64,000 nucleotides of DNA from an uncultured Alphaproteobacteria bacterium (GCA_943787445.1 CALSML010000025.1:1335-65334); one strand, 5' to 3'. Shown: positions 1-64,000, numbered from the stretch's first letter. Numbers and translations: made by a program. The notes: generated by a model not told the origin, from the sequence alone.

Positions 1-628
1 TCGGCACAGCGAGGGAACGGAGGCCGGTTTCAAGTTCCTGATCGACCAGCGCATAACCCTTCAGACGTGCAGTTTCGATGGCGTCCCGCAGCTCGTTGAT
101 GTCGGTTTTGCTATGGTCGGTGAATTTGTATGGAACGATATCCGCCAGATAGGCATCAAGCATTTCCGGGGTTTGATGAGAAAGAAGCACCCGACCGAGC
201 GAGGTCACATGAGCGGGTAAACGGGTGCCAATACTCAGATTGATCGACATGATCCGGGTGGCTGATACACGGGCCACGTAAATTACGTCTTTGCCATCGA
301 GTACGGAGGCTGAGCAGGATTCCTGAAGCTCCTTTACCACGTCTTCCATAGCGGGTTGGGCGTTCTGCCACCAGTTCAGAGACGACAAATAGGCATAACC
401 AAGGCCCAGAACATGTGGGGTCAGGGAAAATTTGCGCCCGTCATTTCGGATGTGGCCTAGCTGTTCTAGGGTCAACAGGAAACGACGTGCCGTGGCGCGT
501 GTTGTCCCGGTGGCTTCAGCAACCTCACTGATGGTCATTTCCGAACTGTCTGGCCCAAATGCTTGAATCACGGCGAGGCCGCGTTCCAGTGATTGGACAA
601 ATTCGGAGTTTGCAGCGCGTCCAGACAT
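1..628 (-). CDS. IclR-family transcriptional regulator (PcaR/PobR type), truncated by window edge
   Basis: Manual translation, not in the ORF track: MSGRAANSEFVQSLERGLAVIQAF...TRATARRFLLTL...IGTRLPAHVTSLGRVLL...GYALVDQELETGLRSLAVP; open to position 1. Confidence 0.92.
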   Translation of the reverse strand, partial: MSGRAANSEFVQSLERGLAVIQAFGPDSSEMTISEVAEATGTTRATARRFLLTLEQLGHIRNDGRKFSLTPHVLGLGYAYLSSLNWWQNAQPAMEDVVKELQESCSASVLDGKDVIYVARVSATRIMSINLSIGTRLPAHVTSLGRVLLSHQTPEMLDAYLADIVPYKFTDHSKTDINELRDAIETARLKGYALVDQELETGLRSLAVP

Positions 629-670
629 TGACCGGTATCTTGGTGAATCGTAGAATGCGTATGTCGAACT

Positions 671-691
671 TATGTTCGTATTACGAACATA
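671..691. promoter_or_regulatory. IclR/PcaR-type operator palindrome
   Basis: TATGTTCGTA-T-TACGAACATA has perfect 10-bp arms and a GTNCG-N5-CGNAC core; lies between the divergent IclR and dioxygenase genes. Confidence 0.75.
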
Positions 692-850
692 CCAATTATG
701 AAGTACGGTGTCGACGCCATTCTTGTCTGTTTCTCCATGGCGAACACCTAAACCGAGCGCGGTTGCGAATGTTGAGCCTTTAGGCGCATTCTTGGGCCAA
801 TTGAATTAGCTGTATCCCGCACCACATGGGCGCGGTTTCGAGGAGATAAG

Positions 851-1780
851 ATGCGTGACCTGACCGAATCAAATGTGACAGATGCAGTCCTGAATGTGAT
901 TGCGGATGACACCAATCCACGACTGAAGGAGATCATGGAGGCGCTTATTCGTCATTCCCATGACTTCATTCGTGAAGTGAATCTGAGCCCGGATGAATTG
1001 CTCTACGCAGCACGCTTCATTCAGAATGTGGGCCATATATCCGATGACAAGCGGGAAGAGGGTGTGTTGCTGGGCGATGTTCTTGGCATGACTGCTCTGG
1101 TGGAAATCCTTGGGGACCGTGAGCGCACAGGCGCAACGGAATCCAGTCTTCTGGGGCCGTTCTATCGTGAGGGTGCTCCGGCCCGCGAGATGGGCTTTGA
1201 CATCTCACTGGATGATGATGAAGGCGAGCCCGCATTTCTGCAGGGGCGCGTGCTTGATTCAGATGGAAACCCGATCGAAGGCGTTATTCTGGATCTCTGG
1301 CAGACCTCCCCGAACATGTTCTACGAGGCCCAGGTCGGGCAGCCGAAGGACTATGAAGACTATGCGTATCGCGGGAAGTTCAAGACCGGTGCGGATGGTC
1401 GCTACTGGTTCCGCTCCCGTAAGCCTGTTGATTATCCGGTTCCGACCGATGGTCCGGTTGGATTGATTCTGCATGGCACGGGCCGTCATTCCTGGCGGCC
1501 GGCACATCTGCACTATCTCATCTACAAGGACGGTTTTCAGACCATCCAGACCGAGATGTTCAACAGCGACAGCAAATATCTGGATTCAGATGCTGTCTTT
1601 GGCGTCAAGGAATCACTGATCATCCCTTACGAGAAGATCGACGATCCCGCACGCGCTGAGGAATACGGTTTTAATGGTCCGTTCTACGAAGGCATTTTTG
1701 ATTTCGTCATGAAGGACGATGCCAGCGTCAAGGATGCGGAAGCGGCATACAGCGAACGCGCTAGCATGAGCTCGTCCTAG
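851..1780 (+). CDS. Intradiol ring-cleavage dioxygenase (hydroxyquinol/catechol 1,2-dioxygenase family)
   Basis: N-terminal PRLKEIM..LIRHSHDFIREV, LGPFY, FYE and YPVP Tyr ligands, WRPAHLH His ligands, DAVFGVKESL. Confidence 0.92.
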   Translation: MRDLTESNVTDAVLNVIADDTNPRLKEIMEALIRHSHDFIREVNLSPDELLYAARFIQNVGHISDDKREEGVLLGDVLGMTALVEILGDRERTGATESSLLGPFYREGAPAREMGFDISLDDDEGEPAFLQGRVLDSDGNPIEGVILDLWQTSPNMFYEAQVGQPKDYEDYAYRGKFKTGADGRYWFRSRKPVDYPVPTDGPVGLILHGTGRHSWRPAHLHYLIYKDGFQTIQTEMFNSDSKYLDSDAVFGVKESLIIPYEKIDDPARAEEYGFNGPFYEGIFDFVMKDDASVKDAEAAYSERASMSSS

Positions 1781-1863
1781 TCCGGGACCCACAATCTGGT
1801 GTAATTCTTTTCGGCGCAACCTTCCGGGGTGGCGCCGAAATTCGTAAGGGGAGGGTATGGCTG

Positions 1864-2760
1864 ATGAGCCTGAACGATCTGAAAATCGGCTGGATCGGAG
1901 CCGGCAAGATGGGCGGTCCGATGAGCCGAAATCTTGTTGCTGCAGGAGCCGAGGTCATCGTGTTCGACCCGGTCGCTGCAAATGTCGAGGCTGTCGTCGC
2001 CGGTGGCGCACAGGCCGGAGCATCCAATCAGGATCTGGCACAGAGGGCCGACATCGTTGTCTCGATGATTCCCAATGATGTAGTGTTGCGATCCATAGCC
2101 CTTGGAGATGACGGCATTCTGGCGACCATGAAATCGGGGGCGACCTACCTCGATATGAGCACGGTGTCTCCGCAGGCGTCTGCTGAAATATCCGCAGACG
2201 CGGAAGCGAAGGGGATCGGTTATGTGCGCGCGCCGGTGTCGGGAAGTACGGTGCTGGCGGAAGCAGCGACCCTGACGATCATGGCATCCGGCCCTAAGGC
2301 GTCCTATGAAAAATGTGTTCCCTTGTTCGAGGTGCTCGGGGCTCAGAATTTCTATCTCGGGGATAGCGAACAGGCGCGATACCTGAAACTGGTTGTGAAT
2401 CTGCTGGTGGGAACCACAGGCGCGGTATTGGCGGAGGCTTTGACGCTGGGCCGCAAGGGCGGGCTGGACTGGCAGCAGATGCTCGATGTGATCGGGGTCA
2501 GCGCCGCAGCATCGCCCTATGTTCAATACAATCTGGCTCCGCTGAAGGCGCGAGACTTCTCGGCCTTGTTCACCACCGAGCAGATGGTGAAGGATTCACG
2601 TCTGATTCGTGATGCTGGCGAAGCCACAGGTGTTCCGCTGGCAATCGGGCAGGCGATGCTGCAGATGTTCGAGGATACAATCGAGACCGGCTACGGCGAG
2701 GAAAACCTCACCGCAGCCATCAAGATGCTCGAAAGCAAATCGGGCCTTGATGAAATCTAG
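1864..2760 (+). CDS. NAD(P)-dependent beta-hydroxyacid dehydrogenase (3-hydroxyisobutyrate dehydrogenase / tartronate semialdehyde reductase family)
   Basis: GWIGAGKMG, DMSTVSP, APVSGS, catalytic Lys in LKLVVN. Confidence 0.88.
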   Translation: MSLNDLKIGWIGAGKMGGPMSRNLVAAGAEVIVFDPVAANVEAVVAGGAQAGASNQDLAQRADIVVSMIPNDVVLRSIALGDDGILATMKSGATYLDMSTVSPQASAEISADAEAKGIGYVRAPVSGSTVLAEAATLTIMASGPKASYEKCVPLFEVLGAQNFYLGDSEQARYLKLVVNLLVGTTGAVLAEALTLGRKGGLDWQQMLDVIGVSAAASPYVQYNLAPLKARDFSALFTTEQMVKDSRLIRDAGEATGVPLAIGQAMLQMFEDTIETGYGEENLTAAIKMLESKSGLDEI

Positions 2761-2771
2761 GTAAGTCCCGC

Positions 2772-3185
<414 letters not shown>

Positions 3186-4397
3186 CTACAGGCCGTGGTA
3201 GCCGCGTTCGCCATGCATCGCGAGATCGAGGCCCTGAACCTCGGTTTCTTCATCGACACGGAATTTGACGAACATCTTCAGTATTTTGACGATGACGTAT
3301 GTCAGTACGCCCGACCAGACAGCGACAATCCCGATCCCGATCAACTGAACACCAAGCTGGCTTCCAATGGTCATGCCTTCTGCAAGGCCACGTCCACCAA
3401 GTGCCGCTGTGACGAAGAAAGCTACGAGGACACTGCCCAATGCACCGCCGATACCGTGAACGGCAAAGACATCGAGTGAATCGTCGATTTTGAGACGCTG
3501 TTTTATCAACTGTGTGATCATGTAGCAGACCACACCGCCGGACAGACCCAGTATCAGACCACCGATCGGGCCGACAGAACCCGATGCGGGTGTGATAGTG
3601 GCCAGACCGGCAACCATACCGGTAACCGCACCAATCAGACTGGCTTTGCGGTAGCGGATCAGTTCCATCACCGACCATGCGATCGCGCCGGCCGCTGCAG
3701 AGAGGTGGGTGACCGTCATTGCCATGCCCGCCGAGCCGTCTGCTGTGAGCGCGGACCCGGCATTGAAGCCGAACCAGCCGACCCAGAGCATGGACGCACC
3801 GATCATGGTCATGCCGGGATTGTGTGGCGGCTGCACTTCGCTGGGAAAGCCGCGACGCGGTCCAAGCATCATTGCAAGCACCAAGGCCGAGGTCCCGGCT
3901 GTGACATGGACAACCACGCCGCCGGCAAAGTCGATCAGGCCCATGTCAGCGAGGAACCCGCCACCCCAGACCCAATGCACCACCGGCGCATAGACGAGCA
4001 GTACCCAGACCAGCGAAAAGGCGATTACAAAAGAGAAGTGAATGCGCTCGGGGTAGGCGCCAACGATCAAGGCCGGCGTGATGATGGCGAAGGTCATCTG
4101 GAACATGAAAAACAGGCTTTCGGGAATGGTCCCCGAAACTGTGTCGACACCGACCCCCGTAAGGAAGGACTTTCCGAGCCCGCCCCACCAGGCATTGCCG
4201 TCACCGAATGCGATCGAATAGGCGACCACGAACCAGAGAATGGAAACCGTTGCCGCAATGGCGAAACAGTTCATAAGAACCGACAGCACGTTCTGGGAAC
4301 GCACGAGACCTGCATAAAAGAGGGCAAGCCCCGGCAGGGTCATGAAGAGCACAAGCGCTGTCGAAGTTAGAATCCAAGCTGTGTCAGCTCCGTTCAT
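3186..4397 (-). CDS. amtB: Ammonium transporter (Amt family)
   Basis: DTAW..LVLFM..PGLALFY, FQMTFA, DFAGGVVVH, GWFGFNAGS, DDSLDVFAVHG. Confidence 0.96.
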   Translation of the reverse strand: MNGADTAWILTSTALVLFMTLPGLALFYAGLVRSQNVLSVLMNCFAIAATVSILWFVVAYSIAFGDGNAWWGGLGKSFLTGVGVDTVSGTIPESLFFMFQMTFAIITPALIVGAYPERIHFSFVIAFSLVWVLLVYAPVVHWVWGGGFLADMGLIDFAGGVVVHVTAGTSALVLAMMLGPRRGFPSEVQPPHNPGMTMIGASMLWVGWFGFNAGSALTADGSAGMAMTVTHLSAAAGAIAWSVMELIRYRKASLIGAVTGMVAGLATITPASGSVGPIGGLILGLSGGVVCYMITQLIKQRLKIDDSLDVFAVHGIGGALGSVLVAFFVTAALGGRGLAEGMTIGSQLGVQLIGIGIVAVWSGVLTYVIVKILKMFVKFRVDEETEVQGLDLAMHGERGYHGL

Positions 4398-4597
4398 GAT
4401 TCAACTCCTGAGAGTAAGTTGTTGATGTGTTTTTATTGTTTGTAGAGGCACGACATAGCTGACGAACGGCATGTAACGATCTGCCTCTGCAAAAGCAGGT
4501 GCAGTTTCAACTTTGGCGATCCCCCGATACGGCGTTTGTGCGATGTGTTTCTTATTTGGCCGCGGGTAGGCTATGGCAGGGATAATATATTTCTCAA

Positions 4598-5923
4598 ATG
4601 AGTTCGCAAGGGGGGCTTGTGGTCAAAATCCGAACGAGACCGCGGCAGGACGGTTCGCCTGAAAGCGTTTTGTGCGATTTGTTTGAGCAGGCGTTGCTAG
4701 CGTCGGATCCAATGTCGTGTGTACCGGTGCATCTGCCCGAATTGGCTGAGAACGGACGCGTTGTCGTTGTCGGTGCGGGCAAGGCGTCTGCGGCGATGGC
4801 GAAGGCGGTTGAAGACGAGGCCCGGGCGCGGGGGTGGCTCGATCGGGTCGAAGGCATTGTTGTCACCCGTTACGGACATGCTGTGGCGTGTGAGCGCATC
4901 GAAATCATCGAGGCGTCACATCCCGTTCCCGACGTTGCCGGTGAAATTGCGGCCCAGCGTGTCCTTGAACTGGCGCACGGCCTGAATTCACAGGACATGC
5001 TCCTCTGCCTGGTGTCGGGCGGTGGTTCGGCGCTGCTGGCATTGCCCGCGGACGGCGTCAGCGCGGCTGAGAAAGCCGCGGTCAATCGCGCGTTGCTGCG
5101 CAGCGGCGCGCCGATTGATGAGATGAACTGTGTGCGCAAGCATATTTCGGCAATAAAGGGCGGTCGGCTGGCCGCAGCGGCGGCACCGGCCCATGTCGTC
5201 AGTCTGATGATTTCCGATGTGCCCCGGGATGATCCGTCGGTCATCGCCTCGGGACCGACTGTCCCGGACCGGACAACCTCGGCGGACGCGCTGGCGGTGC
5301 TGGAACGCTACGGGATCGAGACGCCATCCAGCATTCGAGGATTGCTTGAGTCCGCGGCGGGGGAAACGCCCAAGCCCGGTGACGCCACCTTTGCGAATGT
5401 GGAGAACATCATCATCGCCAAGCCCGGCGATATGCTGACCGCGGTTGCGGATACGGCGGAATTGCGGGGTCTGCACGTGGTCTCCCTTGGTGCCGATCTG
5501 GAAGGGGAGGCCCGTGATCTCGGACGGGAACACGCGGCACTGGCACGGCGCCTGAAGCGCGAGCGTCAGGGCGATCGGCCGATTGTCGTTCTCTCCGGTG
5601 GGGAGACGACGGTGACGGTTCGTGGTGAGGGTCGCGGCGGGCGAAATGCCGAATACGCGCTTGGTCTGGCGGCCGGGCTGCTGGGACAGGTGGGAGTATA
5701 TGGTCTTGCCTGCGACACCGATGGCATTGACGGGGTGGAAGACAATGCCGGGGTTTTGGTGACGCCCGATACGCTGGAACGGGCGGTGGCGGCGAGGTTC
5801 GACGTGCAGGATGTCTTCGAGCGGAACGATGCCTACACGCTGTTTGCAGCACTCGATGATCTGGTGATGACCGGGCCGACGCGCACCAATGTGAATGACT
5901 TCCGGGCCATTCTGATTGTCTGA
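4598..5923 (+). CDS. Glycerate 2-kinase (GckA/TtuD, MOFRL family); start uncertain
   Basis: GAGKA, SGGGSAL, RKHISAIKGG, IASGPT, GGETTV, GGRN, DTDGIDG, TNVND. Confidence 0.92.
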   Translation: MSSQGGLVVKIRTRPRQDGSPESVLCDLFEQALLASDPMSCVPVHLPELAENGRVVVVGAGKASAAMAKAVEDEARARGWLDRVEGIVVTRYGHAVACERIEIIEASHPVPDVAGEIAAQRVLELAHGLNSQDMLLCLVSGGGSALLALPADGVSAAEKAAVNRALLRSGAPIDEMNCVRKHISAIKGGRLAAAAAPAHVVSLMISDVPRDDPSVIASGPTVPDRTTSADALAVLERYGIETPSSIRGLLESAAGETPKPGDATFANVENIIIAKPGDMLTAVADTAELRGLHVVSLGADLEGEARDLGREHAALARRLKRERQGDRPIVVLSGGETTVTVRGEGRGGRNAEYALGLAAGLLGQVGVYGLACDTDGIDGVEDNAGVLVTPDTLERAVAARFDVQDVFERNDAYTLFAALDDLVMTGPTRTNVNDFRAILIV

Positions 5924-5931
5924 ACCACCTT

Positions 5932-5996
5932 ATTTATCAGTTGAAAAGTAACGCTTGCCTGATCTTTGGGGTGCTGTTATTGATCGTTTGATAAAT
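5932..5996. promoter_or_regulatory. Pair of imperfect palindromes, candidate TetR operators
   Basis: ATTTATCAGTTGAAAAGT (5932-5949) and ATTGATCGTTTGATAAAT (5979-5996) both fit ATTTATCA-NN-TGATAAAT. Confidence 0.5.
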
Positions 5997-6032
5997 GGTG
6001 CGATTGAGCGCCATACGAATTCGGAGACGCCC

Positions 6033-7277
6033 ATGAGCCAGACAGCCTCCCAAGACTCAGCATCCAACGAGCCAGCATCCAACACAACGCCGACCGTGAC
6101 CCGGGAAGACATTCTCGCGCGCGCCGAAGCGCTTTTGCCCGTCGTGGCCGAACGCGCCGATACCGCGACCGAAGAGCGGCGTCTGCCCGAAGCCAATGTC
6201 CGCGATTTCCTGGATGCGGGTCTGTTCCAGATTCTCCAGCCCAAACGGGTCGGGGGCCTGGAGCTGGATTTCGGCATGCTGGTGGAGGTCGGCGCGGTGA
6301 TCTCCCGGGTCTGCGCGTCGAGCGGCTGGAACGTCTCCAACATCGCCAGCCACCACTGGATGCTGGGCATGTGGCCCGAAGAGGCCCAGAACGAAGTCTG
6401 GGGCAAGAACGGCGAGACGGCGGACACGCTGATCTGCGCGTCGGTGATCTTTCCCGCCGGCCGCGCCAAACGGGTGGATGGCGGCTATCTGCTCAGCGGC
6501 CGCTGGCCGTTCTGCTCGGGGATCGATCCCAGCGAGTGGAACATGCTCGGCGGCATGGTCGAAGCCGATGACGACCACCCCGAGAAAGAAGCGCGGATGT
6601 TCCTGCTGCGCAAATCCGAGCACGAGGTGATCGACACCTGGTTCACCTCGGGCCTGCAGGGCACGGGCTCGAAGGATTCCGCGGCGGAAGAGATTTTCAT
6701 CCCCGAACACATGACCGTGGCCGCCGACGATGTGAAGGGCGGGCCGACCCCGGGCAGCGCTGTCAATCCCGGCGCGCTTTATCAGGTGCCGGTGATCGCG
6801 CCGTTCCCCTATGTGCTGACGGGAATGCCCCTGGGGATCGCCGAAGGGGTCTATCACAACTATGTGGAGGGCATGAAGGCCCGGACCGCCAATTACACCG
6901 GCGCGCGCATTGCCGATCTGCAGAACATCCAGATCAAGGTGGCCGAAGCCGGCGCCGCCATCGATGCCGCGCGGCTGATGATGATGGCCGATTGCGATCT
7001 GTCCATGCAGATTGCCGGACGCGGCGAAGCACCGGACCTGGAAACCAAGGCCAAGTTCCGGCGCAACGGCGCCTATTCGGCCAATCTGTGTGTGGAGGCG
7101 GTCAACATTCTCTATCAGGCGAGCGGGGGCGGCGGCATCTACACCCGCAACCCGCTGGCACGTGCCTTCCGGGACATTCACGCCGCGCGGGCCCATATCG
7201 CCTTCAACATGGATGTGGCGGGTGCGACCTTCGGGCGGATCGCCCTGGGCCTCGGCTCCGACAACGCGGTTCTCTAG
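6033..7277 (+). CDS. Flavin-dependent monooxygenase, oxygenase component (HsaA/C2-HpaH-like, acyl-CoA dehydrogenase fold)
   Basis: AGLFQILQPKRVGG, LSGRWPFCSG, DTWFTSGLQGTGS, PLARAFRDIHA; ATG at 6033 follows GGAG. Confidence 0.88.
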   Translation: MSQTASQDSASNEPASNTTPTVTREDILARAEALLPVVAERADTATEERRLPEANVRDFLDAGLFQILQPKRVGGLELDFGMLVEVGAVISRVCASSGWNVSNIASHHWMLGMWPEEAQNEVWGKNGETADTLICASVIFPAGRAKRVDGGYLLSGRWPFCSGIDPSEWNMLGGMVEADDDHPEKEARMFLLRKSEHEVIDTWFTSGLQGTGSKDSAAEEIFIPEHMTVAADDVKGGPTPGSAVNPGALYQVPVIAPFPYVLTGMPLGIAEGVYHNYVEGMKARTANYTGARIADLQNIQIKVAEAGAAIDAARLMMMADCDLSMQIAGRGEAPDLETKAKFRRNGAYSANLCVEAVNILYQASGGGGIYTRNPLARAFRDIHAARAHIAFNMDVAGATFGRIALGLGSDNAVL

Positions 7278-7278
7278 T

Positions 7279-7968
7279 TTGGCAAGGCCCGACCAGACGC
7301 CGCCGGACCCTAGTTTGCAGACGACCCGCGTGGCGCCGCGCCAGCGGCTGAGTCCCGAGGCCCGCGAACGACAGATCGTCGACGGCGCGATCGCGTTTTT
7401 TGCCGAGGTCGGCTTGGCGGGCCAGACCCGCGAGCTGGCCCAGCGACTGGGGGTGACCCAGCCGCTGATCTATCGCTATTTCCCGACCAAGCAGGACCTG
7501 ATCGACCGGGTTTATGAGGAGGTCTTTGTCGGCCGCTGGCGGGCCGAGTGGACCGACCTGATCGGTGAGCGCGCGCGGCCCCTGCGGGACCGGCTGATCG
7601 CGTTCTACCGGATCTATGCGCGGGACGTGCTGACCTATGACTGGATCCGCATCTACATGTTTGCGGGCCTGGCCGGCGAGGACATCAACCGGCGCTATAT
7701 CGCCCTGCTGGAAGACCAGCTGCTGGTGCCGATCGCGCGGGAGGTGCGCGCGGCGGCGGGCGCGCCGGCGCTTTCGGAAACGCCGGTGAGCGGGCTGGAA
7801 ATCGAAGCGGCCTGGCACATTCACGCCGCGGTTTTCTATTACTTCGTGCGCAAGCACATCTACCGCGCCAAGACCGAACCGGACCTGAACGCGTTCATCG
7901 AGGATGCCGTCGACCGCACCCTGGATGGCGCACTCGCCGTGACACGGCGGGGGGGTGTGGCGGGGTGA
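7279..7968 (+). CDS. TetR/AcrR family transcriptional regulator (start uncertain)
   Basis: RERQIVDGAIAFFAEVG..TRELAQRLGVTQPLIYRYFPTKQDL helix-turn-helix. Confidence 0.9.
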   Translation: MARPDQTPPDPSLQTTRVAPRQRLSPEARERQIVDGAIAFFAEVGLAGQTRELAQRLGVTQPLIYRYFPTKQDLIDRVYEEVFVGRWRAEWTDLIGERARPLRDRLIAFYRIYARDVLTYDWIRIYMFAGLAGEDINRRYIALLEDQLLVPIAREVRAAAGAPALSETPVSGLEIEAAWHIHAAVFYYFVRKHIYRAKTEPDLNAFIEDAVDRTLDGALAVTRRGGVAG

Positions 7969-7982
7969 GTGGTTTCTCCCGT

Positions 7983-8074
7983 CGTCAAGCCCGCGAAGGC
8001 GGGCATCCATAAACACCGAAGCCAAACCTGTCAGTCGCCTGTGTTTATGGGGTCCCGCCTGCGCGGGAACGACG
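7983..8074. repeat. CGTC-tagged REP-like palindromic dimer
   Basis: CGTCAAGCCCGCGAAGGCGGGCATCCATAAACAC ... GTGTTTATGGGGTCCCGCCTGCGCGGGAACGACG; an inverted pair, each half an internal hairpin. Confidence 0.8.
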
Positions 8075-8107
8075 CACGAGGGGGTTACCCGTTATTTAGC
8101 CACACAC

Positions 8108-8189
8108 CGTCATGGCCGGACCTGATCCGGCCATCCACGTGGAGATGTTACGTGTCCCGCGGACGCCCGCAACACGTGCGGGCATGACG
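8108..8189. repeat. Second CGTC-tagged REP-like dimer (different subfamily)
   Basis: CGTCATGGCCGGACCTGATCCGGCCATCCACG ... CGCGGACGCCCGCAACACGTGCGGGCATGACG. Confidence 0.8.
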
Positions 8190-8265
8190 GATTGGCGGGG
8201 AAGGACGATTTCTTCCGCCTGTGCGATCATGATGCTCTGGAGCTTGCTGCTCCCCCCAAAAGAAT

Positions 8266-8290
8266 AAGGCCGGGCGTCTGCCCGGCCTTT
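8266..8290. terminator. Intrinsic terminator hairpin between convergent genes
   Basis: AAGGCCGGGC-GTCT-GCCCGGCCTTT. Confidence 0.7.
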
Positions 8291-8312
8291 CTGCATCTGG
8301 TTCCGGCGCGCG

Positions 8313-9047
8313 CTATTGTGCGGCGGCGGCTTCCTTGCGGGCTTTGCGTTTGGCCCACCAGGTCTGAATGTCCAGCTTGAAATGCATGTAATAGACCTTG
8401 GGGAAGATGATCAGGATGTCGAACAGGGCGATCCAGCCGCCCTTCAGGGTCACCGGGATGGTGATGAAGGGGGAGGCGCCGAGAATGGCGACATGTTCGT
8501 CGGGGTTGATCGTATCTCGGTTTTCCAGCGCCCGTTCCACATTGTGGGCGAAGGACCAGTCGGCCCGATAGGTCACCTGACCCTCCGGGTTGATCACATA
8601 GACGGTGTTGGGGAGCAGGCCCCAGTCGTGATGCCATTTGCCGGCGACGTCATCGACGATGATCTTGCGCTCTTCGTTGTAATCGTCGCGGTTGCGCTTG
8701 GCGTATTCGATCTTCCCGTCGATGGTTTCGGCCTGTTTGGCCTTCTCGCCGGGATGGGCTTCGCGGACATAGACCACAAGCCATTCCACATCGGGATATT
8801 TTTCCTTCAGCTTGGCGAAGGGCTTCACGTTCTTGACGTACATGGGGCAGGTCAGGCTGCCGGATTCGATCACCAGCCATTTGCCCTTGTAGTCGCTGAG
8901 GGAGACTTCCTTGCCGTCCAGATCGGTGAGGGTGTAGTCGTAATTGACGGTCTCACCAGCCTTCGGACCCGGGAAATAGCCGAGTTCGTAGTTGCTCATC
9001 TTGAAACGCGGATAGGCGTAGCTGTCGTCACGTGCGGGAGCTGACAT
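8313..9047 (-). CDS. Iodothyronine deiodinase-like thioredoxin/peroxiredoxin-fold protein (Cys form)
   Basis: LTDLDGKEVSLSDY.GKWLV, GSLTCP, VYVREAHP, IIVDD, LPN.VYVI..EG; hydrophobic C-terminal segment. Confidence 0.75.
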   Translation of the reverse strand: MSAPARDDSYAYPRFKMSNYELGYFPGPKAGETVNYDYTLTDLDGKEVSLSDYKGKWLVIESGSLTCPMYVKNVKPFAKLKEKYPDVEWLVVYVREAHPGEKAKQAETIDGKIEYAKRNRDDYNEERKIIVDDVAGKWHHDWGLLPNTVYVINPEGQVTYRADWSFAHNVERALENRDTINPDEHVAILGASPFITIPVTLKGGWIALFDILIIFPKVYYMHFKLDIQTWWAKRKARKEAAAAQ

Positions 9048-9182
9048 GATGTTACCTCCTCTTGGTAGTCATTGTTGGGTACTCAATTCGGCGCCACTGT
9101 AACAACCCGGCCGCATCAGCGAAACAGCTGAAATTTCAAGGTTTTGTGTACAGACCGGGCCTCTGGAGGCAGTTCTCACGCG

Positions 9183-9962
9183 CTAAACGGTCGTCCAGCC
9201 CCCGTCGATGGTCAGGCTGGCGCCGGTGATGAGTTCGGAGGCCGGGGAGGCGAGAAAGACGATCGAGCCGGTGACATCGGTGATCTTGCCAAGGCGGCCC
9301 ATCAGGATGCGATCCATCACGAATTGCTTGAACTCCGGATTCTCGAACATGGGCGCGGTCATCGGGGTTTCGATGAAGGTCGGCCCGATGCAGTTGCTGC
9401 GGATGTTCTGGGGTGCGAGTTCCGCAGCGATGGCCTTGCTCATGCCTTCGATGGCGTGCTTGCTGGCGCAATAGACCGTGCGATTCGGGGAGCCCACATG
9501 TCCCATCTGGGACGACATGTGGATCAGCGAGCCACCACGTCCGCCCGCCAGCATGCGCCGCGCGGCGGCCTGGGCGACGATGAACATGGACTTGATGTTG
9601 AGATCGAGCAGGAAGTCGAGATTTTCCTCCGACACGTCGACGAAGGGTTCGGGCCGGTTGGCGCCGGCGTTGTTCATCAGAATGTCGATCCGTTCCAGGC
9701 CCTCGATCTTTTCGGTGACCTGGGCAACATCGGTCACATCGCAGACGATGGGGGTGGCCTTGCCGCCAGCGGCGCGCACTTCCTCGACTACCGCTTCGAG
9801 TTCGGATTGGGTGCGGCTGACCAGCATGACTTCCGCGCCGGCTTCGGCCAGCGAAAGCGCGGCACCGCGGCCAAGGCCGCGTCCGGCACCGCTCACCACT
9901 GCCACAAGGCCGTCCAGACGAAGGGACGGGGTTTTCAGTTCTTCAGTCTCTGCCACGCTCAT
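9183..9962 (-). CDS. Short-chain dehydrogenase/reductase
   Basis: SGAGRGLG, NNAG, SSQMG, YCASK, IDGG. Confidence 0.93.
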   Translation of the reverse strand: MSVAETEELKTPSLRLDGLVAVVSGAGRGLGRGAALSLAEAGAEVMLVSRTQSELEAVVEEVRAAGGKATPIVCDVTDVAQVTEKIEGLERIDILMNNAGANRPEPFVDVSEENLDFLLDLNIKSMFIVAQAAARRMLAGGRGGSLIHMSSQMGHVGSPNRTVYCASKHAIEGMSKAIAAELAPQNIRSNCIGPTFIETPMTAPMFENPEFKQFVMDRILMGRLGKITDVTGSIVFLASPASELITGASLTIDGGWTTV

Positions 9963-10111
9963 GTCTCAGGCTTCCTCTTGGATAGGCTCATTTCTTGTGA
10001 ATGCATTCTTGCATTCCATTTTTCGAGCGACCATAACCGACGCCAAGTTCGGTTGTAAGACCGGCAATGACGTTTCAATTTTTACGATCAGAATAGTCGA
10101 GGGAACAATCC

Positions 10112-11140
10112 ATGGCGAAGAAAGCGACGGCAAAGAAAACTGCGGCGAAGAAGCCGGCTGCAAAGAAGCGGGCTTCATCGAAGAAAAAGCTGCTCACCAA
10201 GGCAGACGTGATGCGCAAATGCCGGCAGCTCAACAACTGGGGCCGCTGGGGCAAGAATGACGAGCTGGGTGTGCTCAACTACATCACCCCGGAGATGATT
10301 GCCGATGCCGCCAAGCTGGTGAAGAAGGGCAAGGTTTTCCGTCTGGGTCTGAACCTGGATGAGAACGGCCCGCAGAACGGTCTGTTCGGTGGTCGCTGGA
10401 ACCCGATGCATCAGATGCTGGCAACCGGCACCGATGCGGTGCAGGGCATTCAGGAGCCTCTGGCCGGCATGCGCTATGCGGATGATGCGATCAACCTGCC
10501 GACCCAGTGCGCGACCCAGTGGGACGCGCTGGCCCATGTCTTCACCGATGACAAGATGTGGAACGGCTATGACGCGACCCTGGTCGATGTGCGCGGCGCC
10601 CACAAGAATGGCATCGAGCACTTCGCCGACAAGATGGTCGGTCGTGGCGTGCTGCTCGACGTGGCCAAGATGAAGGGCAAGAAGCGCCTGGCCGATGGTG
10701 AGGAAATCACCATCGCGGATCTGGAAAAGACCGCCAAGAAGCAGGGCGTCGAAGTACGCCGTGGCGACTTCGTGATCTTCAACACCGGTCAGATGGCCGA
10801 TTGCCTCGACAAGGGTGATTGGGGTGGTTACGCCGGTGGCGATGCGCCGGGACTAGCCTTCGAAACCGTGGACTGGATTCACAAGAAGGAAATCTCGGGC
10901 ATCTGCTCGGACACCTGGGGCATCGAAGTGCGTCCGAACCGCGCCGTACCGGGCATCAACCAGCCCTGGCACTGGGTCACGATCCCGCATATCGGTATTG
11001 TGCATGGTGAAATCTGGTATCTGCGTGAGCTGGTTGAGGATTGCGCCGAGGATGGTGTGTATGAGTTCTTCCTCAGCGCACCGCCGCTGGTGATCACGCG
11101 CGGCACCGGTTCGCCGATCAATCCGCAAGCGATCAAATAG
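10112..11140 (+). CDS. Cyclase/kynurenine formamidase-family metal hydrolase with Lys/Ala-rich N-terminal tail
   Basis: NWGRWG.NDELG.LN, QCATQWDALAH, GRGVLLD, GEIW.L.EL, GSPINPQAIK. Confidence 0.88.
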   Translation: MAKKATAKKTAAKKPAAKKRASSKKKLLTKADVMRKCRQLNNWGRWGKNDELGVLNYITPEMIADAAKLVKKGKVFRLGLNLDENGPQNGLFGGRWNPMHQMLATGTDAVQGIQEPLAGMRYADDAINLPTQCATQWDALAHVFTDDKMWNGYDATLVDVRGAHKNGIEHFADKMVGRGVLLDVAKMKGKKRLADGEEITIADLEKTAKKQGVEVRRGDFVIFNTGQMADCLDKGDWGGYAGGDAPGLAFETVDWIHKKEISGICSDTWGIEVRPNRAVPGINQPWHWVTIPHIGIVHGEIWYLRELVEDCAEDGVYEFFLSAPPLVITRGTGSPINPQAIK

Positions 11141-11163
11141 CACGCAAAAATTTATGTGCTTTG

Positions 11164-11200
11164 GGGGCCACGTTCCGATGGAGCGTGGCCCCTTTGTTTT
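11164..11200 (+). terminator. Intrinsic terminator after first cyclase gene
   Basis: GGGGCCACGTTCC-GAT-GGAGCGTGGCCCC-TTTGTTTT. Confidence 0.75.
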
Positions 11201-11272
11201 GCTAGACTTTGATTATAAGAAAAATCAGCCCGGGTTGCGGGCCATGCCAATTCACACCGGGGGAGACCTGAC

Positions 11273-12256
11273 ATGCATCGTTATGACGATCCGAAATTCC
11301 AGATGGACATGGACACCATCAAGGAAAAATCCGAGCGCAACAAAAACTGGGGCAAATGGGGCCCCGACGATGAGTGGGGCACGATCAACTATGTGGGTGA
11401 CGAGGAGCGCAAGGCCGCGGCCCAGCTGGTGAAGCGGGGCGAGGTGTTCGCACTCGGTCTCAATTTTGACAGTGACGGTCCGCAGAACGGCCTGTTCGGT
11501 GGTCGCTGGAACCCGATTCACACCATGCTCGCGACGGGCACAGATGCTGTTGCCGGAAAGCAGACGGTTCCGGGTAAGAAATACGCCAGCCAGTACGCCG
11601 ATGATGCTGTCTCGCTGCCGCTGCAGTGCGGCACCCAGTGGGATGCGCTGGGCCATGTCTTCAACAACGACAAGATGTGGAATGGCTATGACGCGACCCT
11701 GGTTGGCGCGAATGGTGCGGAGAAGAACGCGATCCACAAGATGCGCAACAAGATGGTCGGTCGCGGCGTGCTGCTCGACATCGCGCGCTGGGCCGGGGTC
11801 GATTCCCTAGATGACGGCACCGCGATCGATGCCGAAGACCTGAACGCCTGTGCCAAGGCGCAGGGCGTGGAGATCAAGCGCGGCGATTTCGTTATCTACC
11901 GGACCGGACACATGGAACGTTGCCTGGCCGCGGGTGAGTGGGGTGGATATGCCGGCGGTGAAGCGCCGGGCGTGTCGTTCCACACCTGTGACTGGATGCA
12001 CGACATGGAAATAGCCGCGATTTGCGCCGACACCTGGGGCTGCGAGGTCATTCCGAACGAGACCGATGATGTGTTCCAGCCCTGGCACTGGATCGTGATT
12101 CCGCAGATTGGCATCACCATGGGCGAGATTTTCTATCTCAAGGATCTGGCCAATGACTGTGCGGAAGACGGCGTCTACGAGTTCATGTTCGTGGCACCGC
12201 CGCTGCCGATCACGCGAGGCGTTGGTTCGCCGATCAATCCGCAGGCGATCAAGTAG
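11273..12256 (+). CDS. Cyclase-family metal hydrolase, paralogue of the preceding gene
   Basis: NWGKWGPDDEWG, QCGTQWDALGH, GRGVLLD, GSPINPQAIK. Confidence 0.88.
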   Translation: MHRYDDPKFQMDMDTIKEKSERNKNWGKWGPDDEWGTINYVGDEERKAAAQLVKRGEVFALGLNFDSDGPQNGLFGGRWNPIHTMLATGTDAVAGKQTVPGKKYASQYADDAVSLPLQCGTQWDALGHVFNNDKMWNGYDATLVGANGAEKNAIHKMRNKMVGRGVLLDIARWAGVDSLDDGTAIDAEDLNACAKAQGVEIKRGDFVIYRTGHMERCLAAGEWGGYAGGEAPGVSFHTCDWMHDMEIAAICADTWGCEVIPNETDDVFQPWHWIVIPQIGITMGEIFYLKDLANDCAEDGVYEFMFVAPPLPITRGVGSPINPQAIK

Positions 12257-12360
12257 CTCCTGCGACAATTATGTAACGGATGCGGGCGGTTCCGGGGTTG
12301 CCGGGGCCGCCCGGCCTGTTTTAAGACACTGCGAAATTCAGCCAACCGAGGAAGAGTGAA

Positions 12361-13674
12361 ATGGCCATCAAAATCCTGAAAGAGGGTATGGATTCCGAAG
12401 CGACGGATGAAGCCGACGCCAAGGTTCGAGACATCGTTGAAGGCATCCTCGGTGATGTAAAGTCCCGCGGCGACGCTGCTGCCCGGGAACTCTCGGAGAA
12501 GTTCGACAAATGGTCGCCCGAAAGCTTCCGTCTGTCGGATGCGGATATCAAGGCGCTGATGGACACGCTGTCCGAGCAGACCATCGAGGATATCAAGTTT
12601 GCCCAGACCCAGGTCCGCAACTTCGCGCAGATCCAGAAGGATTCCATGAAGGATGTGGAGGTCGAGACGCTTCCCGGTGTGACCCTGGGCCACAAGAACA
12701 TTCCGGTGAACAGCGTTGGCTGTTACGTGCCCGGTGGTCGTTATCCGATGGTGGCCTCGGCCCATATGTCCATCGTGACCGCCAAGGTGGCCGGTGTGCC
12801 GCGGGTGATCGCCTGCACCCCGCCGAATGAAGGCGGGCCCCATGCCGCGACCATTGCGGCGATGCATCTGGCCGGTGCGGATGAAATCTACTGCATGGGT
12901 GGTGTGCAGGCTGTGGCCGCCATGGCCCTGGGGACGGAAACCATTGATCCCTGCACGATGATCGTTGGCCCGGGCAATGCCTATGTGGCCGAAGCCAAGC
13001 GTCAGCTGTATGGCAAGGTGGGGATCGATCTCTTCGCTGGTCCGACCGAGGTTCTGGTGGTTGCCGATCACACGGCGGACGTGGAAATGGTTGTGGTCGA
13101 TCTGCTGGGGCAGGCCGAGCATGGCCCGAATTCACCAGCGGCGGTCATCACCAATTCACGCGAACTGGCCGAAGCCATTCCGGCCGAAATCGAGCGCCAG
13201 CTGAAGATTCTGCCGACTGCCGATATCGCCTCGGTGGCGTGGCAGGATTACGGCCAGATCATCCTGTGTGACACCCGCGAGGAAATGCGCGATGAAGCTG
13301 ACCGCATTGCCTATGAGCATGTGGAAATCCTGACCGAGGACCCACGCTGGTATCTGGACAACATGACCAATTTCGGCGCGTTGTTCATTGGTCCGGAAAC
13401 CAATGTTGCCTATGGCGACAAGGTGATCGGCACCAACCACACGCTCCCCACCAAGGGGGCGGCGCGCTACACGGGCGGTCTGTGGGTCGGCAAGTTCATG
13501 AAGACCTGCACCTATCAGCAGATCACCGAAGAGGCGAGCGCGCTCGTGGGTGATTATTGTTCGCGTTTGTGCGAGGTCGAGCGCTTTTGGGGACACAAGG
13601 AGCAGGCTGATCTTCGCTTGCGTCGCTATGCAGGTCGCAATATCGGTATAGGTTCGACAGACGCTGCCAAATAG
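12361..13674 (+). CDS. Histidinol dehydrogenase-family protein, non-canonical (HpsN-related, probably catabolic)
   Basis: [48 protein letters not shown]; no his genes nearby. Confidence 0.85.
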
Positions 13675-13693
13675 ATTTTCTCGTTACGGAACT

Positions 13694-13724
13694 AAAAAAG
13701 GGCGGCCTAAGGGCCGCCCTTTTC
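13694..13724. terminator. Bidirectional intrinsic terminator
   Basis: AAAAAAGGGCGGCC-TAAG-GGCCGCCCTTTT. Confidence 0.85.
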
Positions 13725-13743
13725 ATAATCACGGTAGCTAAGG

Positions 13744-14829
13744 CTACTTGATGACGTAGTCATGAACGGGCTTGGCGCCGTTCTCTTTTGCCAGAGCATG
13801 GAGACGCTTGAAGGTGGCTTTGCCCGGGAAACCGAGCTTCTCGTATTCAGCAGCCTTCTGGTTGACCCAAGGCTCAATAGCCTGGGCCATCTTGTTGCGC
13901 TCTGCAGAGCCGAGATCGCGAACCGTCACACCTTGCTTCTTGAGGTTCTCGAGAGCTGAGGTGAACTTACGCACGCCTTCGTCTTCAACTGCCTCGTTGT
14001 AGACATGGGTCTCTTCCATGATAATCTTCTTCACGGAATCCGGCAGCTTAGCCCAGGTCTTGTTGTTTACTGTCATTGGATAAGCAACAACCGAACCCCA
14101 GCCCATGGTGGTGTAATATTTGGCCACTTCACCAAACTTGAAGCCGAAATACGGCGCCGGAAAAATCACGACACCCGAATACACACCCGACTGCAGGGCG
14201 TTGTAAACCTCGTTCAAGTTGGTCTGAACCTTCGAAGCGCCGGCATAGTCAAGCCAAGGCAGGTTCGGACCGGCCGCACCGATCTTCACACCCTTGAGCT
14301 CTTCCATCTTGGTCCACGGGAACTTCGTGCCTAGGCCGTAATCGTCGAATGCACCATTGGCGATATAGGTTTGACCGTATTGATCAAAGATCTTGGAGAA
14401 GTAGTCGAACTCCTTGTGGATCTGACGCGTGGTCGGCCCCATGATCTTCGGATCGCCCGAGATGAACGGATTGAAGTAGTTCAGGTTGTGGACGAACAGC
14501 TTAGTCGGCTCGAAGCAGGAGCACATCAGACCGATATCAACGAGACCTTTCTGGGTAGATTCGAGAGTTTCAAATAGGTTCGACATAGTGCCGCCGTAAC
14601 CTTCGATAAAACGAATCGTATGATCAGTTTCGGCTGCCACGCGTTTTGTGACATTCGGTACGAAGGTCTTGTTGGCCTGATTCACACTTGCTAGCGGTGC
14701 CGAAGGATGGCCGGCAGCGATACGAATGTTGAAGTTGTCGGCGCTAGCCGAAGTTTGGGCCATGACCAAACCTGCGGTCAGGACGCCAGCCGTTAAGACG
14801 GACTTTGTAGTCATTGAGTTGAGCTTCAC
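13744..14829 (-). CDS. TRAP transporter substrate-binding protein (DctP family), copy B
   Basis: Signal peptide, IAAGHP, EVYNALQSG, VNNKTWAKLP. Confidence 0.88.
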   Translation of the reverse strand: MKLNSMTTKSVLTAGVLTAGLVMAQTSASADNFNIRIAAGHPSAPLASVNQANKTFVPNVTKRVAAETDHTIRFIEGYGGTMSNLFETLESTQKGLVDIGLMCSCFEPTKLFVHNLNYFNPFISGDPKIMGPTTRQIHKEFDYFSKIFDQYGQTYIANGAFDDYGLGTKFPWTKMEELKGVKIGAAGPNLPWLDYAGASKVQTNLNEVYNALQSGVYSGVVIFPAPYFGFKFGEVAKYYTTMGWGSVVAYPMTVNNKTWAKLPDSVKKIIMEETHVYNEAVEDEGVRKFTSALENLKKQGVTVRDLGSAERNKMAQAIEPWVNQKAAEYEKLGFPGKATFKRLHALAKENGAKPVHDYVIK

Positions 14830-14984
14830 CAGGTTTCTCCCTTGGCAATTCTGTTATGGCCTGTTGGCCTGATTGGTTTTTGGGAACGCACTCGATAAGC
14901 ACTGATGACAGTGTGAAGGGGATCGACGGCGGTGTGAAGCATTTTTCGCGGCGGATCGCGGGGATGTGTGCGGGGCACAGGCAT

Positions 14985-15014
14985 AAAAAAGGGCGACCCG
15001 AGGGCCGCCCTTTT
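14985..15014 (-). terminator. Intrinsic terminator between the two SBP copies
   Basis: AAAAAAGGGCGACCCGAGGGCCGCCCTTTT, near-identical to the terminator at 13694. Confidence 0.8.
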
Positions 15015-15034
15015 CCAAATCAGTGTAGCGGAGG

Positions 15035-16117
15035 CTACTTGATCGAGTAGTTGTGAACGGGCTTGGCGCCGTTCTCTTTGGCCAGCTCGATCAGACGATT
15101 GAAGGTGGCCTTGCCCGGGAAGCCCTGTGCTTCGTACTCGGCAGCCTTCTCGTTGACCCAGGGCTCAATGGCGAGGGCCATCTTGCCACGCTCTTCAGAG
15201 CCGAGATCGCGAACCGTCACACCCTGCTTCTTGAGGTTCTCAAGAGCCGAGGTGTATTTACGGACGCCTTCGTCCTCAACAGCGGTCTGGTAAACGTCCA
15301 TTTCTTCCGTGATGATCTTCTTCACGGAATCAGGAAGCTTGGCCCAGGTCTTGTTGTTCACGGTCACCGGATAGGCGAGGACCGAACCCCAACCCATTGT
15401 GGTGTAGTACTTGGCCACTTCACCGAACTTGAAGCCGAAATACGGAGCCGGGAAAATCACGACACCGGAGAACACGCCGGACTGCAGGGCGTTGTAGACT
15501 TCGTTCAGGTTGGTCTGGACCTTCGAGGCACCAGCATAGTCAAGCCAGGGAAGGTTCGGACCGGCAGCACCGATCTTCACGCCCTTGAGCTCTTCCATCT
15601 TGGTCCACGGGAACTTCGTGCCCAGGCCGTAATCATCGAATGCACCGCCGCCGATATAGGTCTGGCTGTACTGATCGAAGATCTTGGAGAAGTAATCGAA
15701 CTCCTCATGAATCTGACGCGTGGTCGGACCCATGATCTTCGGATCGCCCGAGATGAACGGGGTGAAGTAGTTCAGGTTATGGACGAACAGCTTGGTCGGC
15801 TCGAAGCAGGAGCACATGGCACCAATGTCGACCAGGCCCTTCTGGGTGGATTCGAGAACCTCGAACAGGTTGGCGATCGTGCCGCCGTAACCTTCAATGA
15901 ACCGAACGGTGTGGTCGGTTTCGGCCGCCACGCGTTTGGTGACATTCGGAACGAAGGTCTTGTTGAGCTGATTGACAGTCGCAAGCGGAGCGGCCGGATG
16001 ACCAGCAGCGATACGAATGTTGAAGTTATCAGCAAGAGCCGAGGTGGTGGTCGCAGTTGCTGCAACAGCCATCAAGCCGGCCGCGGCAAAACTCGCGAGG
16101 TGTGTACGTGCTTTCAC
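15035..16117 (-). CDS. TRAP transporter substrate-binding protein (DctP family), copy A
   Basis: Mature region nearly identical to 13744..14829. Confidence 0.88.
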   Translation of the reverse strand: MKARTHLASFAAAGLMAVAATATTTSALADNFNIRIAAGHPAAPLATVNQLNKTFVPNVTKRVAAETDHTVRFIEGYGGTIANLFEVLESTQKGLVDIGAMCSCFEPTKLFVHNLNYFTPFISGDPKIMGPTTRQIHEEFDYFSKIFDQYSQTYIGGGAFDDYGLGTKFPWTKMEELKGVKIGAAGPNLPWLDYAGASKVQTNLNEVYNALQSGVFSGVVIFPAPYFGFKFGEVAKYYTTMGWGSVLAYPVTVNNKTWAKLPDSVKKIITEEMDVYQTAVEDEGVRKYTSALENLKKQGVTVRDLGSEERGKMALAIEPWVNEKAAEYEAQGFPGKATFNRLIELAKENGAKPVHNYSIK

Positions 16118-16548
16118 AGAAAATCTCCCTTGAACAAAAGTCTGTTTTTACGAATCAACAAAACGTTGCTGCTCGACTGAGCGGTACTCCATTTATGATT
16201 CGGGCGCAGAGAAGCAGGATTTACGCGTAAAAGCTAGAGACCAACCCGTATTTGTTCATGTTTTTGGCTCCGACTCGCATCTTTCGCCCAAACAACCGTT
16301 TTTTGTCTCCCGTTTGTGGTTGTTCCGCTTCGGTAAGGAACAGCCTGTGCGGGAAATATGGCGAGATCATCACGCGGCTTTGATCGAAAGAAGGCAATCG
16401 GAAGACAAAAAAGGGCAAAACTTCACGATCGTGGATTTTACATAGGCGTGCAGTCTGCTAACTTCGCCCACGGATTCGCACGGGAGGGTGCGATTCCAGA
16501 TTTTTGCATCGGCGTTGAGACCATCGCAGATGCTACAGGGAGGACGAT

Positions 16549-17085
16549 ATGGTCGATCGGGTCGTTTATACTGTCACGCGCGTTTGCAGCACGATCGCTG
16601 CATTCTGGGCTTTGGCACTGGCATTTTTGATTCTCTATGACATTACGGGTCGAACATTCTTCAATCACCCCTTTGATGGGACCATTGAGATCGTGGCCAA
16701 TTCGATGGTGTCGATTCTGTTTCTACAGATGCCATACACGATCTATCGCGGCGCGCATCTGCGTACGACCGTGATCTATCAGAACCTGGGCTCACTTGCC
16801 CGGCGCCTGACTGATATTCTAGTTGCGGTGCTCGGCGTCTGGTTCTTCCTCTCGATTGCCTATGGCGGTTACGAGGACATGATCATTGGCTGGAACGTCG
16901 ATGAACGTGAGGGCGAAGGTTCCATCCGCGTTCCTGTCTATCCGGTCCGAACCCTGATCTTCATTTTCGCGCTGGTGTCGGCCTTCGTGTACGGCGTGTT
17001 GCTGGTGCATTTCCTTACAGGTGGTCAGGCGATCACCGAAGAAGAAGAAGGCAAGCACGAAGCCGTTTCGGGCTCGCAGATTTAA
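16549..17085 (+). CDS. TRAP transporter small permease (DctQ)
   Basis: Four hydrophobic segments, DITGR..FNHP..GTIE, H-L-R motif. Confidence 0.85.
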   Translation: MVDRVVYTVTRVCSTIAAFWALALAFLILYDITGRTFFNHPFDGTIEIVANSMVSILFLQMPYTIYRGAHLRTTVIYQNLGSLARRLTDILVAVLGVWFFLSIAYGGYEDMIIGWNVDEREGEGSIRVPVYPVRTLIFIFALVSAFVYGVLLVHFLTGGQAITEEEEGKHEAVSGSQI

Positions 17086-17155
17086 CTTATAGAAACCACA
17101 ACCCGCTGGCCGCCTGATCTGGGCGCCGGATAAACGGGACAAGGGGGCGTTTAAA

Positions 17156-18529
17156 ATGGATCCAACCTCAGCCGTACTTTTGATGCTGGTCGTGCTGATT
17201 TTTGCCGTTGTTGGCGGAATTCACATTGGTCTTTCTCTCGGTGTCAGTGCCCTGATCGGCACCTGGCTCATGTTTGGCACGTTCGGCAGTCTGGACGAGG
17301 CCTGGCAGGGCTACACACTGGCTTCCGGCCAGGTGGGCAGCACGTCGTTCTTCGCATTGCGCGATTTTGTGTTCGCCGTCATTCCACTCTTCGTGTTGAT
17401 GGGTGAGTTTGTCAGTCGATCCGGATCTGCGGGTGACCTATATCGTGTGATGAACTTCGGCCTGAAGCGCATCCCGGGCCGCCTCGCCGTTGCGACGGTG
17501 GCCGGCAATGCGGTCTTCGCCGCTGTGACCGGCACGAGCCTCGCCTCCGCCGCCGCGTTCTCGCGTCTGGCCTATCCGGAGATGATGAAGGCCGGCTACA
17601 ACCGCAAATTCGCACTGGGTTCGGTTGCAGGCAGCGCCTGTCTCGGCATGCTGATCCCGCCCAGCGTGCTCCTGATCATCTGGGGCATTGTGACGGAAAT
17701 TTCGATCGGCTTCCTGTTTTTGGCTGGTATCTTCCCGGGCCTGCTGCTCGCGCTGCTGATGGCGTTTTATTGCTCGGGCTTTGCCATGTTCAAGCCGCAT
17801 ATGGCGCCGGCTGTCGATCTTTCCGATGAAACCCTGACCCGTCAGGAAATGATCAGTGGCGGTGGTGTCATCTTCCTGATTGTGGCCGTTCTGGGCAGCA
17901 TCTGGGTTGGCCTGGCCACCCCGTCCGAAGCTGCCGCTCTGGGCGCGCTGTTCGGTCTGGTGCTTGCCCTGATCAAGGGCGTGCGCTGGGAAGGCATCCG
18001 CGAATCCATTATCGACTCCGGTAAGGTGATCGCGCCGATCCTGTTCCTGCTGCTGACGGCGCAAATGTACTCGCGTCTGCTGACCACCGGTGGTGTCGTC
18101 AACCTGATCACCGAATCGGTGGGCGGTGCGGGGATCGACCCGAATATCGCCGTGGTCATGATGATCGTGATCTGGCTGGTTCTGGGAACGCTGCTCGATT
18201 CCGGTTCGATCATTCTGCTGACCGTGCCGATCTTCTGGCCCATCGCGCAGAACTTCGGATACAACGAATACGCCTTTGCGATCATCGGCATTCTGGCGAT
18301 TGAGGCTGGTCTGCTGACCCCGCCTGTCGGACTGCTGGTCTACGCTGTGAAGGGGTCTGTCCCCGACAGAACGGTCCAATTGGGCGAGATTTTTGCGGGC
18401 TCGATACCATACTGGCTGTTGATCCTCGTGGTCATGGTGATCGTCTGGCTGGTGCCCGATCTGGCCACCATTCCGATCACCTGGAGTTCGGATATCCAGT
18501 TTAATCACCAAATCGGAATCTTCCGATGA
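17156..18529 (+). CDS. TRAP transporter large permease (DctM)
   Basis: IPLFVLMG, FAAVTGTS, LGMLIPPS, TPSEAAA, GLLTPPVG. Confidence 0.93.
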   Translation: MDPTSAVLLMLVVLIFAVVGGIHIGLSLGVSALIGTWLMFGTFGSLDEAWQGYTLASGQVGSTSFFALRDFVFAVIPLFVLMGEFVSRSGSAGDLYRVMNFGLKRIPGRLAVATVAGNAVFAAVTGTSLASAAAFSRLAYPEMMKAGYNRKFALGSVAGSACLGMLIPPSVLLIIWGIVTEISIGFLFLAGIFPGLLLALLMAFYCSGFAMFKPHMAPAVDLSDETLTRQEMISGGGVIFLIVAVLGSIWVGLATPSEAAALGALFGLVLALIKGVRWEGIRESIIDSGKVIAPILFLLLTAQMYSRLLTTGGVVNLITESVGGAGIDPNIAVVMMIVIWLVLGTLLDSGSIILLTVPIFWPIAQNFGYNEYAFAIIGILAIEAGLLTPPVGLLVYAVKGSVPDRTVQLGEIFAGSIPYWLLILVVMVIVWLVPDLATIPITWSSDIQFNHQIGIFR

Positions 18530-18634
18530 ACTGAACACCCGTTCGGGTTAGAATTGCGGCGGCATCTTCGAATGGAGATGCCGCCGTTTTCGTTTGTGCG
18601 AGACGTGTGAACCGGAAAGTTTGAAGGAAAAGCC

Positions 18635-19174
18635 ATGAGCGATATCGAGATAATGTCCCGCGACGAGATGATGAAGCGGGTGGCGTATTGGAAAGACCAG
18701 AAACCCAACCCGAACATGTTCGTGGATACGCGCATTCCCGAATACGAACGCGAACTGTATTCGATCATCGGCTCGGGAGTGTCGGAAGATGCAGACAATC
18801 CGGTGGCGATCACCGATGTGGAGGGGTTTCACATCGCCTATATCGGCGCCGAGCCGGGCAAGGGGGCGCCCTTTCACTCGCACCCGACCGTGGAGGTGTT
18901 CATCCCGCTCACGGGGACCTGGTCGGTCTACTGGAATGAAGGCGAAGACCGGGAAGAGGTCATCCTGGGACCAATGGACTGCATTTCGGTACCGCCGAAG
19001 GTGATGCGGGGCTTTCGCAACGAAGGAGACGCCCATGCGCTGATGATTGGAATTGTGGGCGGGGACGAAGCCACCAAGGTCGACTGGCCCGAGGACATTC
19101 TCGAACAGGCGCGCGCCACGGGACTGTCCTTGGATGCTGATGGCAATATCGTCGAGATTGCTGCAGCCGAATAG
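18635..19174 (+). CDS. Cupin domain protein
   Basis: PGKGAPFHSHPTVEVF, LGPMDCISVPPKVMRGFRN. Confidence 0.85.
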   Translation: MSDIEIMSRDEMMKRVAYWKDQKPNPNMFVDTRIPEYERELYSIIGSGVSEDADNPVAITDVEGFHIAYIGAEPGKGAPFHSHPTVEVFIPLTGTWSVYWNEGEDREEVILGPMDCISVPPKVMRGFRNEGDAHALMIGIVGGDEATKVDWPEDILEQARATGLSLDADGNIVEIAAAE

Positions 19175-19201
19175 GGCGCCAATTCCTGCGAGTACAAAGA
19201 A

Positions 19202-19225
19202 AAACGGGCGCCGCGGCGCCCGTTT
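19202..19225. terminator. Hairpin/bidirectional terminator between convergent cupin and 2Fe-2S genes
   Basis: AAACGGGCGCCGCGGCGCCCGTTT perfect palindrome. Confidence 0.65.
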
Positions 19226-19252
19226 GTATGTCTGGAGACGGGAAAGCGGTGA

Positions 19253-19729
19253 CTAGCCGCGACGCTCCTCGGCGACCCACTCGATCGCGTCGACGATTGC
19301 CTGATAGCCGGTACAGCGACAGTAATTGCCGGAGATGAATTCCCGGATTTCCTCGCGCGAGGGAGACGCATTCTTCGTCAGGAGTTCCTGAGCGGTCAGC
19401 AGCATGCCGGGTGTGCAGAAGCCGCACTGTACGGCGTTGCGTTCGTGGAAGGCCTTCTGCAGATCGGCAATCTCGCCCGCATCGGACAGGCCTTCGATGG
19501 TTTCAACCTCCGCGCCTTCGGCCTGGGCGGCCAGCATCAGGCAACCGCGGACAATGTCCCCGTTCACCCGAATGGTGCAGGCGCCGCAGACGCCATGCTC
19601 GCAGCCCACATGGCTGCCAGTGAGTTCCATGTCGTAGCGGACAAAATCCACGAGATTGGTGCGGGCGGGGATGCGGCGGCTGACCTGCTGGCCATTAACC
19701 TTCATCGTGATGTCGACGTTTTGATCCAT
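19253..19729 (-). CDS. Molybdenum hydroxylase small 2x[2Fe-2S] subunit (CoxS/CutS-like)
   Basis: [28 protein letters not shown]. Confidence 0.93.
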   Translation of the reverse strand: MDQNVDITMKVNGQQVSRRIPARTNLVDFVRYDMELTGSHVGCEHGVCGACTIRVNGDIVRGCLMLAAQAEGAEVETIEGLSDAGEIADLQKAFHERNAVQCGFCTPGMLLTAQELLTKNASPSREEIREFISGNYCRCTGYQAIVDAIEWVAEERRG

Positions 19730-19744
19730 CTATCTTTCTCTGCG

Positions 19745-20599
19745 CTAGGAGGCGAGTTCCGCGAGCGCGCGCTTGGTCAGCACACGTGCGAGATGCATTT
19801 TCATTTCGGCCGGGCCGTTCAAATCGGGCATTGGATCGAGATCGGCATCCAGAGAATCCTGGGCCTTCTTGATCGTGTCCTCAGAGTTGGCCTGACCATT
19901 CAGAGCGGCGGCGGCGCTTTTCGCCAGAATGGGCTGGTCACCGGCGCCGAAGAAGCCCAGACGCATATCGGCGAAGGTGTCACCTTCGATCCGGCCCTGA
20001 ACGGCAATCCCGACCATGGCGTAGTCACCATGGCGCCGGGCCAATTCCATGAAGGCCGTGCGCTCGCCATCCTGGATGACGGGAATTTCTGCACCGACGA
20101 GCAATTCGTTCTCTTTCAGGTCGGTTTCGAACAGGCCCTGGAAAAAGTCATCCGCTACGACCGTGCGCTGGCCGTCGCGTCCCTGGAGGACGAAGCGGGC
20201 ACCGAGTGTGCGGGTGACGGCGGGCAATTCGGCTGCCGGATCGGCAAAGGCCACCGAGCCGCCAAAGGTGCCGCGATTGCGGATCGCCTGATGGGCCACA
20301 TGGGGCATGGTCTTGGCAATCAGCGGGGCATAGGTCTGCACATCGGTAGATTCGAGAACCTGAGAATGCCGGGCGAGGGCGCCGATCTTCAGGGTTTCAC
20401 CGTCGCAGGAAATTTCCGACAGGCCTTTGAGGTGGTTGATGTCGATCAGGACTTCCGGAGCAGAGAGGCGCATGTTCAATGTCGCCATCAGGCTCTGGCC
20501 GCCGGCGAGGATCCGGGCGTCATCACCATGCTCGTCGAGCAGGTCGAACACCTGATCCAGCGTTTCCGCGCGGACATATGCAAATGGTGCGGGTTTCAC
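19745..20599 (-). CDS. Molybdenum hydroxylase FAD-binding medium subunit (CoxM/CutM-like)
   Basis: MKPAPFAY, LAGGQSL, IRNRGTFGGS..ADPAAE, RRHGDYA. Confidence 0.93.
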   Translation of the reverse strand: MKPAPFAYVRAETLDQVFDLLDEHGDDARILAGGQSLMATLNMRLSAPEVLIDINHLKGLSEISCDGETLKIGALARHSQVLESTDVQTYAPLIAKTMPHVAHQAIRNRGTFGGSVAFADPAAELPAVTRTLGARFVLQGRDGQRTVVADDFFQGLFETDLKENELLVGAEIPVIQDGERTAFMELARRHGDYAMVGIAVQGRIEGDTFADMRLGFFGAGDQPILAKSAAAALNGQANSEDTIKKAQDSLDADLDPMPDLNGPAEMKMHLARVLTKRALAELAS

Positions 20600-20758
20600 T
20601 TCACTTCTCCCTCAAGACCGTCTTTGGACCGGATCCGGATTTCGTGTCGTTCCGGAACAGATGTTGTCTATTTCGATGTTGTCCCCAAGTCTATGCGAAT
20701 GGTGGCGTGATGCCTATGTTCGCGTTGAACCATTTCAACATTTTTTCAGAGATCAGTC

Positions 20759-21223
20759 ATGGCAGATGCAAAAGTTCAGGTGAAGAGCGCCAAATACACG
20801 ATGGTCGGCGAAGCCGTTTCCCATTCACGCACGGATATCAGCGTGCGCGACGTGAAGGTCATCACCGATGAGCCGCTCGAGCGTGGCGGCACAAATGCCG
20901 GTGCATCTCCGACCGAAACCATGATGGCGGCACTTGTGGGCTGCACGAACAACGTGGCCACGCGGATTGCCCATCATCAGAAGCTGAACTTCGAAATCGC
21001 ATCGATTGAGTGTGATGTCGAATTTGACCGCCGCGGGGTCATTCTGGCCGAGCCGATCGATGTGCCGTTTCCCAATATCACCCTGACCATCAATGTGAAG
21101 ACCGATGCAACGCCGGAGCAGCTCGCTGAAGTCGAGAAGATGCTGCCGATCTACTGCCCGGTTTCCAAGGTGTTCCGCCAAGCCGGTAGCAATGTTATCG
21201 AGAAGTGGAATGTGGTCAGCTAG
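20759..21223 (+). CDS. OsmC/Ohr family protein
   Basis: DEP..RGGTNAG.SPTE..AALVGC ... YCPVS. Confidence 0.85.
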   Translation: MADAKVQVKSAKYTMVGEAVSHSRTDISVRDVKVITDEPLERGGTNAGASPTETMMAALVGCTNNVATRIAHHQKLNFEIASIECDVEFDRRGVILAEPIDVPFPNITLTINVKTDATPEQLAEVEKMLPIYCPVSKVFRQAGSNVIEKWNVVS

Positions 21224-21251
21224 CTGACAAAAAATGGAAAAAGGAACGGTC

Positions 21252-21869
21252 ATGGCGCTCACGATCTGGGGACGACACACGTCGTCGAATGTGCAGAAGC
21301 TTCTTTGGGGCTGCGCCGAAATGGGCGTCGCCTATGATCGTCCCGATATGGCGGGTGCGTTCGGATTCACCGATGAATATCTGGCGATGAATCCAAACCG
21401 TCTGGTGCCAACCATTGATGACGACGGGTTCATCCTGTGGGAATCCAATGCCTGTCTGCGTTATCTGGCAAACAAGCATGGTCAGGGAACACTCTGGCCC
21501 GAAGATCCCCATATACGCGCCGATGCGGATCGCTGGATGGATTGGCAGACCGCGACGTTCTGGCCAGCGCTGCGCCCCGTGTTTCATCAGCTGATCCGAA
21601 CACCGGCCGATCAGCAGGACCGTGACCTGATCGATCGCAGCATCAAGCAGGCCGGCGAGATCACAGCGGTTCTTGACCATTTCCTTGAAGGACGCGATTT
21701 CGTGGCGGGTGACCAGTTCACGATGGGAGATATTCCCATCGGTGGCGTGATCTATCGATGGTACGAAATGGATATTGCCCGGCCCGAGCGTCCAAATGTG
21801 CGCAGGTGGTATGACCGTCTGGCCGAACGTGCCGGTTATGCCGAGCACATCATGATCCCGCTGGAATAA
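21252..21869 (+). CDS. Glutathione S-transferase (GstB-like)
   Basis: WGR.TSSNVQK, MNPN.LVP, LWESNA, FTMGDI. Confidence 0.92.
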   Translation: MALTIWGRHTSSNVQKLLWGCAEMGVAYDRPDMAGAFGFTDEYLAMNPNRLVPTIDDDGFILWESNACLRYLANKHGQGTLWPEDPHIRADADRWMDWQTATFWPALRPVFHQLIRTPADQQDRDLIDRSIKQAGEITAVLDHFLEGRDFVAGDQFTMGDIPIGGVIYRWYEMDIARPERPNVRRWYDRLAERAGYAEHIMIPLE

Positions 21870-21870
21870 C

Positions 21871-22377
21871 CTATCGCGGTGCGATGGCGGATTGTCGCTG
21901 ACGGATCGATTCCGGCCATTGCGACTTTATATAGGCCAGCACAGAGCGAACTTGTTCATCTGTCAGTACGCCGTCATAGATCGGCATGTCCGTTTCGACG
22001 GGCTGTCCCACCAACGCAGACAATCCAAACTTTGTGAGATTGAACAGGGTGGCGTCGTCATGATGCCAGGTATGACCCGATTCATCATGAGGTGGTGCCG
22101 GTAATCGTCCATTCGCCTTGCGTTGCCGCCAGTTCGGCTGCCCTTCCAGCTTGGCCCCGTGGCAGGCGGCACATTGGGAAACGTAGATGCTTTCCCCCAG
22201 TACAAGCTGTTTGTCAGACACTGGTACTGCTTCGGGCGACAGGCTGGCCTGTGTTGGCTCTTTGGTCGCACCCCAATCGCGTGCGACGAGGCCGATTGCG
22301 ACCAGAGCCATGACCAAAACAGCTGCGGCAAAGAGTGCCAAGATGTGTCGGGGAATTCGTCTTGTTCTGTCCGCCAT
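21871..22377 (-). CDS. Membrane-anchored monoheme cytochrome c
   Basis: N-terminal TM helix, CAACH, PAPPHDESGHTWHH, distal Met in DMP. Confidence 0.9.
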   Translation of the reverse strand: MADRTRRIPRHILALFAAAVLVMALVAIGLVARDWGATKEPTQASLSPEAVPVSDKQLVLGESIYVSQCAACHGAKLEGQPNWRQRKANGRLPAPPHDESGHTWHHDDATLFNLTKFGLSALVGQPVETDMPIYDGVLTDEQVRSVLAYIKSQWPESIRQRQSAIAPR

Positions 22378-22427
22378 GAAACCTGTGTACAGGTTCCACC
22401 AACTGGAAGGTCAAGCCGTGGAAGAAA

Positions 22428-23573
22428 CTAGTTCCAGAGAATCTCCGACGCCATCGCGGCACCTTCGGTCATCGCCTTGAACTTCATCCAGACGATGTTG
22501 CGATCGACCTGAACACGTCCGGCAAAGGTGCCGAAGCCGCAATCACCACCGACCAGAACATTCTCGCGGCCTACCACGCTGGCGTAGTTCTGAATCCGGT
22601 CACTGACCAGTTCGGGATGCTCAACGAAGTTTGAGGTGGTGTCGATGACACCAGGGATGATGACTTTTCCATCCGGCAGTTTCACATCGCGCCAGACCTT
22701 CCATTCGTGCTCGTGGCGCGGATTGGCACCCGGGAAGGACACGGCACCCGGCCTGGCCGACATGATGATGTCGACGATATCGACCAGCGGCACATCCTCG
22801 TGATGCGGCCCCAGAGTGCTGGCCCAGCACACATGCATGCGCATTTTCTCGGCAGGAATATCGCGGACAGCATGGTTGAGTGCTTCCACATGCATTGTGA
22901 TTTCCTTGCGGAAGTCCTCCAGCGAAAGATGTTTGAAAATCGTGTGCCGGCTCAGGGCCAGATCCGGGCAATCCAGCTGCAGCACCAGCCCGGCGTCCAC
23001 AATAGCTTCGTATTCATGCTTCATGACATCGGCGAGCGCGAAGATATATTCCTCTTCACTACTGTAATGCAGATTCGGCAGGAAGCGCGCGATCTGTCCG
23101 GGAGAGGGGGACGTCATGAACACGTCCTCGGCCTTGCCAAGCCCGATCACGCTGGCTGCGCGGTCAATATCCGCCTGCGCCGCATCCCAATCCAGCCATT
23201 CGACCGGGCCTGTGCAGGCCGGGCGATGGGTGAGCGGCGTCACAAACGGTCGAAGCATCTCGGTAAGTTCGGGGAATTCGTCTTCATCCGCGGTCATGGG
23301 AATTGTCTGGTTCGGTCCGTCATACCCGGTGAGGCGGTCTTTCACATGGATCGTGTAATCCGCGCGGCCCTGTTCGCCATCATTGATAACATTCAGGCCG
23401 GCATCGATCTGCTTCTTCACCACATCTGCAACAGCGCGGCTGACCGCTTCATCAAAGCCGTCGAGTTTCTTGCCGGGGTTTTTTTCGCTCTCCATGAGAA
23501 AATCCACGACGTCATGTGGTCGTGGCAGGCTGCCGGTATGTGTGGTGAGAATTCGATCTGTACTGCGCTGCAT
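22428..23573 (-). CDS. Cobalamin-independent methionine synthase II-like protein (MetE C-terminal-only family)
   Basis: TTHTGSLPRP, NDGEQ, LQLDCPD, MHVC, PGVID, DCGFG. Confidence 0.9.
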   Translation of the reverse strand: MQRSTDRILTTHTGSLPRPHDVVDFLMESEKNPGKKLDGFDEAVSRAVADVVKKQIDAGLNVINDGEQGRADYTIHVKDRLTGYDGPNQTIPMTADEDEFPELTEMLRPFVTPLTHRPACTGPVEWLDWDAAQADIDRAASVIGLGKAEDVFMTSPSPGQIARFLPNLHYSSEEEYIFALADVMKHEYEAIVDAGLVLQLDCPDLALSRHTIFKHLSLEDFRKEITMHVEALNHAVRDIPAEKMRMHVCWASTLGPHHEDVPLVDIVDIIMSARPGAVSFPGANPRHEHEWKVWRDVKLPDGKVIIPGVIDTTSNFVEHPELVSDRIQNYASVVGRENVLVGGDCGFGTFAGRVQVDRNIVWMKFKAMTEGAAMASEILWN

Positions 23574-23725
23574 GTAACTTCCCCTGAAATGCGATCCCGT
23601 TGATCAGGAATCGCATGAAAATTAGCACAATAGTCTGGGGACCGCGCGTCAGAAGATGGAAATTTCGTGGAAAAAGGCGAAGGCAGTTGGGCGAGGAATG
23701 TCGCGCCCCGTTTTAACCTGTCGCC

Positions 23726-24445
23726 TTAGAGCGAAATGTTGCTCGTGGGCAAAGACAGGCCGGATTCAACGACAATATCGTTGGTTCTCCCGAGATGGGC
23801 GTGATGCAGGGCAACTGCACGTTCGACATCGCGTGCGATGGCAGCTTCCATCAATTCGTGGTGCTCGTCACTTTCGCTGCGGTTCGGGTAGCTTAGGGAT
23901 GCGGCAAGCTGGCGGTAACGGTTGGCCTGGTCTGCGAGAAGATCGCAATAGGCAAGCATACGAGGCGACCCGCAATTGCCCAGAATCGCGCCGTGAAATG
24001 CGTGGTGCAGTTTTTCCCATTCGGGATTGAACGCGTATGAATCGACCGAGGCTGATCGTGGCGTTTTCGACAGGCGATGATAGGCAAGGACGATGGCGTC
24101 CTCCCAGGCGTCGTCACCATTGGCGATGGATTCGCGGAGGACGATTTCCTCAATCCAGAATCGGGTTCGGATCAGGTCAGCCAGATCCTCCGAACCGATG
24201 CCGGCAACATGGAAGCCTTTCTGATCCTCGAAACATACCAGTTTCTCTGCTGCAAGCCGGTTGAGGGCTTCACGCACCGGGCTGATGCCCACATTGTAGC
24301 GTTCCCGCAAGCTGGTCGAACCCAGCTTGAAACCCGGTGACAGGATCCCCGTGATGATATCTCTGCGTATCTGGTGATAGACCGCTGTCGCGATGGTCGG
24401 ACCACCGGCGCGGCTGTCATTGGAGGTTCGCTGTTTCACTGGCAT
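23726..24445 (-). CDS. GntR/FCD family transcriptional regulator
   Basis: IRRDIITG.L.PG.KL....LRERYNVGISPVREALNRL; FCD domain FH..I...CGS, EH. Confidence 0.9.
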   Translation of the reverse strand: MPVKQRTSNDSRAGGPTIATAVYHQIRRDIITGILSPGFKLGSTSLRERYNVGISPVREALNRLAAEKLVCFEDQKGFHVAGIGSEDLADLIRTRFWIEEIVLRESIANGDDAWEDAIVLAYHRLSKTPRSASVDSYAFNPEWEKLHHAFHGAILGNCGSPRMLAYCDLLADQANRYRQLAASLSYPNRSESDEHHELMEAAIARDVERAVALHHAHLGRTNDIVVESGLSLPTSNISL

Positions 24446-24504
24446 GACTTCGGAATATCCTGAGGTGAAGGCACTGATCACGTTGCGGATGAGATGATAC
24501 AATA

Positions 24505-24564
24505 TTCCAAATTATATCCACAGGTGAATTAATTTGGAAAATCGTTGACACAAAGGTGTGTCAA
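24505..24564. promoter_or_regulatory. Two inverted repeats in divergent GntR/TRAP promoter region, one containing TTGACA
   Basis: TTCCAAATTA-N15-TAATTTGGAA (24505-24539) and TTGACACA-AAGG-TGTGTCAA (24545-24564). Confidence 0.5.
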
Positions 24565-24645
24565 ACGCTTCTATCCGCCTAACCGAACGCGCCGCATGTG
24601 AAGCGCGGCCATATCCATACCGGGTAAGCCCCAAGGGAGAAGAAT

Positions 24646-25743
24646 ATGATCAACACCAAATCCATCGCCAAGAAACTCGGTGCTGTCAGCATCGGTGCGC
24701 TGATGGCGTCTGTGGCCTTTGCTGCACCGTCTTCGGCAGCTGAGAAAATCAAAATCGCAGCGATCGACGGTTACTCGCCGAAGTCACTCTGGGTGGCTGA
24801 ATTCATCAATTATTACATTCCCGAGATCGACAAGCGCTTGGCCAAGACCGGCAACTACGAGATCGAGTGGAATCAGGCCTGGGGTCAGATCGTTAAAGTT
24901 CGCGGTGTGCTCGGTGGACTGCAGAAGGGCCTGGGCGACATTGGCGTCGTGACCACGGTCTTCCATGCTGACAAGGTGCCGTTGCAGCTGATCGCCTATG
25001 CCACGCCGTTCGTGACCAACAATCCGGGCCTCGTAGCCAAGACCGTTGACGGTCTGGCTGACACGCATCCGCAGTTCAAGCAGGCTTTTGACAAGTTCAA
25101 TCAGGTCTATCTGACAAATCTGGCCGTGCTGGACACCTATCAGATTTTCACCAAGGACAAGATTTCGCAGCTTTCCGACATGAAGGGCCTGAAACTTGGT
25201 AGTGCCGGTCTGAACCTGCGCTGGCTCGAAGGTTTCGGTGCCGCTGGTGTTGCGGGCAGTCTCGTGACCTATCACAACAAAGTCGGTACGGGCGTTCTCG
25301 ATGGCTTCATGCTGTGGCCGGAAGCTGTTGTCGGTCGCAAGATCTACGAAGTTGCCCCTTACATGCTGAAGGCGGATCTGGGCACGGCAAACTCCAAGGT
25401 GATTTCGGTCAACAAGGACACCTGGGCGGCTCTGCCGGACGAGATAAGGGTTGCCATGCAGGAAGCTGCAATCGGCTATCGTGACGAGATGGGGCTCAAG
25501 GCCCTTGCGCTTGCGGATGCCAGCTACAAGGCATTCACCAAGAATGGTGGCACGATCACCGAGCTGAGCCAGGCACAGCGTCAGCGGTGGGCCGACAATA
25601 TGCCCAATGTTGCCCAGGACTGGGTTGCAGCACGTGAAAAAGAAGGTAACCCGGGCAAGGTCGTCATGAAGTCCTATATGGACACCATGCGCGCTGCCAA
25701 TCAGCCGATCCTGCGTCAGTGGGACAAGGATGCAGGCTCCTGA
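24646..25743 (+). CDS. TRAP transporter substrate-binding protein (DctP family)
   Basis: Signal peptide, GLQKGLGDIG, VNKDTWAALP; followed by dctQM. Confidence 0.88.
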   Translation: MINTKSIAKKLGAVSIGALMASVAFAAPSSAAEKIKIAAIDGYSPKSLWVAEFINYYIPEIDKRLAKTGNYEIEWNQAWGQIVKVRGVLGGLQKGLGDIGVVTTVFHADKVPLQLIAYATPFVTNNPGLVAKTVDGLADTHPQFKQAFDKFNQVYLTNLAVLDTYQIFTKDKISQLSDMKGLKLGSAGLNLRWLEGFGAAGVAGSLVTYHNKVGTGVLDGFMLWPEAVVGRKIYEVAPYMLKADLGTANSKVISVNKDTWAALPDEIRVAMQEAAIGYRDEMGLKALALADASYKAFTKNGGTITELSQAQRQRWADNMPNVAQDWVAAREKEGNPGKVVMKSYMDTMRAANQPILRQWDKDAGS

Positions 25744-25768
25744 GCCTGAATTAAGGAAAAGGTTCGAC

Positions 25769-26314
25769 ATGACGGATCTGACCCAAGGGGCGTCACCAGC
25801 CGGTGGCGCCCCTCAGGATTTGCTGGATCGTACTCTGACCGTGATGAACACGATCGGGTCGCTCTGGATTTTTGTTCTGATGGTGATGATTGATACGGAT
25901 GCGTTCAGTCGCACGCTGTTCAATCATCCTATTCACGGCGTCAACGAACTCGTGGAGATGTCGATCATTGCGATCGTCTTCATGCAGCTCGGCGATGCGA
26001 CCCGGAAGGGACGTCTAACGCGGTCAGACGGCTTCTATGGCCTCGTTCAGCGTCGTCGCCCGCGTGCCGGTCATGTCATGGGCGCGATCTTTGATTTTCT
26101 GGGCGTGGTGTTCATGGCGATCGTTCTCTATGGGATTGTCCCGGAGCTCTATCTCGCCTGGCGCGACAATTACTTCGTCGGGGAAGAGGGCCTTTTCACA
26201 GTGCCTGAGTGGCCCATCAAATTTATTCTGGTGCTGGGCTGCGCTGTGACAATGCTGCAGTTTTTGAAATTCGCGATCCGGCATGTGGTGCCGGTTGCGC
26301 GCGGCGTGCGCTAG
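25769..26314 (+). CDS. TRAP transporter small permease (DctQ)
   Basis: DAFSR.LFNHPI.GVNELVE, four TM segments. Confidence 0.85.
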   Translation: MTDLTQGASPAGGAPQDLLDRTLTVMNTIGSLWIFVLMVMIDTDAFSRTLFNHPIHGVNELVEMSIIAIVFMQLGDATRKGRLTRSDGFYGLVQRRRPRAGHVMGAIFDFLGVVFMAIVLYGIVPELYLAWRDNYFVGEEGLFTVPEWPIKFILVLGCAVTMLQFLKFAIRHVVPVARGVR

Positions 26315-26335
26315 CGGGCGCCGGAAAGGTTTACC

Positions 26336-27673
26336 ATGATGGGTGGTATTGAAGTCGGCATTGCCTCGGTCGTGGTGATCGTGTTCCTGATCTATATGGG
26401 ATTGTACATTCCCGTGGCGCTGGGGCTGGTGTCCTTTCTGGGCGTGTGGCTCATCCGCGGCAATCCGGACATTGCCGTTGCGCTGTTGTCGGAATCGATT
26501 GCCGATACGGTCTCCGAGCTGGTTTTTGCATCGGTACCACTGTTCGCCCTGATGGGCTTGATCGTCAGCAAGGCGGGGCTTGGCAAGGACGTCTACGAAG
26601 TCGCCAATTTCATCTTCTATCGCATTCGCGGCGGTCTCGGCATTGCGACGGTGGCCGCGAATGCCATCTTTGCGTCGATCACAGGTTCGTCGATTGCCTC
26701 GGCGTCGGTCTTCACCCGTGTCGCCATTCCGGAGATGCGTCGTTTTGGTTACAAGCCGCGCTTCACCGTAGGGGTGGTTGCCGGTTCATCCGTTCTGGGG
26801 ATGCTGATCCCGCCGAGCGCGATGCTGATTATCTATGCGATTGTCACCGAACAATCCGTCGGACGGATGTTCATCGCCGGTATCATCCCAGGCATTCTGC
26901 TGGCGGCCTGCTTTGGCATTCTGATTCTGTTCCTGGCCTATACCTTCCCGAAATATGTCGGTGGGCAGGATTCCGCGGACATCGCGGCGGAGGACTGGGC
27001 CAATCTGACCTGGATGGATCTCGTTTTGAAGATCATTCCGGTCATCGTGCTGGTTCTGGTTGTCCTGGGCGGAATTTATGGTGGCGTCTTCACGCCTACC
27101 GAAGCTGGTGCTGCAGGATCGCTCGCCGCGCTGGTGATCGCCTTGATCAAGAAAAGCTTCAGCTGGCGTGATCTCTGGGAGGTCCTTGTTGAGACCGGTT
27201 ACATCACCGCAACAATTCTGTTCCTGATCACGACGGCCTCAATGTACAGCCGGATGCTTGGTGTGGCTGCCCTGCCGACCGTTTTCGGTGAGTGGCTGAC
27301 GAGCTTTGATCTGAACCTGATCCAGTTGATGGTGATCTATGTGATCTTGATGGTGCTGCTGGGCACGATCATCGAAACCGCGTCGATCATTCTGATTGTT
27401 GTGCCGCTGTTTCTTGTGGTGTTGGACAGTTTCAACGTGGATCTCGTCTGGTTTGGTATCATCACCGTGGTTGGTGCAGAGATCGGCCTGTTGACGCCGC
27501 CGCTGGGGATATCGTGTTTCGTCATCAAGAGCGCGATCAATGATCCGACGGTTTCGCTGGCGGACATCTTCGCCGGAGCGTTCCCGTTTGCAGTGATGAT
27601 GTTCATCGTGCTCATGGTTCTGATCGCCTTTCCGCAACTCAGTCTATATCTGCTGCAAATCGGCTACGTCTAG
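26336..27673 (+). CDS. TRAP transporter large permease (DctM)
   Basis: VPLFALMG, FASITGSS, LGMLIPPS, FTPTEAG, GLLTPPLG. Confidence 0.93.
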   Translation: MMGGIEVGIASVVVIVFLIYMGLYIPVALGLVSFLGVWLIRGNPDIAVALLSESIADTVSELVFASVPLFALMGLIVSKAGLGKDVYEVANFIFYRIRGGLGIATVAANAIFASITGSSIASASVFTRVAIPEMRRFGYKPRFTVGVVAGSSVLGMLIPPSAMLIIYAIVTEQSVGRMFIAGIIPGILLAACFGILILFLAYTFPKYVGGQDSADIAAEDWANLTWMDLVLKIIPVIVLVLVVLGGIYGGVFTPTEAGAAGSLAALVIALIKKSFSWRDLWEVLVETGYITATILFLITTASMYSRMLGVAALPTVFGEWLTSFDLNLIQLMVIYVILMVLLGTIIETASIILIVVPLFLVVLDSFNVDLVWFGIITVVGAEIGLLTPPLGISCFVIKSAINDPTVSLADIFAGAFPFAVMMFIVLMVLIAFPQLSLYLLQIGYV

Positions 27674-27742
27674 TTTATCGGCATCTGGTTTTCCGGTGGG
27701 TGTTTCCGCATAATCGCGGCCAACAAAACTCCGAGGGAAGAG

Positions 27743-28627
27743 ATGCAGATTTTCAAAGACCGTGTTCCGTATTCCGCCATTGTTGACCGCCCGGCCTGGA
27801 AGCTGCCGGACGGCAAACGCATGGCTGTCTGGATTATCGCCAATGTCGAGGATTGGGATATTTCCCGCCCGATGCCGCGCACGGTTCTGCCGCCGCCCAT
27901 GGGCGTGCCCTTGTTGCCGGATTTGCCCAACTGGTCCTGGCATGAATACGGCATGCGTGTCGGGTTCTGGCGCATACGCGACGCGTTGCGTGACCGGGGC
28001 ATCAAGCCGACCATGGCGATCAATGGCCGTGTCTGCGAAAACTATCCGCGGATCGCCGAGGCCGCGCTCGAACTCGACTGGGAGTTCATGGGGCATGGCT
28101 ATCTGCAGGGCCCCATGCACAAGCATGACGATCAGCAGGAACAGATCGACCGCGCGGTTGCCGCGATTGAAAAATTCTCCGGCAAGAAGGTGCGTGGCTG
28201 GGAAAGCCCGGGCCTGACCGAGACCTTCCAGACCATCGATTTTCTGCGGCGTGCCGGGGTCGAGTATGTGGCCGACTGGGTGCTCGACGATCAGCCGGTG
28301 GAGATCGAAACCACCGACGGGCCGATGCTGTCTGTCCCCTATACGGTGGAAACCAACGACATCACCATGATGGCTTTACAGCAGCATTCATCTGACGAGA
28401 TGTTCAAACGCTCGAAGGATCAGTTCGACCGGCTCTATCAGGAGAGCGAGAACTCCGCGCGGGTCATGTCCATCAGCCTGCACATGTATCTCACGGGCGC
28501 CGCGCACCGGATCAAGTATTTCGAGGATATTCTCGACTACATCATGGGCCATTCCGACGTGGCCATTGTTCCGGGCGAGGACATCATGGACTGGTATCGG
28601 GCCGCCCATGCAGATGGGGCCGCGTAG
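27743..28627 (+). CDS. Polysaccharide deacetylase-fold hydrolase (PuuE-like, cytoplasmic)
   Basis: NVEDW, NWSWHEYGMRVG.WR, EFMGHG, GWESPG, DDQP, SLH. Confidence 0.88.
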   Translation: MQIFKDRVPYSAIVDRPAWKLPDGKRMAVWIIANVEDWDISRPMPRTVLPPPMGVPLLPDLPNWSWHEYGMRVGFWRIRDALRDRGIKPTMAINGRVCENYPRIAEAALELDWEFMGHGYLQGPMHKHDDQQEQIDRAVAAIEKFSGKKVRGWESPGLTETFQTIDFLRRAGVEYVADWVLDDQPVEIETTDGPMLSVPYTVETNDITMMALQQHSSDEMFKRSKDQFDRLYQESENSARVMSISLHMYLTGAAHRIKYFEDILDYIMGHSDVAIVPGEDIMDWYRAAHADGAA

Positions 28628-28651
28628 TCCGGCTGCGTGGGATCGGTTTTC

Positions 28652-29580
28652 ATGGCTTTACTTCTGACCCCGCCTGTCGAGGGCACATTGCAGACCTGGC
28701 GTGATGGTATCCTTGCGGAAATTCCGGATCTGGAAATCCGTCTCTGGCCCGATGTGGGTGACCCTGCGGATATCCATTATCTGCTCATCGGTCGCTTTGA
28801 TCTTGCCGATTTGCCGGAGCTCCCGAATTTGCGGTTTCTGATGCCGATGTTTGCCGGCATCGACCATCTGGTGGCGCATCCCAACATGCCCGATGTACCG
28901 ATTGTCCGCACGGGGCCGCCGGAGGGTGACCCGGCGATGACGGAATACGCGATCCTTCATGTGCTGCGTCATCATCGTCATATGCCCGACTATCTGGCCC
29001 AGCAGCGGCGCAGGGAATGGACGGTAATCCCGCAGAAACTGCCCCGTCATCAACGGGTCGGTTTCATGGGGTTCGGAACCATGGCCGAACCACCCGCCCG
29101 TACCCTGAACGGATTGGGGTTTGATGTCGCGGCCTGGGTGCGTAAAGAGCGTGAGGACCCGGATATCGAAATGTTCTGCGGTGCAGGGGCGCTGACTGCG
29201 TTTTTGGGGCGCACGGATATTTGGTCTGTCTGTTGCCGCTCACAGCCGAGACAGAGGGTATTCTGAATGCCGAGGCCTTTGCCGCATTGCCGGAAGGGGC
29301 CGCGGTGATCAATCTAGGTCGTGGTGCGCATCTGGTGGATGCTGACCTGATCGCCGCTCTGGATTCCGGGCATCTCTCTGGGGCGACGCTGGATGCCACA
29401 AAGCCGGAACCGCTGCCCGCGGACAGTCCGTTCTGGCTCCATGATCGTGTTACGATCATGCCCCACACCGCGCGTCGGGTTCGCCCGGACACGGTTGGCT
29501 CACAGGTGGCCGAGGCCGTCAGGCTGGATCGGGTCGGGAAACCACAAATCTGGGCGGTTGACCGCTCGGCTGGATACTAG
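28652..29580 (+). CDS. Glyoxylate/hydroxypyruvate reductase A-like 2-hydroxyacid dehydrogenase, split by a 1-nt deletion near 29220
   Basis: AGIDH, MTEY, GFMGFGTMA; then in a shifted frame VCLLPLT.ET, INLGRG, EPLP, PH; one T missing from GATATTTGGTC. Confidence 0.8.
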
Positions 29581-29593
29581 ACGGAGAAATAGC

Positions 29594-30388
29594 ATGGCAT
29601 TGAACGACGCACAGGTGGCCAAGGCGGCCGATCTTCTGGCCGAAACCTTCCAGGCCCGAACGACCATCGATGCCCTGCCGGAGGATTGCGCACCGGCAAA
29701 TGCGGCTGAGGCCGTACAGGTGCAAATCGCGATGCTGGAGCGGCTTGGTCTCGAAGCTTCGGGTTATAAGGCCGGTTTCACCAATCCGCCGATGCTGGAA
29801 AAGGCCGGTCCGGACGGACCGATGTACGGCGTGATGTTTCGTGATTTCACGATTTCCAGTGGCGGATTACTTAAACGTTCGGATGTGGGGCCGGGCGCTC
29901 TGATCGAAGCCGAGGTTTCGTTCCGTATGGGAGTTGATCTGCCGGCGCGTGACGGTGGGTATACTGATGACGAAGTCATGTCTGCCGTGGACAGTGCGAT
30001 TGTCGGGATCGAGTTTGCCGTGCCACGCCTGAACAATCCGTTGGGCCAGCCGATGGTCCATCTCGCAGCCGATAACGGCGCAGCCATGGCCTATGTCGCC
30101 GGGCCTGATATCGCGGACTGGGCGTCCCGCGACCTTCGGGAACTGGAAATCGAACTGCTGTTCGACGGGGTGGTCGTTTCCGAGGGTCTGCCGCTGCCCG
30201 CACGGTGCGACGAGCGCTGGGCGCTGGCCCAGACGATCAACCATTTCTCGGCGCGCGGGATCGGGATCGCTGCGGGTGACCTGATCACCACCGGTGCGGC
30301 TGCCGCACCGATACCGCTGGGCACGGCGTCCGAGGTTGTGGCGCGGTTTGCGGGTACTGGCGACGTCCGCGTGTCGATCGAGGACTGA
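29594..30388 (+). CDS. 2-keto-4-pentenoate hydratase / FAH superfamily protein
   Basis: GYKAGFT, IEAEVSF, ADNG, AGDLITTG. Confidence 0.82.
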   Translation: MALNDAQVAKAADLLAETFQARTTIDALPEDCAPANAAEAVQVQIAMLERLGLEASGYKAGFTNPPMLEKAGPDGPMYGVMFRDFTISSGGLLKRSDVGPGALIEAEVSFRMGVDLPARDGGYTDDEVMSAVDSAIVGIEFAVPRLNNPLGQPMVHLAADNGAAMAYVAGPDIADWASRDLRELEIELLFDGVVVSEGLPLPARCDERWALAQTINHFSARGIGIAAGDLITTGAAAAPIPLGTASEVVARFAGTGDVRVSIED

Positions 30389-31149
30389 TGGGGCTGCGTG
30401 GGGTCTTTCTGAGGTTTGCGGCGCTGTTGGTCTGGAGCGGCGTGGCGATCGCGGCCGACGCGGACCTAGACGCGCTGAAGAAACGTCTGTTCCCGGGCAT
30501 CAAGGGCGAAGACAACCGCCGGATCATCGACAGCAGTGACTATCCCTGGAGTGCGATTGGCCTGGTGAACAGCCGGTTGGGCGGATTCTGCACCGGAACG
30601 GTGATCGGACCGCGTGACGTTCTGACCGCCGCCCATTGCCTCTGGAACAAGCGCACGCGCAGCTGGCTGGTTCCCGATGCGATCAAATTTCTGGCCGGAT
30701 ATCGGCGCAGGGATTTTATCGCTCATGGCAAGGTGGGTGACTATACGCTGGCCGATCCGCTGGTCACGCCAAATGACGGTGCACGCTTTCGCCCTCATGA
30801 CTGGGCGATCCTGCATCTGGCCGAACCGATTGATGGTATCACCGGGATGTTGCCACTGGGCCTGCCCGGGACGCCTGTGCGCGAGTACCTTCAGGCAGGT
30901 TAAAGTAAAGACAAGCAGCATATTCTGACGGTCGATGAGGGGTGCAAGGTCGATGACACACCGCGTCGGGACAAGCTGCTGTTGCACAAATGCGATGCCG
31001 TCAGCGGGGATTCCGGATCTCCCATACTGGGGATCGCCGGAGACACGCTGGTTGTAATCGGGGTGCACATCGCGACACGTCGCTACAAAAAGGGTGAAAG
31101 CACCGGCATTGCGATCCCGACTGATTCCGTGTCGGAAGCGACCCGTTAG
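30388..31149 (+). pseudogene. Secreted trypsin-like (V8-type) serine protease with in-frame TAA at 30901-30903
   Basis: Signal peptide, PWSAIG, CTG, TAAHC, DWAIL; after the stop, in the same frame, CDAVSGDSGSP. Confidence 0.8.
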
Positions 31150-31224
31150 CCCCGGTTGGCCCTTGTCTTATGCGGGTTGAGGACATAATTCTGATCAGAC
31201 ACTGCAACGGATACGGTACCGAAC

Positions 31225-31824
31225 ATGGCTGAAGCCGACACAAGCAACGTCTCACCTGTCGTTGATGCCCTGATCAACCGGGCGTCCATGCCGCCGCGGC
31301 TGTTCAGTGATGCCGCGCCGGCGCGCGCGGATGTCGAACGGATGCTGGACGCTGCGATGAGCGCGCCAGATCATGGTGCGGTCCATCCGTGGCGGTTCCA
31401 CATTATTGAAGGTGAAGCGCGCAACCGGCTGGGTGATCTGTTTGCTGAAGTCCTGCTGGACCGCGATCCCTTTGCGCCGACCGCCGCGATCGAGAAGGCC
31501 AAGGCACGACCATTGCGCGCACCGCTGATTATCACGGTCTGTGCCAAGGTTGATCCGTCGCGGGCGCCGAAGATTCCCGTTGTCGAGCAGGTCGTCACGG
31601 CTGCAGCGGCGATGGAACATCTGGTGATCGCCGCGCAGGCCATGGGGTATGGCGCGATCATCCTGACGGGCCCCAATGCCCATGCGGGCAAGGTGCGCGT
31701 GGCCTTTGGACTGGATCGGGAAGACGAGCTTCTGGGCTTTGTCTACATCGGCTGCGCTGATGAACCGGCACCGGCGAAAGAGCGCCCGAATGCTGCCGAC
31801 TACACCAGCGAGTGGAACGGCTGA
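31225..31824 (+). CDS. Nitroreductase family protein (YdjA-like)
   Basis: R.S, APDHG..PWRF, RAPLII, A.AMGYG, GFVYIG. Confidence 0.9.
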   Translation: MAEADTSNVSPVVDALINRASMPPRLFSDAAPARADVERMLDAAMSAPDHGAVHPWRFHIIEGEARNRLGDLFAEVLLDRDPFAPTAAIEKAKARPLRAPLIITVCAKVDPSRAPKIPVVEQVVTAAAAMEHLVIAAQAMGYGAIILTGPNAHAGKVRVAFGLDREDELLGFVYIGCADEPAPAKERPNAADYTSEWNG

Positions 31825-31836
31825 CCGCAGACAGCA

Positions 31837-31868
31837 AAACGCCCCGCCGGTGAGGGCGGGGCGCTGTT
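31837..31868. terminator. Bidirectional terminator
   Basis: AAAACGCCCCGCC-GGTGAG-GGCGGGGCG-CTGTT. Confidence 0.7.
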
Positions 31869-31893
31869 CGATATTGCAGTACCCGCTGGTGGA

Positions 31894-32922
31894 TTAGAAA
31901 GTTTCGTTCCAGTGCACCATGGGAAGCCCGGCCACCGGTGAGGTGAAGTAGGGCAGGTTGGTTGAGCGCAGGCTGCCAACATAGACCGTCTTCAGATCCG
32001 GACCGCCGAAGGTGACCGAAGCGCACCATTTGGCAATGTCGCCGCCGCATTCGAGCAGCAGCTCGGCGGTGACCTCGGATTTCTGGAAGGCATCGTTCAG
32101 CTTCTTCACTTCGGCCGGATTGGAATCATCAAAGATGATGTGCAGATCACCGTCCGGCTTGATGGCAAAGATGCCGTCATTCATCACATGGGTGCCCCAC
32201 AGATTGCCGAAACTGTCGAAGGCAATACCGTCGATCAGACGTCCATGGTCCGTCGGGCCATAGATTTCCTTGCCGGAGAGACTTCCGTCTTCGCCGATCC
32301 TGTAGCGGGCAATGTTGCGGCCACAGGTCTGCACCACATAGAGCCATTCCTCATTCGCGTCGAGTTTGCACTCGTTGGAGAAATGCACGTCGTCCGCAAC
32401 GATCCGGACGCCCTTGCCCTCTTCATAGAGCAGGATGCGGCCGTCGATGATGTCGGGGCTGATGGCTTTCGGCCAGTCATGAAGCATGGTCGAGATGGTG
32501 ATCCAAATGCGGTTCTTGCTGTCGCGGGCCACGAAGTTGACCTTGCCGATTTCCTCGCCATCGACGCTGTCGAACATGACTTCGGTTTCGCCGGTGCGCG
32601 TCATGCGTTCCAGGCAATCGGTTCCGAAATTCGAAATTAGGATGTCGCCATTGGCAGCAAAGGCGAGACCGTTGGGCAGTGTGCCGTCCACGAATTTTGA
32701 CGCATCGTCATCAGTGGATTGAAACGCATCGGCGTCATGCGACTGGGTAATGATCGACTGGCTGCCATCGGGGACAATGCGCACCACGCCGCCGCGCGCA
32801 TCCGCGGACCACAAGGTGCCGTCCTTTTCCGCAAGGATGCATTCCGGACGCTGCAGATCGCTGCCGATGAACTTGAAGTCGTCTTTGGTGAGGGTAAACC
32901 CGTCAATAGGATTGGCTGACAT
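31894..32922 (-). CDS. SMP-30/gluconolactonase family beta-propeller
   Basis: RPEC, PNG, DGIAFDSFGNLW, SVTFGGPDLKTVYVG. Confidence 0.88.
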   Translation of the reverse strand: MSANPIDGFTLTKDDFKFIGSDLQRPECILAEKDGTLWSADARGGVVRIVPDGSQSIITQSHDADAFQSTDDDASKFVDGTLPNGLAFAANGDILISNFGTDCLERMTRTGETEVMFDSVDGEEIGKVNFVARDSKNRIWITISTMLHDWPKAISPDIIDGRILLYEEGKGVRIVADDVHFSNECKLDANEEWLYVVQTCGRNIARYRIGEDGSLSGKEIYGPTDHGRLIDGIAFDSFGNLWGTHVMNDGIFAIKPDGDLHIIFDDSNPAEVKKLNDAFQKSEVTAELLLECGGDIAKWCASVTFGGPDLKTVYVGSLRSTNLPYFTSPVAGLPMVHWNETF

Positions 32923-33024
32923 TTGTCTCGTCCTCGGTTGTTGTTGTTCTGGTGCCGAAATCGCCGCGCGACAGAGGCCGCGCGGCGTCTCTAATTTTCG
33001 GCTTTGGCGAGTTCCGGCCTGTGG

Positions 33025-33960
33025 CTAGAACTTCACCATATCGCCGCCCTTGAGATCGAGGATCTCACGGGCTTCGTCGGGCGTGGCAACCTCGAGCGAG
33101 AGGTCTTCCACGATCCGGCGGATCTTGGCGACCTGCTGGGCATTCGATTCTGCCAGCTTGCCCTTGGCGATGAAGAGTGAGTCTTCCAGGCCGACACGCA
33201 CGCTGCCGCCCATCAGAGCCGACTGGGTGGTGAAGTTCATCTGGTGACGGCCTGCCGCCAGAACGGAGAAGACATAGTCGTCGCCGAAGAGTTTGTCGGC
33301 GGTCGCCTTCATGTGCATCAGATGCTCAAGGTCAGCGCCGATGCCGCCCATGATTCCGAAGATGAACTGCAGGAAGATCGGACCCTTCAGGCGACCGGTC
33401 GAGTAGAAGTAATGGGTGTTGTAGAGATGGCTGACGTCGTAGCACTCATGCTCGAACTTCACACCGCGCTTATCGTGCAACTCGGTGATGATGTATTCCA
33501 TCTGCTTGAAGGTGTTGGTGAAGATGAAGTCGTCGGTCATCTCCAGATACGGCTTCTCCCAGTCGTACTTCCAGTCCTCGTAGCGATTGGCCAGACCGAA
33601 GATGCCGAAGTTCATCGAACCCATGTTGAAGGAGGTGACTTCCGGCTCTGCAACGACGGCGGCAGCTATACGCTCGTCGACGGTCATGCCTAGGCCACCA
33701 CCGGTCGTGATGTTCACGACGGCATCGGTGTTCTGCTTGATGCGCGGCAGGAACTGCATGAAGACGTCGGGATCCGGCGTCGGCTTGCCGTTCTCGGGAT
33801 CGCGTGCATGAAGATGGATGATCGAAGCACCGGCTTCGGCCGCCTCGATCGAGGATTGTGCGATCTCGTCGGGCGTGATCGGAATGTGGTCCGACATGGT
33901 CGGTGTGTGAATGGCGCCTGTTACCGCGCAAGAAATAATTACTTTGGACTGTTTCGCCAT
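33025..33960 (-). CDS. Beta-keto acid cleavage enzyme (BKACE/Kce, DUF849)
   Basis: CAVTGAIHTP, AGASIIHLHARD, NMGSMNF, ECYD, RVGLED. Confidence 0.93.
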   Translation of the reverse strand: MAKQSKVIISCAVTGAIHTPTMSDHIPITPDEIAQSSIEAAEAGASIIHLHARDPENGKPTPDPDVFMQFLPRIKQNTDAVVNITTGGGLGMTVDERIAAAVVAEPEVTSFNMGSMNFGIFGLANRYEDWKYDWEKPYLEMTDDFIFTNTFKQMEYIITELHDKRGVKFEHECYDVSHLYNTHYFYSTGRLKGPIFLQFIFGIMGGIGADLEHLMHMKATADKLFGDDYVFSVLAAGRHQMNFTTQSALMGGSVRVGLEDSLFIAKGKLAESNAQQVAKIRRIVEDLSLEVATPDEAREILDLKGGDMVKF

Positions 33961-34158
33961 GGAAGTTCCCCCTGAGGCCGAAGTTATTCTGTTTGTTGTA
34001 CCGTTAACCCGATCATGGGTTCACCGGAGTTGCGCTGTCCACCCGCAAGATATCCGGCTTCACAGACGTGAAACTGACCGGGCGGGGCAGCGATCCCCCA
34101 TTTGTTATGCGTCGAAAGTACAAGGGCACTCTGATCAAGTCCAGAACCCGCGCGCGAA

Positions 34159-34953
34159 TTAGCCGTGCTCGAAACTCGTGATTCCGTAGATCTGGGACAG
34201 TGGCAGTTCGGGGGCCGAACCGCGGTACATGCGAGCGGTCTCGAACACCGGGGAGAGCCTGCGTTTGCGGCACAGTTCGACCGCCGGCGCGTTGGGTTCC
34301 GGCGGGTCGACGCAGACGCTCTCGCAGCCGGACCGGCGGACCAGAGCATCGAAGATGTTTGCTGCAATGGCCGGTGTGTCGGCAAAGTGCGGGCCGATCT
34401 TGTGACCGTCGCGGCTTGGACGGATCACGCCATAGCCCTCGAGATGCTCTTCCGAATGAGAGACAACCCCCAGATGTCCTGGTGTTGTCAGCCATAACTC
34501 GAGGAATGCGCGACGGGCCGCAGGGAAGCAGGTCCGGTCATAGGCGGCAATGGCGTCGAGATGCCCGGCTGTGACGGTTGTCAGCCAGTCCGGATCGGAG
34601 GACAGGCCTGTTGGTACGCCGCCATAGCGAAGATTGCGATGGGCCAGGGGAATGACCGGATTTCCGGCAGTTATCCTGCTAGTCGACGACCCCTCGAGCC
34701 CGATGCCCTGACCGCGAATGGCCGGATCGGCGATATAGAAGCCCAGAAAGGAGAACGCCGAGCTGTACTGAACGAGGGACATGCAGGCCAGCATCTGATC
34801 GTCCTGTCGTGCGACCTAAAACCCCGTCGGATCGGCAGTATGGAAGCTGTCGGCATCGCGGAGGCCGGGGTTCCAGCCTTCACGCGCGGCCCAGTCGACC
34901 ATGGTGTCGAGATCGCTTCGGGAGGCCCGTTCGAAGACCACACTATTCCCCAT
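34159..34953 (-). pseudogene. Degraded GNAT acetyltransferase (YitH-like)
   Basis: DWAAREGWNPG, in-frame TAG at 34816-34818, FLGFYI, disrupted middle region, YDRTCFPA.R.AFL, KIGP, FETARMY.G. Confidence 0.8.
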
Positions 34954-34959
34954 GGGTGC

Positions 34960-35880
34960 TTATAGTCCCCAGCGAAGGGCGAGAGGATCGAGACCGCGGG
35001 AGAGATCCAGTAGTGTATCTCGTACTGCCGGTGCAAGGGGCGGAATTGGATGCCGGCAGAAATCCGATGCAATGACCCCGCCTTCCTTCAGAACCGCTTT
35101 GGCGGCCCGGAAGCCACATAGTCGGTTTTCGAGATTGATCAGGGGCAGAACCCGCTCATAGACGGCTTTGGCGGCGGATCGATCTCCGTCCAGGTGGGAC
35201 ATGATGGCCGGGCGGATGAGATCGGGCAGAAGTGCCGAGGTCATGCATCCGGTGGCACCGGCATCCAGATCGGCCAGCAGGGTGATGCCTTCTTCGCCGT
35301 CAAACGGCCCTTCGATGGCATCACCCCCGGCTGCGATCAGTGCCTGCAGTTTGTTAGCCGCCTGGGCACACTCGATCTTGAAACAGGTTACAGCCTCGAT
35401 CTCGCGAGCCATGCGCACCAGCAGATCCACGGACAACTCGACCCCGGACATGGGCGCATCCTGCACCATTATCGGTATGCCAGCGCTTCCGGCTGCCTCG
35501 AACTGGGCAAAGGTCTGGTCGGGCGTTCCCCGCATCAGCGCGCCGTGATAGGGCGGCATCAGCATGATCATGGCGGCACCGAGCTCTGCCGCCTGACGGG
35601 CCCGGGCGACCACGATATCGGTCGCGAAATGGCTGCAGGTAACGATCACCGGCACGCGTCCGGCGACATGTTCAAGGCAGAGCCGGGTGAGTGTGTCTCG
35701 CTCGGCATCGGAAAGCAGGAACTGCTCGGAAAAATTCGCGAGGATGCAGATGCCATCGACGCCCTGGTCGATCATGCAGTTGAGCACACGCTTCATACCG
35801 TCGAGGTCAATCGTGCCGTCGTCGTGAAACGGGGTTGGGGCGACGGGCCAGACGCCGGTGTAAGTGAGTTTCGATATCAT
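34960..35880 (-). CDS. DHDPS-family protein resembling L-2-keto-3-deoxyarabonate dehydratase (AraD of the oxidative arabinose pathway)
   Basis: CILANFSEQF, MPPYHGA, QDAP, FKIE, GPFDGEE.ITLLADL.AGATG, DPL.LRW. Confidence 0.82.
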   Translation of the reverse strand: MISKLTYTGVWPVAPTPFHDDGTIDLDGMKRVLNCMIDQGVDGICILANFSEQFLLSDAERDTLTRLCLEHVAGRVPVIVTCSHFATDIVVARARQAAELGAAMIMLMPPYHGALMRGTPDQTFAQFEAAGSAGIPIMVQDAPMSGVELSVDLLVRMAREIEAVTCFKIECAQAANKLQALIAAGGDAIEGPFDGEEGITLLADLDAGATGCMTSALLPDLIRPAIMSHLDGDRSAAKAVYERVLPLINLENRLCGFRAAKAVLKEGGVIASDFCRHPIPPLAPAVRDTLLDLSRGLDPLALRWGL

Positions 35881-36039
35881 GGCTGAATTTCCTCTTTTCA
35901 TCGGCGTCGATGCCTGCCCAACCAAATATTAACCATATTCCTGCTCAATAGCCGCAACTTGCGCCGGATGAGGCGATGACAACACCAAGGCTCCGTATAT
36001 CAAAGTGACCACTCTGGAACGTCAGAATACGACCGCTGT

Positions 36040-36693
36040 CAGCGCCGTGGCTGGAATGAAATCTATGCTCGTGGTGAGGAACCGAATGAAGAGCCCTGGA
36101 CCAATGTGGTTTCGTTCGTCCATCGGTTTGTCCTGAAGAACGCGACGGGACCGGTCTCGTTTCTGGAACTGGGATGTGGTTCCGGCCCGAATCTTCGGTT
36201 TACGCCGCGCATTAGCTTGGATTGCACGGGCATTGATGCCAGCGAAGTTGCCGTTGAAGTCTGCAATGCCCGTCTGGAACGGGATGGGCTCCGCGCCGAT
36301 GTGCTGCATTGTCCGTTCGGGAGATTGCCATTCCCCGATCAGTCCTTTAATTGCGTGGTCGATCGCGCCTCGCTGATGTTTGCTGATCCGGCGACACTGG
36401 ATGAAACGGTTGCTGAGGTGCATCGCGTGCTTAAGCCGGGTGGGCACTTCTTTCTCAACACCATTGCCGATGGTGTAGCCGCCACACTGGTGGCCACGGA
36501 TACGGATGACGGGTCTTCGGATACGGATCTGTATGCGAAATATCCCGATTTCTGTCTGACTTCCGCGTCTGCCCTGGCGACACGGTTCGGGGCGGGCTGG
36601 GTCTCACCCGAGGTCAAGCGGGTGGAGCGGACGGTCTATGTGCCCACGCTTGATGTCACCGCCGAGTGGGAACTGGTTCTGCAGAAGGTCTGA
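36040..36693 (+). CDS. Class I SAM-dependent methyltransferase; 5' end unclear
   Basis: LELGCGSG, GIDAS, LPFPDQSF, EVHRVLKPGG; the frame extends upstream through WNEIY..EPW without a start codon. Confidence 0.75.
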   Translation, partial: QRRGWNEIYARGEEPNEEPWTNVVSFVHRFVLKNATGPVSFLELGCGSGPNLRFTPRISLDCTGIDASEVAVEVCNARLERDGLRADVLHCPFGRLPFPDQSFNCVVDRASLMFADPATLDETVAEVHRVLKPGGHFFLNTIADGVAATLVATDTDDGSSDTDLYAKYPDFCLTSASALATRFGAGWVSPEVKRVERTVYVPTLDVTAEWELVLQKV

Positions 36694-36779
36694 ACCCGGG
36701 TTTTCTCCGCCAGCGTTCGGTTGACAGGTTCCCCGGCTGGAACGTTCAATGCATCCCGACAATCGGGAAGGATTGAACC

Positions 36780-38045
36780 ATGTCCGAAACACTTTTTATC
36801 AATGTCGTTATCATTGATGGCACCGCTGCACCGGCCTTTTCCGGACAGGTTCTGGTCAAAGGCGACCGCATTGCCGATGTGGCGCGCGAAGGTGCTTCAA
36901 TCGATGCCCCGAATGCCAAAACCGTTGATGGGAGCGGGGCCACGCTGATGCCCGGGATGACGGATGCCCATGCGCATCTGAGCTTTCTCGATGCAGGGAC
37001 GCTGGGTGAGCTGACGAACCTTACCCCGGAACGCCACGTACTCGAGACGGCCAAGAACGCCCGCAAGTTGCTCGATCACGGCTTTACCAGCATGTTCAGT
37101 GGTAGTTCGGCCCGTGACAACACAGATATTGCGATCCGCGATTCGATCAATGCGGGGGATATTCCCGGCCCGCGTTTGCTGGCGGCAACCCGGCAGATGA
37201 CCGTTTCCGGCGGATTTGGCGACATCGAAAAGGACGACGCGTATTCACTGGTCCTCAATGGCCCCGATGAATTCCGCAAGGCCAGCCGGGAAGCGGCCCG
37301 CCGCGGTGTTGATATCCTGAAGATCGTGCCGTCGGCACCGGGGTCGGGAAAAGACGTGCTGGCGGAAGACACCGCAATGACGGATGCCGAGGTTGCCGCT
37401 GTCTGTGAGGTCGCGCATCAGCGGAACCGAGCCGTGGCGGCGCATGCGCGCTCTGCCGAGGCCGTGAAGATGTGTGTCCGCAACGGCGTGAAGATGATTT
37501 ACCACGCTACGCTGGCGGATGAAGAAGCCAAGGATATGCTGGAAGCCCGCAAGGGCAGCGTGTTTGTGGCACCGGCCATGGGATTGCCCTATGGACGGCT
37601 GAAGGAAGGCGAATCCTACGGGGTTTCCACTGATGACTACACGCGCGCGCGGGCCGAGAAGGAAATCGAAACGGTCAGTGCGAATATGGATGAATTGAAG
37701 TCCCGTGGCGTGCGGGTGCTGCCAGGGGGCGACTACGGATTCAAGTGGAATCCCCATGGCAGAAATGCCCGTGATCTCTTTATGTTCGTTGAGCTTTTCG
37801 GGTTTTCACCGCTTGAGGCCATTCGGGCCGCGACCGCTCATGGCGGCGCACTGATGGGGATGGAAGGCGAGCTTGGTCTTGTCACAAAAGGTGCCTTTGC
37901 AGACCTGCTTCTGGTGGACGGAGATCCGGTGAAGGATATTCAGATTTTGCAGGACAGGGATCGCCTGCTGGCGATCATGAAAAACGGTGACTTCCACAAG
38001 ACACCGTCCGTAGAGCGTGCACAGGCACAGGTTGCGGCCGAATAG
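36780..38045 (+). CDS. Metal-dependent amidohydrolase (prolidase-like subgroup)
   Basis: MPGMTDAHAH, PGPRL, LKI, AAHAR, YHAT, GGD, ADLLLVDGDP. Confidence 0.9.
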   Translation: MSETLFINVVIIDGTAAPAFSGQVLVKGDRIADVAREGASIDAPNAKTVDGSGATLMPGMTDAHAHLSFLDAGTLGELTNLTPERHVLETAKNARKLLDHGFTSMFSGSSARDNTDIAIRDSINAGDIPGPRLLAATRQMTVSGGFGDIEKDDAYSLVLNGPDEFRKASREAARRGVDILKIVPSAPGSGKDVLAEDTAMTDAEVAAVCEVAHQRNRAVAAHARSAEAVKMCVRNGVKMIYHATLADEEAKDMLEARKGSVFVAPAMGLPYGRLKEGESYGVSTDDYTRARAEKEIETVSANMDELKSRGVRVLPGGDYGFKWNPHGRNARDLFMFVELFGFSPLEAIRAATAHGGALMGMEGELGLVTKGAFADLLLVDGDPVKDIQILQDRDRLLAIMKNGDFHKTPSVERAQAQVAAE

Positions 38046-38075
38046 GCCCAGTACGAACGATTTTCGGAGATACCC

Positions 38076-39044
38076 ATGAAGCTGGTGACGTTTTTGACTG
38101 CGGAGGGTTCCGAACGGATCGGGGCACTGAATGGTGACGAAACCAGGGTCGTTGATCTGGCAGCAACTGATGACCAGCCCTGTTTTGCTTCCATGCTGGA
38201 CCTGATGGAAGCCGGAAAACTCGGCCTGGACCGGGCGCGTGACATTCTGTCGGCCTCCAGTGCGGATGCCGGCCTTGATCTGGCTGGTGTGACCTTGCGC
38301 ACGCCGGTCCCGGTGCCGCCGCAAATCCGGGATTTTCTGTGTTTCGAAGAGCATCTGATCAACGGCTACAACATGCTTCGCAAGAAGAAGGCCGAGGCCG
38401 AGCCGGACCCGGTCGAAGCACTGGCCCGGTTTGAGAGAGAAGGGGTCTTTGCCATCCCTGATATCTGGTACGAGCAGCCGGTGTATTACAAACCCAGCCG
38501 GTTTGGCGTGATCGGCACCGGGCAGGAAGTTAGCTGGCCGCCATTTTCGGAGTTGCTGGACTACGAAATGGAATTCGGTGCCTGGATTGGCACCAGCGGC
38601 AAGGATGTTTCGCCGGACGAGGCCAAAGACATGATCTTTGGCTATTCGATCTTCAATGACATCTCTGCGCGCGACACGCAGGCCCGTGAAATGTCGGCCG
38701 GGCTGGGACCGGGCAAAGGCAAGGATTTCGAGACCGGAAACATCATCGGACCCTGCATTGTGACCGCGGACAGCTTTGATCCCTACAGCGCCGACATGAT
38801 CGTGCGGATCAATGGCGAAGAGCGGTCACGGGGCAATTCGCGGGACATGCACTGGAAGTTCGAAGATTGCATCGCCCATACCGCGCAGGCGGAAACTGTC
38901 TACTCCGGTGAGTTTTTCTGTTCGGGAACCGTGCCATGGGGCTGTGGACTCGAACACGATCTGTACTTGTCTGACGGCGATGTCGTGGAACTGGAAGTGA
39001 CCGGCATCGGCGCGCTGAAAAACCGGGTTGTGAAGCAAACGTAA
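38076..39044 (+). CDS. Fumarylacetoacetate hydrolase family protein
   Basis: RDFLCFEEH, LDYEME, GYSIFNDISARD.Q, KGKDF, SGT. Confidence 0.92.
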   Translation: MKLVTFLTAEGSERIGALNGDETRVVDLAATDDQPCFASMLDLMEAGKLGLDRARDILSASSADAGLDLAGVTLRTPVPVPPQIRDFLCFEEHLINGYNMLRKKKAEAEPDPVEALARFEREGVFAIPDIWYEQPVYYKPSRFGVIGTGQEVSWPPFSELLDYEMEFGAWIGTSGKDVSPDEAKDMIFGYSIFNDISARDTQAREMSAGLGPGKGKDFETGNIIGPCIVTADSFDPYSADMIVRINGEERSRGNSRDMHWKFEDCIAHTAQAETVYSGEFFCSGTVPWGCGLEHDLYLSDGDVVELEVTGIGALKNRVVKQT

Positions 39045-39060
39045 GGTCAGGGAGCAGAAC

Positions 39061-40056
39061 ATGGCGAAATGGGAATTTACCAAGGGTCTTCATGAGGTTG
39101 GCAACGGGCTTTATGCGTATCTGCTGCCCGATGGCGGTTGGTGCTGGTCCAACACGGGCCTGATCGTCGACGGAGACGAAAGCATTCTGATCGACACGCT
39201 GTTTGATCTGCCGATGACCGCCGACATGCTCGACACCATGCGAGATGCCGTCGCGGCGTCCAAGCGCATCGGGAAACTGGTGAACACCCATGCCAATGCA
39301 GATCACACCTGGGGCAACCAACTGGTGAAAGAGGCGGAAATCATCGCTTCGACCGGTTGTGCCGAGGAGTTCGATCATTTCCTGCCCGAAACCCTGCTCG
39401 AACTGATGGGGCAGTCCAAGGAACTCGGTGTGCTGGGCGAGTTTTTGGAGCACTGTTTCTCGCCGTTCGATATCACCGGAATTGAGCTGACTCATCCGAC
39501 CACGACCTTCAGCGATGAGAAAACGATCACGGTCGGGGATCGAAAGGTCGATCTTTACAGCGTTGGCCCGGCTCATACGCGCGGCGATGTGCTGGTCCAT
39601 CTTCCCGAGGACAACATGATGTTTTCCGGAGATATCCTGTTTGTCGGCGGACATCCTGTGATCTGGGATGGACCGATCGACAACTGGCGTAAGGCCTGTG
39701 ACAAAATTCTCGAACTCAACCCGGCAGTTGTTGTGCCTGGGCATGGCCCGATATCCGGGGTCGAGGAAGTCCGCCGGTTCCGCGCCTATCTGGACGAAAT
39801 GGAACACGAATGCCGCAAGCGGTTTGATGCGGGGCTCGATGAAATGGAAGCGGCCAAGGACATCGCGCTGGCCAACTATGAAGACTGGAACGACGCCGAG
39901 CGCGTCTTCGCCAATGTAGCGGCGATCTATCGCGAATTCCGGGGTATTCCGGCCAGTGAAGGACTAACCCCAATGGAAGTCTTTGCGGGAATGGCGGAAC
40001 TCTTCAAGCACCAGAAGACCAGCGGGACCCACGGTCATCACGGACATGCGCATTAG
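39061..40056 (+). CDS. Metallo-beta-lactamase-fold hydrolase with His-rich C-terminus
   Basis: SNTG, IDT, THANADH, AHTRGD, GD, PGHG. Confidence 0.9.
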   Translation: MAKWEFTKGLHEVGNGLYAYLLPDGGWCWSNTGLIVDGDESILIDTLFDLPMTADMLDTMRDAVAASKRIGKLVNTHANADHTWGNQLVKEAEIIASTGCAEEFDHFLPETLLELMGQSKELGVLGEFLEHCFSPFDITGIELTHPTTTFSDEKTITVGDRKVDLYSVGPAHTRGDVLVHLPEDNMMFSGDILFVGGHPVIWDGPIDNWRKACDKILELNPAVVVPGHGPISGVEEVRRFRAYLDEMEHECRKRFDAGLDEMEAAKDIALANYEDWNDAERVFANVAAIYREFRGIPASEGLTPMEVFAGMAELFKHQKTSGTHGHHGHAH

Positions 40057-40090
40057 CTGATCGCTCCCTGCCACTCGACCATAGTCCCAC

Positions 40091-40810
40091 CTAATCGTCC
40101 AGTTCGGGGTAGTGGCGGAAGATGCCGTGTTCGTTGAAGGGAATGCGCCGGTCCGAGGCCAGATACGCCGCAACACCCGGTCGGGTGGCGATGCGGTCAT
40201 GCAGGGCGATCACTGCCGGATAGTCCGGTTCCAGCATCGCCATCGTTTTGGGAAAGGCGTAGCGCATGCCTTCGACAATCTGGAACAGCGAAAGTTCCGG
40301 ATGAGTGCAAGCGCCACCGACCAGAAAGCCGTCGGACTGAAGCAGGTGTTCGCAGTAGCCGCAGAATTTCGGAATGCGCAATTCGCGAAAGCTGGGCGCG
40401 CGGCGCAATGCTTCGTCCTGCTGATCTTCGTAATAGAATTCCTTGGCCAGCGGATGGTGCACGTCATGTGCCTCGACCAGAAAATCGGCCAGTAGCATGG
40501 ACAGTTCCAGAGCACGTCGGCGTTCATTTTCGTTTTCGGGGGCCAGTCCGTGCCGCACACCCAGATAATCCATGATGAGAGGGGTTTGTGTGACCAGCGT
40601 GTCGCCGTCTTTCAGGATTGGCGGGGCAAAGGGCGGTTTGGCATGGTCGGGGGCGTCAAGGAAATTGCGTAAGGCGGGAATTCCGCCACCTTCGCTTTCG
40701 GGTTTTCGAACAACGTCGACATAGTCCGCGCCGACATCCTCGAGCAGAAGTCGAATGAATTCGCCACGTCCCTGAATGGTGGGCCAGTAATAGAGTTCGT
40801 ACATTGTCAT
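40091..40810 (-). CDS. Glutathione S-transferase
   Basis: LYYWP.IQGRGEFIRL, FAPP, QT..I, FNEHGIFRHYPELD. Confidence 0.88.
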   Translation of the reverse strand: MTMYELYYWPTIQGRGEFIRLLLEDVGADYVDVVRKPESEGGGIPALRNFLDAPDHAKPPFAPPILKDGDTLVTQTPLIMDYLGVRHGLAPENENERRRALELSMLLADFLVEAHDVHHPLAKEFYYEDQQDEALRRAPSFRELRIPKFCGYCEHLLQSDGFLVGGACTHPELSLFQIVEGMRYAFPKTMAMLEPDYPAVIALHDRIATRPGVAAYLASDRRIPFNEHGIFRHYPELDD

Positions 40811-40867
40811 GACCTAGCGGCTGTCTGTATCCTGCGCCATTCTAGCGTGGGGGAGGCGAAGTTATCC

Positions 40868-42397
40868 ATGAATCTCAATCAGTTGCTTGGGCGCGCCGCG
40901 CGTTCGTTTCCTGACCGGGTCGCGATTTCGCACGGCACGGCCGATTATTGTGACTATGCGGCCCTGGCGCGTCGCGCAGCAGGGCTGGCCGGTGCGATGC
41001 AGGGGCCGTTGGGCTTGCAGGCGAATGACCGGGTCGGCCTGTTCATGACCAACACGCCGGAATATCTCGAGGCGTTTCATGGGGCCTTGCATGCGGGCAT
41101 GACAGCGCTGCCCATCAACAACAAACTGCATGAGAAGGAACTCGCCTACATTCTGGACGACGCCGGAGCCGGTGCTTTATTCGTGACGCCGGACCTTGCC
41201 GAGAAAGCTGCAAAGGGCCTCGACATCGCAGGCAGCAAGGCGCGGATCGTGGTTGTAGGGGAAGCCGAATATGCCCGCCATCGCGATGGTGATGCAGCCG
41301 CGATGGTCGATCAGGGCGACGACGATCTCGCCTGGCTGTTCTACACCTCGGGGACCACCGGTAATCCCAAGGGAGCGATGCTCAGCCATCGCAATCTGTG
41401 GGAGATGATGCTGACCTATTTTCTGGATGTGGACCGTGTGCCGGTCAACGGTGCGGCACTGCATCCGGCGCCGATGTCCCACGGTTCGGGGTTTTACGGC
41501 ATTCCGCATCTGGCGGTTGGAGCACGACAAGTGGTTCCGGAATCCGGCGGCTTCGAGCCCGATGAAATCCTGCATCTGTGTCAGAAGCTTGAAGAAGTAT
41601 CTCTGTTTGCAGCTCCGACCATGGTGAAGCGACTGGTCAACCACAGGGGCGGCGGTGACGCCCCCAATCTGCGGACGGTCACCTATGGCGGCGGGCCGAT
41701 GTATGTGGCTGATCTGAAAGAGGCGCTGGCGCGCTTCGGCCAGAAATTCATACAAATCTACGGGCAGGGGGAAAGCCCGATGTGCATCACGGTGTTGCCG
41801 CGCGAAGATCACGCCGACACGAATCATCCGCGCCATGAGGAGCGGCTGGCGTCGGTGGGCTACGCCCAGTCTGTCGTCGATGTGAAGGTTGTGGACGGAG
41901 ATGACAAAGAACTTCCGACGGGTGAGGTCGGCGAAATTCTGGTGAAGGGCGCAGTTGTGATGCGCGGCTACTGGAACCGGCCCGATGCGTCCGCGGAATC
42001 CCTGCGCGGCGGCTGGCTGCACACCGGCGACATGGGGGCGTTTGATGGTGATGGCTATCTCACCCTCAAGGACCGCTCCAAGGACATGATCATCTCTGGT
42101 GGGAGCAATATCTATCCCCGCGAGATCGAGGAAATTCTGCTGCGTCATCCGGATGTTGCCGAATGCGCCGTGGTGGGGCGTCCCCATGAGGAATGGGGCG
42201 AGGAGGTCGTCGCTTTCGTGGCTCCACGTGAAGGGGCGGATGTGAATACAGCTGAACTCGACCAGCTCTGTCTGGAAAACATCGCCCGCTTCAAGCGACC
42301 AAAGGATTACCGGGTGGCGGCGTCATTGCCGAAGAACAACTATGGCAAGATCGTCAAACGCGAGTTGCGCAATCAGCTTGAGGCTGAGGACAAGTAG
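40868..42397 (+). CDS. Acyl-CoA synthetase (AMP-forming)
   Basis: YTSGTTGNPKG, YGQGE, TGD, DRSKDMIISGG, LPKNNYGK. Confidence 0.93.
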   Translation: MNLNQLLGRAARSFPDRVAISHGTADYCDYAALARRAAGLAGAMQGPLGLQANDRVGLFMTNTPEYLEAFHGALHAGMTALPINNKLHEKELAYILDDAGAGALFVTPDLAEKAAKGLDIAGSKARIVVVGEAEYARHRDGDAAAMVDQGDDDLAWLFYTSGTTGNPKGAMLSHRNLWEMMLTYFLDVDRVPVNGAALHPAPMSHGSGFYGIPHLAVGARQVVPESGGFEPDEILHLCQKLEEVSLFAAPTMVKRLVNHRGGGDAPNLRTVTYGGGPMYVADLKEALARFGQKFIQIYGQGESPMCITVLPREDHADTNHPRHEERLASVGYAQSVVDVKVVDGDDKELPTGEVGEILVKGAVVMRGYWNRPDASAESLRGGWLHTGDMGAFDGDGYLTLKDRSKDMIISGGSNIYPREIEEILLRHPDVAECAVVGRPHEEWGEEVVAFVAPREGADVNTAELDQLCLENIARFKRPKDYRVAASLPKNNYGKIVKRELRNQLEAEDK

Positions 42398-42410
42398 ACA
42401 AGTCCAGAGT

Positions 42411-43316
42411 TTATTCCTTAGCCATCACGTCAGTGAGGTTCGCCACACCGTCGTGATAGCCCTGTGGATCCTCCATGGCGATAATCTGTGGCCACAGTTC
42501 GGCGATTTTCTCTGGTGTCATGTTCTGGCGGGGGTCAACGCGGACTCCGGCCCCCTCCATGACCTGTATGCGGGAATAGTAACCGGCGGTAGCCGAAAGG
42601 ATGTTGCCGCTGTCGGTACAGTCTTCGCTGACCAGATAGGCGACCATGGCTGCGACCGCATCGGGGGTCACCAGTTCGGGGTCGTAGGTGTCGAAGATGC
42701 CAGAGGGTTCGGCAATCCGCGTGGCGGCGAGCGGGGCGAGGGCGTTGATCGTGATGTTGTTGCGCGCGCCTTCCAGTTTCAGCGTGTTCATGAAGCCAAT
42801 CACCGCCATCTTGGCCGCGGAATAGTTGCTCTGTCCGAAATTGCCGTAGAGGCCGGAATTCGACGAGACCATGAGAATGCGGCCGTAATTGGCGTTGCGC
42901 ATATGCGGGATGGCAGCGTGGGTAACATAGACCGACCCCAGAAGATGCACCTTCACGACGAATTCGTAGTCGTCGAGGGTCATCTTATGGAAGGATTTGT
43001 CGCGCACAATCCCGGCATTGTTGATGATGATATCCGTGCTACCAAAGGTATCCATCGCTGTCGCGACGATCTGTGCGGCGCTGTCCCGTTCGGCAACACT
43101 GTCATAACTGGCGACAGCTTCGCCGCCGGAAGCCCGGATTTCCTCGACAACGGCATCTGCCGGCGTGGCCGAGGACCCGCTGCCGTCAATGGCACCACCG
43201 ATATCATTGACCACGACTTTGGCCCCGCGCGCGCCCAATGCGAGGGCATAGCTTCGGCCCAGCCCGTGTCCCGCACCGGTGACAATTGCCACGCGTCCAT
43301 CGAATCGAATTGCCAT
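42411..43316 (-). CDS. SDR, 3-hydroxyacyl-CoA dehydrogenase (MFE-2-like)
   Basis: TGAGHGLG, VVNDIG, NNAGIVRD, GNFGQSNYSAAK. Confidence 0.92.
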   Translation of the reverse strand: MAIRFDGRVAIVTGAGHGLGRSYALALGARGAKVVVNDIGGAIDGSGSSATPADAVVEEIRASGGEAVASYDSVAERDSAAQIVATAMDTFGSTDIIINNAGIVRDKSFHKMTLDDYEFVVKVHLLGSVYVTHAAIPHMRNANYGRILMVSSNSGLYGNFGQSNYSAAKMAVIGFMNTLKLEGARNNITINALAPLAATRIAEPSGIFDTYDPELVTPDAVAAMVAYLVSEDCTDSGNILSATAGYYSRIQVMEGAGVRVDPRQNMTPEKIAELWPQIIAMEDPQGYHDGVANLTDVMAKE

Positions 43317-43522
43317 TCTGTCCCCCAACTAAAAACCATATTCCGTGGCAAATCGCCAACAGGGTGATTGGTTTTCATTGGCCGCTTCGAGTCAAGAGAT
43401 TCCGGTGTTTTCAAAGATCGATCATCACCGAATTGCGCGTGGATTTTCGAGCGCGCGCGCGTTAGCTTGCGCCGCCCCGTGAGATGGGCGCCGTGGGACA
43501 GGACAAAACTGGGGAACAAACG

Positions 43523-44443
43523 ATGGAATTGGCAAATCTGGATTGGACCATCTACTGGTTCATGTTTCCGATTTCGATGGGGGTTGCGACAACGGCGATG
43601 CTGAGCGGAATCGGTGGAGCCGCCCTGTTCGCGCCGATCTTCCTTATCATTTTTCCGTTTCTCGGACCCGATTATGTTCTCGCCGGTGCAGCCGCTGCGA
43701 TCGGCACCGCGCTGATGACCGAGGTCTTCGGGTTTTCCTCTGGTTTCGTCGGCTATTACCGGAAGGGACTGATTCATTTTCGCAGCGCCTTTCCATTTCT
43801 GATGGTGGCGATTCCCGTTGCCGTTGTTGGCGCTCTTATGCTGGCTACCCTGAAAGAGCAGGAAGGCGTGCTGAAAGCAGCTTATGCCTTGCTGATGCTG
43901 GTGCTGGCACCGATCATTTTCCGGCATCACCCGCCTGAAGAACTGGCTCAGGAGGAAGATCACCGGTTTGATGGTTCGGGCCGGGAGCCGGTCAGTGTGA
44001 CTGCAGCTGATGGTCAGACCTACAATTTCAAGAAACCGAAGCAGGGGGTTGATGGTGCCGCGACGACGGGTGTGGGCTCCTTTCTGACGGGCCTGCTCGG
44101 GGTGGGGATCGGTGAAGTGATCATGCCGCAACTCGTCAAACGAAATCACGTACCAGTGCCTGTGGCGGCGGCAACCTCGGTCTTTATCGTGATCGTGACC
44201 ATTGCCGTGGCGTCGTTCACGCAGGTTTCGACCCTGATCGCGGCGGGTGGCGCCAACGTCATCCCCTGGAATCTAGTGTGCTACACTATTCCCGGCGTGA
44301 TTATCGGTGGTCAGATCGGCCCCAGACTGCAGGGTAAGGTCTCCCAGCGGACAATGGAACGTACAATTGCCATTTTGTTCGCGATCATTGGTCTGGCGAT
44401 GGGATTCATCGCGCTCCGCGATCTTGGAGTGTTTGGCGCTTAA
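43523..44443 (+). CDS. TauE/SafE (TSUP) family membrane protein
   Basis: GIGGA..F.P, GVGIG, AAATS, GGQIG repeats; multiple TM helices. Confidence 0.82.
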   Translation: MELANLDWTIYWFMFPISMGVATTAMLSGIGGAALFAPIFLIIFPFLGPDYVLAGAAAAIGTALMTEVFGFSSGFVGYYRKGLIHFRSAFPFLMVAIPVAVVGALMLATLKEQEGVLKAAYALLMLVLAPIIFRHHPPEELAQEEDHRFDGSGREPVSVTAADGQTYNFKKPKQGVDGAATTGVGSFLTGLLGVGIGEVIMPQLVKRNHVPVPVAAATSVFIVIVTIAVASFTQVSTLIAAGGANVIPWNLVCYTIPGVIIGGQIGPRLQGKVSQRTMERTIAILFAIIGLAMGFIALRDLGVFGA

Positions 44444-44461
44444 CCAGCAAACGTAGTTACG

Positions 44462-45196
44462 ATGTCACTTGGTTTATCAGATGATCGAAATCGTCGGCGA
44501 CGCCGACGGTTGGTGTTTGGTGCCTCATTTCGGTGGGGGCTCGCGCTCGCGGTGGGTGTGGGCGTCGGTTTGTACGCTCATGACATCGGCTCGGACATTG
44601 CCCAGCAGCAGGTCACCGAATTGCGGATGCAGCTGAACGAGGAAACGGAAAGCGGCGAGAAGTTGCGGTCCGAGGTCATCGGTCTGGAGGCAGCGCTGCG
44701 CAGCGAACGGGACAAGGTGGCAAACTGGCGCGCTCGGTATAAGGCCGATGTGCCCAGTGAGGACGAGATGCCAATCATGGAGGCCATCCGCGCGCGGCTG
44801 AACGAGGGAGTCTCGACGGAAAGACTGCAGACGGTGGTCTCGATCGTGCGCGATGATGTGACCTGCGAGCCTTTGGGCGTGACTAAACGGTTCTTTGTGA
44901 ACAATGAAATCAGCCGTGGTGCCAATGATTCCGTCAGTTTTGCCAATGGAAAGATCACCATCACCGGTGATGGAGTGGCGGCGCGGAATGCCAACAATAA
45001 GTCCGAAGCCTGGTTTGACACCAAGTCACCGGTCACCCTGATCATCTCACATCTGGGCGGTGAGAACTCCAAGGTATCCGGCCTGTTGCCGCTGCATCAG
45101 TCGGTGGCCATTGGTGATGTTGAGTATCGGTTCACGGCTGTGGTCGGGGCGCGTTCATTTGTGAATGTGACCGGAGAGCGGTGCCCGATCTCCTGA
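44462..45196 (+). CDS. Hypothetical single-pass membrane protein with coiled coil
   Basis: Arg-rich N-terminus, TM helix, heptad region, Cys-bounded beta-rich C-terminal domain. Confidence 0.65.
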   Translation: MSLGLSDDRNRRRRRRLVFGASFRWGLALAVGVGVGLYAHDIGSDIAQQQVTELRMQLNEETESGEKLRSEVIGLEAALRSERDKVANWRARYKADVPSEDEMPIMEAIRARLNEGVSTERLQTVVSIVRDDVTCEPLGVTKRFFVNNEISRGANDSVSFANGKITITGDGVAARNANNKSEAWFDTKSPVTLIISHLGGENSKVSGLLPLHQSVAIGDVEYRFTAVVGARSFVNVTGERCPIS

Positions 45197-45322
45197 AAAA
45201 TTCTATTCAAAATCATGTGTTTGATGCGGGTGTTTGCGATCCGTTTGGCGTAAGTTCTGCGCGCGCAACGTAAACTTGGATGAAAATTTTGCGTGTGCGC
45301 CGCAAAACAGATACGCAAGAAT

Positions 45323-45351
45323 CTTGAATCAAGCCCGCCGAACGACTAAAT
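45323..45351 (+). promoter_or_regulatory. Candidate RpoH (sigma32)-type promoter
   Basis: CTTGAA-N17-CTAAAT upstream of the ABC operon. Confidence 0.45.
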
Positions 45352-45533
45352 CGGTCGGCGGTATTACGAAAGGCCCTGCGAACGGGGCTGCAAAATGAAG
45401 AAATGCCGGCGGTTTGGCGGCATCGGCGAGAATTGTTACAGCGGCGTTTCTGACCGCGAATTTCAAAGTCGATCTGACCGACCCCAATGGTTTTCGCAGC
45501 AGCGGAAATCGCAACGGAGGGAATGGACGAGCC

Positions 45534-46526
45534 GTGACTAAGCTCCTTGATATCAAGGGCCTGACCAAGAGGTTTGGGCCCATCACCGCCGTGGACGATG
45601 TGTCGTTCTCGGTCGATCGTGGTGAAGTACTCGGTTTTCTTGGCCCCAATGGTGCTGGAAAATCAACGACGATGAAGATTGTGACTGGCTTTCTGTCTCC
45701 GTCAGAAGGCGCTGTCGAAGTATGCGGACATGACGTGGCACGTGAACCGATGGCCATCAAACGCCGCATCGGTTATTTGCCGGAAGGTGCGCCGCTTTAT
45801 GGTGACATGACGCCGATGGCGCTGCTGCAGTTTGTCTGCAAGCTGCGCCAGCTCTCGACGGAAGACACCAGCCGCGGGATCGATTACGCGGTCGAGAAAC
45901 TGCACATCAGCAATGTCCTTTATCAGCCGATCGAGACCCTCTCGAAAGGCTACAAGCGCCGGGTCGGGCTTGCCCAGGCGATCGTGCATGATCCCGAGGT
46001 TCTGATCCTCGATGAACCTACCGACGGGCTGGACCCCAACCAGAAGCACGAAGTTCGCGAGCTTTTGACCGAGATGGCCGGCAAAAAGGCCGTGATCATC
46101 TCCACCCATATTCTCGAAGAGGTCGAGGCGGTTTGCTCCCGTGCGATCATCATCGCAAAGGGTAAGCTTGTTGCTGATCAGGATCCGCTGACTCTGCAGT
46201 CCCGCTCACGCCTTCACAACGCCATCGGCATTCGCCTGCCAGTGTCTCAGGTCGAAGCCTGCACCGCGGTGCTCAATGGGCTGGAAAAGGTCACCGCCGT
46301 TCAGACCTCCGCGCAGGTACGGGACACCGTCGAACTGCTTGCCGTGTCCGCGAACGGACTGGAAATTCTCGATCCGGTGCGCACCGCGATCGATGCCAAG
46401 GGCATTCACGTCAATGAAATCTTTGTGGAACGAGGACGTCTCGAAGACGTCTTCCGGGATCTGACCTTTGAAGTGGAAGGCCTGAAAGCGCGGCCCGTTA
46501 TTGGTTCGGAGGTTGAAAATGCATAG
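45534..46526 (+). CDS. ABC transporter ATP-binding protein (GldA-like)
   Basis: GPNGAGKST, LSKGYKRR, LILDEPT, STH. Confidence 0.92.
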   Translation: MTKLLDIKGLTKRFGPITAVDDVSFSVDRGEVLGFLGPNGAGKSTTMKIVTGFLSPSEGAVEVCGHDVAREPMAIKRRIGYLPEGAPLYGDMTPMALLQFVCKLRQLSTEDTSRGIDYAVEKLHISNVLYQPIETLSKGYKRRVGLAQAIVHDPEVLILDEPTDGLDPNQKHEVRELLTEMAGKKAVIISTHILEEVEAVCSRAIIIAKGKLVADQDPLTLQSRSRLHNAIGIRLPVSQVEACTAVLNGLEKVTAVQTSAQVRDTVELLAVSANGLEILDPVRTAIDAKGIHVNEIFVERGRLEDVFRDLTFEVEGLKARPVIGSEVENA

Positions 46527-47253
46527 CATCTGGATCGTGAGCCGACGCGAACTGTCGGCGTACTTCACCTCGCCACTGGCCTATATTTTTATTGTCATTT
46601 TTCTGGCTCTGGCTGGCGGACTGACCTTCTTCTTCGGTGCCTGGCTCGATCGCGGACAGGCCGATTTGCAGGTTTTCTTCATCTACCATCCCTATCTCTA
46701 TCTGTTCCTGATCCCGGCTGTCGGGATGCGGCTTTGGGCCGAAGAGCGGAAGTCGGGCACCATTGAGTTCCTGCTGACCCTGCCGGTCACGACCGGACAG
46801 ATCGTTCTAGGCAAGTTCCTGGCCGCCTGGGTGTTTGCCGGGATTGCGCTGGCCCTGACCTTCCCGATGTGGCTGACCGTCAACTATCTGGGCGCGCCGG
46901 ATAACGGCATCATTCTGGCGGCTTATATCGGCAGTTGGCTTGTTGCCGGAGGATTCCTGGCTCTGAGTTCCTGTGTTTCGGCGCTGACCAAGAATCAGGT
47001 CGTCGCCTTTGTGCTCGCCTCGGCGGTCTGTTTCGTCTTCATGATGAGCGGGGTGGAGATCATCCAGTCCTTCTTCCGGGCCTGGACGCCGCAGGTGTTT
47101 GTGGAATCCGTCGCGGAACTCAGCTTTCTGACGAACTTCACCGAGATTGCCCGTGGTGTCATCGACATCCGGGACATCGTATTTTTCCTCTCCGTGATTG
47201 GGGTCGCCTTGTTCGTCAACACGGCGATTGTCGAAGCGAAGAAGGGGGTCTGA
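46519..47253 (+). CDS. ABC-2 type permease (GldF-like)
   Basis: RELSAYF.SP.AY, MRLWAEERKSGT.E.LLTLP, LTKNQVVA. Confidence 0.9.
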   Translation: MHSIWIVSRRELSAYFTSPLAYIFIVIFLALAGGLTFFFGAWLDRGQADLQVFFIYHPYLYLFLIPAVGMRLWAEERKSGTIEFLLTLPVTTGQIVLGKFLAAWVFAGIALALTFPMWLTVNYLGAPDNGIILAAYIGSWLVAGGFLALSSCVSALTKNQVVAFVLASAVCFVFMMSGVEIIQSFFRAWTPQVFVESVAELSFLTNFTEIARGVIDIRDIVFFLSVIGVALFVNTAIVEAKKGV

Positions 47254-47256
47254 ACC

Positions 47257-49200
47257 ATGTGGAACAAGATCCGCAGTGCCGATCGTGCCGCGCTTGCCTG
47301 GGGCACCGTTGCACTTTCCATCGTTTTCTTTCTGGCGTTCAACACGCTGGTCAACACGGTCTTTACCAGCACGCGGCTGGATTTGACCGAAGATCAACTC
47401 TTCACGTTGTCGGATGGCACCCGCGAGGTGCTGGCCAATCTTGAAGAACCTATCGATCTCCGGTTCTATTACTCTGAGAAGTTTGACGAGATCGGGCCGG
47501 ATATCGCCCGCCACTCCGACCGTGTCCGTGAGTTGTTGGATGAGTATTCCCGGCTGTCCGACGGCAAGGTCCGGATTGAAGTGTTCGATCCGCAGCCGTT
47601 CTCGACAGAAGAGGATCTGGCTGTCAGCGATGGCCTGCAGGGATTGCCCTTCGATCAGTCCGGCGCGCGAGCCTATTTCGGTGTTTCCGGTACCAACTCG
47701 ACCGATGATGTCGACGCTATCGGGTATCTCGCCCCTGAGCGTGGACCGTTTCTCGAACATGACCTGACGCGGTTGATTTCGAACCTGGCTGACCCGGAGA
47801 AACCGGTTGTTGCTGTGCTCACGGATCTGCCGATGCAGGGGACGCAATTCGATCAGTACACGCCCTGGCTGGCGATCGACGGCATGCGTCAGTTTTTCAA
47901 TGTGAAATTCCTCGACAAGGATGCCAAGGAACTGCCCGACGATATCTCCATTCTGATTGTCGCCGGTGCGCACACCATTCAGGACGAACTGCTCTATGAG
48001 ATGGATCAGTTCGTGATGAACGGAGGCAAGGCGCTGATATTCGCTGATCCACTGGCAGAATCGATGGCGCTTTCCGGACCTGCGGCCGGGCAGTTGCCGC
48101 CGCCGGGAGTCGGGCAGGCGGCGATCGAACCCTTGCTCAATGCTTGGGGTGTGACGGTCGAGCGCGGACAATTCGTCGGCAACCTTGATGATGCGATTCG
48201 TGTGGGGTTCCCGAACCCGGAAACGGGGCAACAGGTCGCGGTCGACTATGTGGCCTGGTTGGATCTGCAGGGTGAGCGGTTCTCTCAGGACGACACCATC
48301 ACTGCGCAGTTGCAGCGGATCGTGGTGAGTTCCGCCGGTGCCTTCATGTCGGCAGAAGATGCGGAGACGAAGCTGGAGCCGCTGATTTTCACAACGGCCA
48401 ATTCTGACCTGATGAGCGCGTTCGATATCGCACAGCAGCCCAATCCGATTGCGTTGCGGGACAAGTTTGAATCGACGGATACCGTCTTCAATATTGCAGC
48501 CCGACTGACCGGTAATGTGAAATCAGCATTTCCTGATGGCCCCTCGGACGAGGTCCTCAAGGATATTGAGGATGACGCCCGCAAAGAGGAACTCCGCGCA
48601 GCACACAAGAACGCTTCAGAGAAGCCGGTGAACATCATTCTCGTGGGTGATGTGGACATGCTGGCGGATCAGAACTGGGCGCAGGTGCGTGATGTCGCCG
48701 GGGAACGCGTACCGGTTCCGACGGCCAACAATGCGGATTTCTTCATCAATGCGATCGACAATCTGCGCGGCAATCAGGGCCTGGTTTCCCCCCCCCCCTG
48801 CGTGGTCGTGGACTGGCCATCCGGCCCTTTACGGTGATTGCGGATATGCGTCAGGAAGCGGATGCCAAGTTCCGGGCCAAGGAACAGGAATTGCTCGGTC
48901 GCATCGCTGAAGTGGAACAGACCATCGAGCGCCTGCAGCGCGAGGAGCAGACCACGGGTGTTTTGCTTACCGGCCGAACAGCAGGCGGAAGTCGATAATT
49001 TCCGGATTGAGATGCTCGATAAACGACGGGAGTTGCGCGAAGTGCAGCGTTCCCTGCGTCAGGACGTCGAGACACTGCAGCGCGATGTGCGTCTGATCAA
49101 TATCTGGGCCGTGCCGGTGCTGATTGCCTTGCTGGCGATTATCCTTGCTGTTGTGCGTCGGTTGCGACGCGCTCGTTACCATCGCACCGTGTTGCACTAG
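47257..49200 (+). CDS. GldG-like ABC auxiliary protein, broken by C11 tract (48788-48798) and a +1 near 48971
   Basis: DLTEDQLFTLS.GT, EHDLT, DQFVM.GG, N.DF..NAID.L; continues LRGRGLAIRPFTV...LREVQRSLRQD..LINI..VP in other frames. Confidence 0.82.
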
Positions 49201-49214
49201 AGGAGGATAAGACC

Positions 49215-50270
49215 ATGAGCCCCCGTATTTTTCTGACCTGGTTCGTCGTCACTGTCGTCACTGTTGTGCTGGCGGTTGTGGTTGGTCTTGGTCGCGAGAC
49301 TGCAACCTTCGATCTCGTGAAGCGCGAGCCCGTATTCGAAGATCTTCGTGCCAACCCGGATTCTCCCGCAAAGGTGGAAGTGAAGAGCCGGTTTGGTGAG
49401 TTCACGCTGGAGCGTGGCGCGACAGGTTGGGTATCGCCGGATCGTGCCGGCTATCCAGTTGAGGAATCCGATGTGCGCCGCTTGATCGTCGGACTGGCGG
49501 ATATGCGTTTTGTGGAACGCAAAACCTCCAATCCGCAGCGCTTCAAGCGACTTGAAGTTCAGGAGATTACCGATGAACTTTCGGATTCCGCCTATGTGAA
49601 GGTCTCCGATGCCAGCGGGAAGCCACTGGCCGAAGTGATCATCGGACGGCCCAGCGCACGCTTCTTTGGCGGCAATTCGAGCGGGACGTATATCCGTTTC
49701 CCGGAAACCACGGAGACCTGGCTGGTCACCAGTGTGACGAATGTTCAGACGCGTCTGGTTCCCTGGCTGGACCGGGACATCGTATCGGTGACCGCCAATC
49801 AGGTCGAACGGATCACCATTGGTGACGGTGAGGGCGCCTATGTTCTGGCGCGCGCGAATGCGGAATCGGAGTTCACCATTGATGGTGCCCCCGAGGGCCG
49901 CGTGCTGGATCAGGAGAAGGTTCGTCCTGTGAATCGGGCGTTGGCGGATGTTGAACTGGAGGACGTGAAGCAGCGGAGTGAATTTCCTCTGCCCGATGAT
50001 GCCAAGGTTGCTGAAGTTTTGACGTTTGACGGTTTGTCGGTTCGGGTGCGTCTGGCCAATATCGACAAGAAGAACTGGGCGACGTTCGAGGCGAGCTATG
50101 TTGGCGATACCGCCGACACTTCAGATGCGGCTAAAGCGGCCCGGGAGGTAGCCGAGACGATCAACGCAAGGGTCGGCAACTGGGTTTACTGGTTGCCCAG
50201 CAACCCATTCTTAAATCTCACGCGGCCTGTTGAAGAGGTTCTGACTCCGGAAACACCTGACGCGTCGTGA
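49215..50270 (+). CDS. DUF4340 domain-like exported protein
   Basis: N-terminal TM, YPV, YIR....ETWL, WLDRDI; usual partner of gldG-like genes. Confidence 0.72.
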   Translation: MSPRIFLTWFVVTVVTVVLAVVVGLGRETATFDLVKREPVFEDLRANPDSPAKVEVKSRFGEFTLERGATGWVSPDRAGYPVEESDVRRLIVGLADMRFVERKTSNPQRFKRLEVQEITDELSDSAYVKVSDASGKPLAEVIIGRPSARFFGGNSSGTYIRFPETTETWLVTSVTNVQTRLVPWLDRDIVSVTANQVERITIGDGEGAYVLARANAESEFTIDGAPEGRVLDQEKVRPVNRALADVELEDVKQRSEFPLPDDAKVAEVLTFDGLSVRVRLANIDKKNWATFEASYVGDTADTSDAAKAAREVAETINARVGNWVYWLPSNPFLNLTRPVEEVLTPETPDAS

Positions 50271-50300
50271 ATCTGGAGAGCGTGAATTTGAATATCAGAT

Positions 50301-50327
50301 ACAGCCCGAAACATTGTTTCGGGCTGT
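50301..50327. terminator. Perfect 13-bp inverted repeat (terminator or operator)
   Basis: ACAGCCCGAAACA-T-TGTTTCGGGCTGT. Confidence 0.5.
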
Positions 50328-50344
50328 GTTCGTAAGGGGGAAGC

Positions 50345-51136
50345 ATGGATCTGGGATTGAAGAACAAGCGTGCTCTGGTGCTTGGGGCGAGCAAGGGCAT
50401 TGGACGGGGAATTGCCGAGGAACTTGCTGCCGAAGGTACGCGCGTTATTGTGGCCAGTCGTGACGGCGCGGCGTGTGCCCAGGTGGCAGCGGACATTGCA
50501 TCGTCATCGGGAAGTGAAGTTCTTGGGACAGCCTGCGATATGGCAGATCTCGATGCGGTTGATCGCGTTGCGGACTTCGCGCAGGAGGCCTTTGGCGGGG
50601 TCGATATACTGGTCAACAACACTGGTGGGCCTCCGTTTGGAAGGGTGAGCGAAATCGATTCAGAGACATGGCGGCAGTATTTTGAATCGATGTTCATATC
50701 GGTCACCCGTCTGACCGGACATATTCTGCCGGGCATGCGCGCCCAGGGCTGGGGGCGTGTGTTGCTGGTGACGTCCACGGGGGTGATCGAGCCCATTCCG
50801 CATCTGGGGATTTCCAATGCGCTGCGTATTGCCCTGACCAACTGGGCGAAAACCATCTCGTTGGAGCTGGCACCCGATGGCGTGACGATCAATGCGCTGA
50901 TGCCCGGACGCATTGATACCGATCGCATTCGTCAGTTCTATGAAGTTGCGGCGGAGCAGCAGGGAAAGGATATCGAAGACGTCAAAGCCGAGGTGGCGTC
51001 GGGCATCCCCATGGGACGGGTCGGACGTGTGGATGAGTTCGCAGCACTGGCGGCTTTTCTTGCCAGTGAACGGGCCTCATACATCACGGGAACGGCCACG
51101 GCGATTGATGGTGGTGTGACGAAACGCGGCACGTAA
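50345..51136 (+). CDS. SDR family oxidoreductase (atypical active site)
   Basis: MDLGL, GASKGIG, NNTGGPP, SNALR, PGRIDTDR. Confidence 0.9.
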   Translation: MDLGLKNKRALVLGASKGIGRGIAEELAAEGTRVIVASRDGAACAQVAADIASSSGSEVLGTACDMADLDAVDRVADFAQEAFGGVDILVNNTGGPPFGRVSEIDSETWRQYFESMFISVTRLTGHILPGMRAQGWGRVLLVTSTGVIEPIPHLGISNALRIALTNWAKTISLELAPDGVTINALMPGRIDTDRIRQFYEVAAEQQGKDIEDVKAEVASGIPMGRVGRVDEFAALAAFLASERASYITGTATAIDGGVTKRGT

Positions 51137-51242
51137 GTATCGGAATTTAAACGTTTTGATTATAATCATACCATTATTGCTTTCTGAGCACGGTGCATCT
51201 TAACGTGCCGCCAAATCAGTAGATTGTCCGATGGAGTTACGC

Positions 51243-52054
51243 ATGGCCCGCAAGCCGAAAAAGGATAAAGCAGCCGAGACACCCGCAGCCGAAGAAACCG
51301 CCGCGCAATCGTCACGTTTTCCGCTGTTTTACACCGCACCACGGCCGCTTGAAGCTTCCCGCCATGCGAAGACGTCTCTGGCAGAGAACCTGGATGGCGG
51401 GTTTTCCGAGAGCGCGAATGCGATTCCCCTGAATATTGTGGAGTTCGCCGTTGCGGCGCGCCATTAACCGATTGTGTTCTCGAACACCGCACCGTTTCTG
51501 CCGGTCATTATCACTGGCCTGCGTTCCGGGACGAATGCTTTCATCGATGCAGAGGGAAAACGTTGGGCCCGCGGGTGCTATGTGCCCGCTTATGTGCGCC
51601 GGTATCCCTTTATCCTGATGGAGAACTTTGAGCAGAAGCAGTCATTCTCTGTGCCGATGAGGATTCCGGTTTCCTGACCGAGGATGGCGAGCGTCGATTA
51701 TTCGAGGATGATGGCGATCCGTCCGAAGTGACCAATCAGGCGCTGGAATTCTGCCGCGCCTATCACGCCCAGTATGAGGCGACCCAGCGGTTTGTGGCCG
51801 AGCTCAACGAACGTGATCTTCTGGCCGACAATTCAACGGAAATCCGCCTGACAGATGATCGCAAGATCCAGATGCAGGGCTACAAGGTCATTGACCGGGA
51901 GAAATTTGAAAAGCTCCCCGATAACGTGTTCCTGGATTGGCGTGCGAAGAACTGGCTGCCCATTGCCTATGCACACATGACATCCCTGTCTAACTGGCCA
52001 GCCGTTCTGCAGCGTGCGGCAGACCGCGCCGCCGAAGTACAGGGTGCCGCCTAA
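51243..52054 (+). pseudogene. SapC family protein with in-frame TAA (51465-51467) and frameshift near 51642
   Basis: PLFY..P.PL...H, IPL...EF..AARH*PIVF, YVPAYVRRYPFIL, VIDREK, AYAH..SL.NW. Confidence 0.8.
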
Positions 52055-53735
52055 GGCGTTACCTTCGCGTCCGTCATCTCCATCAGGCCCTTTGCGTCCT
52101 CCATGACGATGATCTGCATGGCTTCCTTGCGCCCGCGCACCTCGATTTCCTCGTGTCGCAGAGAGCTGGAATCCAGCCCGCCGAGTTCGGCCACATGCTC
52201 GGAGAAGATCAGCTGTGCGCCGAAATCCTTGGTCTTGGCTTCGAGCCGGCTGGATGTGTTGACCGTATCCCCGATGGCGGTCACCGAGATCGCGTGGCTG
52301 TAGCCCATTTCACCCACGATTGCGGCGCCCGCGTGAATACCAATGCCAATGCGTAAAGGCGCAGGCAGGTCGTCCTTGAGGAGCGCGTTGAGCTCGTCGA
52401 GCTTCACAGCCATTCTCTGAGCTGCCTTGAGGGCGGATATCGCACCGTCGCGAGGATTCCCGTCGACGCCGAACAGCGCCATGATGCCGTCGCCGATGAA
52501 CTTGTCGACCCGGCCGCCAGCCTGTTCAATGGCTTCGCCCATAGAGCGGAAATACCGGTTGAGAACAAACACCACGTCATAGGGAAGTTTCTGCTCGGAA
52601 AAGCTGGTGAATCCCCTGATATCGGCAAACAGAATGGAAATTTCCTGTTCCTGACCCTGCATGGCAGCAGATTTTGCAAAACCGTCACGCGGGCTGGCAT
52701 TGGGCGGCAGCATGGGCGTGACCGAAAGATCCTCTGTGGGGCGTGTCTGACAGGCCAGCCGCACATCCGGAGCTGCGCCGACCCGGCGCAATACTTTTTC
52801 GCTCCGAATCATCCGGGTCCGGGAGGTTGTCGATGCGGGCCGTTGACCCGAACGCGGCATGTGGAACACCGGCCACGGCCACCACAAACAGCGGCATGGG
52901 GAATGTCGTTGAGCTGACTGGCTTCGAGAATGGTCATGCCCGGCGGGACCGAGACGATCCGGCCTTCGGGATAGGTGATCCGCACCACGCCTTCCCGGCT
53001 TTCCAGGTAAAGACGTAACGCACGTGCGAGCAGGGTCAGCGCGATGGCCGCGGCCCATACCCATGAATATCCAGCTTTCGAGCTGGTAGAGATAGGCAAT
53101 CTGCGGCAGCTTCCGGCGCCGTTGTTGTCGATGGCGAGATCAAGCCGAAACCCGGGGTCTTCAGCCGCCAGTCGTTCCACAGCGCGACCGGCAAAGACAA
53201 AGCCCAGCAACCCGAGTACCGGGACGAGCAGCGCCACGCCATAGAGCCAGGGCAGAATGCGCATGAACCATGGCTTGAGACGCAGCCAGTAGTAGAGACC
53301 GATACAGGCATGTACCCACAAGATAATCGTTGCCGCAGCTTGTTGCAGGCCGCCCATCGGGTTGTCGACCCAGAGTGCAAGAAGCACATAGGCGTAGGTA
53401 TCTTCGGTGCCGTAGAGCTGCATTGCGGCGCGGGTGCCAAGAACATGGCTGACCAGCAGAATGGGGGCCGCAAAACCCAAAATCAGCTGCAAGGCTTCGC
53501 CGATCGACATTTTCAGTCGGCGGCGCGAATACACGGCATAAAGCGCGAACGCGGCATGGGTCATCAGGGAGCCGACAAAAAGCGTCGTTCCAACGGGATT
53601 GCGCCAGAGGAGCAGGAAATACTCGCCGCCCGGCCTCCATGGCTTCCAGCGAGATCAGCCCCAGCGCATGATTCGCGAGATGGATGATGACGAATGCAAA
53701 CAGAATAAGCCCGCTACCGAGCCGAAGACCTCGCT
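52051..53735 (-). CDS. Class III adenylate cyclase with membrane (heme-b type) and 2Fe-2S domains, CyaC-like; several frameshifts, start unclear
   Basis: LRLGSGLILF..IHLANHALG, THAA, SHV, WVHACIG, CGGRGRCSTCRV, RLACQ, FADIRGF, DKFIGDG, AIGDTVN.SSRLE. Confidence 0.85.
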
Positions 53736-53959
53736 TTCGTTACGGGAATTCCCCGCTTTCTGGGGTTTTTTCTCGAAACAGAGGACTTTGTAGGGTCGGA
53801 TGCTGACACGATGTTGAATGGATTCCATTTGTCCTCTATCTATAGCGAAAGGGTAGCATGCGCCAAAGATGCCGAAACTTCTTTAAGGGGGGTCGCGTCT
53901 GGACAAAAGTGAACAGGGGCTGTGCGGGGGCCCCGGCCAATGGCCGCGAGAACTCATCT

Positions 53960-54442
53960 ATGGGTGCACGTATCGCGTCTGCAATTGTCGCTTCATTCTT
54001 GGTATTCGGGGCTGGCGGGGCATTTGCCGCCGGAACCTCCACCACCACCGAACTGACCTCTCAAGAGGTCCGTGCTCAGCTGGCCAGTGCCGAAGAGTTG
54101 ATCCGCAAGAAAAGTTACAGCGATGCGATAAGCGTCCTGAACGGGATTGTGGAAACCAATCCACGCGAGGCAGATGCCTACAATCTGCTGGGCTACAGCT
54201 ATCGCAAATCAAAGGCCTTCAACCGCGCTGAATCCAACTATAAGCGCGCGCTGCGGTTGAACCCGGATCACAAGGGAGCGCTGGAATATGTCGGCGAACT
54301 TTATCTGGAGACGGACCGTCGTCCGAAAGCTGAAGAGATGCTCGCGAAGCTGGAGAAACTTTGCCCCAGCGGATGCGAAGAGCTCGACGATCTGCGCAAG
54401 GCCATAGCCTCAGGCGGCCAGACAAGTAAGGCCAACTGGTAG
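53960..54442 (+). CDS. Exported tetratricopeptide repeat protein
   Basis: Signal peptide, ADAYNLLGYSYRK, P.HKGALEYVGELYL, C..GCEE. Confidence 0.85.
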   Translation: MGARIASAIVASFLVFGAGGAFAAGTSTTTELTSQEVRAQLASAEELIRKKSYSDAISVLNGIVETNPREADAYNLLGYSYRKSKAFNRAESNYKRALRLNPDHKGALEYVGELYLETDRRPKAEEMLAKLEKLCPSGCEELDDLRKAIASGGQTSKANW

Positions 54443-54596
54443 ATCGAACCCTCGGTTCATCACGAATACAGGCCCCGCCGCGTTGCATGGCACGGCTGGG
54501 TTTTCGTCCCGGTCGCTTGAAATTATCTCAAAGGCCGATTGATTGGACTGTTCATTTGTCGATCCTCACGCCATCTCTGTTTGAGAGAGGATGACG

Positions 54597-54849
54597 ATGA
54601 TCAGATCGATGAAAATCGCAGCCGTCGGATTGCAGGCCAGCGCACGAAAATTCGATACGGCTGCAACGGAGGTGGTCACCGCTGGTGTGGCGACGAAGCG
54701 GGTCGATACCGTGGCACCACGCCGTGACACCGATCCGCCGAATGCATTTTTTGACATGATGCGTGCCGAGCAAGGCTACAAAGCCAATCTTGCGGTTCTT
54801 GTGACGGGCGCAGGAAATGAGCTCTGCGCTCCTCGATGATGAGGACTAA
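54597..54849 (+). CDS. Small flagellar basal-body rod N/C-terminal domain protein; frameshift near 3' end
   Basis: IAAVGLQAS....A N-terminus; DMM.AEQGYKANLAVL.T, then shifted AQEM..ALLD. Confidence 0.6.
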
Positions 54850-55252
54850 CGGCGGCCTTCGGTGTAGACATGCCGAATGCGGGGTTCGGCATCCGCAATT
54901 TCTTCTGGCGACATCTGTTTTTTAAGGCTGGACAGAACCTTGGTCGCTTCCGGTCTGCCGGCGCGGCTGGCGATGGTCATCCATTTATAGGCTTCCATCT
55001 TGTTGTGGGGTACACCCTCTCCAAGCCCGTACATGCGCGCAATGTTGCACTGAGCGGCAGAATTGCCGTGTCGGGCGGTTTCCTCCCAGCAGCGCAGGGC
55101 CTGGCCGTAGTTGCGCTGGCGGTAGAACTCCACACCCTCAGCACGGTACATTCGGTTTTCGACCGTGACTGGGCCTCGGCGCGATCAGTCCCAGGCGGGA
55201 CAATGCCCAGTGTGACAAGCATGGCAAATGCCAGAACGATCAAAAACTTCAT
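54846..55252 (-). CDS. Exported Sel1-repeat protein (frameshift near 55150)
   Basis: Signal peptide MKFLIVLAF..; A..G...AQ.NIA.MY..GEGV......AYKW. Confidence 0.75.
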
Positions 55253-56886
55253 TTGCCAATCCCCATGCCCCGATGCCGCAAGCCGGGCGAGTGCTTCGGG
55301 CGAATCCACATCCACAACGACCGCATCGTCTTCGATCGGAACCTCGATCACGAGGTCTGTATTTTCGCCAATCAGGTGCTTGGCACCGACATCGCCGCCA
55401 AGCGCCGTCATGTCATCGAAGAACCGACGGTCCCAGAGTACAGGGATTACCGCGTTTTCCATTCCAGGTGGGAACACAAATGACATGCCCTTCATCCGGG
55501 TCGTGGGCCTGCATAATCCGGGTGATATGCGCCGGCATAATGCGCGGCATGTCGCCTAGGGCGACAATCGCCCCGTCGCAACTCACGGGTACTGCGCTGA
55601 TACCGGTGCGCAGCGATGTGCTCAGGCCCTGTTCGAAATCCGGGTTGTGGGCATAGGTGACATCTGCACCCAGCGCGTCACGCACCTCGTCCGCGGCGTG
55701 GCCGGTGACGACGATGACCGGATCGGCACCGGCGGCCTGGGCCGCCTCGATCGCATGGCGGGCCATGGGTTTGCCATCGACCGCGATCAGCAGTTTGTTG
55801 ATGTCTCCCATGCGACGTGACTGGCCGCCGGCCAGAATGACGGCGGCATAGCGGGGCGCCGACTGGCTGTCGCGCTCACGCCGCGGGGCTGCTGTGGTGC
55901 GGGGCAACGGACGCGAGGGGATTTCCTTCATCAGGCCGCCCACACCCATGCTCATGATATCGGCGCTTGAAACGGGAATATCTGCCATGATGCGTTCGAG
56001 GATCAGATCGTTGCCACCTGGCCGTGGTGAGCGCGCTGAACCCGGGAGCGCCAGAATGGGTACATCGCCGATATGGGCGACGACGAGGAGGTTCCCCGGA
56101 TCCACCGGCATCCCGAAATGATCGATCTTTCCACCGGCGTTTTCGATGGCCACCGGGATTTCGTCGAGCCGGTCCACGGTTGCCGAAGCTCCAACCACAA
56201 GAATGATCTCGGCGCCGTCATTCCGCGCCTGATCGAGGCAGGTGGTAATGCCCGCCATGTCATGGGAAACAATCCGGCTGCTGGTCAGGGTTGAGCCCAT
56301 GGACTCAACCCGGTTGCGAATGACCTCAATGGTCTTGTCGCTGACACTTGGTTTCAGACCGGGCAGGGAGGTCTGGACCAGGGCCACATTCCGGGATCGA
56401 TAGGGACGAACGGCGATGACGTCCTGTGCGGCGGCTTCGGCACGCTGCAGACTGGCTTCGGTGACTGCAAAGGGAATAATTTTGACGGTGGCGACGACCT
56501 GATCGGTTTCGACCCGGTCCAGCGGCCGGAGGGTGGCGATGGTGATGCCCTCGTCGATCCCATTGATGCGATTGACGGCATCGGCGTCGATCTGGATCAG
56601 CCCGTTGGCTGCGGCGAAGATATTGACCCGGCCCGTGCCTTCGATACCCGCCCGAACGCCCGAACCTGTGGACGCATCGGCAAGACGCCGGGGCAGCTGT
56701 GTTCTCGTCGACGTCATCAGGTTCAAACTGCGCGACGGTGACTTCCTCGATTCCCGCCTGTGACAGCTGATCCAGATCGTTCTGGCTGAGCACCTGACCT
56801 TTTCGAAAACGTTGTCCTGCGATGGTCTGGCCATGTACCAGCATCGTGCCGAGTGCGTCAGATACGGGAAGCGGCCCGAACTTCAT
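55249..56886 (-). CDS. Molybdopterin-binding domain / MocA-like nucleotidyltransferase fusion; multiple frameshifts
   Basis: MKFG, GRVN, ATVKIIPF, GMPVDPGNLL, MGVGGL, LAGG.SRRMG..NKLL, LGDMP, GNP, GDVGA, DVD. Confidence 0.85.
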
Positions 56887-57575
56887 TCGGCCCGCAGGAC
56901 TTGGGTGATCTGCGCCATGATCGAGATGGCGATCTCGGCCGGGCTCTTTGCATTGATGGAGAGGCCAACCGGTGCATGAATGCGCGCAATTTCTTCTTCG
57001 GTGTAGCCGTCCTCGGTCAACCGTTCGACGCGGCGTCCATGGGTCTTACGGCTTCCCAGAGAGCCGATATAGAAGGCCTCCGATCGCAGGGCGACATGTA
57101 GTGCCGGATCGTCGAGCTTTGGATCATGGGTCAGGGTGACCACGGCTGTACGGTTGTCGATTCGGAGCGTTTCGAGGGCTTCATCCGGCCAGTCCTCGCT
57201 CAGGGTTACCCCCGGGAAGCGGTCCCGGGTCGCGAAGGCCCCGCGCGGGTCGACGATGACAACCTCATAGCCCGAGGTCTGCGCCAGCGTCATCAGGGGC
57301 TGGGCGATGTGAACGGCACCCACAATGATCATCCGTTTGGGCGGATTGAAGACCTGTACAAACAGTGGCGTGCCGTAGGCATCGGCGCGACCGCTCTTGT
57401 CGTCGCGCAGTGCGGTGCGGGCGGAGGCAACAATCGCCTCATCGAGATCTAAGCTGCCTTCAACGGCATCTCGGTAGACCAGCGACTGCGCGCCGGATTC
57501 AAGGTTGGACACAAGGGCAACCGGTCGCTTGGCTTCGCGGGCGGCAAGGAGGCTTTTGAGGGTATCCGGGCGCAT
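56883..57575 (-). CDS. XdhC/CoxI family maturation protein, C-terminal part
   Basis: GAVHIAQ, DPR.AFA...RFP, THDPKLDD, YIGSLGSRKT, PVGL.I, PAEIA. Confidence 0.9.
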   Translation of the reverse strand: MRPDTLKSLLAAREAKRPVALVSNLESGAQSLVYRDAVEGSLDLDEAIVASARTALRDDKSGRADAYGTPLFVQVFNPPKRMIIVGAVHIAQPLMTLAQTSGYEVVIVDPRGAFATRDRFPGVTLSEDWPDEALETLRIDNRTAVVTLTHDPKLDDPALHVALRSEAFYIGSLGSRKTHGRRVERLTEDGYTEEEIARIHAPVGLSINAKSPAEIAISIMAQITQVLRAE

Positions 57576-57581
57576 GGCGGC

Positions 57582-57929
57582 TCAGTCGACCCTCTCGACC
57601 CAGACTTCGACCTTGCCGCCGCAGGCCAGACCGACTTCCCAGGCCATTTCGTCGGAAACCCCGAAAGCGAGCAGACGCGGTTTGCCATCCTGCATCACTT
57701 CGCGTGCTTCATGGACCACGGCACCTTCGATACAGCCGCCGGAGACGGAGCCAACCATGTTGCCGTCCTCATCCGCGGCCAGCTGACTGCCCGTGGGGCG
57801 CGGGGAGGAGCCCCAGGTGCTGACGACGGTGGCAATGGCCACGCCCTTGCCGGCGGCGCGCCAGGCTGCGGCCTTCTCGACCACATCGTCGTGGTCGAGG
57901 GCCTGTAGATCAATCGCGGATTTGCTCAT
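57582..57929 (-). CDS. XdhC/CoxF family N-terminal domain protein
   Basis: ATVVSTWGSSPRP.G, GSVSGGCIE, VGLACGG. Confidence 0.9.
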   Translation of the reverse strand: MSKSAIDLQALDHDDVVEKAAAWRAAGKGVAIATVVSTWGSSPRPTGSQLAADEDGNMVGSVSGGCIEGAVVHEAREVMQDGKPRLLAFGVSDEMAWEVGLACGGKVEVWVERVD

Positions 57930-59242
57930 TCGGCTGCCTCCTGCCATGGGTTGTGTCCAAATCCCTTGTCGAGAGCGGGCTTCGTCAAAACTTCGGACAA
58001 TTGCTCCAAGCTATCAAGATTGTGGATTGAACGGAATTCGTCGACATGGGGGAGCAAGGCCTGCGCACCCAGTGATTTCGGTTCGTAACGATCATAACGT
58101 AAGAGCGGGTTCAGCCAGATCAAGCGGCGACAGGACATGTGCAGGCGCTCGATTTCGCGTTCCAGGCCATCGGCGGCGTCCCGATCCAGTCCGTCGCTGA
58201 TGAACAGGACCACGGCACCCTGTCCCAGGACACGTCGCGACCAGTTGGTGTTGAAATCGTGCAGCGAGTGCCCGATCCGGGTTCCCCCGGACCAGTCATC
58301 AACCGCTTCCCCGACCTTGTCGAGGGCCTCGTCCACATCCTTGTTGCGAAGCTGACGGGTCACATTTGTCAGGCGCGTCCCAAAAAGGAACGTGTGCACC
58401 CGGTCCCGGTCATTGGTGATGGCGTGCATGAAATGCAGCACCATGCGTGAATAGCGGCTCATCGATCCGGAAATGTCGCACAGCACGACGAGTGGAGGAT
58501 GGCGGCGTTTGCGCTTGCGGAACTGCAGTGGAATCGATGCCCCGCCGCCCCGCATCGCGGCACGCAGGGTGTTCCGCATGTCGATACGGCGACCGCCGGA
58601 ATCAGGTTTGAAGCGGCGTGGTGGGCACTTCCATGATCGGAAGGCGCAATACGGGCGATGGCGCGTTTGGCTGCTTCCAGTTCTTCGCTGGACATTTTTT
58701 CGAAGTCGGTTTCCTGCAGGACCTCGTTGGCAGACCAGGTCCATCACCGCATCCACGGTGATATCGGGGTCTTCCTCTTCGCCATTGCCTTCGCCCTCTC
58801 CGGGCGTGGTCGGGCGGATTTCTGCTTGAGTGCCTCAGCAAGGCGTCGGTTCATCTCCTCGGCTTGTTGCTGGGCCTCGGGATCGACAAAGGAAGGGCAG
58901 CACCAGCGAGGCCATGCGTTCGAGCAGTTTCGGATTGCGCCAAAAAATGTGGAAGGCCTGATCGAAGATTTCACGCTGATCGCGGCGATTCACAAACACC
59001 GCGTGCAGGGCCCAATAGAAATCCTCGCGATTGTCGATTCCGATGGTTTCGACAGCCTTGATGCCTTCGATCACCTTGCCGGGGCCAACCGGCAGTCCGG
59101 CAGATCGCAGAACGCGCGCGAAATGCATGATGTTGGTCGCAATTTTCCCCGCATCCACATCCTCGACATTGTCGAGTTTGTCGAGCCTGGCCTTGGCATT
59201 CAGGGCCGGCCGTGCCTCGTCGGGGATGGCCTTCTCGGACAC
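57926..59242 (-). CDS. VWA domain protein (CoxE-like); multiple frameshifts
   Basis: FARVLRSAGLPVG, IDMR.TLR, DISGSM, FGTRLT, WSGGTRIG, SDG, WLNP. Confidence 0.85.
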
Positions 59243-59245
59243 GGG

Positions 59246-60172
59246 TCAGCCGGATGCCAGCTGCGCGGTCGCGATCTCGCTCTTGACCTCGTCGAGGATT
59301 TTTGAGGCTTCGCTGCCACGAATTTTGGCGATGTCATCCTGATACTTCAGCAGGACTCCCAAAGTGTCGTCGATGGCATCGGGTGTGAGCTCGATGATGT
59401 CGAGCTGATGCAGGGCCGAGGCCCAGTCGATCGTCTCGGCAATACCAGGAACCTTGAAGAGGTCCATGGCGCGCAGGCGCTGCACGAATTCGACCACCTG
59501 ACGGGACAGTTCCTCGTTTGCCTGCGGGGCCTTGATTGCCAGAATCTCCAGTTCGCGTTCCGCGTCGGGATAGTCGACCCAGTAGTAAAAACAACGGCGC
59601 TTCAGGGCATCGTGAATTTCACGTGTCCGGTTCGAGGTAACGATGACAATGGGGGTTTCGGCCGCTTTGACGGTTCCGATTTCCGGAATGGTGATCTGGA
59701 AGTCGGACAACACTTCGAGGAGATAGGCCTCGAAGGCTTCATCGGTCCGGTCGAGTTCATCGATCAGCAGAACCGGGGCGCCGCCGTCGGACGGTTCGAG
59801 CGCCTGCAGCAGGGGGCGTCGGATCAGGAACTTGTCGGAGAATATGTCGTTCCCGAGCTGATCGCGATCCTTGACCCCTTCGGCCTCGGCCATGCGGATT
59901 TCGATCATCTGGGAGGAGTAGTTCCACTCATAAACGGCGGACGCTACATCCAGGCCTTCGTAACATTGTAGGCGCACCAGCTTGCGGCCGAGGGTCTCGG
60001 ACAGGACCTTGGCGATCTCGGTCTTGCCGACACCCGCCTCACCTTCGAGGAAGAGGGGGCGACCAAGCTGGAGCGACAGGTGGACCGCCGTGGCCAGGCT
60101 GCGATCAGACACGTAGTTGCCCAACCCGAGAAGTTTGAGAGTGTCTTCAACGTTTTCAGGAATGTTGCTCAA
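59246..60172 (-). CDS. MoxR-family AAA+ ATPase (CoxD-like)
   Basis: LEGEAGVGKT, RLQCYEG, LLIDE, TSNRTRE..DALKRRC. Confidence 0.93.
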   Translation of the reverse strand: MSNIPENVEDTLKLLGLGNYVSDRSLATAVHLSLQLGRPLFLEGEAGVGKTEIAKVLSETLGRKLVRLQCYEGLDVASAVYEWNYSSQMIEIRMAEAEGVKDRDQLGNDIFSDKFLIRRPLLQALEPSDGGAPVLLIDELDRTDEAFEAYLLEVLSDFQITIPEIGTVKAAETPIVIVTSNRTREIHDALKRRCFYYWVDYPDAERELEILAIKAPQANEELSRQVVEFVQRLRAMDLFKVPGIAETIDWASALHQLDIIELTPDAIDDTLGVLLKYQDDIAKIRGSEASKILDEVKSEIATAQLASG

Positions 60173-60345
60173 GATAATTCGCCTGGTCTGCGTGTTTGTG
60201 TATTCCGTGCGGTGGGGTGCCGACAGACGGCAACCTGCCGGAATGTGAAGTGTTCGGTATTGATATAGCCCAATGGAGCCAAACCGGGGAACAAAGACGG
60301 CCGGAGCATTGCCCCGGCCGCTTTAAACAGGGATCATCCGTTGAG

Positions 60346-61143
60346 TCAGCTGGCAGCGTCGACCGCGCGGCTGGCCATCACCGAAATCAGATGGGCGCGA
60401 TATTCCGCAGATGCATGAATATCGGAGTTGAGATCGTCATCGGACATTTTCACGCCCTTGGCCGCATCGGCACTCCAGCTGCCTGAAAGGGCGGATTCGA
60501 TCTCGCCAGCGCGGAACACACCGTCCTGACCGGCGCCGGTGACGGACACGCGGGTCTCACCGCCGGTCTGGGCCACCATCACACCAACCAGCGCATAGCG
60601 CGAAGCTGGGTTCGGGAATTTGGCGTAACCGGCCTTTTCGGGAACTGGGAAACGGATGGCCGTGACCAGCTCGTCTTCTTCGAGATTGGTGGCAAACATG
60701 CCGTCGAAAAAATCATCTGCAGCGATTTCACGCTTGTTGGTGATCACGGTTGCGTTGAGGGCCAGTACAGCGGCCGGATAATCGGCGGCCGGATCGTTGT
60801 TGGCAATGGAGCCACCAATGGTCCCGCGATTGCGCACCTGCGGATCGCCGATATTGCCGGCAAGACGCTGCAGGGCCGGGATCTTAATGCCGACGACATC
60901 GGACGAGGCCACTTCGACATGCCGGGTCATCGCTCCGATGGTGATCGAGTCACCGCCATCTTCAATGCCGACAAGGCCGTCAATACCCGAAAGATCGACG
61001 AGATTCGAAGGCTGCGCCAGACGCATCTTCAGGGTGGGGATCAGGGTCATGCCACCGGCAAGGAATTTACCGTCCTCTGCTGAGGACAATGCGCTAACCG
61101 CATCATCCTGAGAACCGGCCTTCTGATAATTGAACTGGTACAT
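60346..61143 (-). CDS. coxM: Form II CO dehydrogenase-like FAD subunit
   Basis: LAGGMTL, DPQVRNRGTIGGS.ANNDPAADYP, PASRYA. Confidence 0.9.
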   Translation of the reverse strand: MYQFNYQKAGSQDDAVSALSSAEDGKFLAGGMTLIPTLKMRLAQPSNLVDLSGIDGLVGIEDGGDSITIGAMTRHVEVASSDVVGIKIPALQRLAGNIGDPQVRNRGTIGGSIANNDPAADYPAAVLALNATVITNKREIAADDFFDGMFATNLEEDELVTAIRFPVPEKAGYAKFPNPASRYALVGVMVAQTGGETRVSVTGAGQDGVFRAGEIESALSGSWSADAAKGVKMSDDDLNSDIHASAEYRAHLISVMASRAVDAAS

Positions 61144-61165
61144 CGTCTATCTCCCTCGCCAGACG

Positions 61166-63553
61166 TTATTCCGCCGCCTGGCGGACACTAGATGCTTGAA
61201 TAGCCTGCCAGACCCGATTGGGTGTGGCAGGCATGGAAATATTTTCGACGCCAAGAGGCGCCAATGCGTCAAGAATCGCGTTGACCACCGCTGGTGGTGA
61301 TCCGATCGCGCCCACTTCACCCACGCCCTTCACTTCGAGCGGGTTGGATGCACCCATGACGCTCTGGGTGGCGACATCAAAATTCGGCAGATCGTCTGCC
61401 CGCGGCATGGTGTAGTCCATGTAGGAGCCTGTCAGAAGCTGCCCGTCATCATCATAGACGCAGCCCTCCAGCACAGCCTGACCAACGCCCTGAGCAAGGC
61501 CGCCATGTACCTGGCCGGCGACGATCATCGGATTGACCACCCGGCCGACATCGTCAACCGCAGTGAACCCGATCACGTCGATATTGCCGGTTTCAGGGTC
61601 GATTTCGACTTCGCAGATATGCGCGCCGCCCGGGGGAAGCTGAAGTTGAGCGGGTCATAGAATGCGTTTTCATCCAGACCTGGCTCGATCTCCTCGATCG
61701 GATAATTGTGGGGGACATAGGCGGCCAGCGAGACTTCGCCGAAGGCCATTTCCTTGTCCGTTCCCGCAACCGTGAACTTGCCATTTGCAAATTCGATATC
61801 GGAGGACATCGGCTTCCATGATGTGCGCCGCGATCTTCTTTGCCTTGTCGATGACCTTGTTGCAGGCGTTCAGGATCGCCGGGCCGCCAACGGCCAGGGA
61901 GCGTGATCCATAGGTGCCCATGCCGAACTGGACCTGATCCGTGTCGCCATGGCTGACCTCAATCTGGTCCACGGGGATGACCGAAGCTTTCGGAGACGAG
62001 CTGGGCAAAGGTCGTTTCGTGACCCTGACCATGGCTGTGAGTGCCTGTATAGAGCGTGACCGAGCCGGTTGGATGCACCCGCACCTGAAGCGGATTCATA
62101 GAGACCGGCGCGAGCGCCCAGAGCGCCTGCGACAGCCGAGGGTGCAATCCCGCAGGCCTCGACATAGGTGGAGATGCCAATACCACGCAACTTGCCGTTT
62201 TTCGCAGCCGCATCACGTCGGGCAGCGAAACCATCATAGTCGGATGCCTTTAGGGCGCTTGCGAATGTCGCCGGGGAATCCCCACAATCGTACTGGAGCG
62301 CGACCGGTGTCTGATAGGGGTACTGGTCGGCCTGAATCATGTTCTTTCTGCCGCAGCTCAACCGGGTCGAAGCCGAGATCACGGGCGGCTTTTGAAACCA
62401 GCCGTTCGAGAAGATAGGTGCATTCCGGACGGCCTGCGCCGCGATAGGCATCCCACCGGGACAGTGTTGGTGAATACGGTCTGCACTTCGGCATAAATCG
62501 CCGGTGTCGTGTACACACCCGCCAGAAGTGTCGCGTAGAGATAGGTCGGGACGCTCGAGCCGAAGGTTGAGAGGTAAGCGCCCCACATTGGCCTTGGTCG
62601 CGACGCCGCAAGCCCAAGAACTTTCCGTCCTTGTCGAGTGCAAGTTCGGCATGGGTTTCGTGATCACGCCCATGGGCATCGGTCACGAAGGATTCCGAAC
62701 GTTCCGCCGTCCATTTGATCGGGCGGTGCACCTTGGCCGCGGCCCAAGTCAGGATCGCTTCTTCGGCATAGTGAAAAATCTTGGACCCGAACCCGCCGCC
62801 AACATCAGGCGCCACGATGCGCAGCTTGTGTTCGGGTATGTTCAGCACGAATGCGCCCATCAGGAGGCGAATGACGTGTGGATTTTGGGTCGTCGTATAG
62901 AGAGTGTATCGCCCGGTTGTGCGATCAAATTCGGAGATCGCCGCGCGGGGCTCCATGGCATTTGGGATCAGGCGGTTGTTCGCCAGATCAATGGAGACGA
63001 CATGGTCGGCATTGCCGAACGCGGCATCTGTCGCGTCCTTGTCGCCGATTTCCCAGTCGAAGCAACGATTGTTTGGAACATCGTCATGCACGAGCGTTGT
63101 TCCGGCCAGTGCCGCGTCCATATTGATTGCAGCGTCCAGAATACCGTAGTCCACGGAAATCAATTCGGCCGCATCGCGGGCTTGATCACGGGTTTCAGCA
63201 ATCACGATTGCGATCTGATCGCCCACATGACGCACCTTGTCGACCGCGAGGGGCGGATGCCCCGGCTCGGCCATGGGGGAGCCGTCCTTGTTGTGGATTT
63301 GCCAGCCGCAGGGCAGGCCGCCGACGCCATCGGCCGCCATGTCCACGCCGGTGAATATGGCAATGACACCGGGGGCTGATTCGGCCTTTGTCGTGTCGAC
63401 GGCATTCAGCTTTGCATGGGCATGCGGCGAGCGCAGAATCCATGCATGGCTCTGGTCAGGCTGATTGATATCGTCCGTATAGTGGCCGTTACCAGTGAGG
63501 AAGCGAAGATCCTCAACGCGTTTGATGGCAACACCGATCCCGGTTTCCGACAT
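61166..63553 (-). CDS. coxL: Form II CO dehydrogenase-like molybdopterin subunit; multiple frameshifts
   Basis: [53 protein letters not shown]. Confidence 0.88.
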
Positions 63554-63557
63554 GGTT

Positions 63558-64000
63558 TTATCCTCGTAGGGCTTTGGCGCCGGCGAGAATGGATTTAACG
63601 ATATTGTGGTAGCCGGTGCAGCGGCAGAGGTTGCCCTCAAGCCATTCACGAACTTCACGTTCACTGGGGTCAGCGTTCTTCTGAACCAAATCCAGGGCAC
63701 TCATGACCATGCCCGGCGTGCAGAAACCGCACTGCAGACCATGGTTCTCTCGGAAGGCTTCCTGCATCGGATGCAGTTCATCACCATTGGCCAGGCCTTC
63801 GATGGTGGTCACATCAGCGCCCTCGGCCTGAGCTGCCAGCATGGTGCAGGACTTCAGGGATTCGCCGTTGACGTGAACAACGCATGCGCCGCACTGGCTG
63901 GTATCGCAACCGACATGGGTGCCGGTCAGACCAAGACTTTCACGAAGATACTGAACAAGAAGCGTCCGCGCCTCGACTTCGGCCGAAACAGACTTTCCGT
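63558..64000 (-). CDS. coxS: Form II CO dehydrogenase-like 2Fe-2S subunit (5' end outside window)
   Basis: [31 protein letters not shown]. Confidence 0.92.

What the first reader, a model, noticed from the sequence alone, without database searches (positions are those of the whole stretch)
9183..19174. Candidate undescribed uptake-and-catabolism pathway: SDR + twin cyclases + HisD-like dehydrogenase + twin Arg-less TRAP receptors + cupin
Seen: about 10 kb of intact, adjacent genes, each an atypical family member. They are two cyclase-family hydrolases with a Gln-substituted metal motif, a HisD homologue outside any his operon, a divergent SDR, two near-identical DctP receptors lacking the carboxylate-binding Arg, dctQM and a cupin. 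Known: the DHPS pathway (hpsKLM-NOP) also pairs a HisD-like enzyme with an SDR and TRAP but has no cyclases. Inference: a small, possibly non-carboxylate amide or N-heterocycle is imported, hydrolytically opened and oxidised from alcohol to acid. I recognise no named pathway with this gene set.
Basis: partly seen in the sequence, partly recalled or inferred. Interest (0 to 1): 0.72.

Follow-up and report, generated by a model that had tools for sequence, protein, structure and literature searches.

The report
Conserved ring-opening pathway, substrate unknown
These intact genes form a gene set shared by many marine and soil bacteria that likely imports and breaks open a still unidentified small ring-shaped molecule, and matching genes are switched on in pea-root Rhizobium, which gives a laboratory strain in which to look for the substrate.

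Summary
The ten genes are real and intact, but lie in four blocks of alternating direction. The cyclases' Gln motif is not new (MGS0169 / trans-dienelactone hydrolase type, 2017). The HisD-like enzyme is neither HisD nor HpsN (GRYPM motif; catalytic, zinc and anion-binding residues kept). Both receptors have Gly where DctP has Arg. Cyclase + HisD-like + SDR recur together outside the family in 28 of 48 loci. The cupin is dispensable; the transporter type varies. New here: the Rhizobium pRL8 counterparts (pRL80036/37/41, 51-66% identical) are up 10.4-, 3.5- and 4.1-fold in the pea rhizosphere (published arrays). Best reading (0.5): a molybdenum hydroxylase makes a lactone or lactam, the cyclases open it, and SDR plus HisD-like enzyme make a 2-hydroxy acid. 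The substrate is not identified. Seven literature searches found no description of this pathway. This scan noted the same module twice before on other DNA (e1-723678, e1-938103).

The parts
9183..9962 (-). SDR (NNAG, YxxxK); core partner of the HisD-like enzyme
   Evidence: Pfam adh_short_C2; nearest structures include L-xylulose reductase and KduD; a homologue of 42% or more lies beside the HisD-like gene in 27 of 31 unbiased loci
10112..11140 (+). cyc1, Gln-motif cyclase-family hydrolase; groups with the single cyclase of soil loci and pRL80036
   Evidence: PF04199; MGS0169 active-site residues F,R,Q,Q,D,H,H,E all kept; FastTree clade support 0.92
11273..12256 (+). cyc2, Gln-motif cyclase-family hydrolase, an old paralogue kept across the family
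   Evidence: only PDB sequence match is 5IBZ, E 1.5e-62; separate clade
12361..13674 (+). HisD-family Zn/NAD+ alcohol-to-acid dehydrogenase, sister group of HpsN (GRYPM; Q251, H254, E319, H320, D353, K354, H360, H412)
   Evidence: best PDB match HpsN 8V35, E 7.6e-122; residues against PMC11382572
13744..14829 (-). DctP receptor 1, Gly184 at the Arg site
15035..16117 (-). DctP receptor 2, Gly183 at the Arg site; copy number is 1-3 among relatives
16549..17085 (+). DctQ
   Evidence: PF04290
17156..18529 (+). DctM
   Evidence: PF06808
18635..19174 (+). Cupin, accessory
   Evidence: PF07883; 9 of 15 family loci, 0 of 48 distant loci; nine paralogues in the genome
19253..19729 (-).
   Evidence: 14 of 15 family loci; homologue of 55% or more in 18 of 48 distant loci
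19745..20599 (-). CoxM-type FAD subunit; no adjacent large subunit, two candidate large subunits at G000:C17:198259-203525
7279..7968 (+). TetR regulator (start uncertain, 7279-7330), likely regulator of the module
   Evidence: homologue in 24 of 48 distant cyclase loci; 44% to pRL80035
5955..7277 (+). HsaA-type flavin monooxygenase oxygenase subunit, probable upstream accessory
   Evidence: NCBIfam NF045629 below cut-off; 6 of 48 distant and 7 of 32 near loci
4598..5923 (+). MOFRL glycerate kinase, family-level neighbour, link unproven
   Evidence: 16 of 32 near loci, 0 of 48 distant loci

Best explanation
This conserved gene set likely imports a small, probably uncharged ring compound through the Arg-less TRAP system, likely oxidises it next to a ring O or N with a molybdenum hydroxylase (CoxSM here, CoxL on another contig), and would then open the resulting lactone or lactam with the Gln-motif hydrolases and finish it to a 2-hydroxy acid with the SDR and the HisD-like enzyme. 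Shown here: the genes, their residues and their linkage across genomes. Shown in print for the Rhizobium counterparts: co-induction in the pea rhizosphere. Inferred: every chemical step. By analogy with HpsN, the HisD-like enzyme would take a 1,2-diol or 2-amino alcohol with an anion two carbons away (HOCH2-CH(OH)-CH2-X-) and oxidise CH2OH to COOH with two NAD+. The simplest carboxylate case is 3,4-dihydroxybutanoate to malate; 4,5-dihydroxypentanoate to 2-hydroxyglutarate also fits. The SDR would either reduce the hydroxymethyl ketone left by ring opening or oxidise the primary alcohol to the aldehyde; both roles are in print for HpsO. Cyclase + SDR + HisD-like look like a shared lower pathway fed by different hydroxylases and transporters in different bacteria.
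For: Linkage: 21 of 23 family genomes fetched have cyclase beside HisD-like. In 48 distant loci: HisD-like 30, SDR 31, both 28, CoxM 19, a CoxL of one subfamily 18, TetR 24. Two members of that CoxL subfamily (65% and 58%) are at C17. In the family, CoxL and cyclase are both found in 24 of 36 genomes and neither in 8; neither is found in 24 other families. The subfamily's nearest structure is quinoline 2-oxidoreductase, with YRGVG. Distant loci add a 2,6-dihydroxypyridine-hydroxylase-like monooxygenase (7 of 80 loci; E 2e-53 to 2VOU), luciferase-like monooxygenases (9 of 80) and, in basal family members, a DHPONH/FrsA-like hydrolase. The hydrolase residues of MGS0169 are nearly invariant in 118 sequences; that motif is shared with trans-dienelactone hydrolase (PMC5341072). 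The HisD-like enzyme keeps the HpsN zinc, catalytic and Lys353 positions. The same Arg-less receptor subfamily sits beside the cyclase in Aquabacter (L109), L091, L052 and L065. pRL80036, 37 and 41 are up 10.4x, 3.5x and 4.1x with coxM 6.5x in the 21-day pea rhizosphere (PMC3333776 supplement). A compact hisD-like/tetR/cyclase/SDR/coxMSLG block lies on an Ancylobacter plasmid.
Against: No enzyme was assayed and no substrate is identified. CoxL is unlinked in this genome, so its pairing with the window's CoxSM is inferred. The pRL8 and Ancylobacter CoxL are not orthologous (29% and 32%), and the published pea competition defects concern coxG, coxM and pRL80026, not the three core genes. 15 of 48 distant cyclase loci have neither HisD-like nor SDR, and 29 of 48 lack CoxM (16 are short contigs). 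The HisD-like clade mostly lives without this cyclase or CoxMS (0 of 31 unbiased loci), with near-identical active-site residues, so the cyclase link is one context among several. Sugar-acid clues point elsewhere (rival 1). The distant loci are the best 80 of 421 hits and are rich in Xanthobacteraceae kin, so they are not independent.
Confidence: 0.5

Rival explanations
1. The substrate is a sugar-derived lactol, lactone or deoxy-keto acid rather than a heteroaromatic ring. The Mo enzyme oxidises an aldehyde or lactol, the cyclases are sugar-acid lactonases, and SDR + HisD-like turn, for example, 2-keto-3-deoxypentonate into 4-hydroxy-2-oxoglutarate for aldol cleavage.
For: The best NCBIfam hits of CoxS and CoxM are glyceraldehyde dehydrogenase subunits, below cut-off. 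The SDR is near xylulose reductase and KduD. An L-2-keto-3-deoxyarabonate dehydratase homologue (E 3e-105), an SMP-30 lactonase and a BKACE lie 13-16 kb downstream. In 31 unbiased HisD-like loci an RraA or HpcH aldolase occurs in 17 and an amidohydrolase-2 in 9. Plasmid loci add arabinonate dehydratase and AHL-type lactonases. gcl lies beside 5 distant cyclase loci.
Against: RraA and HpcH aldolases are in 0 of 80 cyclase loci. pRL80036/37/41 are absent from the 3-fold lists for arabinose, galactose and arabinogalactan (single arrays). Ring-attacking flavin monooxygenases and a QorL-like CoxL recur.
Confidence: 0.25
2. The 10-kb block is a mosaic. Cyclase, SDR and HisD-like form one unit, while the TRAP system and cupin serve another compound and are only neighbours in this family.
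For: There are four transcription directions and internal hairpins. The receptor subfamily is in only 2 of 48 distant loci and the cupin in 0. Insertions of unrelated genes separate hisD-like from dctP in L037-L039 and L041. The genome has several other Arg-less receptors and cupins.
Against: The same receptor subfamily lies directly beside the cyclase in an unrelated order (Aquabacter, L109) and in three loci with other gene orders. The order hisD-like, dctP, dctQM, coxSM is kept across nine genera of the family.
Confidence: 0.12
3. A variant sulfonate (DHPS or cysteinolate) pathway.
For: HpsN is the nearest solved structure, about 50% identical; Lys353 is kept; the SDR + TRAP pairing resembles hpsKLM-NO.
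Against: His126, the defining sulfonate-binding residue, is Met. HpsK anchors sulfonate with two Arg (PMC13335735), and these receptors lack the conserved Arg. No HpsP-type zinc dehydrogenase is among the 20 ORFs scanned. Cyclases and CoxMSL have no place in the hps pathway.
Confidence: 0.05
4. Lower pathway for cyclic ethers such as 1,4-dioxane: lactone, then 2-hydroxyethoxyacetate, then diglycolate.
For: The block is on a plasmid of Ancylobacter polymorphus ZM13, named as a dioxane degrader. A cyclase gene and its neighbours appear in the dioxane DEG lists of Xanthobacter YN2. The geometry would fit the zinc site (inference).
Against: The YN2 gene was matched by annotation only, not by sequence. 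Its transporter neighbour is at 2-5 FPKM and no HisD-like gene is listed there. The module is common in marine genomes and on a pea-induced plasmid. The search 'dioxane' + 'histidinol dehydrogenase' returned 0 papers.
Confidence: 0.05
5. The cyclase is a kynurenine formamidase and the SDR oxidises formate (the suggestion in PMC3333776 for pRL80036/37).
For: PF04199 contains KynB; the paper proposes it.
Against: The HxxxHxDxxxH motif is replaced by QxxxQxDxxxH. KynB structures are not among the sequence matches. No kynureninase or tryptophan dioxygenase family was among the recurring neighbours scanned.
Confidence: 0.03

Closest known systems
HpsN / hpsKLM-NOP DHPS pathway (PDB 8V35, 8WWE; PMC11382572, PMC11131964)
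   Same: HisD-family Zn/NAD+ dehydrogenase with the same zinc ligands, catalytic Glu-His and Asp-Lys pair, next to an SDR and a TRAP system
   Different: His126 is Met (GRYPM, not GRY[AS]H); receptors lack Arg; no HpsP nearby; cyclases and Mo hydroxylase added
MGS0169 (PDB 5IBZ) and trans-dienelactone hydrolase of Pseudomonas reinekei MT1 (the latter known to me only through PMC5341072)
   Same: QxxxQxDxxxH motif and F84/R87/H286/E299 equivalents; metal-dependent ester or lactone hydrolysis is the tested chemistry
   Different: Two or three old paralogues in tandem, inside a dehydrogenase-hydroxylase cluster; natural substrate unknown
Pea-rhizosphere-induced region of Rhizobium johnstonii 3841 pRL8 (pRL80021-41; PMC3333776)
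   Same: TetR 44%, cyclase 62%, SDR 51%, hisD2 66%, with a CoxMSL and a transporter nearby
   Different: Non-orthologous CoxL, ABC instead of TRAP, one cyclase; function never established, and the cyclase was annotated as a kynurenine formamidase
Quinoline 2-oxidoreductase (1T3Q) and the nicotine pyridine pathway (Kdh 7DQX, DHPONH 2JBW, DHPH 2VOU)
   Same: Mo hydroxylase type with YRGVG; DHPH-like and DHPONH-like genes recur in related loci
   Different: Only family-level similarity (DHPONH E 1e-15); I recall no HisD-like step in those pathways
LacI/SnoaL/MetE-like operon that carries the same HisD-like + SDR pair (uncharacterised; earlier scan notes)
   Same: Near-identical HisD-like active-site residues; orthologous SDR; distant cupin and MetE-like homologues
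   Different: Has an aldolase, SnoaL proteins and ABC uptake; no Gln-motif cyclase or CoxMS in 31 of 31 loci

Membership tests
Histidinol dehydrogenase (HisD) | G-S-A-P-L motif (PMC11382572) | tested here: not met
   G-R-Y-P-M at 126-130
Histidinol dehydrogenase (HisD) | The cell's histidine-pathway copy | tested here: not met
   A separate higher-scoring copy follows a hisG-like ORF on C27 and is intact in 4 of 4 congeners
HpsN (DHPS 3-dehydrogenase) | G-R-Y-A/S-H motif with His126 | tested here: not met
   Met130; Met or Leu in all 67 loci-derived sequences aligned
HpsN (DHPS 3-dehydrogenase) | Zn ligands Q248/H251/D352/H411, catalytic E318/H319, K353, H359 | tested here: met
   Q251, H254, D353, H412, E319, H320, K354, H360 invariant in 14 sequences
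hps DHPS pathway | hpsO and hpsP beside hpsN; a sulfolyase in the genome | tested here: inconclusive
   SDR present, no HpsP-type gene among 20 ORFs scanned; no PF04295 (SuyB family) match in an 89% complete genome; Xsc and CuyA not searched
Gln-motif cyclase-like esterase/lactonase (MGS0169 type) | QxxxQxDxxxH plus F84, R87, H286, E299 | tested here: met
   All eight kept in cyc1, cyc2 and pRL80036
Gln-motif cyclase-like esterase/lactonase (MGS0169 type) | Metal-dependent ester or lactone hydrolysis | not testable with these tools
   needs an assay
Kynurenine formamidase / isatin hydrolase | HxxxHxDxxxH motif | tested here: not met
   First position Gln in 118 of 118, second Gln in 107 of 118
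DctP (TRAP SBP family 7) | PF03480 and DctP fold with DctQM partners | tested here: met
   model pLDDT 95.5; best match 4N6D Z 35.1, rmsd 2.3, 311 aligned, 20% identity
Carboxylate- or sulfonate-binding DctP (incl. HpsK) | Conserved Arg in the binding strand | tested here: not met
   Gly in 32 of 35 rows, Ala, Leu or Ser in the rest, never Arg
Quinoline-2-oxidoreductase-type Mo hydroxylase | Three subunits with a YRGVG active-site loop and a heterocycle substrate | tested here: inconclusive
   Motif shown for the L132 CoxL; not displayed for the C17 copies; subunit pairing and substrate untested

The most novel reading that the evidence does not exclude
Cyclase + SDR + HpsN-sister dehydrogenase are an undescribed shared lower pathway, with a third chemistry for the HisD family. 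It funnels several O- or N-heterocycles from interchangeable Mo hydroxylases and flavin monooxygenases into central metabolism. The pRL8 copy would explain part of pea-specific rhizosphere adaptation, and the Arg-less receptors of this marine alphaproteobacterial family would mark an unrecognised dissolved organic compound in seawater.
Probability: 0.35. Interest if true: 0.72.

Novelty: new variant of a known kind. Interest (0 to 1): 0.5.

Why it matters
The HisD-like clade is in about 7.5% of sampled Pseudomonadota (30 of 400) and is labelled 'histidinol dehydrogenase' in public records, so identifying its substrate would correct many annotations and add a pathway. The link found here to the pea-induced pRL8 genes, left unexplained in the 2011 paper, turns an orphan metagenomic cluster into a question that can be tested with mutants and root extracts in a harmless, genetically tractable strain. 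The marine receptors offer a route to the ligand by co-purification.

Tried and rejected
1) The Gln motif as a novelty: rejected, published in 2017. 2) HisD-like as a back-up for a broken hisD: the canonical gene has a frameshift in this assembly but is intact in 4 of 4 congeners. 3) Folding the HisD-like protein: the active-site loops had pLDDT under 50, so the model was not used. 4) Receptor fold comparison: all matches were 21% identical or less and many were tied, so no ligand can be read from it. 5) Cupin: 220 homologues carried only generic names, and PDB matches were weak. The Atlas look-up of the receptor gave no result. 6) Metatranscriptomes: contigs from three RNA libraries of three studies (X2, X3, X4) cover both receptors, dctQM and parts of the cyclases, some without mismatch; X1 covers all 30 bins evenly and may be DNA. 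Contigs cannot rank genes, and the uncovered coxSM and SDR bins are not evidence. 7) An aldolase as the last step: it holds for other HisD-like loci (17 of 31) but not here (0 of 80). 8) Dioxane: weak, see rivals. 9) The promoter scan found 1 site against 4.9 expected; uninformative. 10) No complex prediction was run. 11) An INSeq paper on strain 3841 was not held, so fitness data for pRL80036/37/41 remain unseen. The DOC supplements of PMC3333776 could not be read and may bear on which conditions induce these genes.


Full report
Observation. They form four blocks: SDR (-); cyc1, cyc2, HisD-like (+); two dctP (-); dctQ, dctM, cupin (+). Terminator-like hairpins follow cyc1, cyc2 and dctM. The window lies on contig C25 of an 89% complete, 2.6-Mb genome. 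Its close relatives carry titles such as 'MAG: Alphaproteobacteria bacterium', and RNA runs holding the stretch are mostly marine.

Cyclases. The only PDB sequence match is 5IBZ. PMC5341072 (passages seen) describes it as MGS0169, a Mn2+-stimulated esterase with weak isatin amidohydrolase activity. Its Gln-x-x-x-Gln-x-Asp-x-x-x-His motif is shared with a trans-dienelactone hydrolase. All eight active-site positions are kept in cyc1 and cyc2, and are nearly invariant in 118 sequences. The motif is therefore a known subfamily, and ester or lactone hydrolysis is its tested chemistry. cyc1 and cyc2 are old paralogues: each forms a family-wide clade, cyc1 groups with the single cyclase of soil loci (support 0.92), and some relatives have a third copy.

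HisD-like enzyme. The best PDB match is HpsN. PMC11382572 (parts 2-4 of 5 read) defines G-S-A-P-L for HisD and G-R-Y-A/S-H for HpsN. This protein has G-R-Y-P-M, but keeps the zinc ligands, the catalytic Glu-His and the anion-binding Lys. The genome has a separate canonical hisD. It is thus a third group, expected to oxidise a 1,2-diol or 2-amino alcohol that bears an anion (inference). PMC12814064 (passages) shows that an HpsN also takes an amino alcohol. For the SDR partner, two roles of HpsO are in print: racemisation at C2 (PMC13335735, passages) and oxidation of the primary hydroxyl (PMC11131964, passages).

Receptors. Gly replaces the DctP Arg. No row of 35 related receptors has Arg, so this is a subfamily trait that includes a third receptor at 24646-25743. 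Copy number is 1-3, and duplications recur in separate lineages. A confident model matches DctP structures at 21% identity or less and names no ligand.

Conservation in the family. 25 of 36 family genomes have the HisD-like gene. I fetched about 20 kb for 23 of them (two were contig-end or partial hits); 21 have the cyclase beside it. Of 15 loci that show dctPQM, 14 continue into coxS-coxM and 9 have the cupin. None of the near loci has the matching large subunit. Two candidates, 65% and 58% identical to the CoxL of a Bradyrhizobium locus, lie on C17. That CoxL and the cyclase are both found in 24 of 36 family genomes, neither in 8, and neither in 24 other families (kin are not independent).

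Conservation beyond the family. A scan of genome contigs with cyc2 found 421 relatives and kept the best 80. In the 48 under 80% identity (Afipia, Bradyrhizobium, Xanthobacter, Microvirga, Aquabacter and others) the counts are: HisD-like 30, SDR 31, both 28, CoxM 19, orthologous CoxL 18, TetR 24, this receptor type 2, cupin 0. Uptake there is mostly by branched-chain-type ABC, NMT1-type ABC or TTT systems. Recurring extras among the 80 loci are a 2,6-dihydroxypyridine-hydroxylase-like monooxygenase (7), luciferase-like monooxygenases (9), BKACE (9 at 55% or more) and gcl (5). The CoxL's nearest structure is quinoline 2-oxidoreductase. As background, the cyclase subfamily is in 3 of 397 class genomes outside the family. 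Against a fixed unit: in an even sample, 30 of 400 Pseudomonadota have the HisD-like gene, and of their 31 loci 27 have the SDR, 17 an aldolase, and none this cyclase or CoxMS. HisD-like + SDR is the widest core, and the cyclase/Cox form is a minority context. Plasmid loci show further contexts: ring-cleavage dioxygenases with FAH hydrolases, sugar-acid enzymes and other lactonases (19 of the plasmid hits were opened).

An experimental handle. Plasmid pRL8 of Rhizobium johnstonii 3841 carries TetR, cyclase, SDR and hisD2 at 44, 62, 51 and 66% identity, near a CoxMSL and an ABC importer. Gene numbers were matched by order and by the paper's descriptions. In PMC3333776 (passages, rows of supplementary files 1, 3 and 4, and the sheet list and part 1 of file 2), pRL80036 is up 4- to 11-fold in all seven pea-rhizosphere comparisons in which it is listed, including pea against alfalfa and sugar beet. 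In the 21-day set pRL80036, 37 and 41 are up 10.4, 3.5 and 4.1 times with coxM 6.5 times. [quoted passage not shown] Mutants of coxG, coxM and pRL80026 compete less well (RCI 0.44, 0.73, 0.69); I saw no mutant of the three core genes. The pRL8 CoxL is only 27-29% identical to the marine ones, so the upstream substrates may differ. PMC7105596 (passages) shows the hisD2 protein in bacteroids. A compact copy of the module is on a plasmid of a dioxane-degrading Ancylobacter (one passage of bioRxiv 2025.03.20.644286), but the Xanthobacter YN2 dioxane data give only weak support (PMC8508750, passages and supplement rows).

Mechanism. The order hydroxylate, open, reduce or oxidise, finish as a 2-hydroxy acid uses every core enzyme once and suits a neutral ring ligand for an Arg-less receptor. 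All chemical steps are inferred. I give it 0.5; a sugar-lactone version 0.25; a mosaic 0.12; sulfonate, cyclic-ether and tryptophan readings 0.05 or less each. No single named substrate exceeds about 0.15.

Novelty. Seven searches of the held library found no description of this gene set or of an activity for this HisD sister group; subscription journals are mostly not covered. Every part belongs to a known family, and the scan has noted the module on two other genomes. Verdict: a real, undescribed catabolic variant with unknown substrate; interest 0.5.

Noticed in passing
window 31894-35925: SMP-30 lactonase, BKACE and an L-2-keto-3-deoxyarabonate dehydratase homologue (E 3e-105 to 7C0C). The BKACE type also flanks the cyclase in 9 related loci, and the dehydratase in 2. 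Possibly a downstream arm.
   Followed up: partly
window 24646-28627: A second Arg-less TRAP system with a deacetylase-like gene and a GntR regulator, conserved next to the cluster in several family members.
   Followed up: partly
window 8313-9047: Deiodinase-like redoxin conserved beside the SDR across most of the family; absent from distant loci.
   Followed up: no
G000:C6:25504-26709; L049:9602-10813: A DHPONH/FrsA-like hydrolase that sits inside the cluster in basal family members is on another contig here (76% identical). These members also have a 120-aa gene without a Pfam match between cyc2 and the HisD-like gene.
   Followed up: partly
G000:C27:31287-32502: The canonical hisD is split by a frameshift in this assembly but intact in four congeners; probably an assembly error. 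Other ORFs look broken too (window 28637-29266 and 61870-63700).
   Followed up: partly
window 18635-19174 and 22428-23573: The cupin and the MetE-like gene have 25-36% and 42-49% homologues in the LacI/SnoaL operons that carry the same HisD-like + SDR pair. Paralogues in this genome are equally close, so the link is unresolved.
   Followed up: partly
L037, L038, L039, L041: An acetoin-dehydrogenase-like E1/E2 set, a LysR gene and, in three of the four, a muconolactone-isomerase-like gene are inserted between the HisD-like gene and dctP.
   Followed up: no
L148, L154, L160, L161: In Emticicia, Hymenobacter, Massilia and Agrobacterium plasmids the HisD-like gene sits with VOC proteins and FAH hydrolases, in three also FAD monooxygenases and in two glycosidases, suggesting a plant-phenolic context.
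   Followed up: no
L183-L205 (LacI/SnoaL operons): If those operons act on a gadusol-type ring, as earlier notes guess, HisD-like oxidation of 4-hydroxy-4-hydroxymethyl-2-oxoadipate would give the substrate of the RraA-type aldolase. Untested idea from recalled chemistry; it leaves the SDR unexplained.
   Followed up: no
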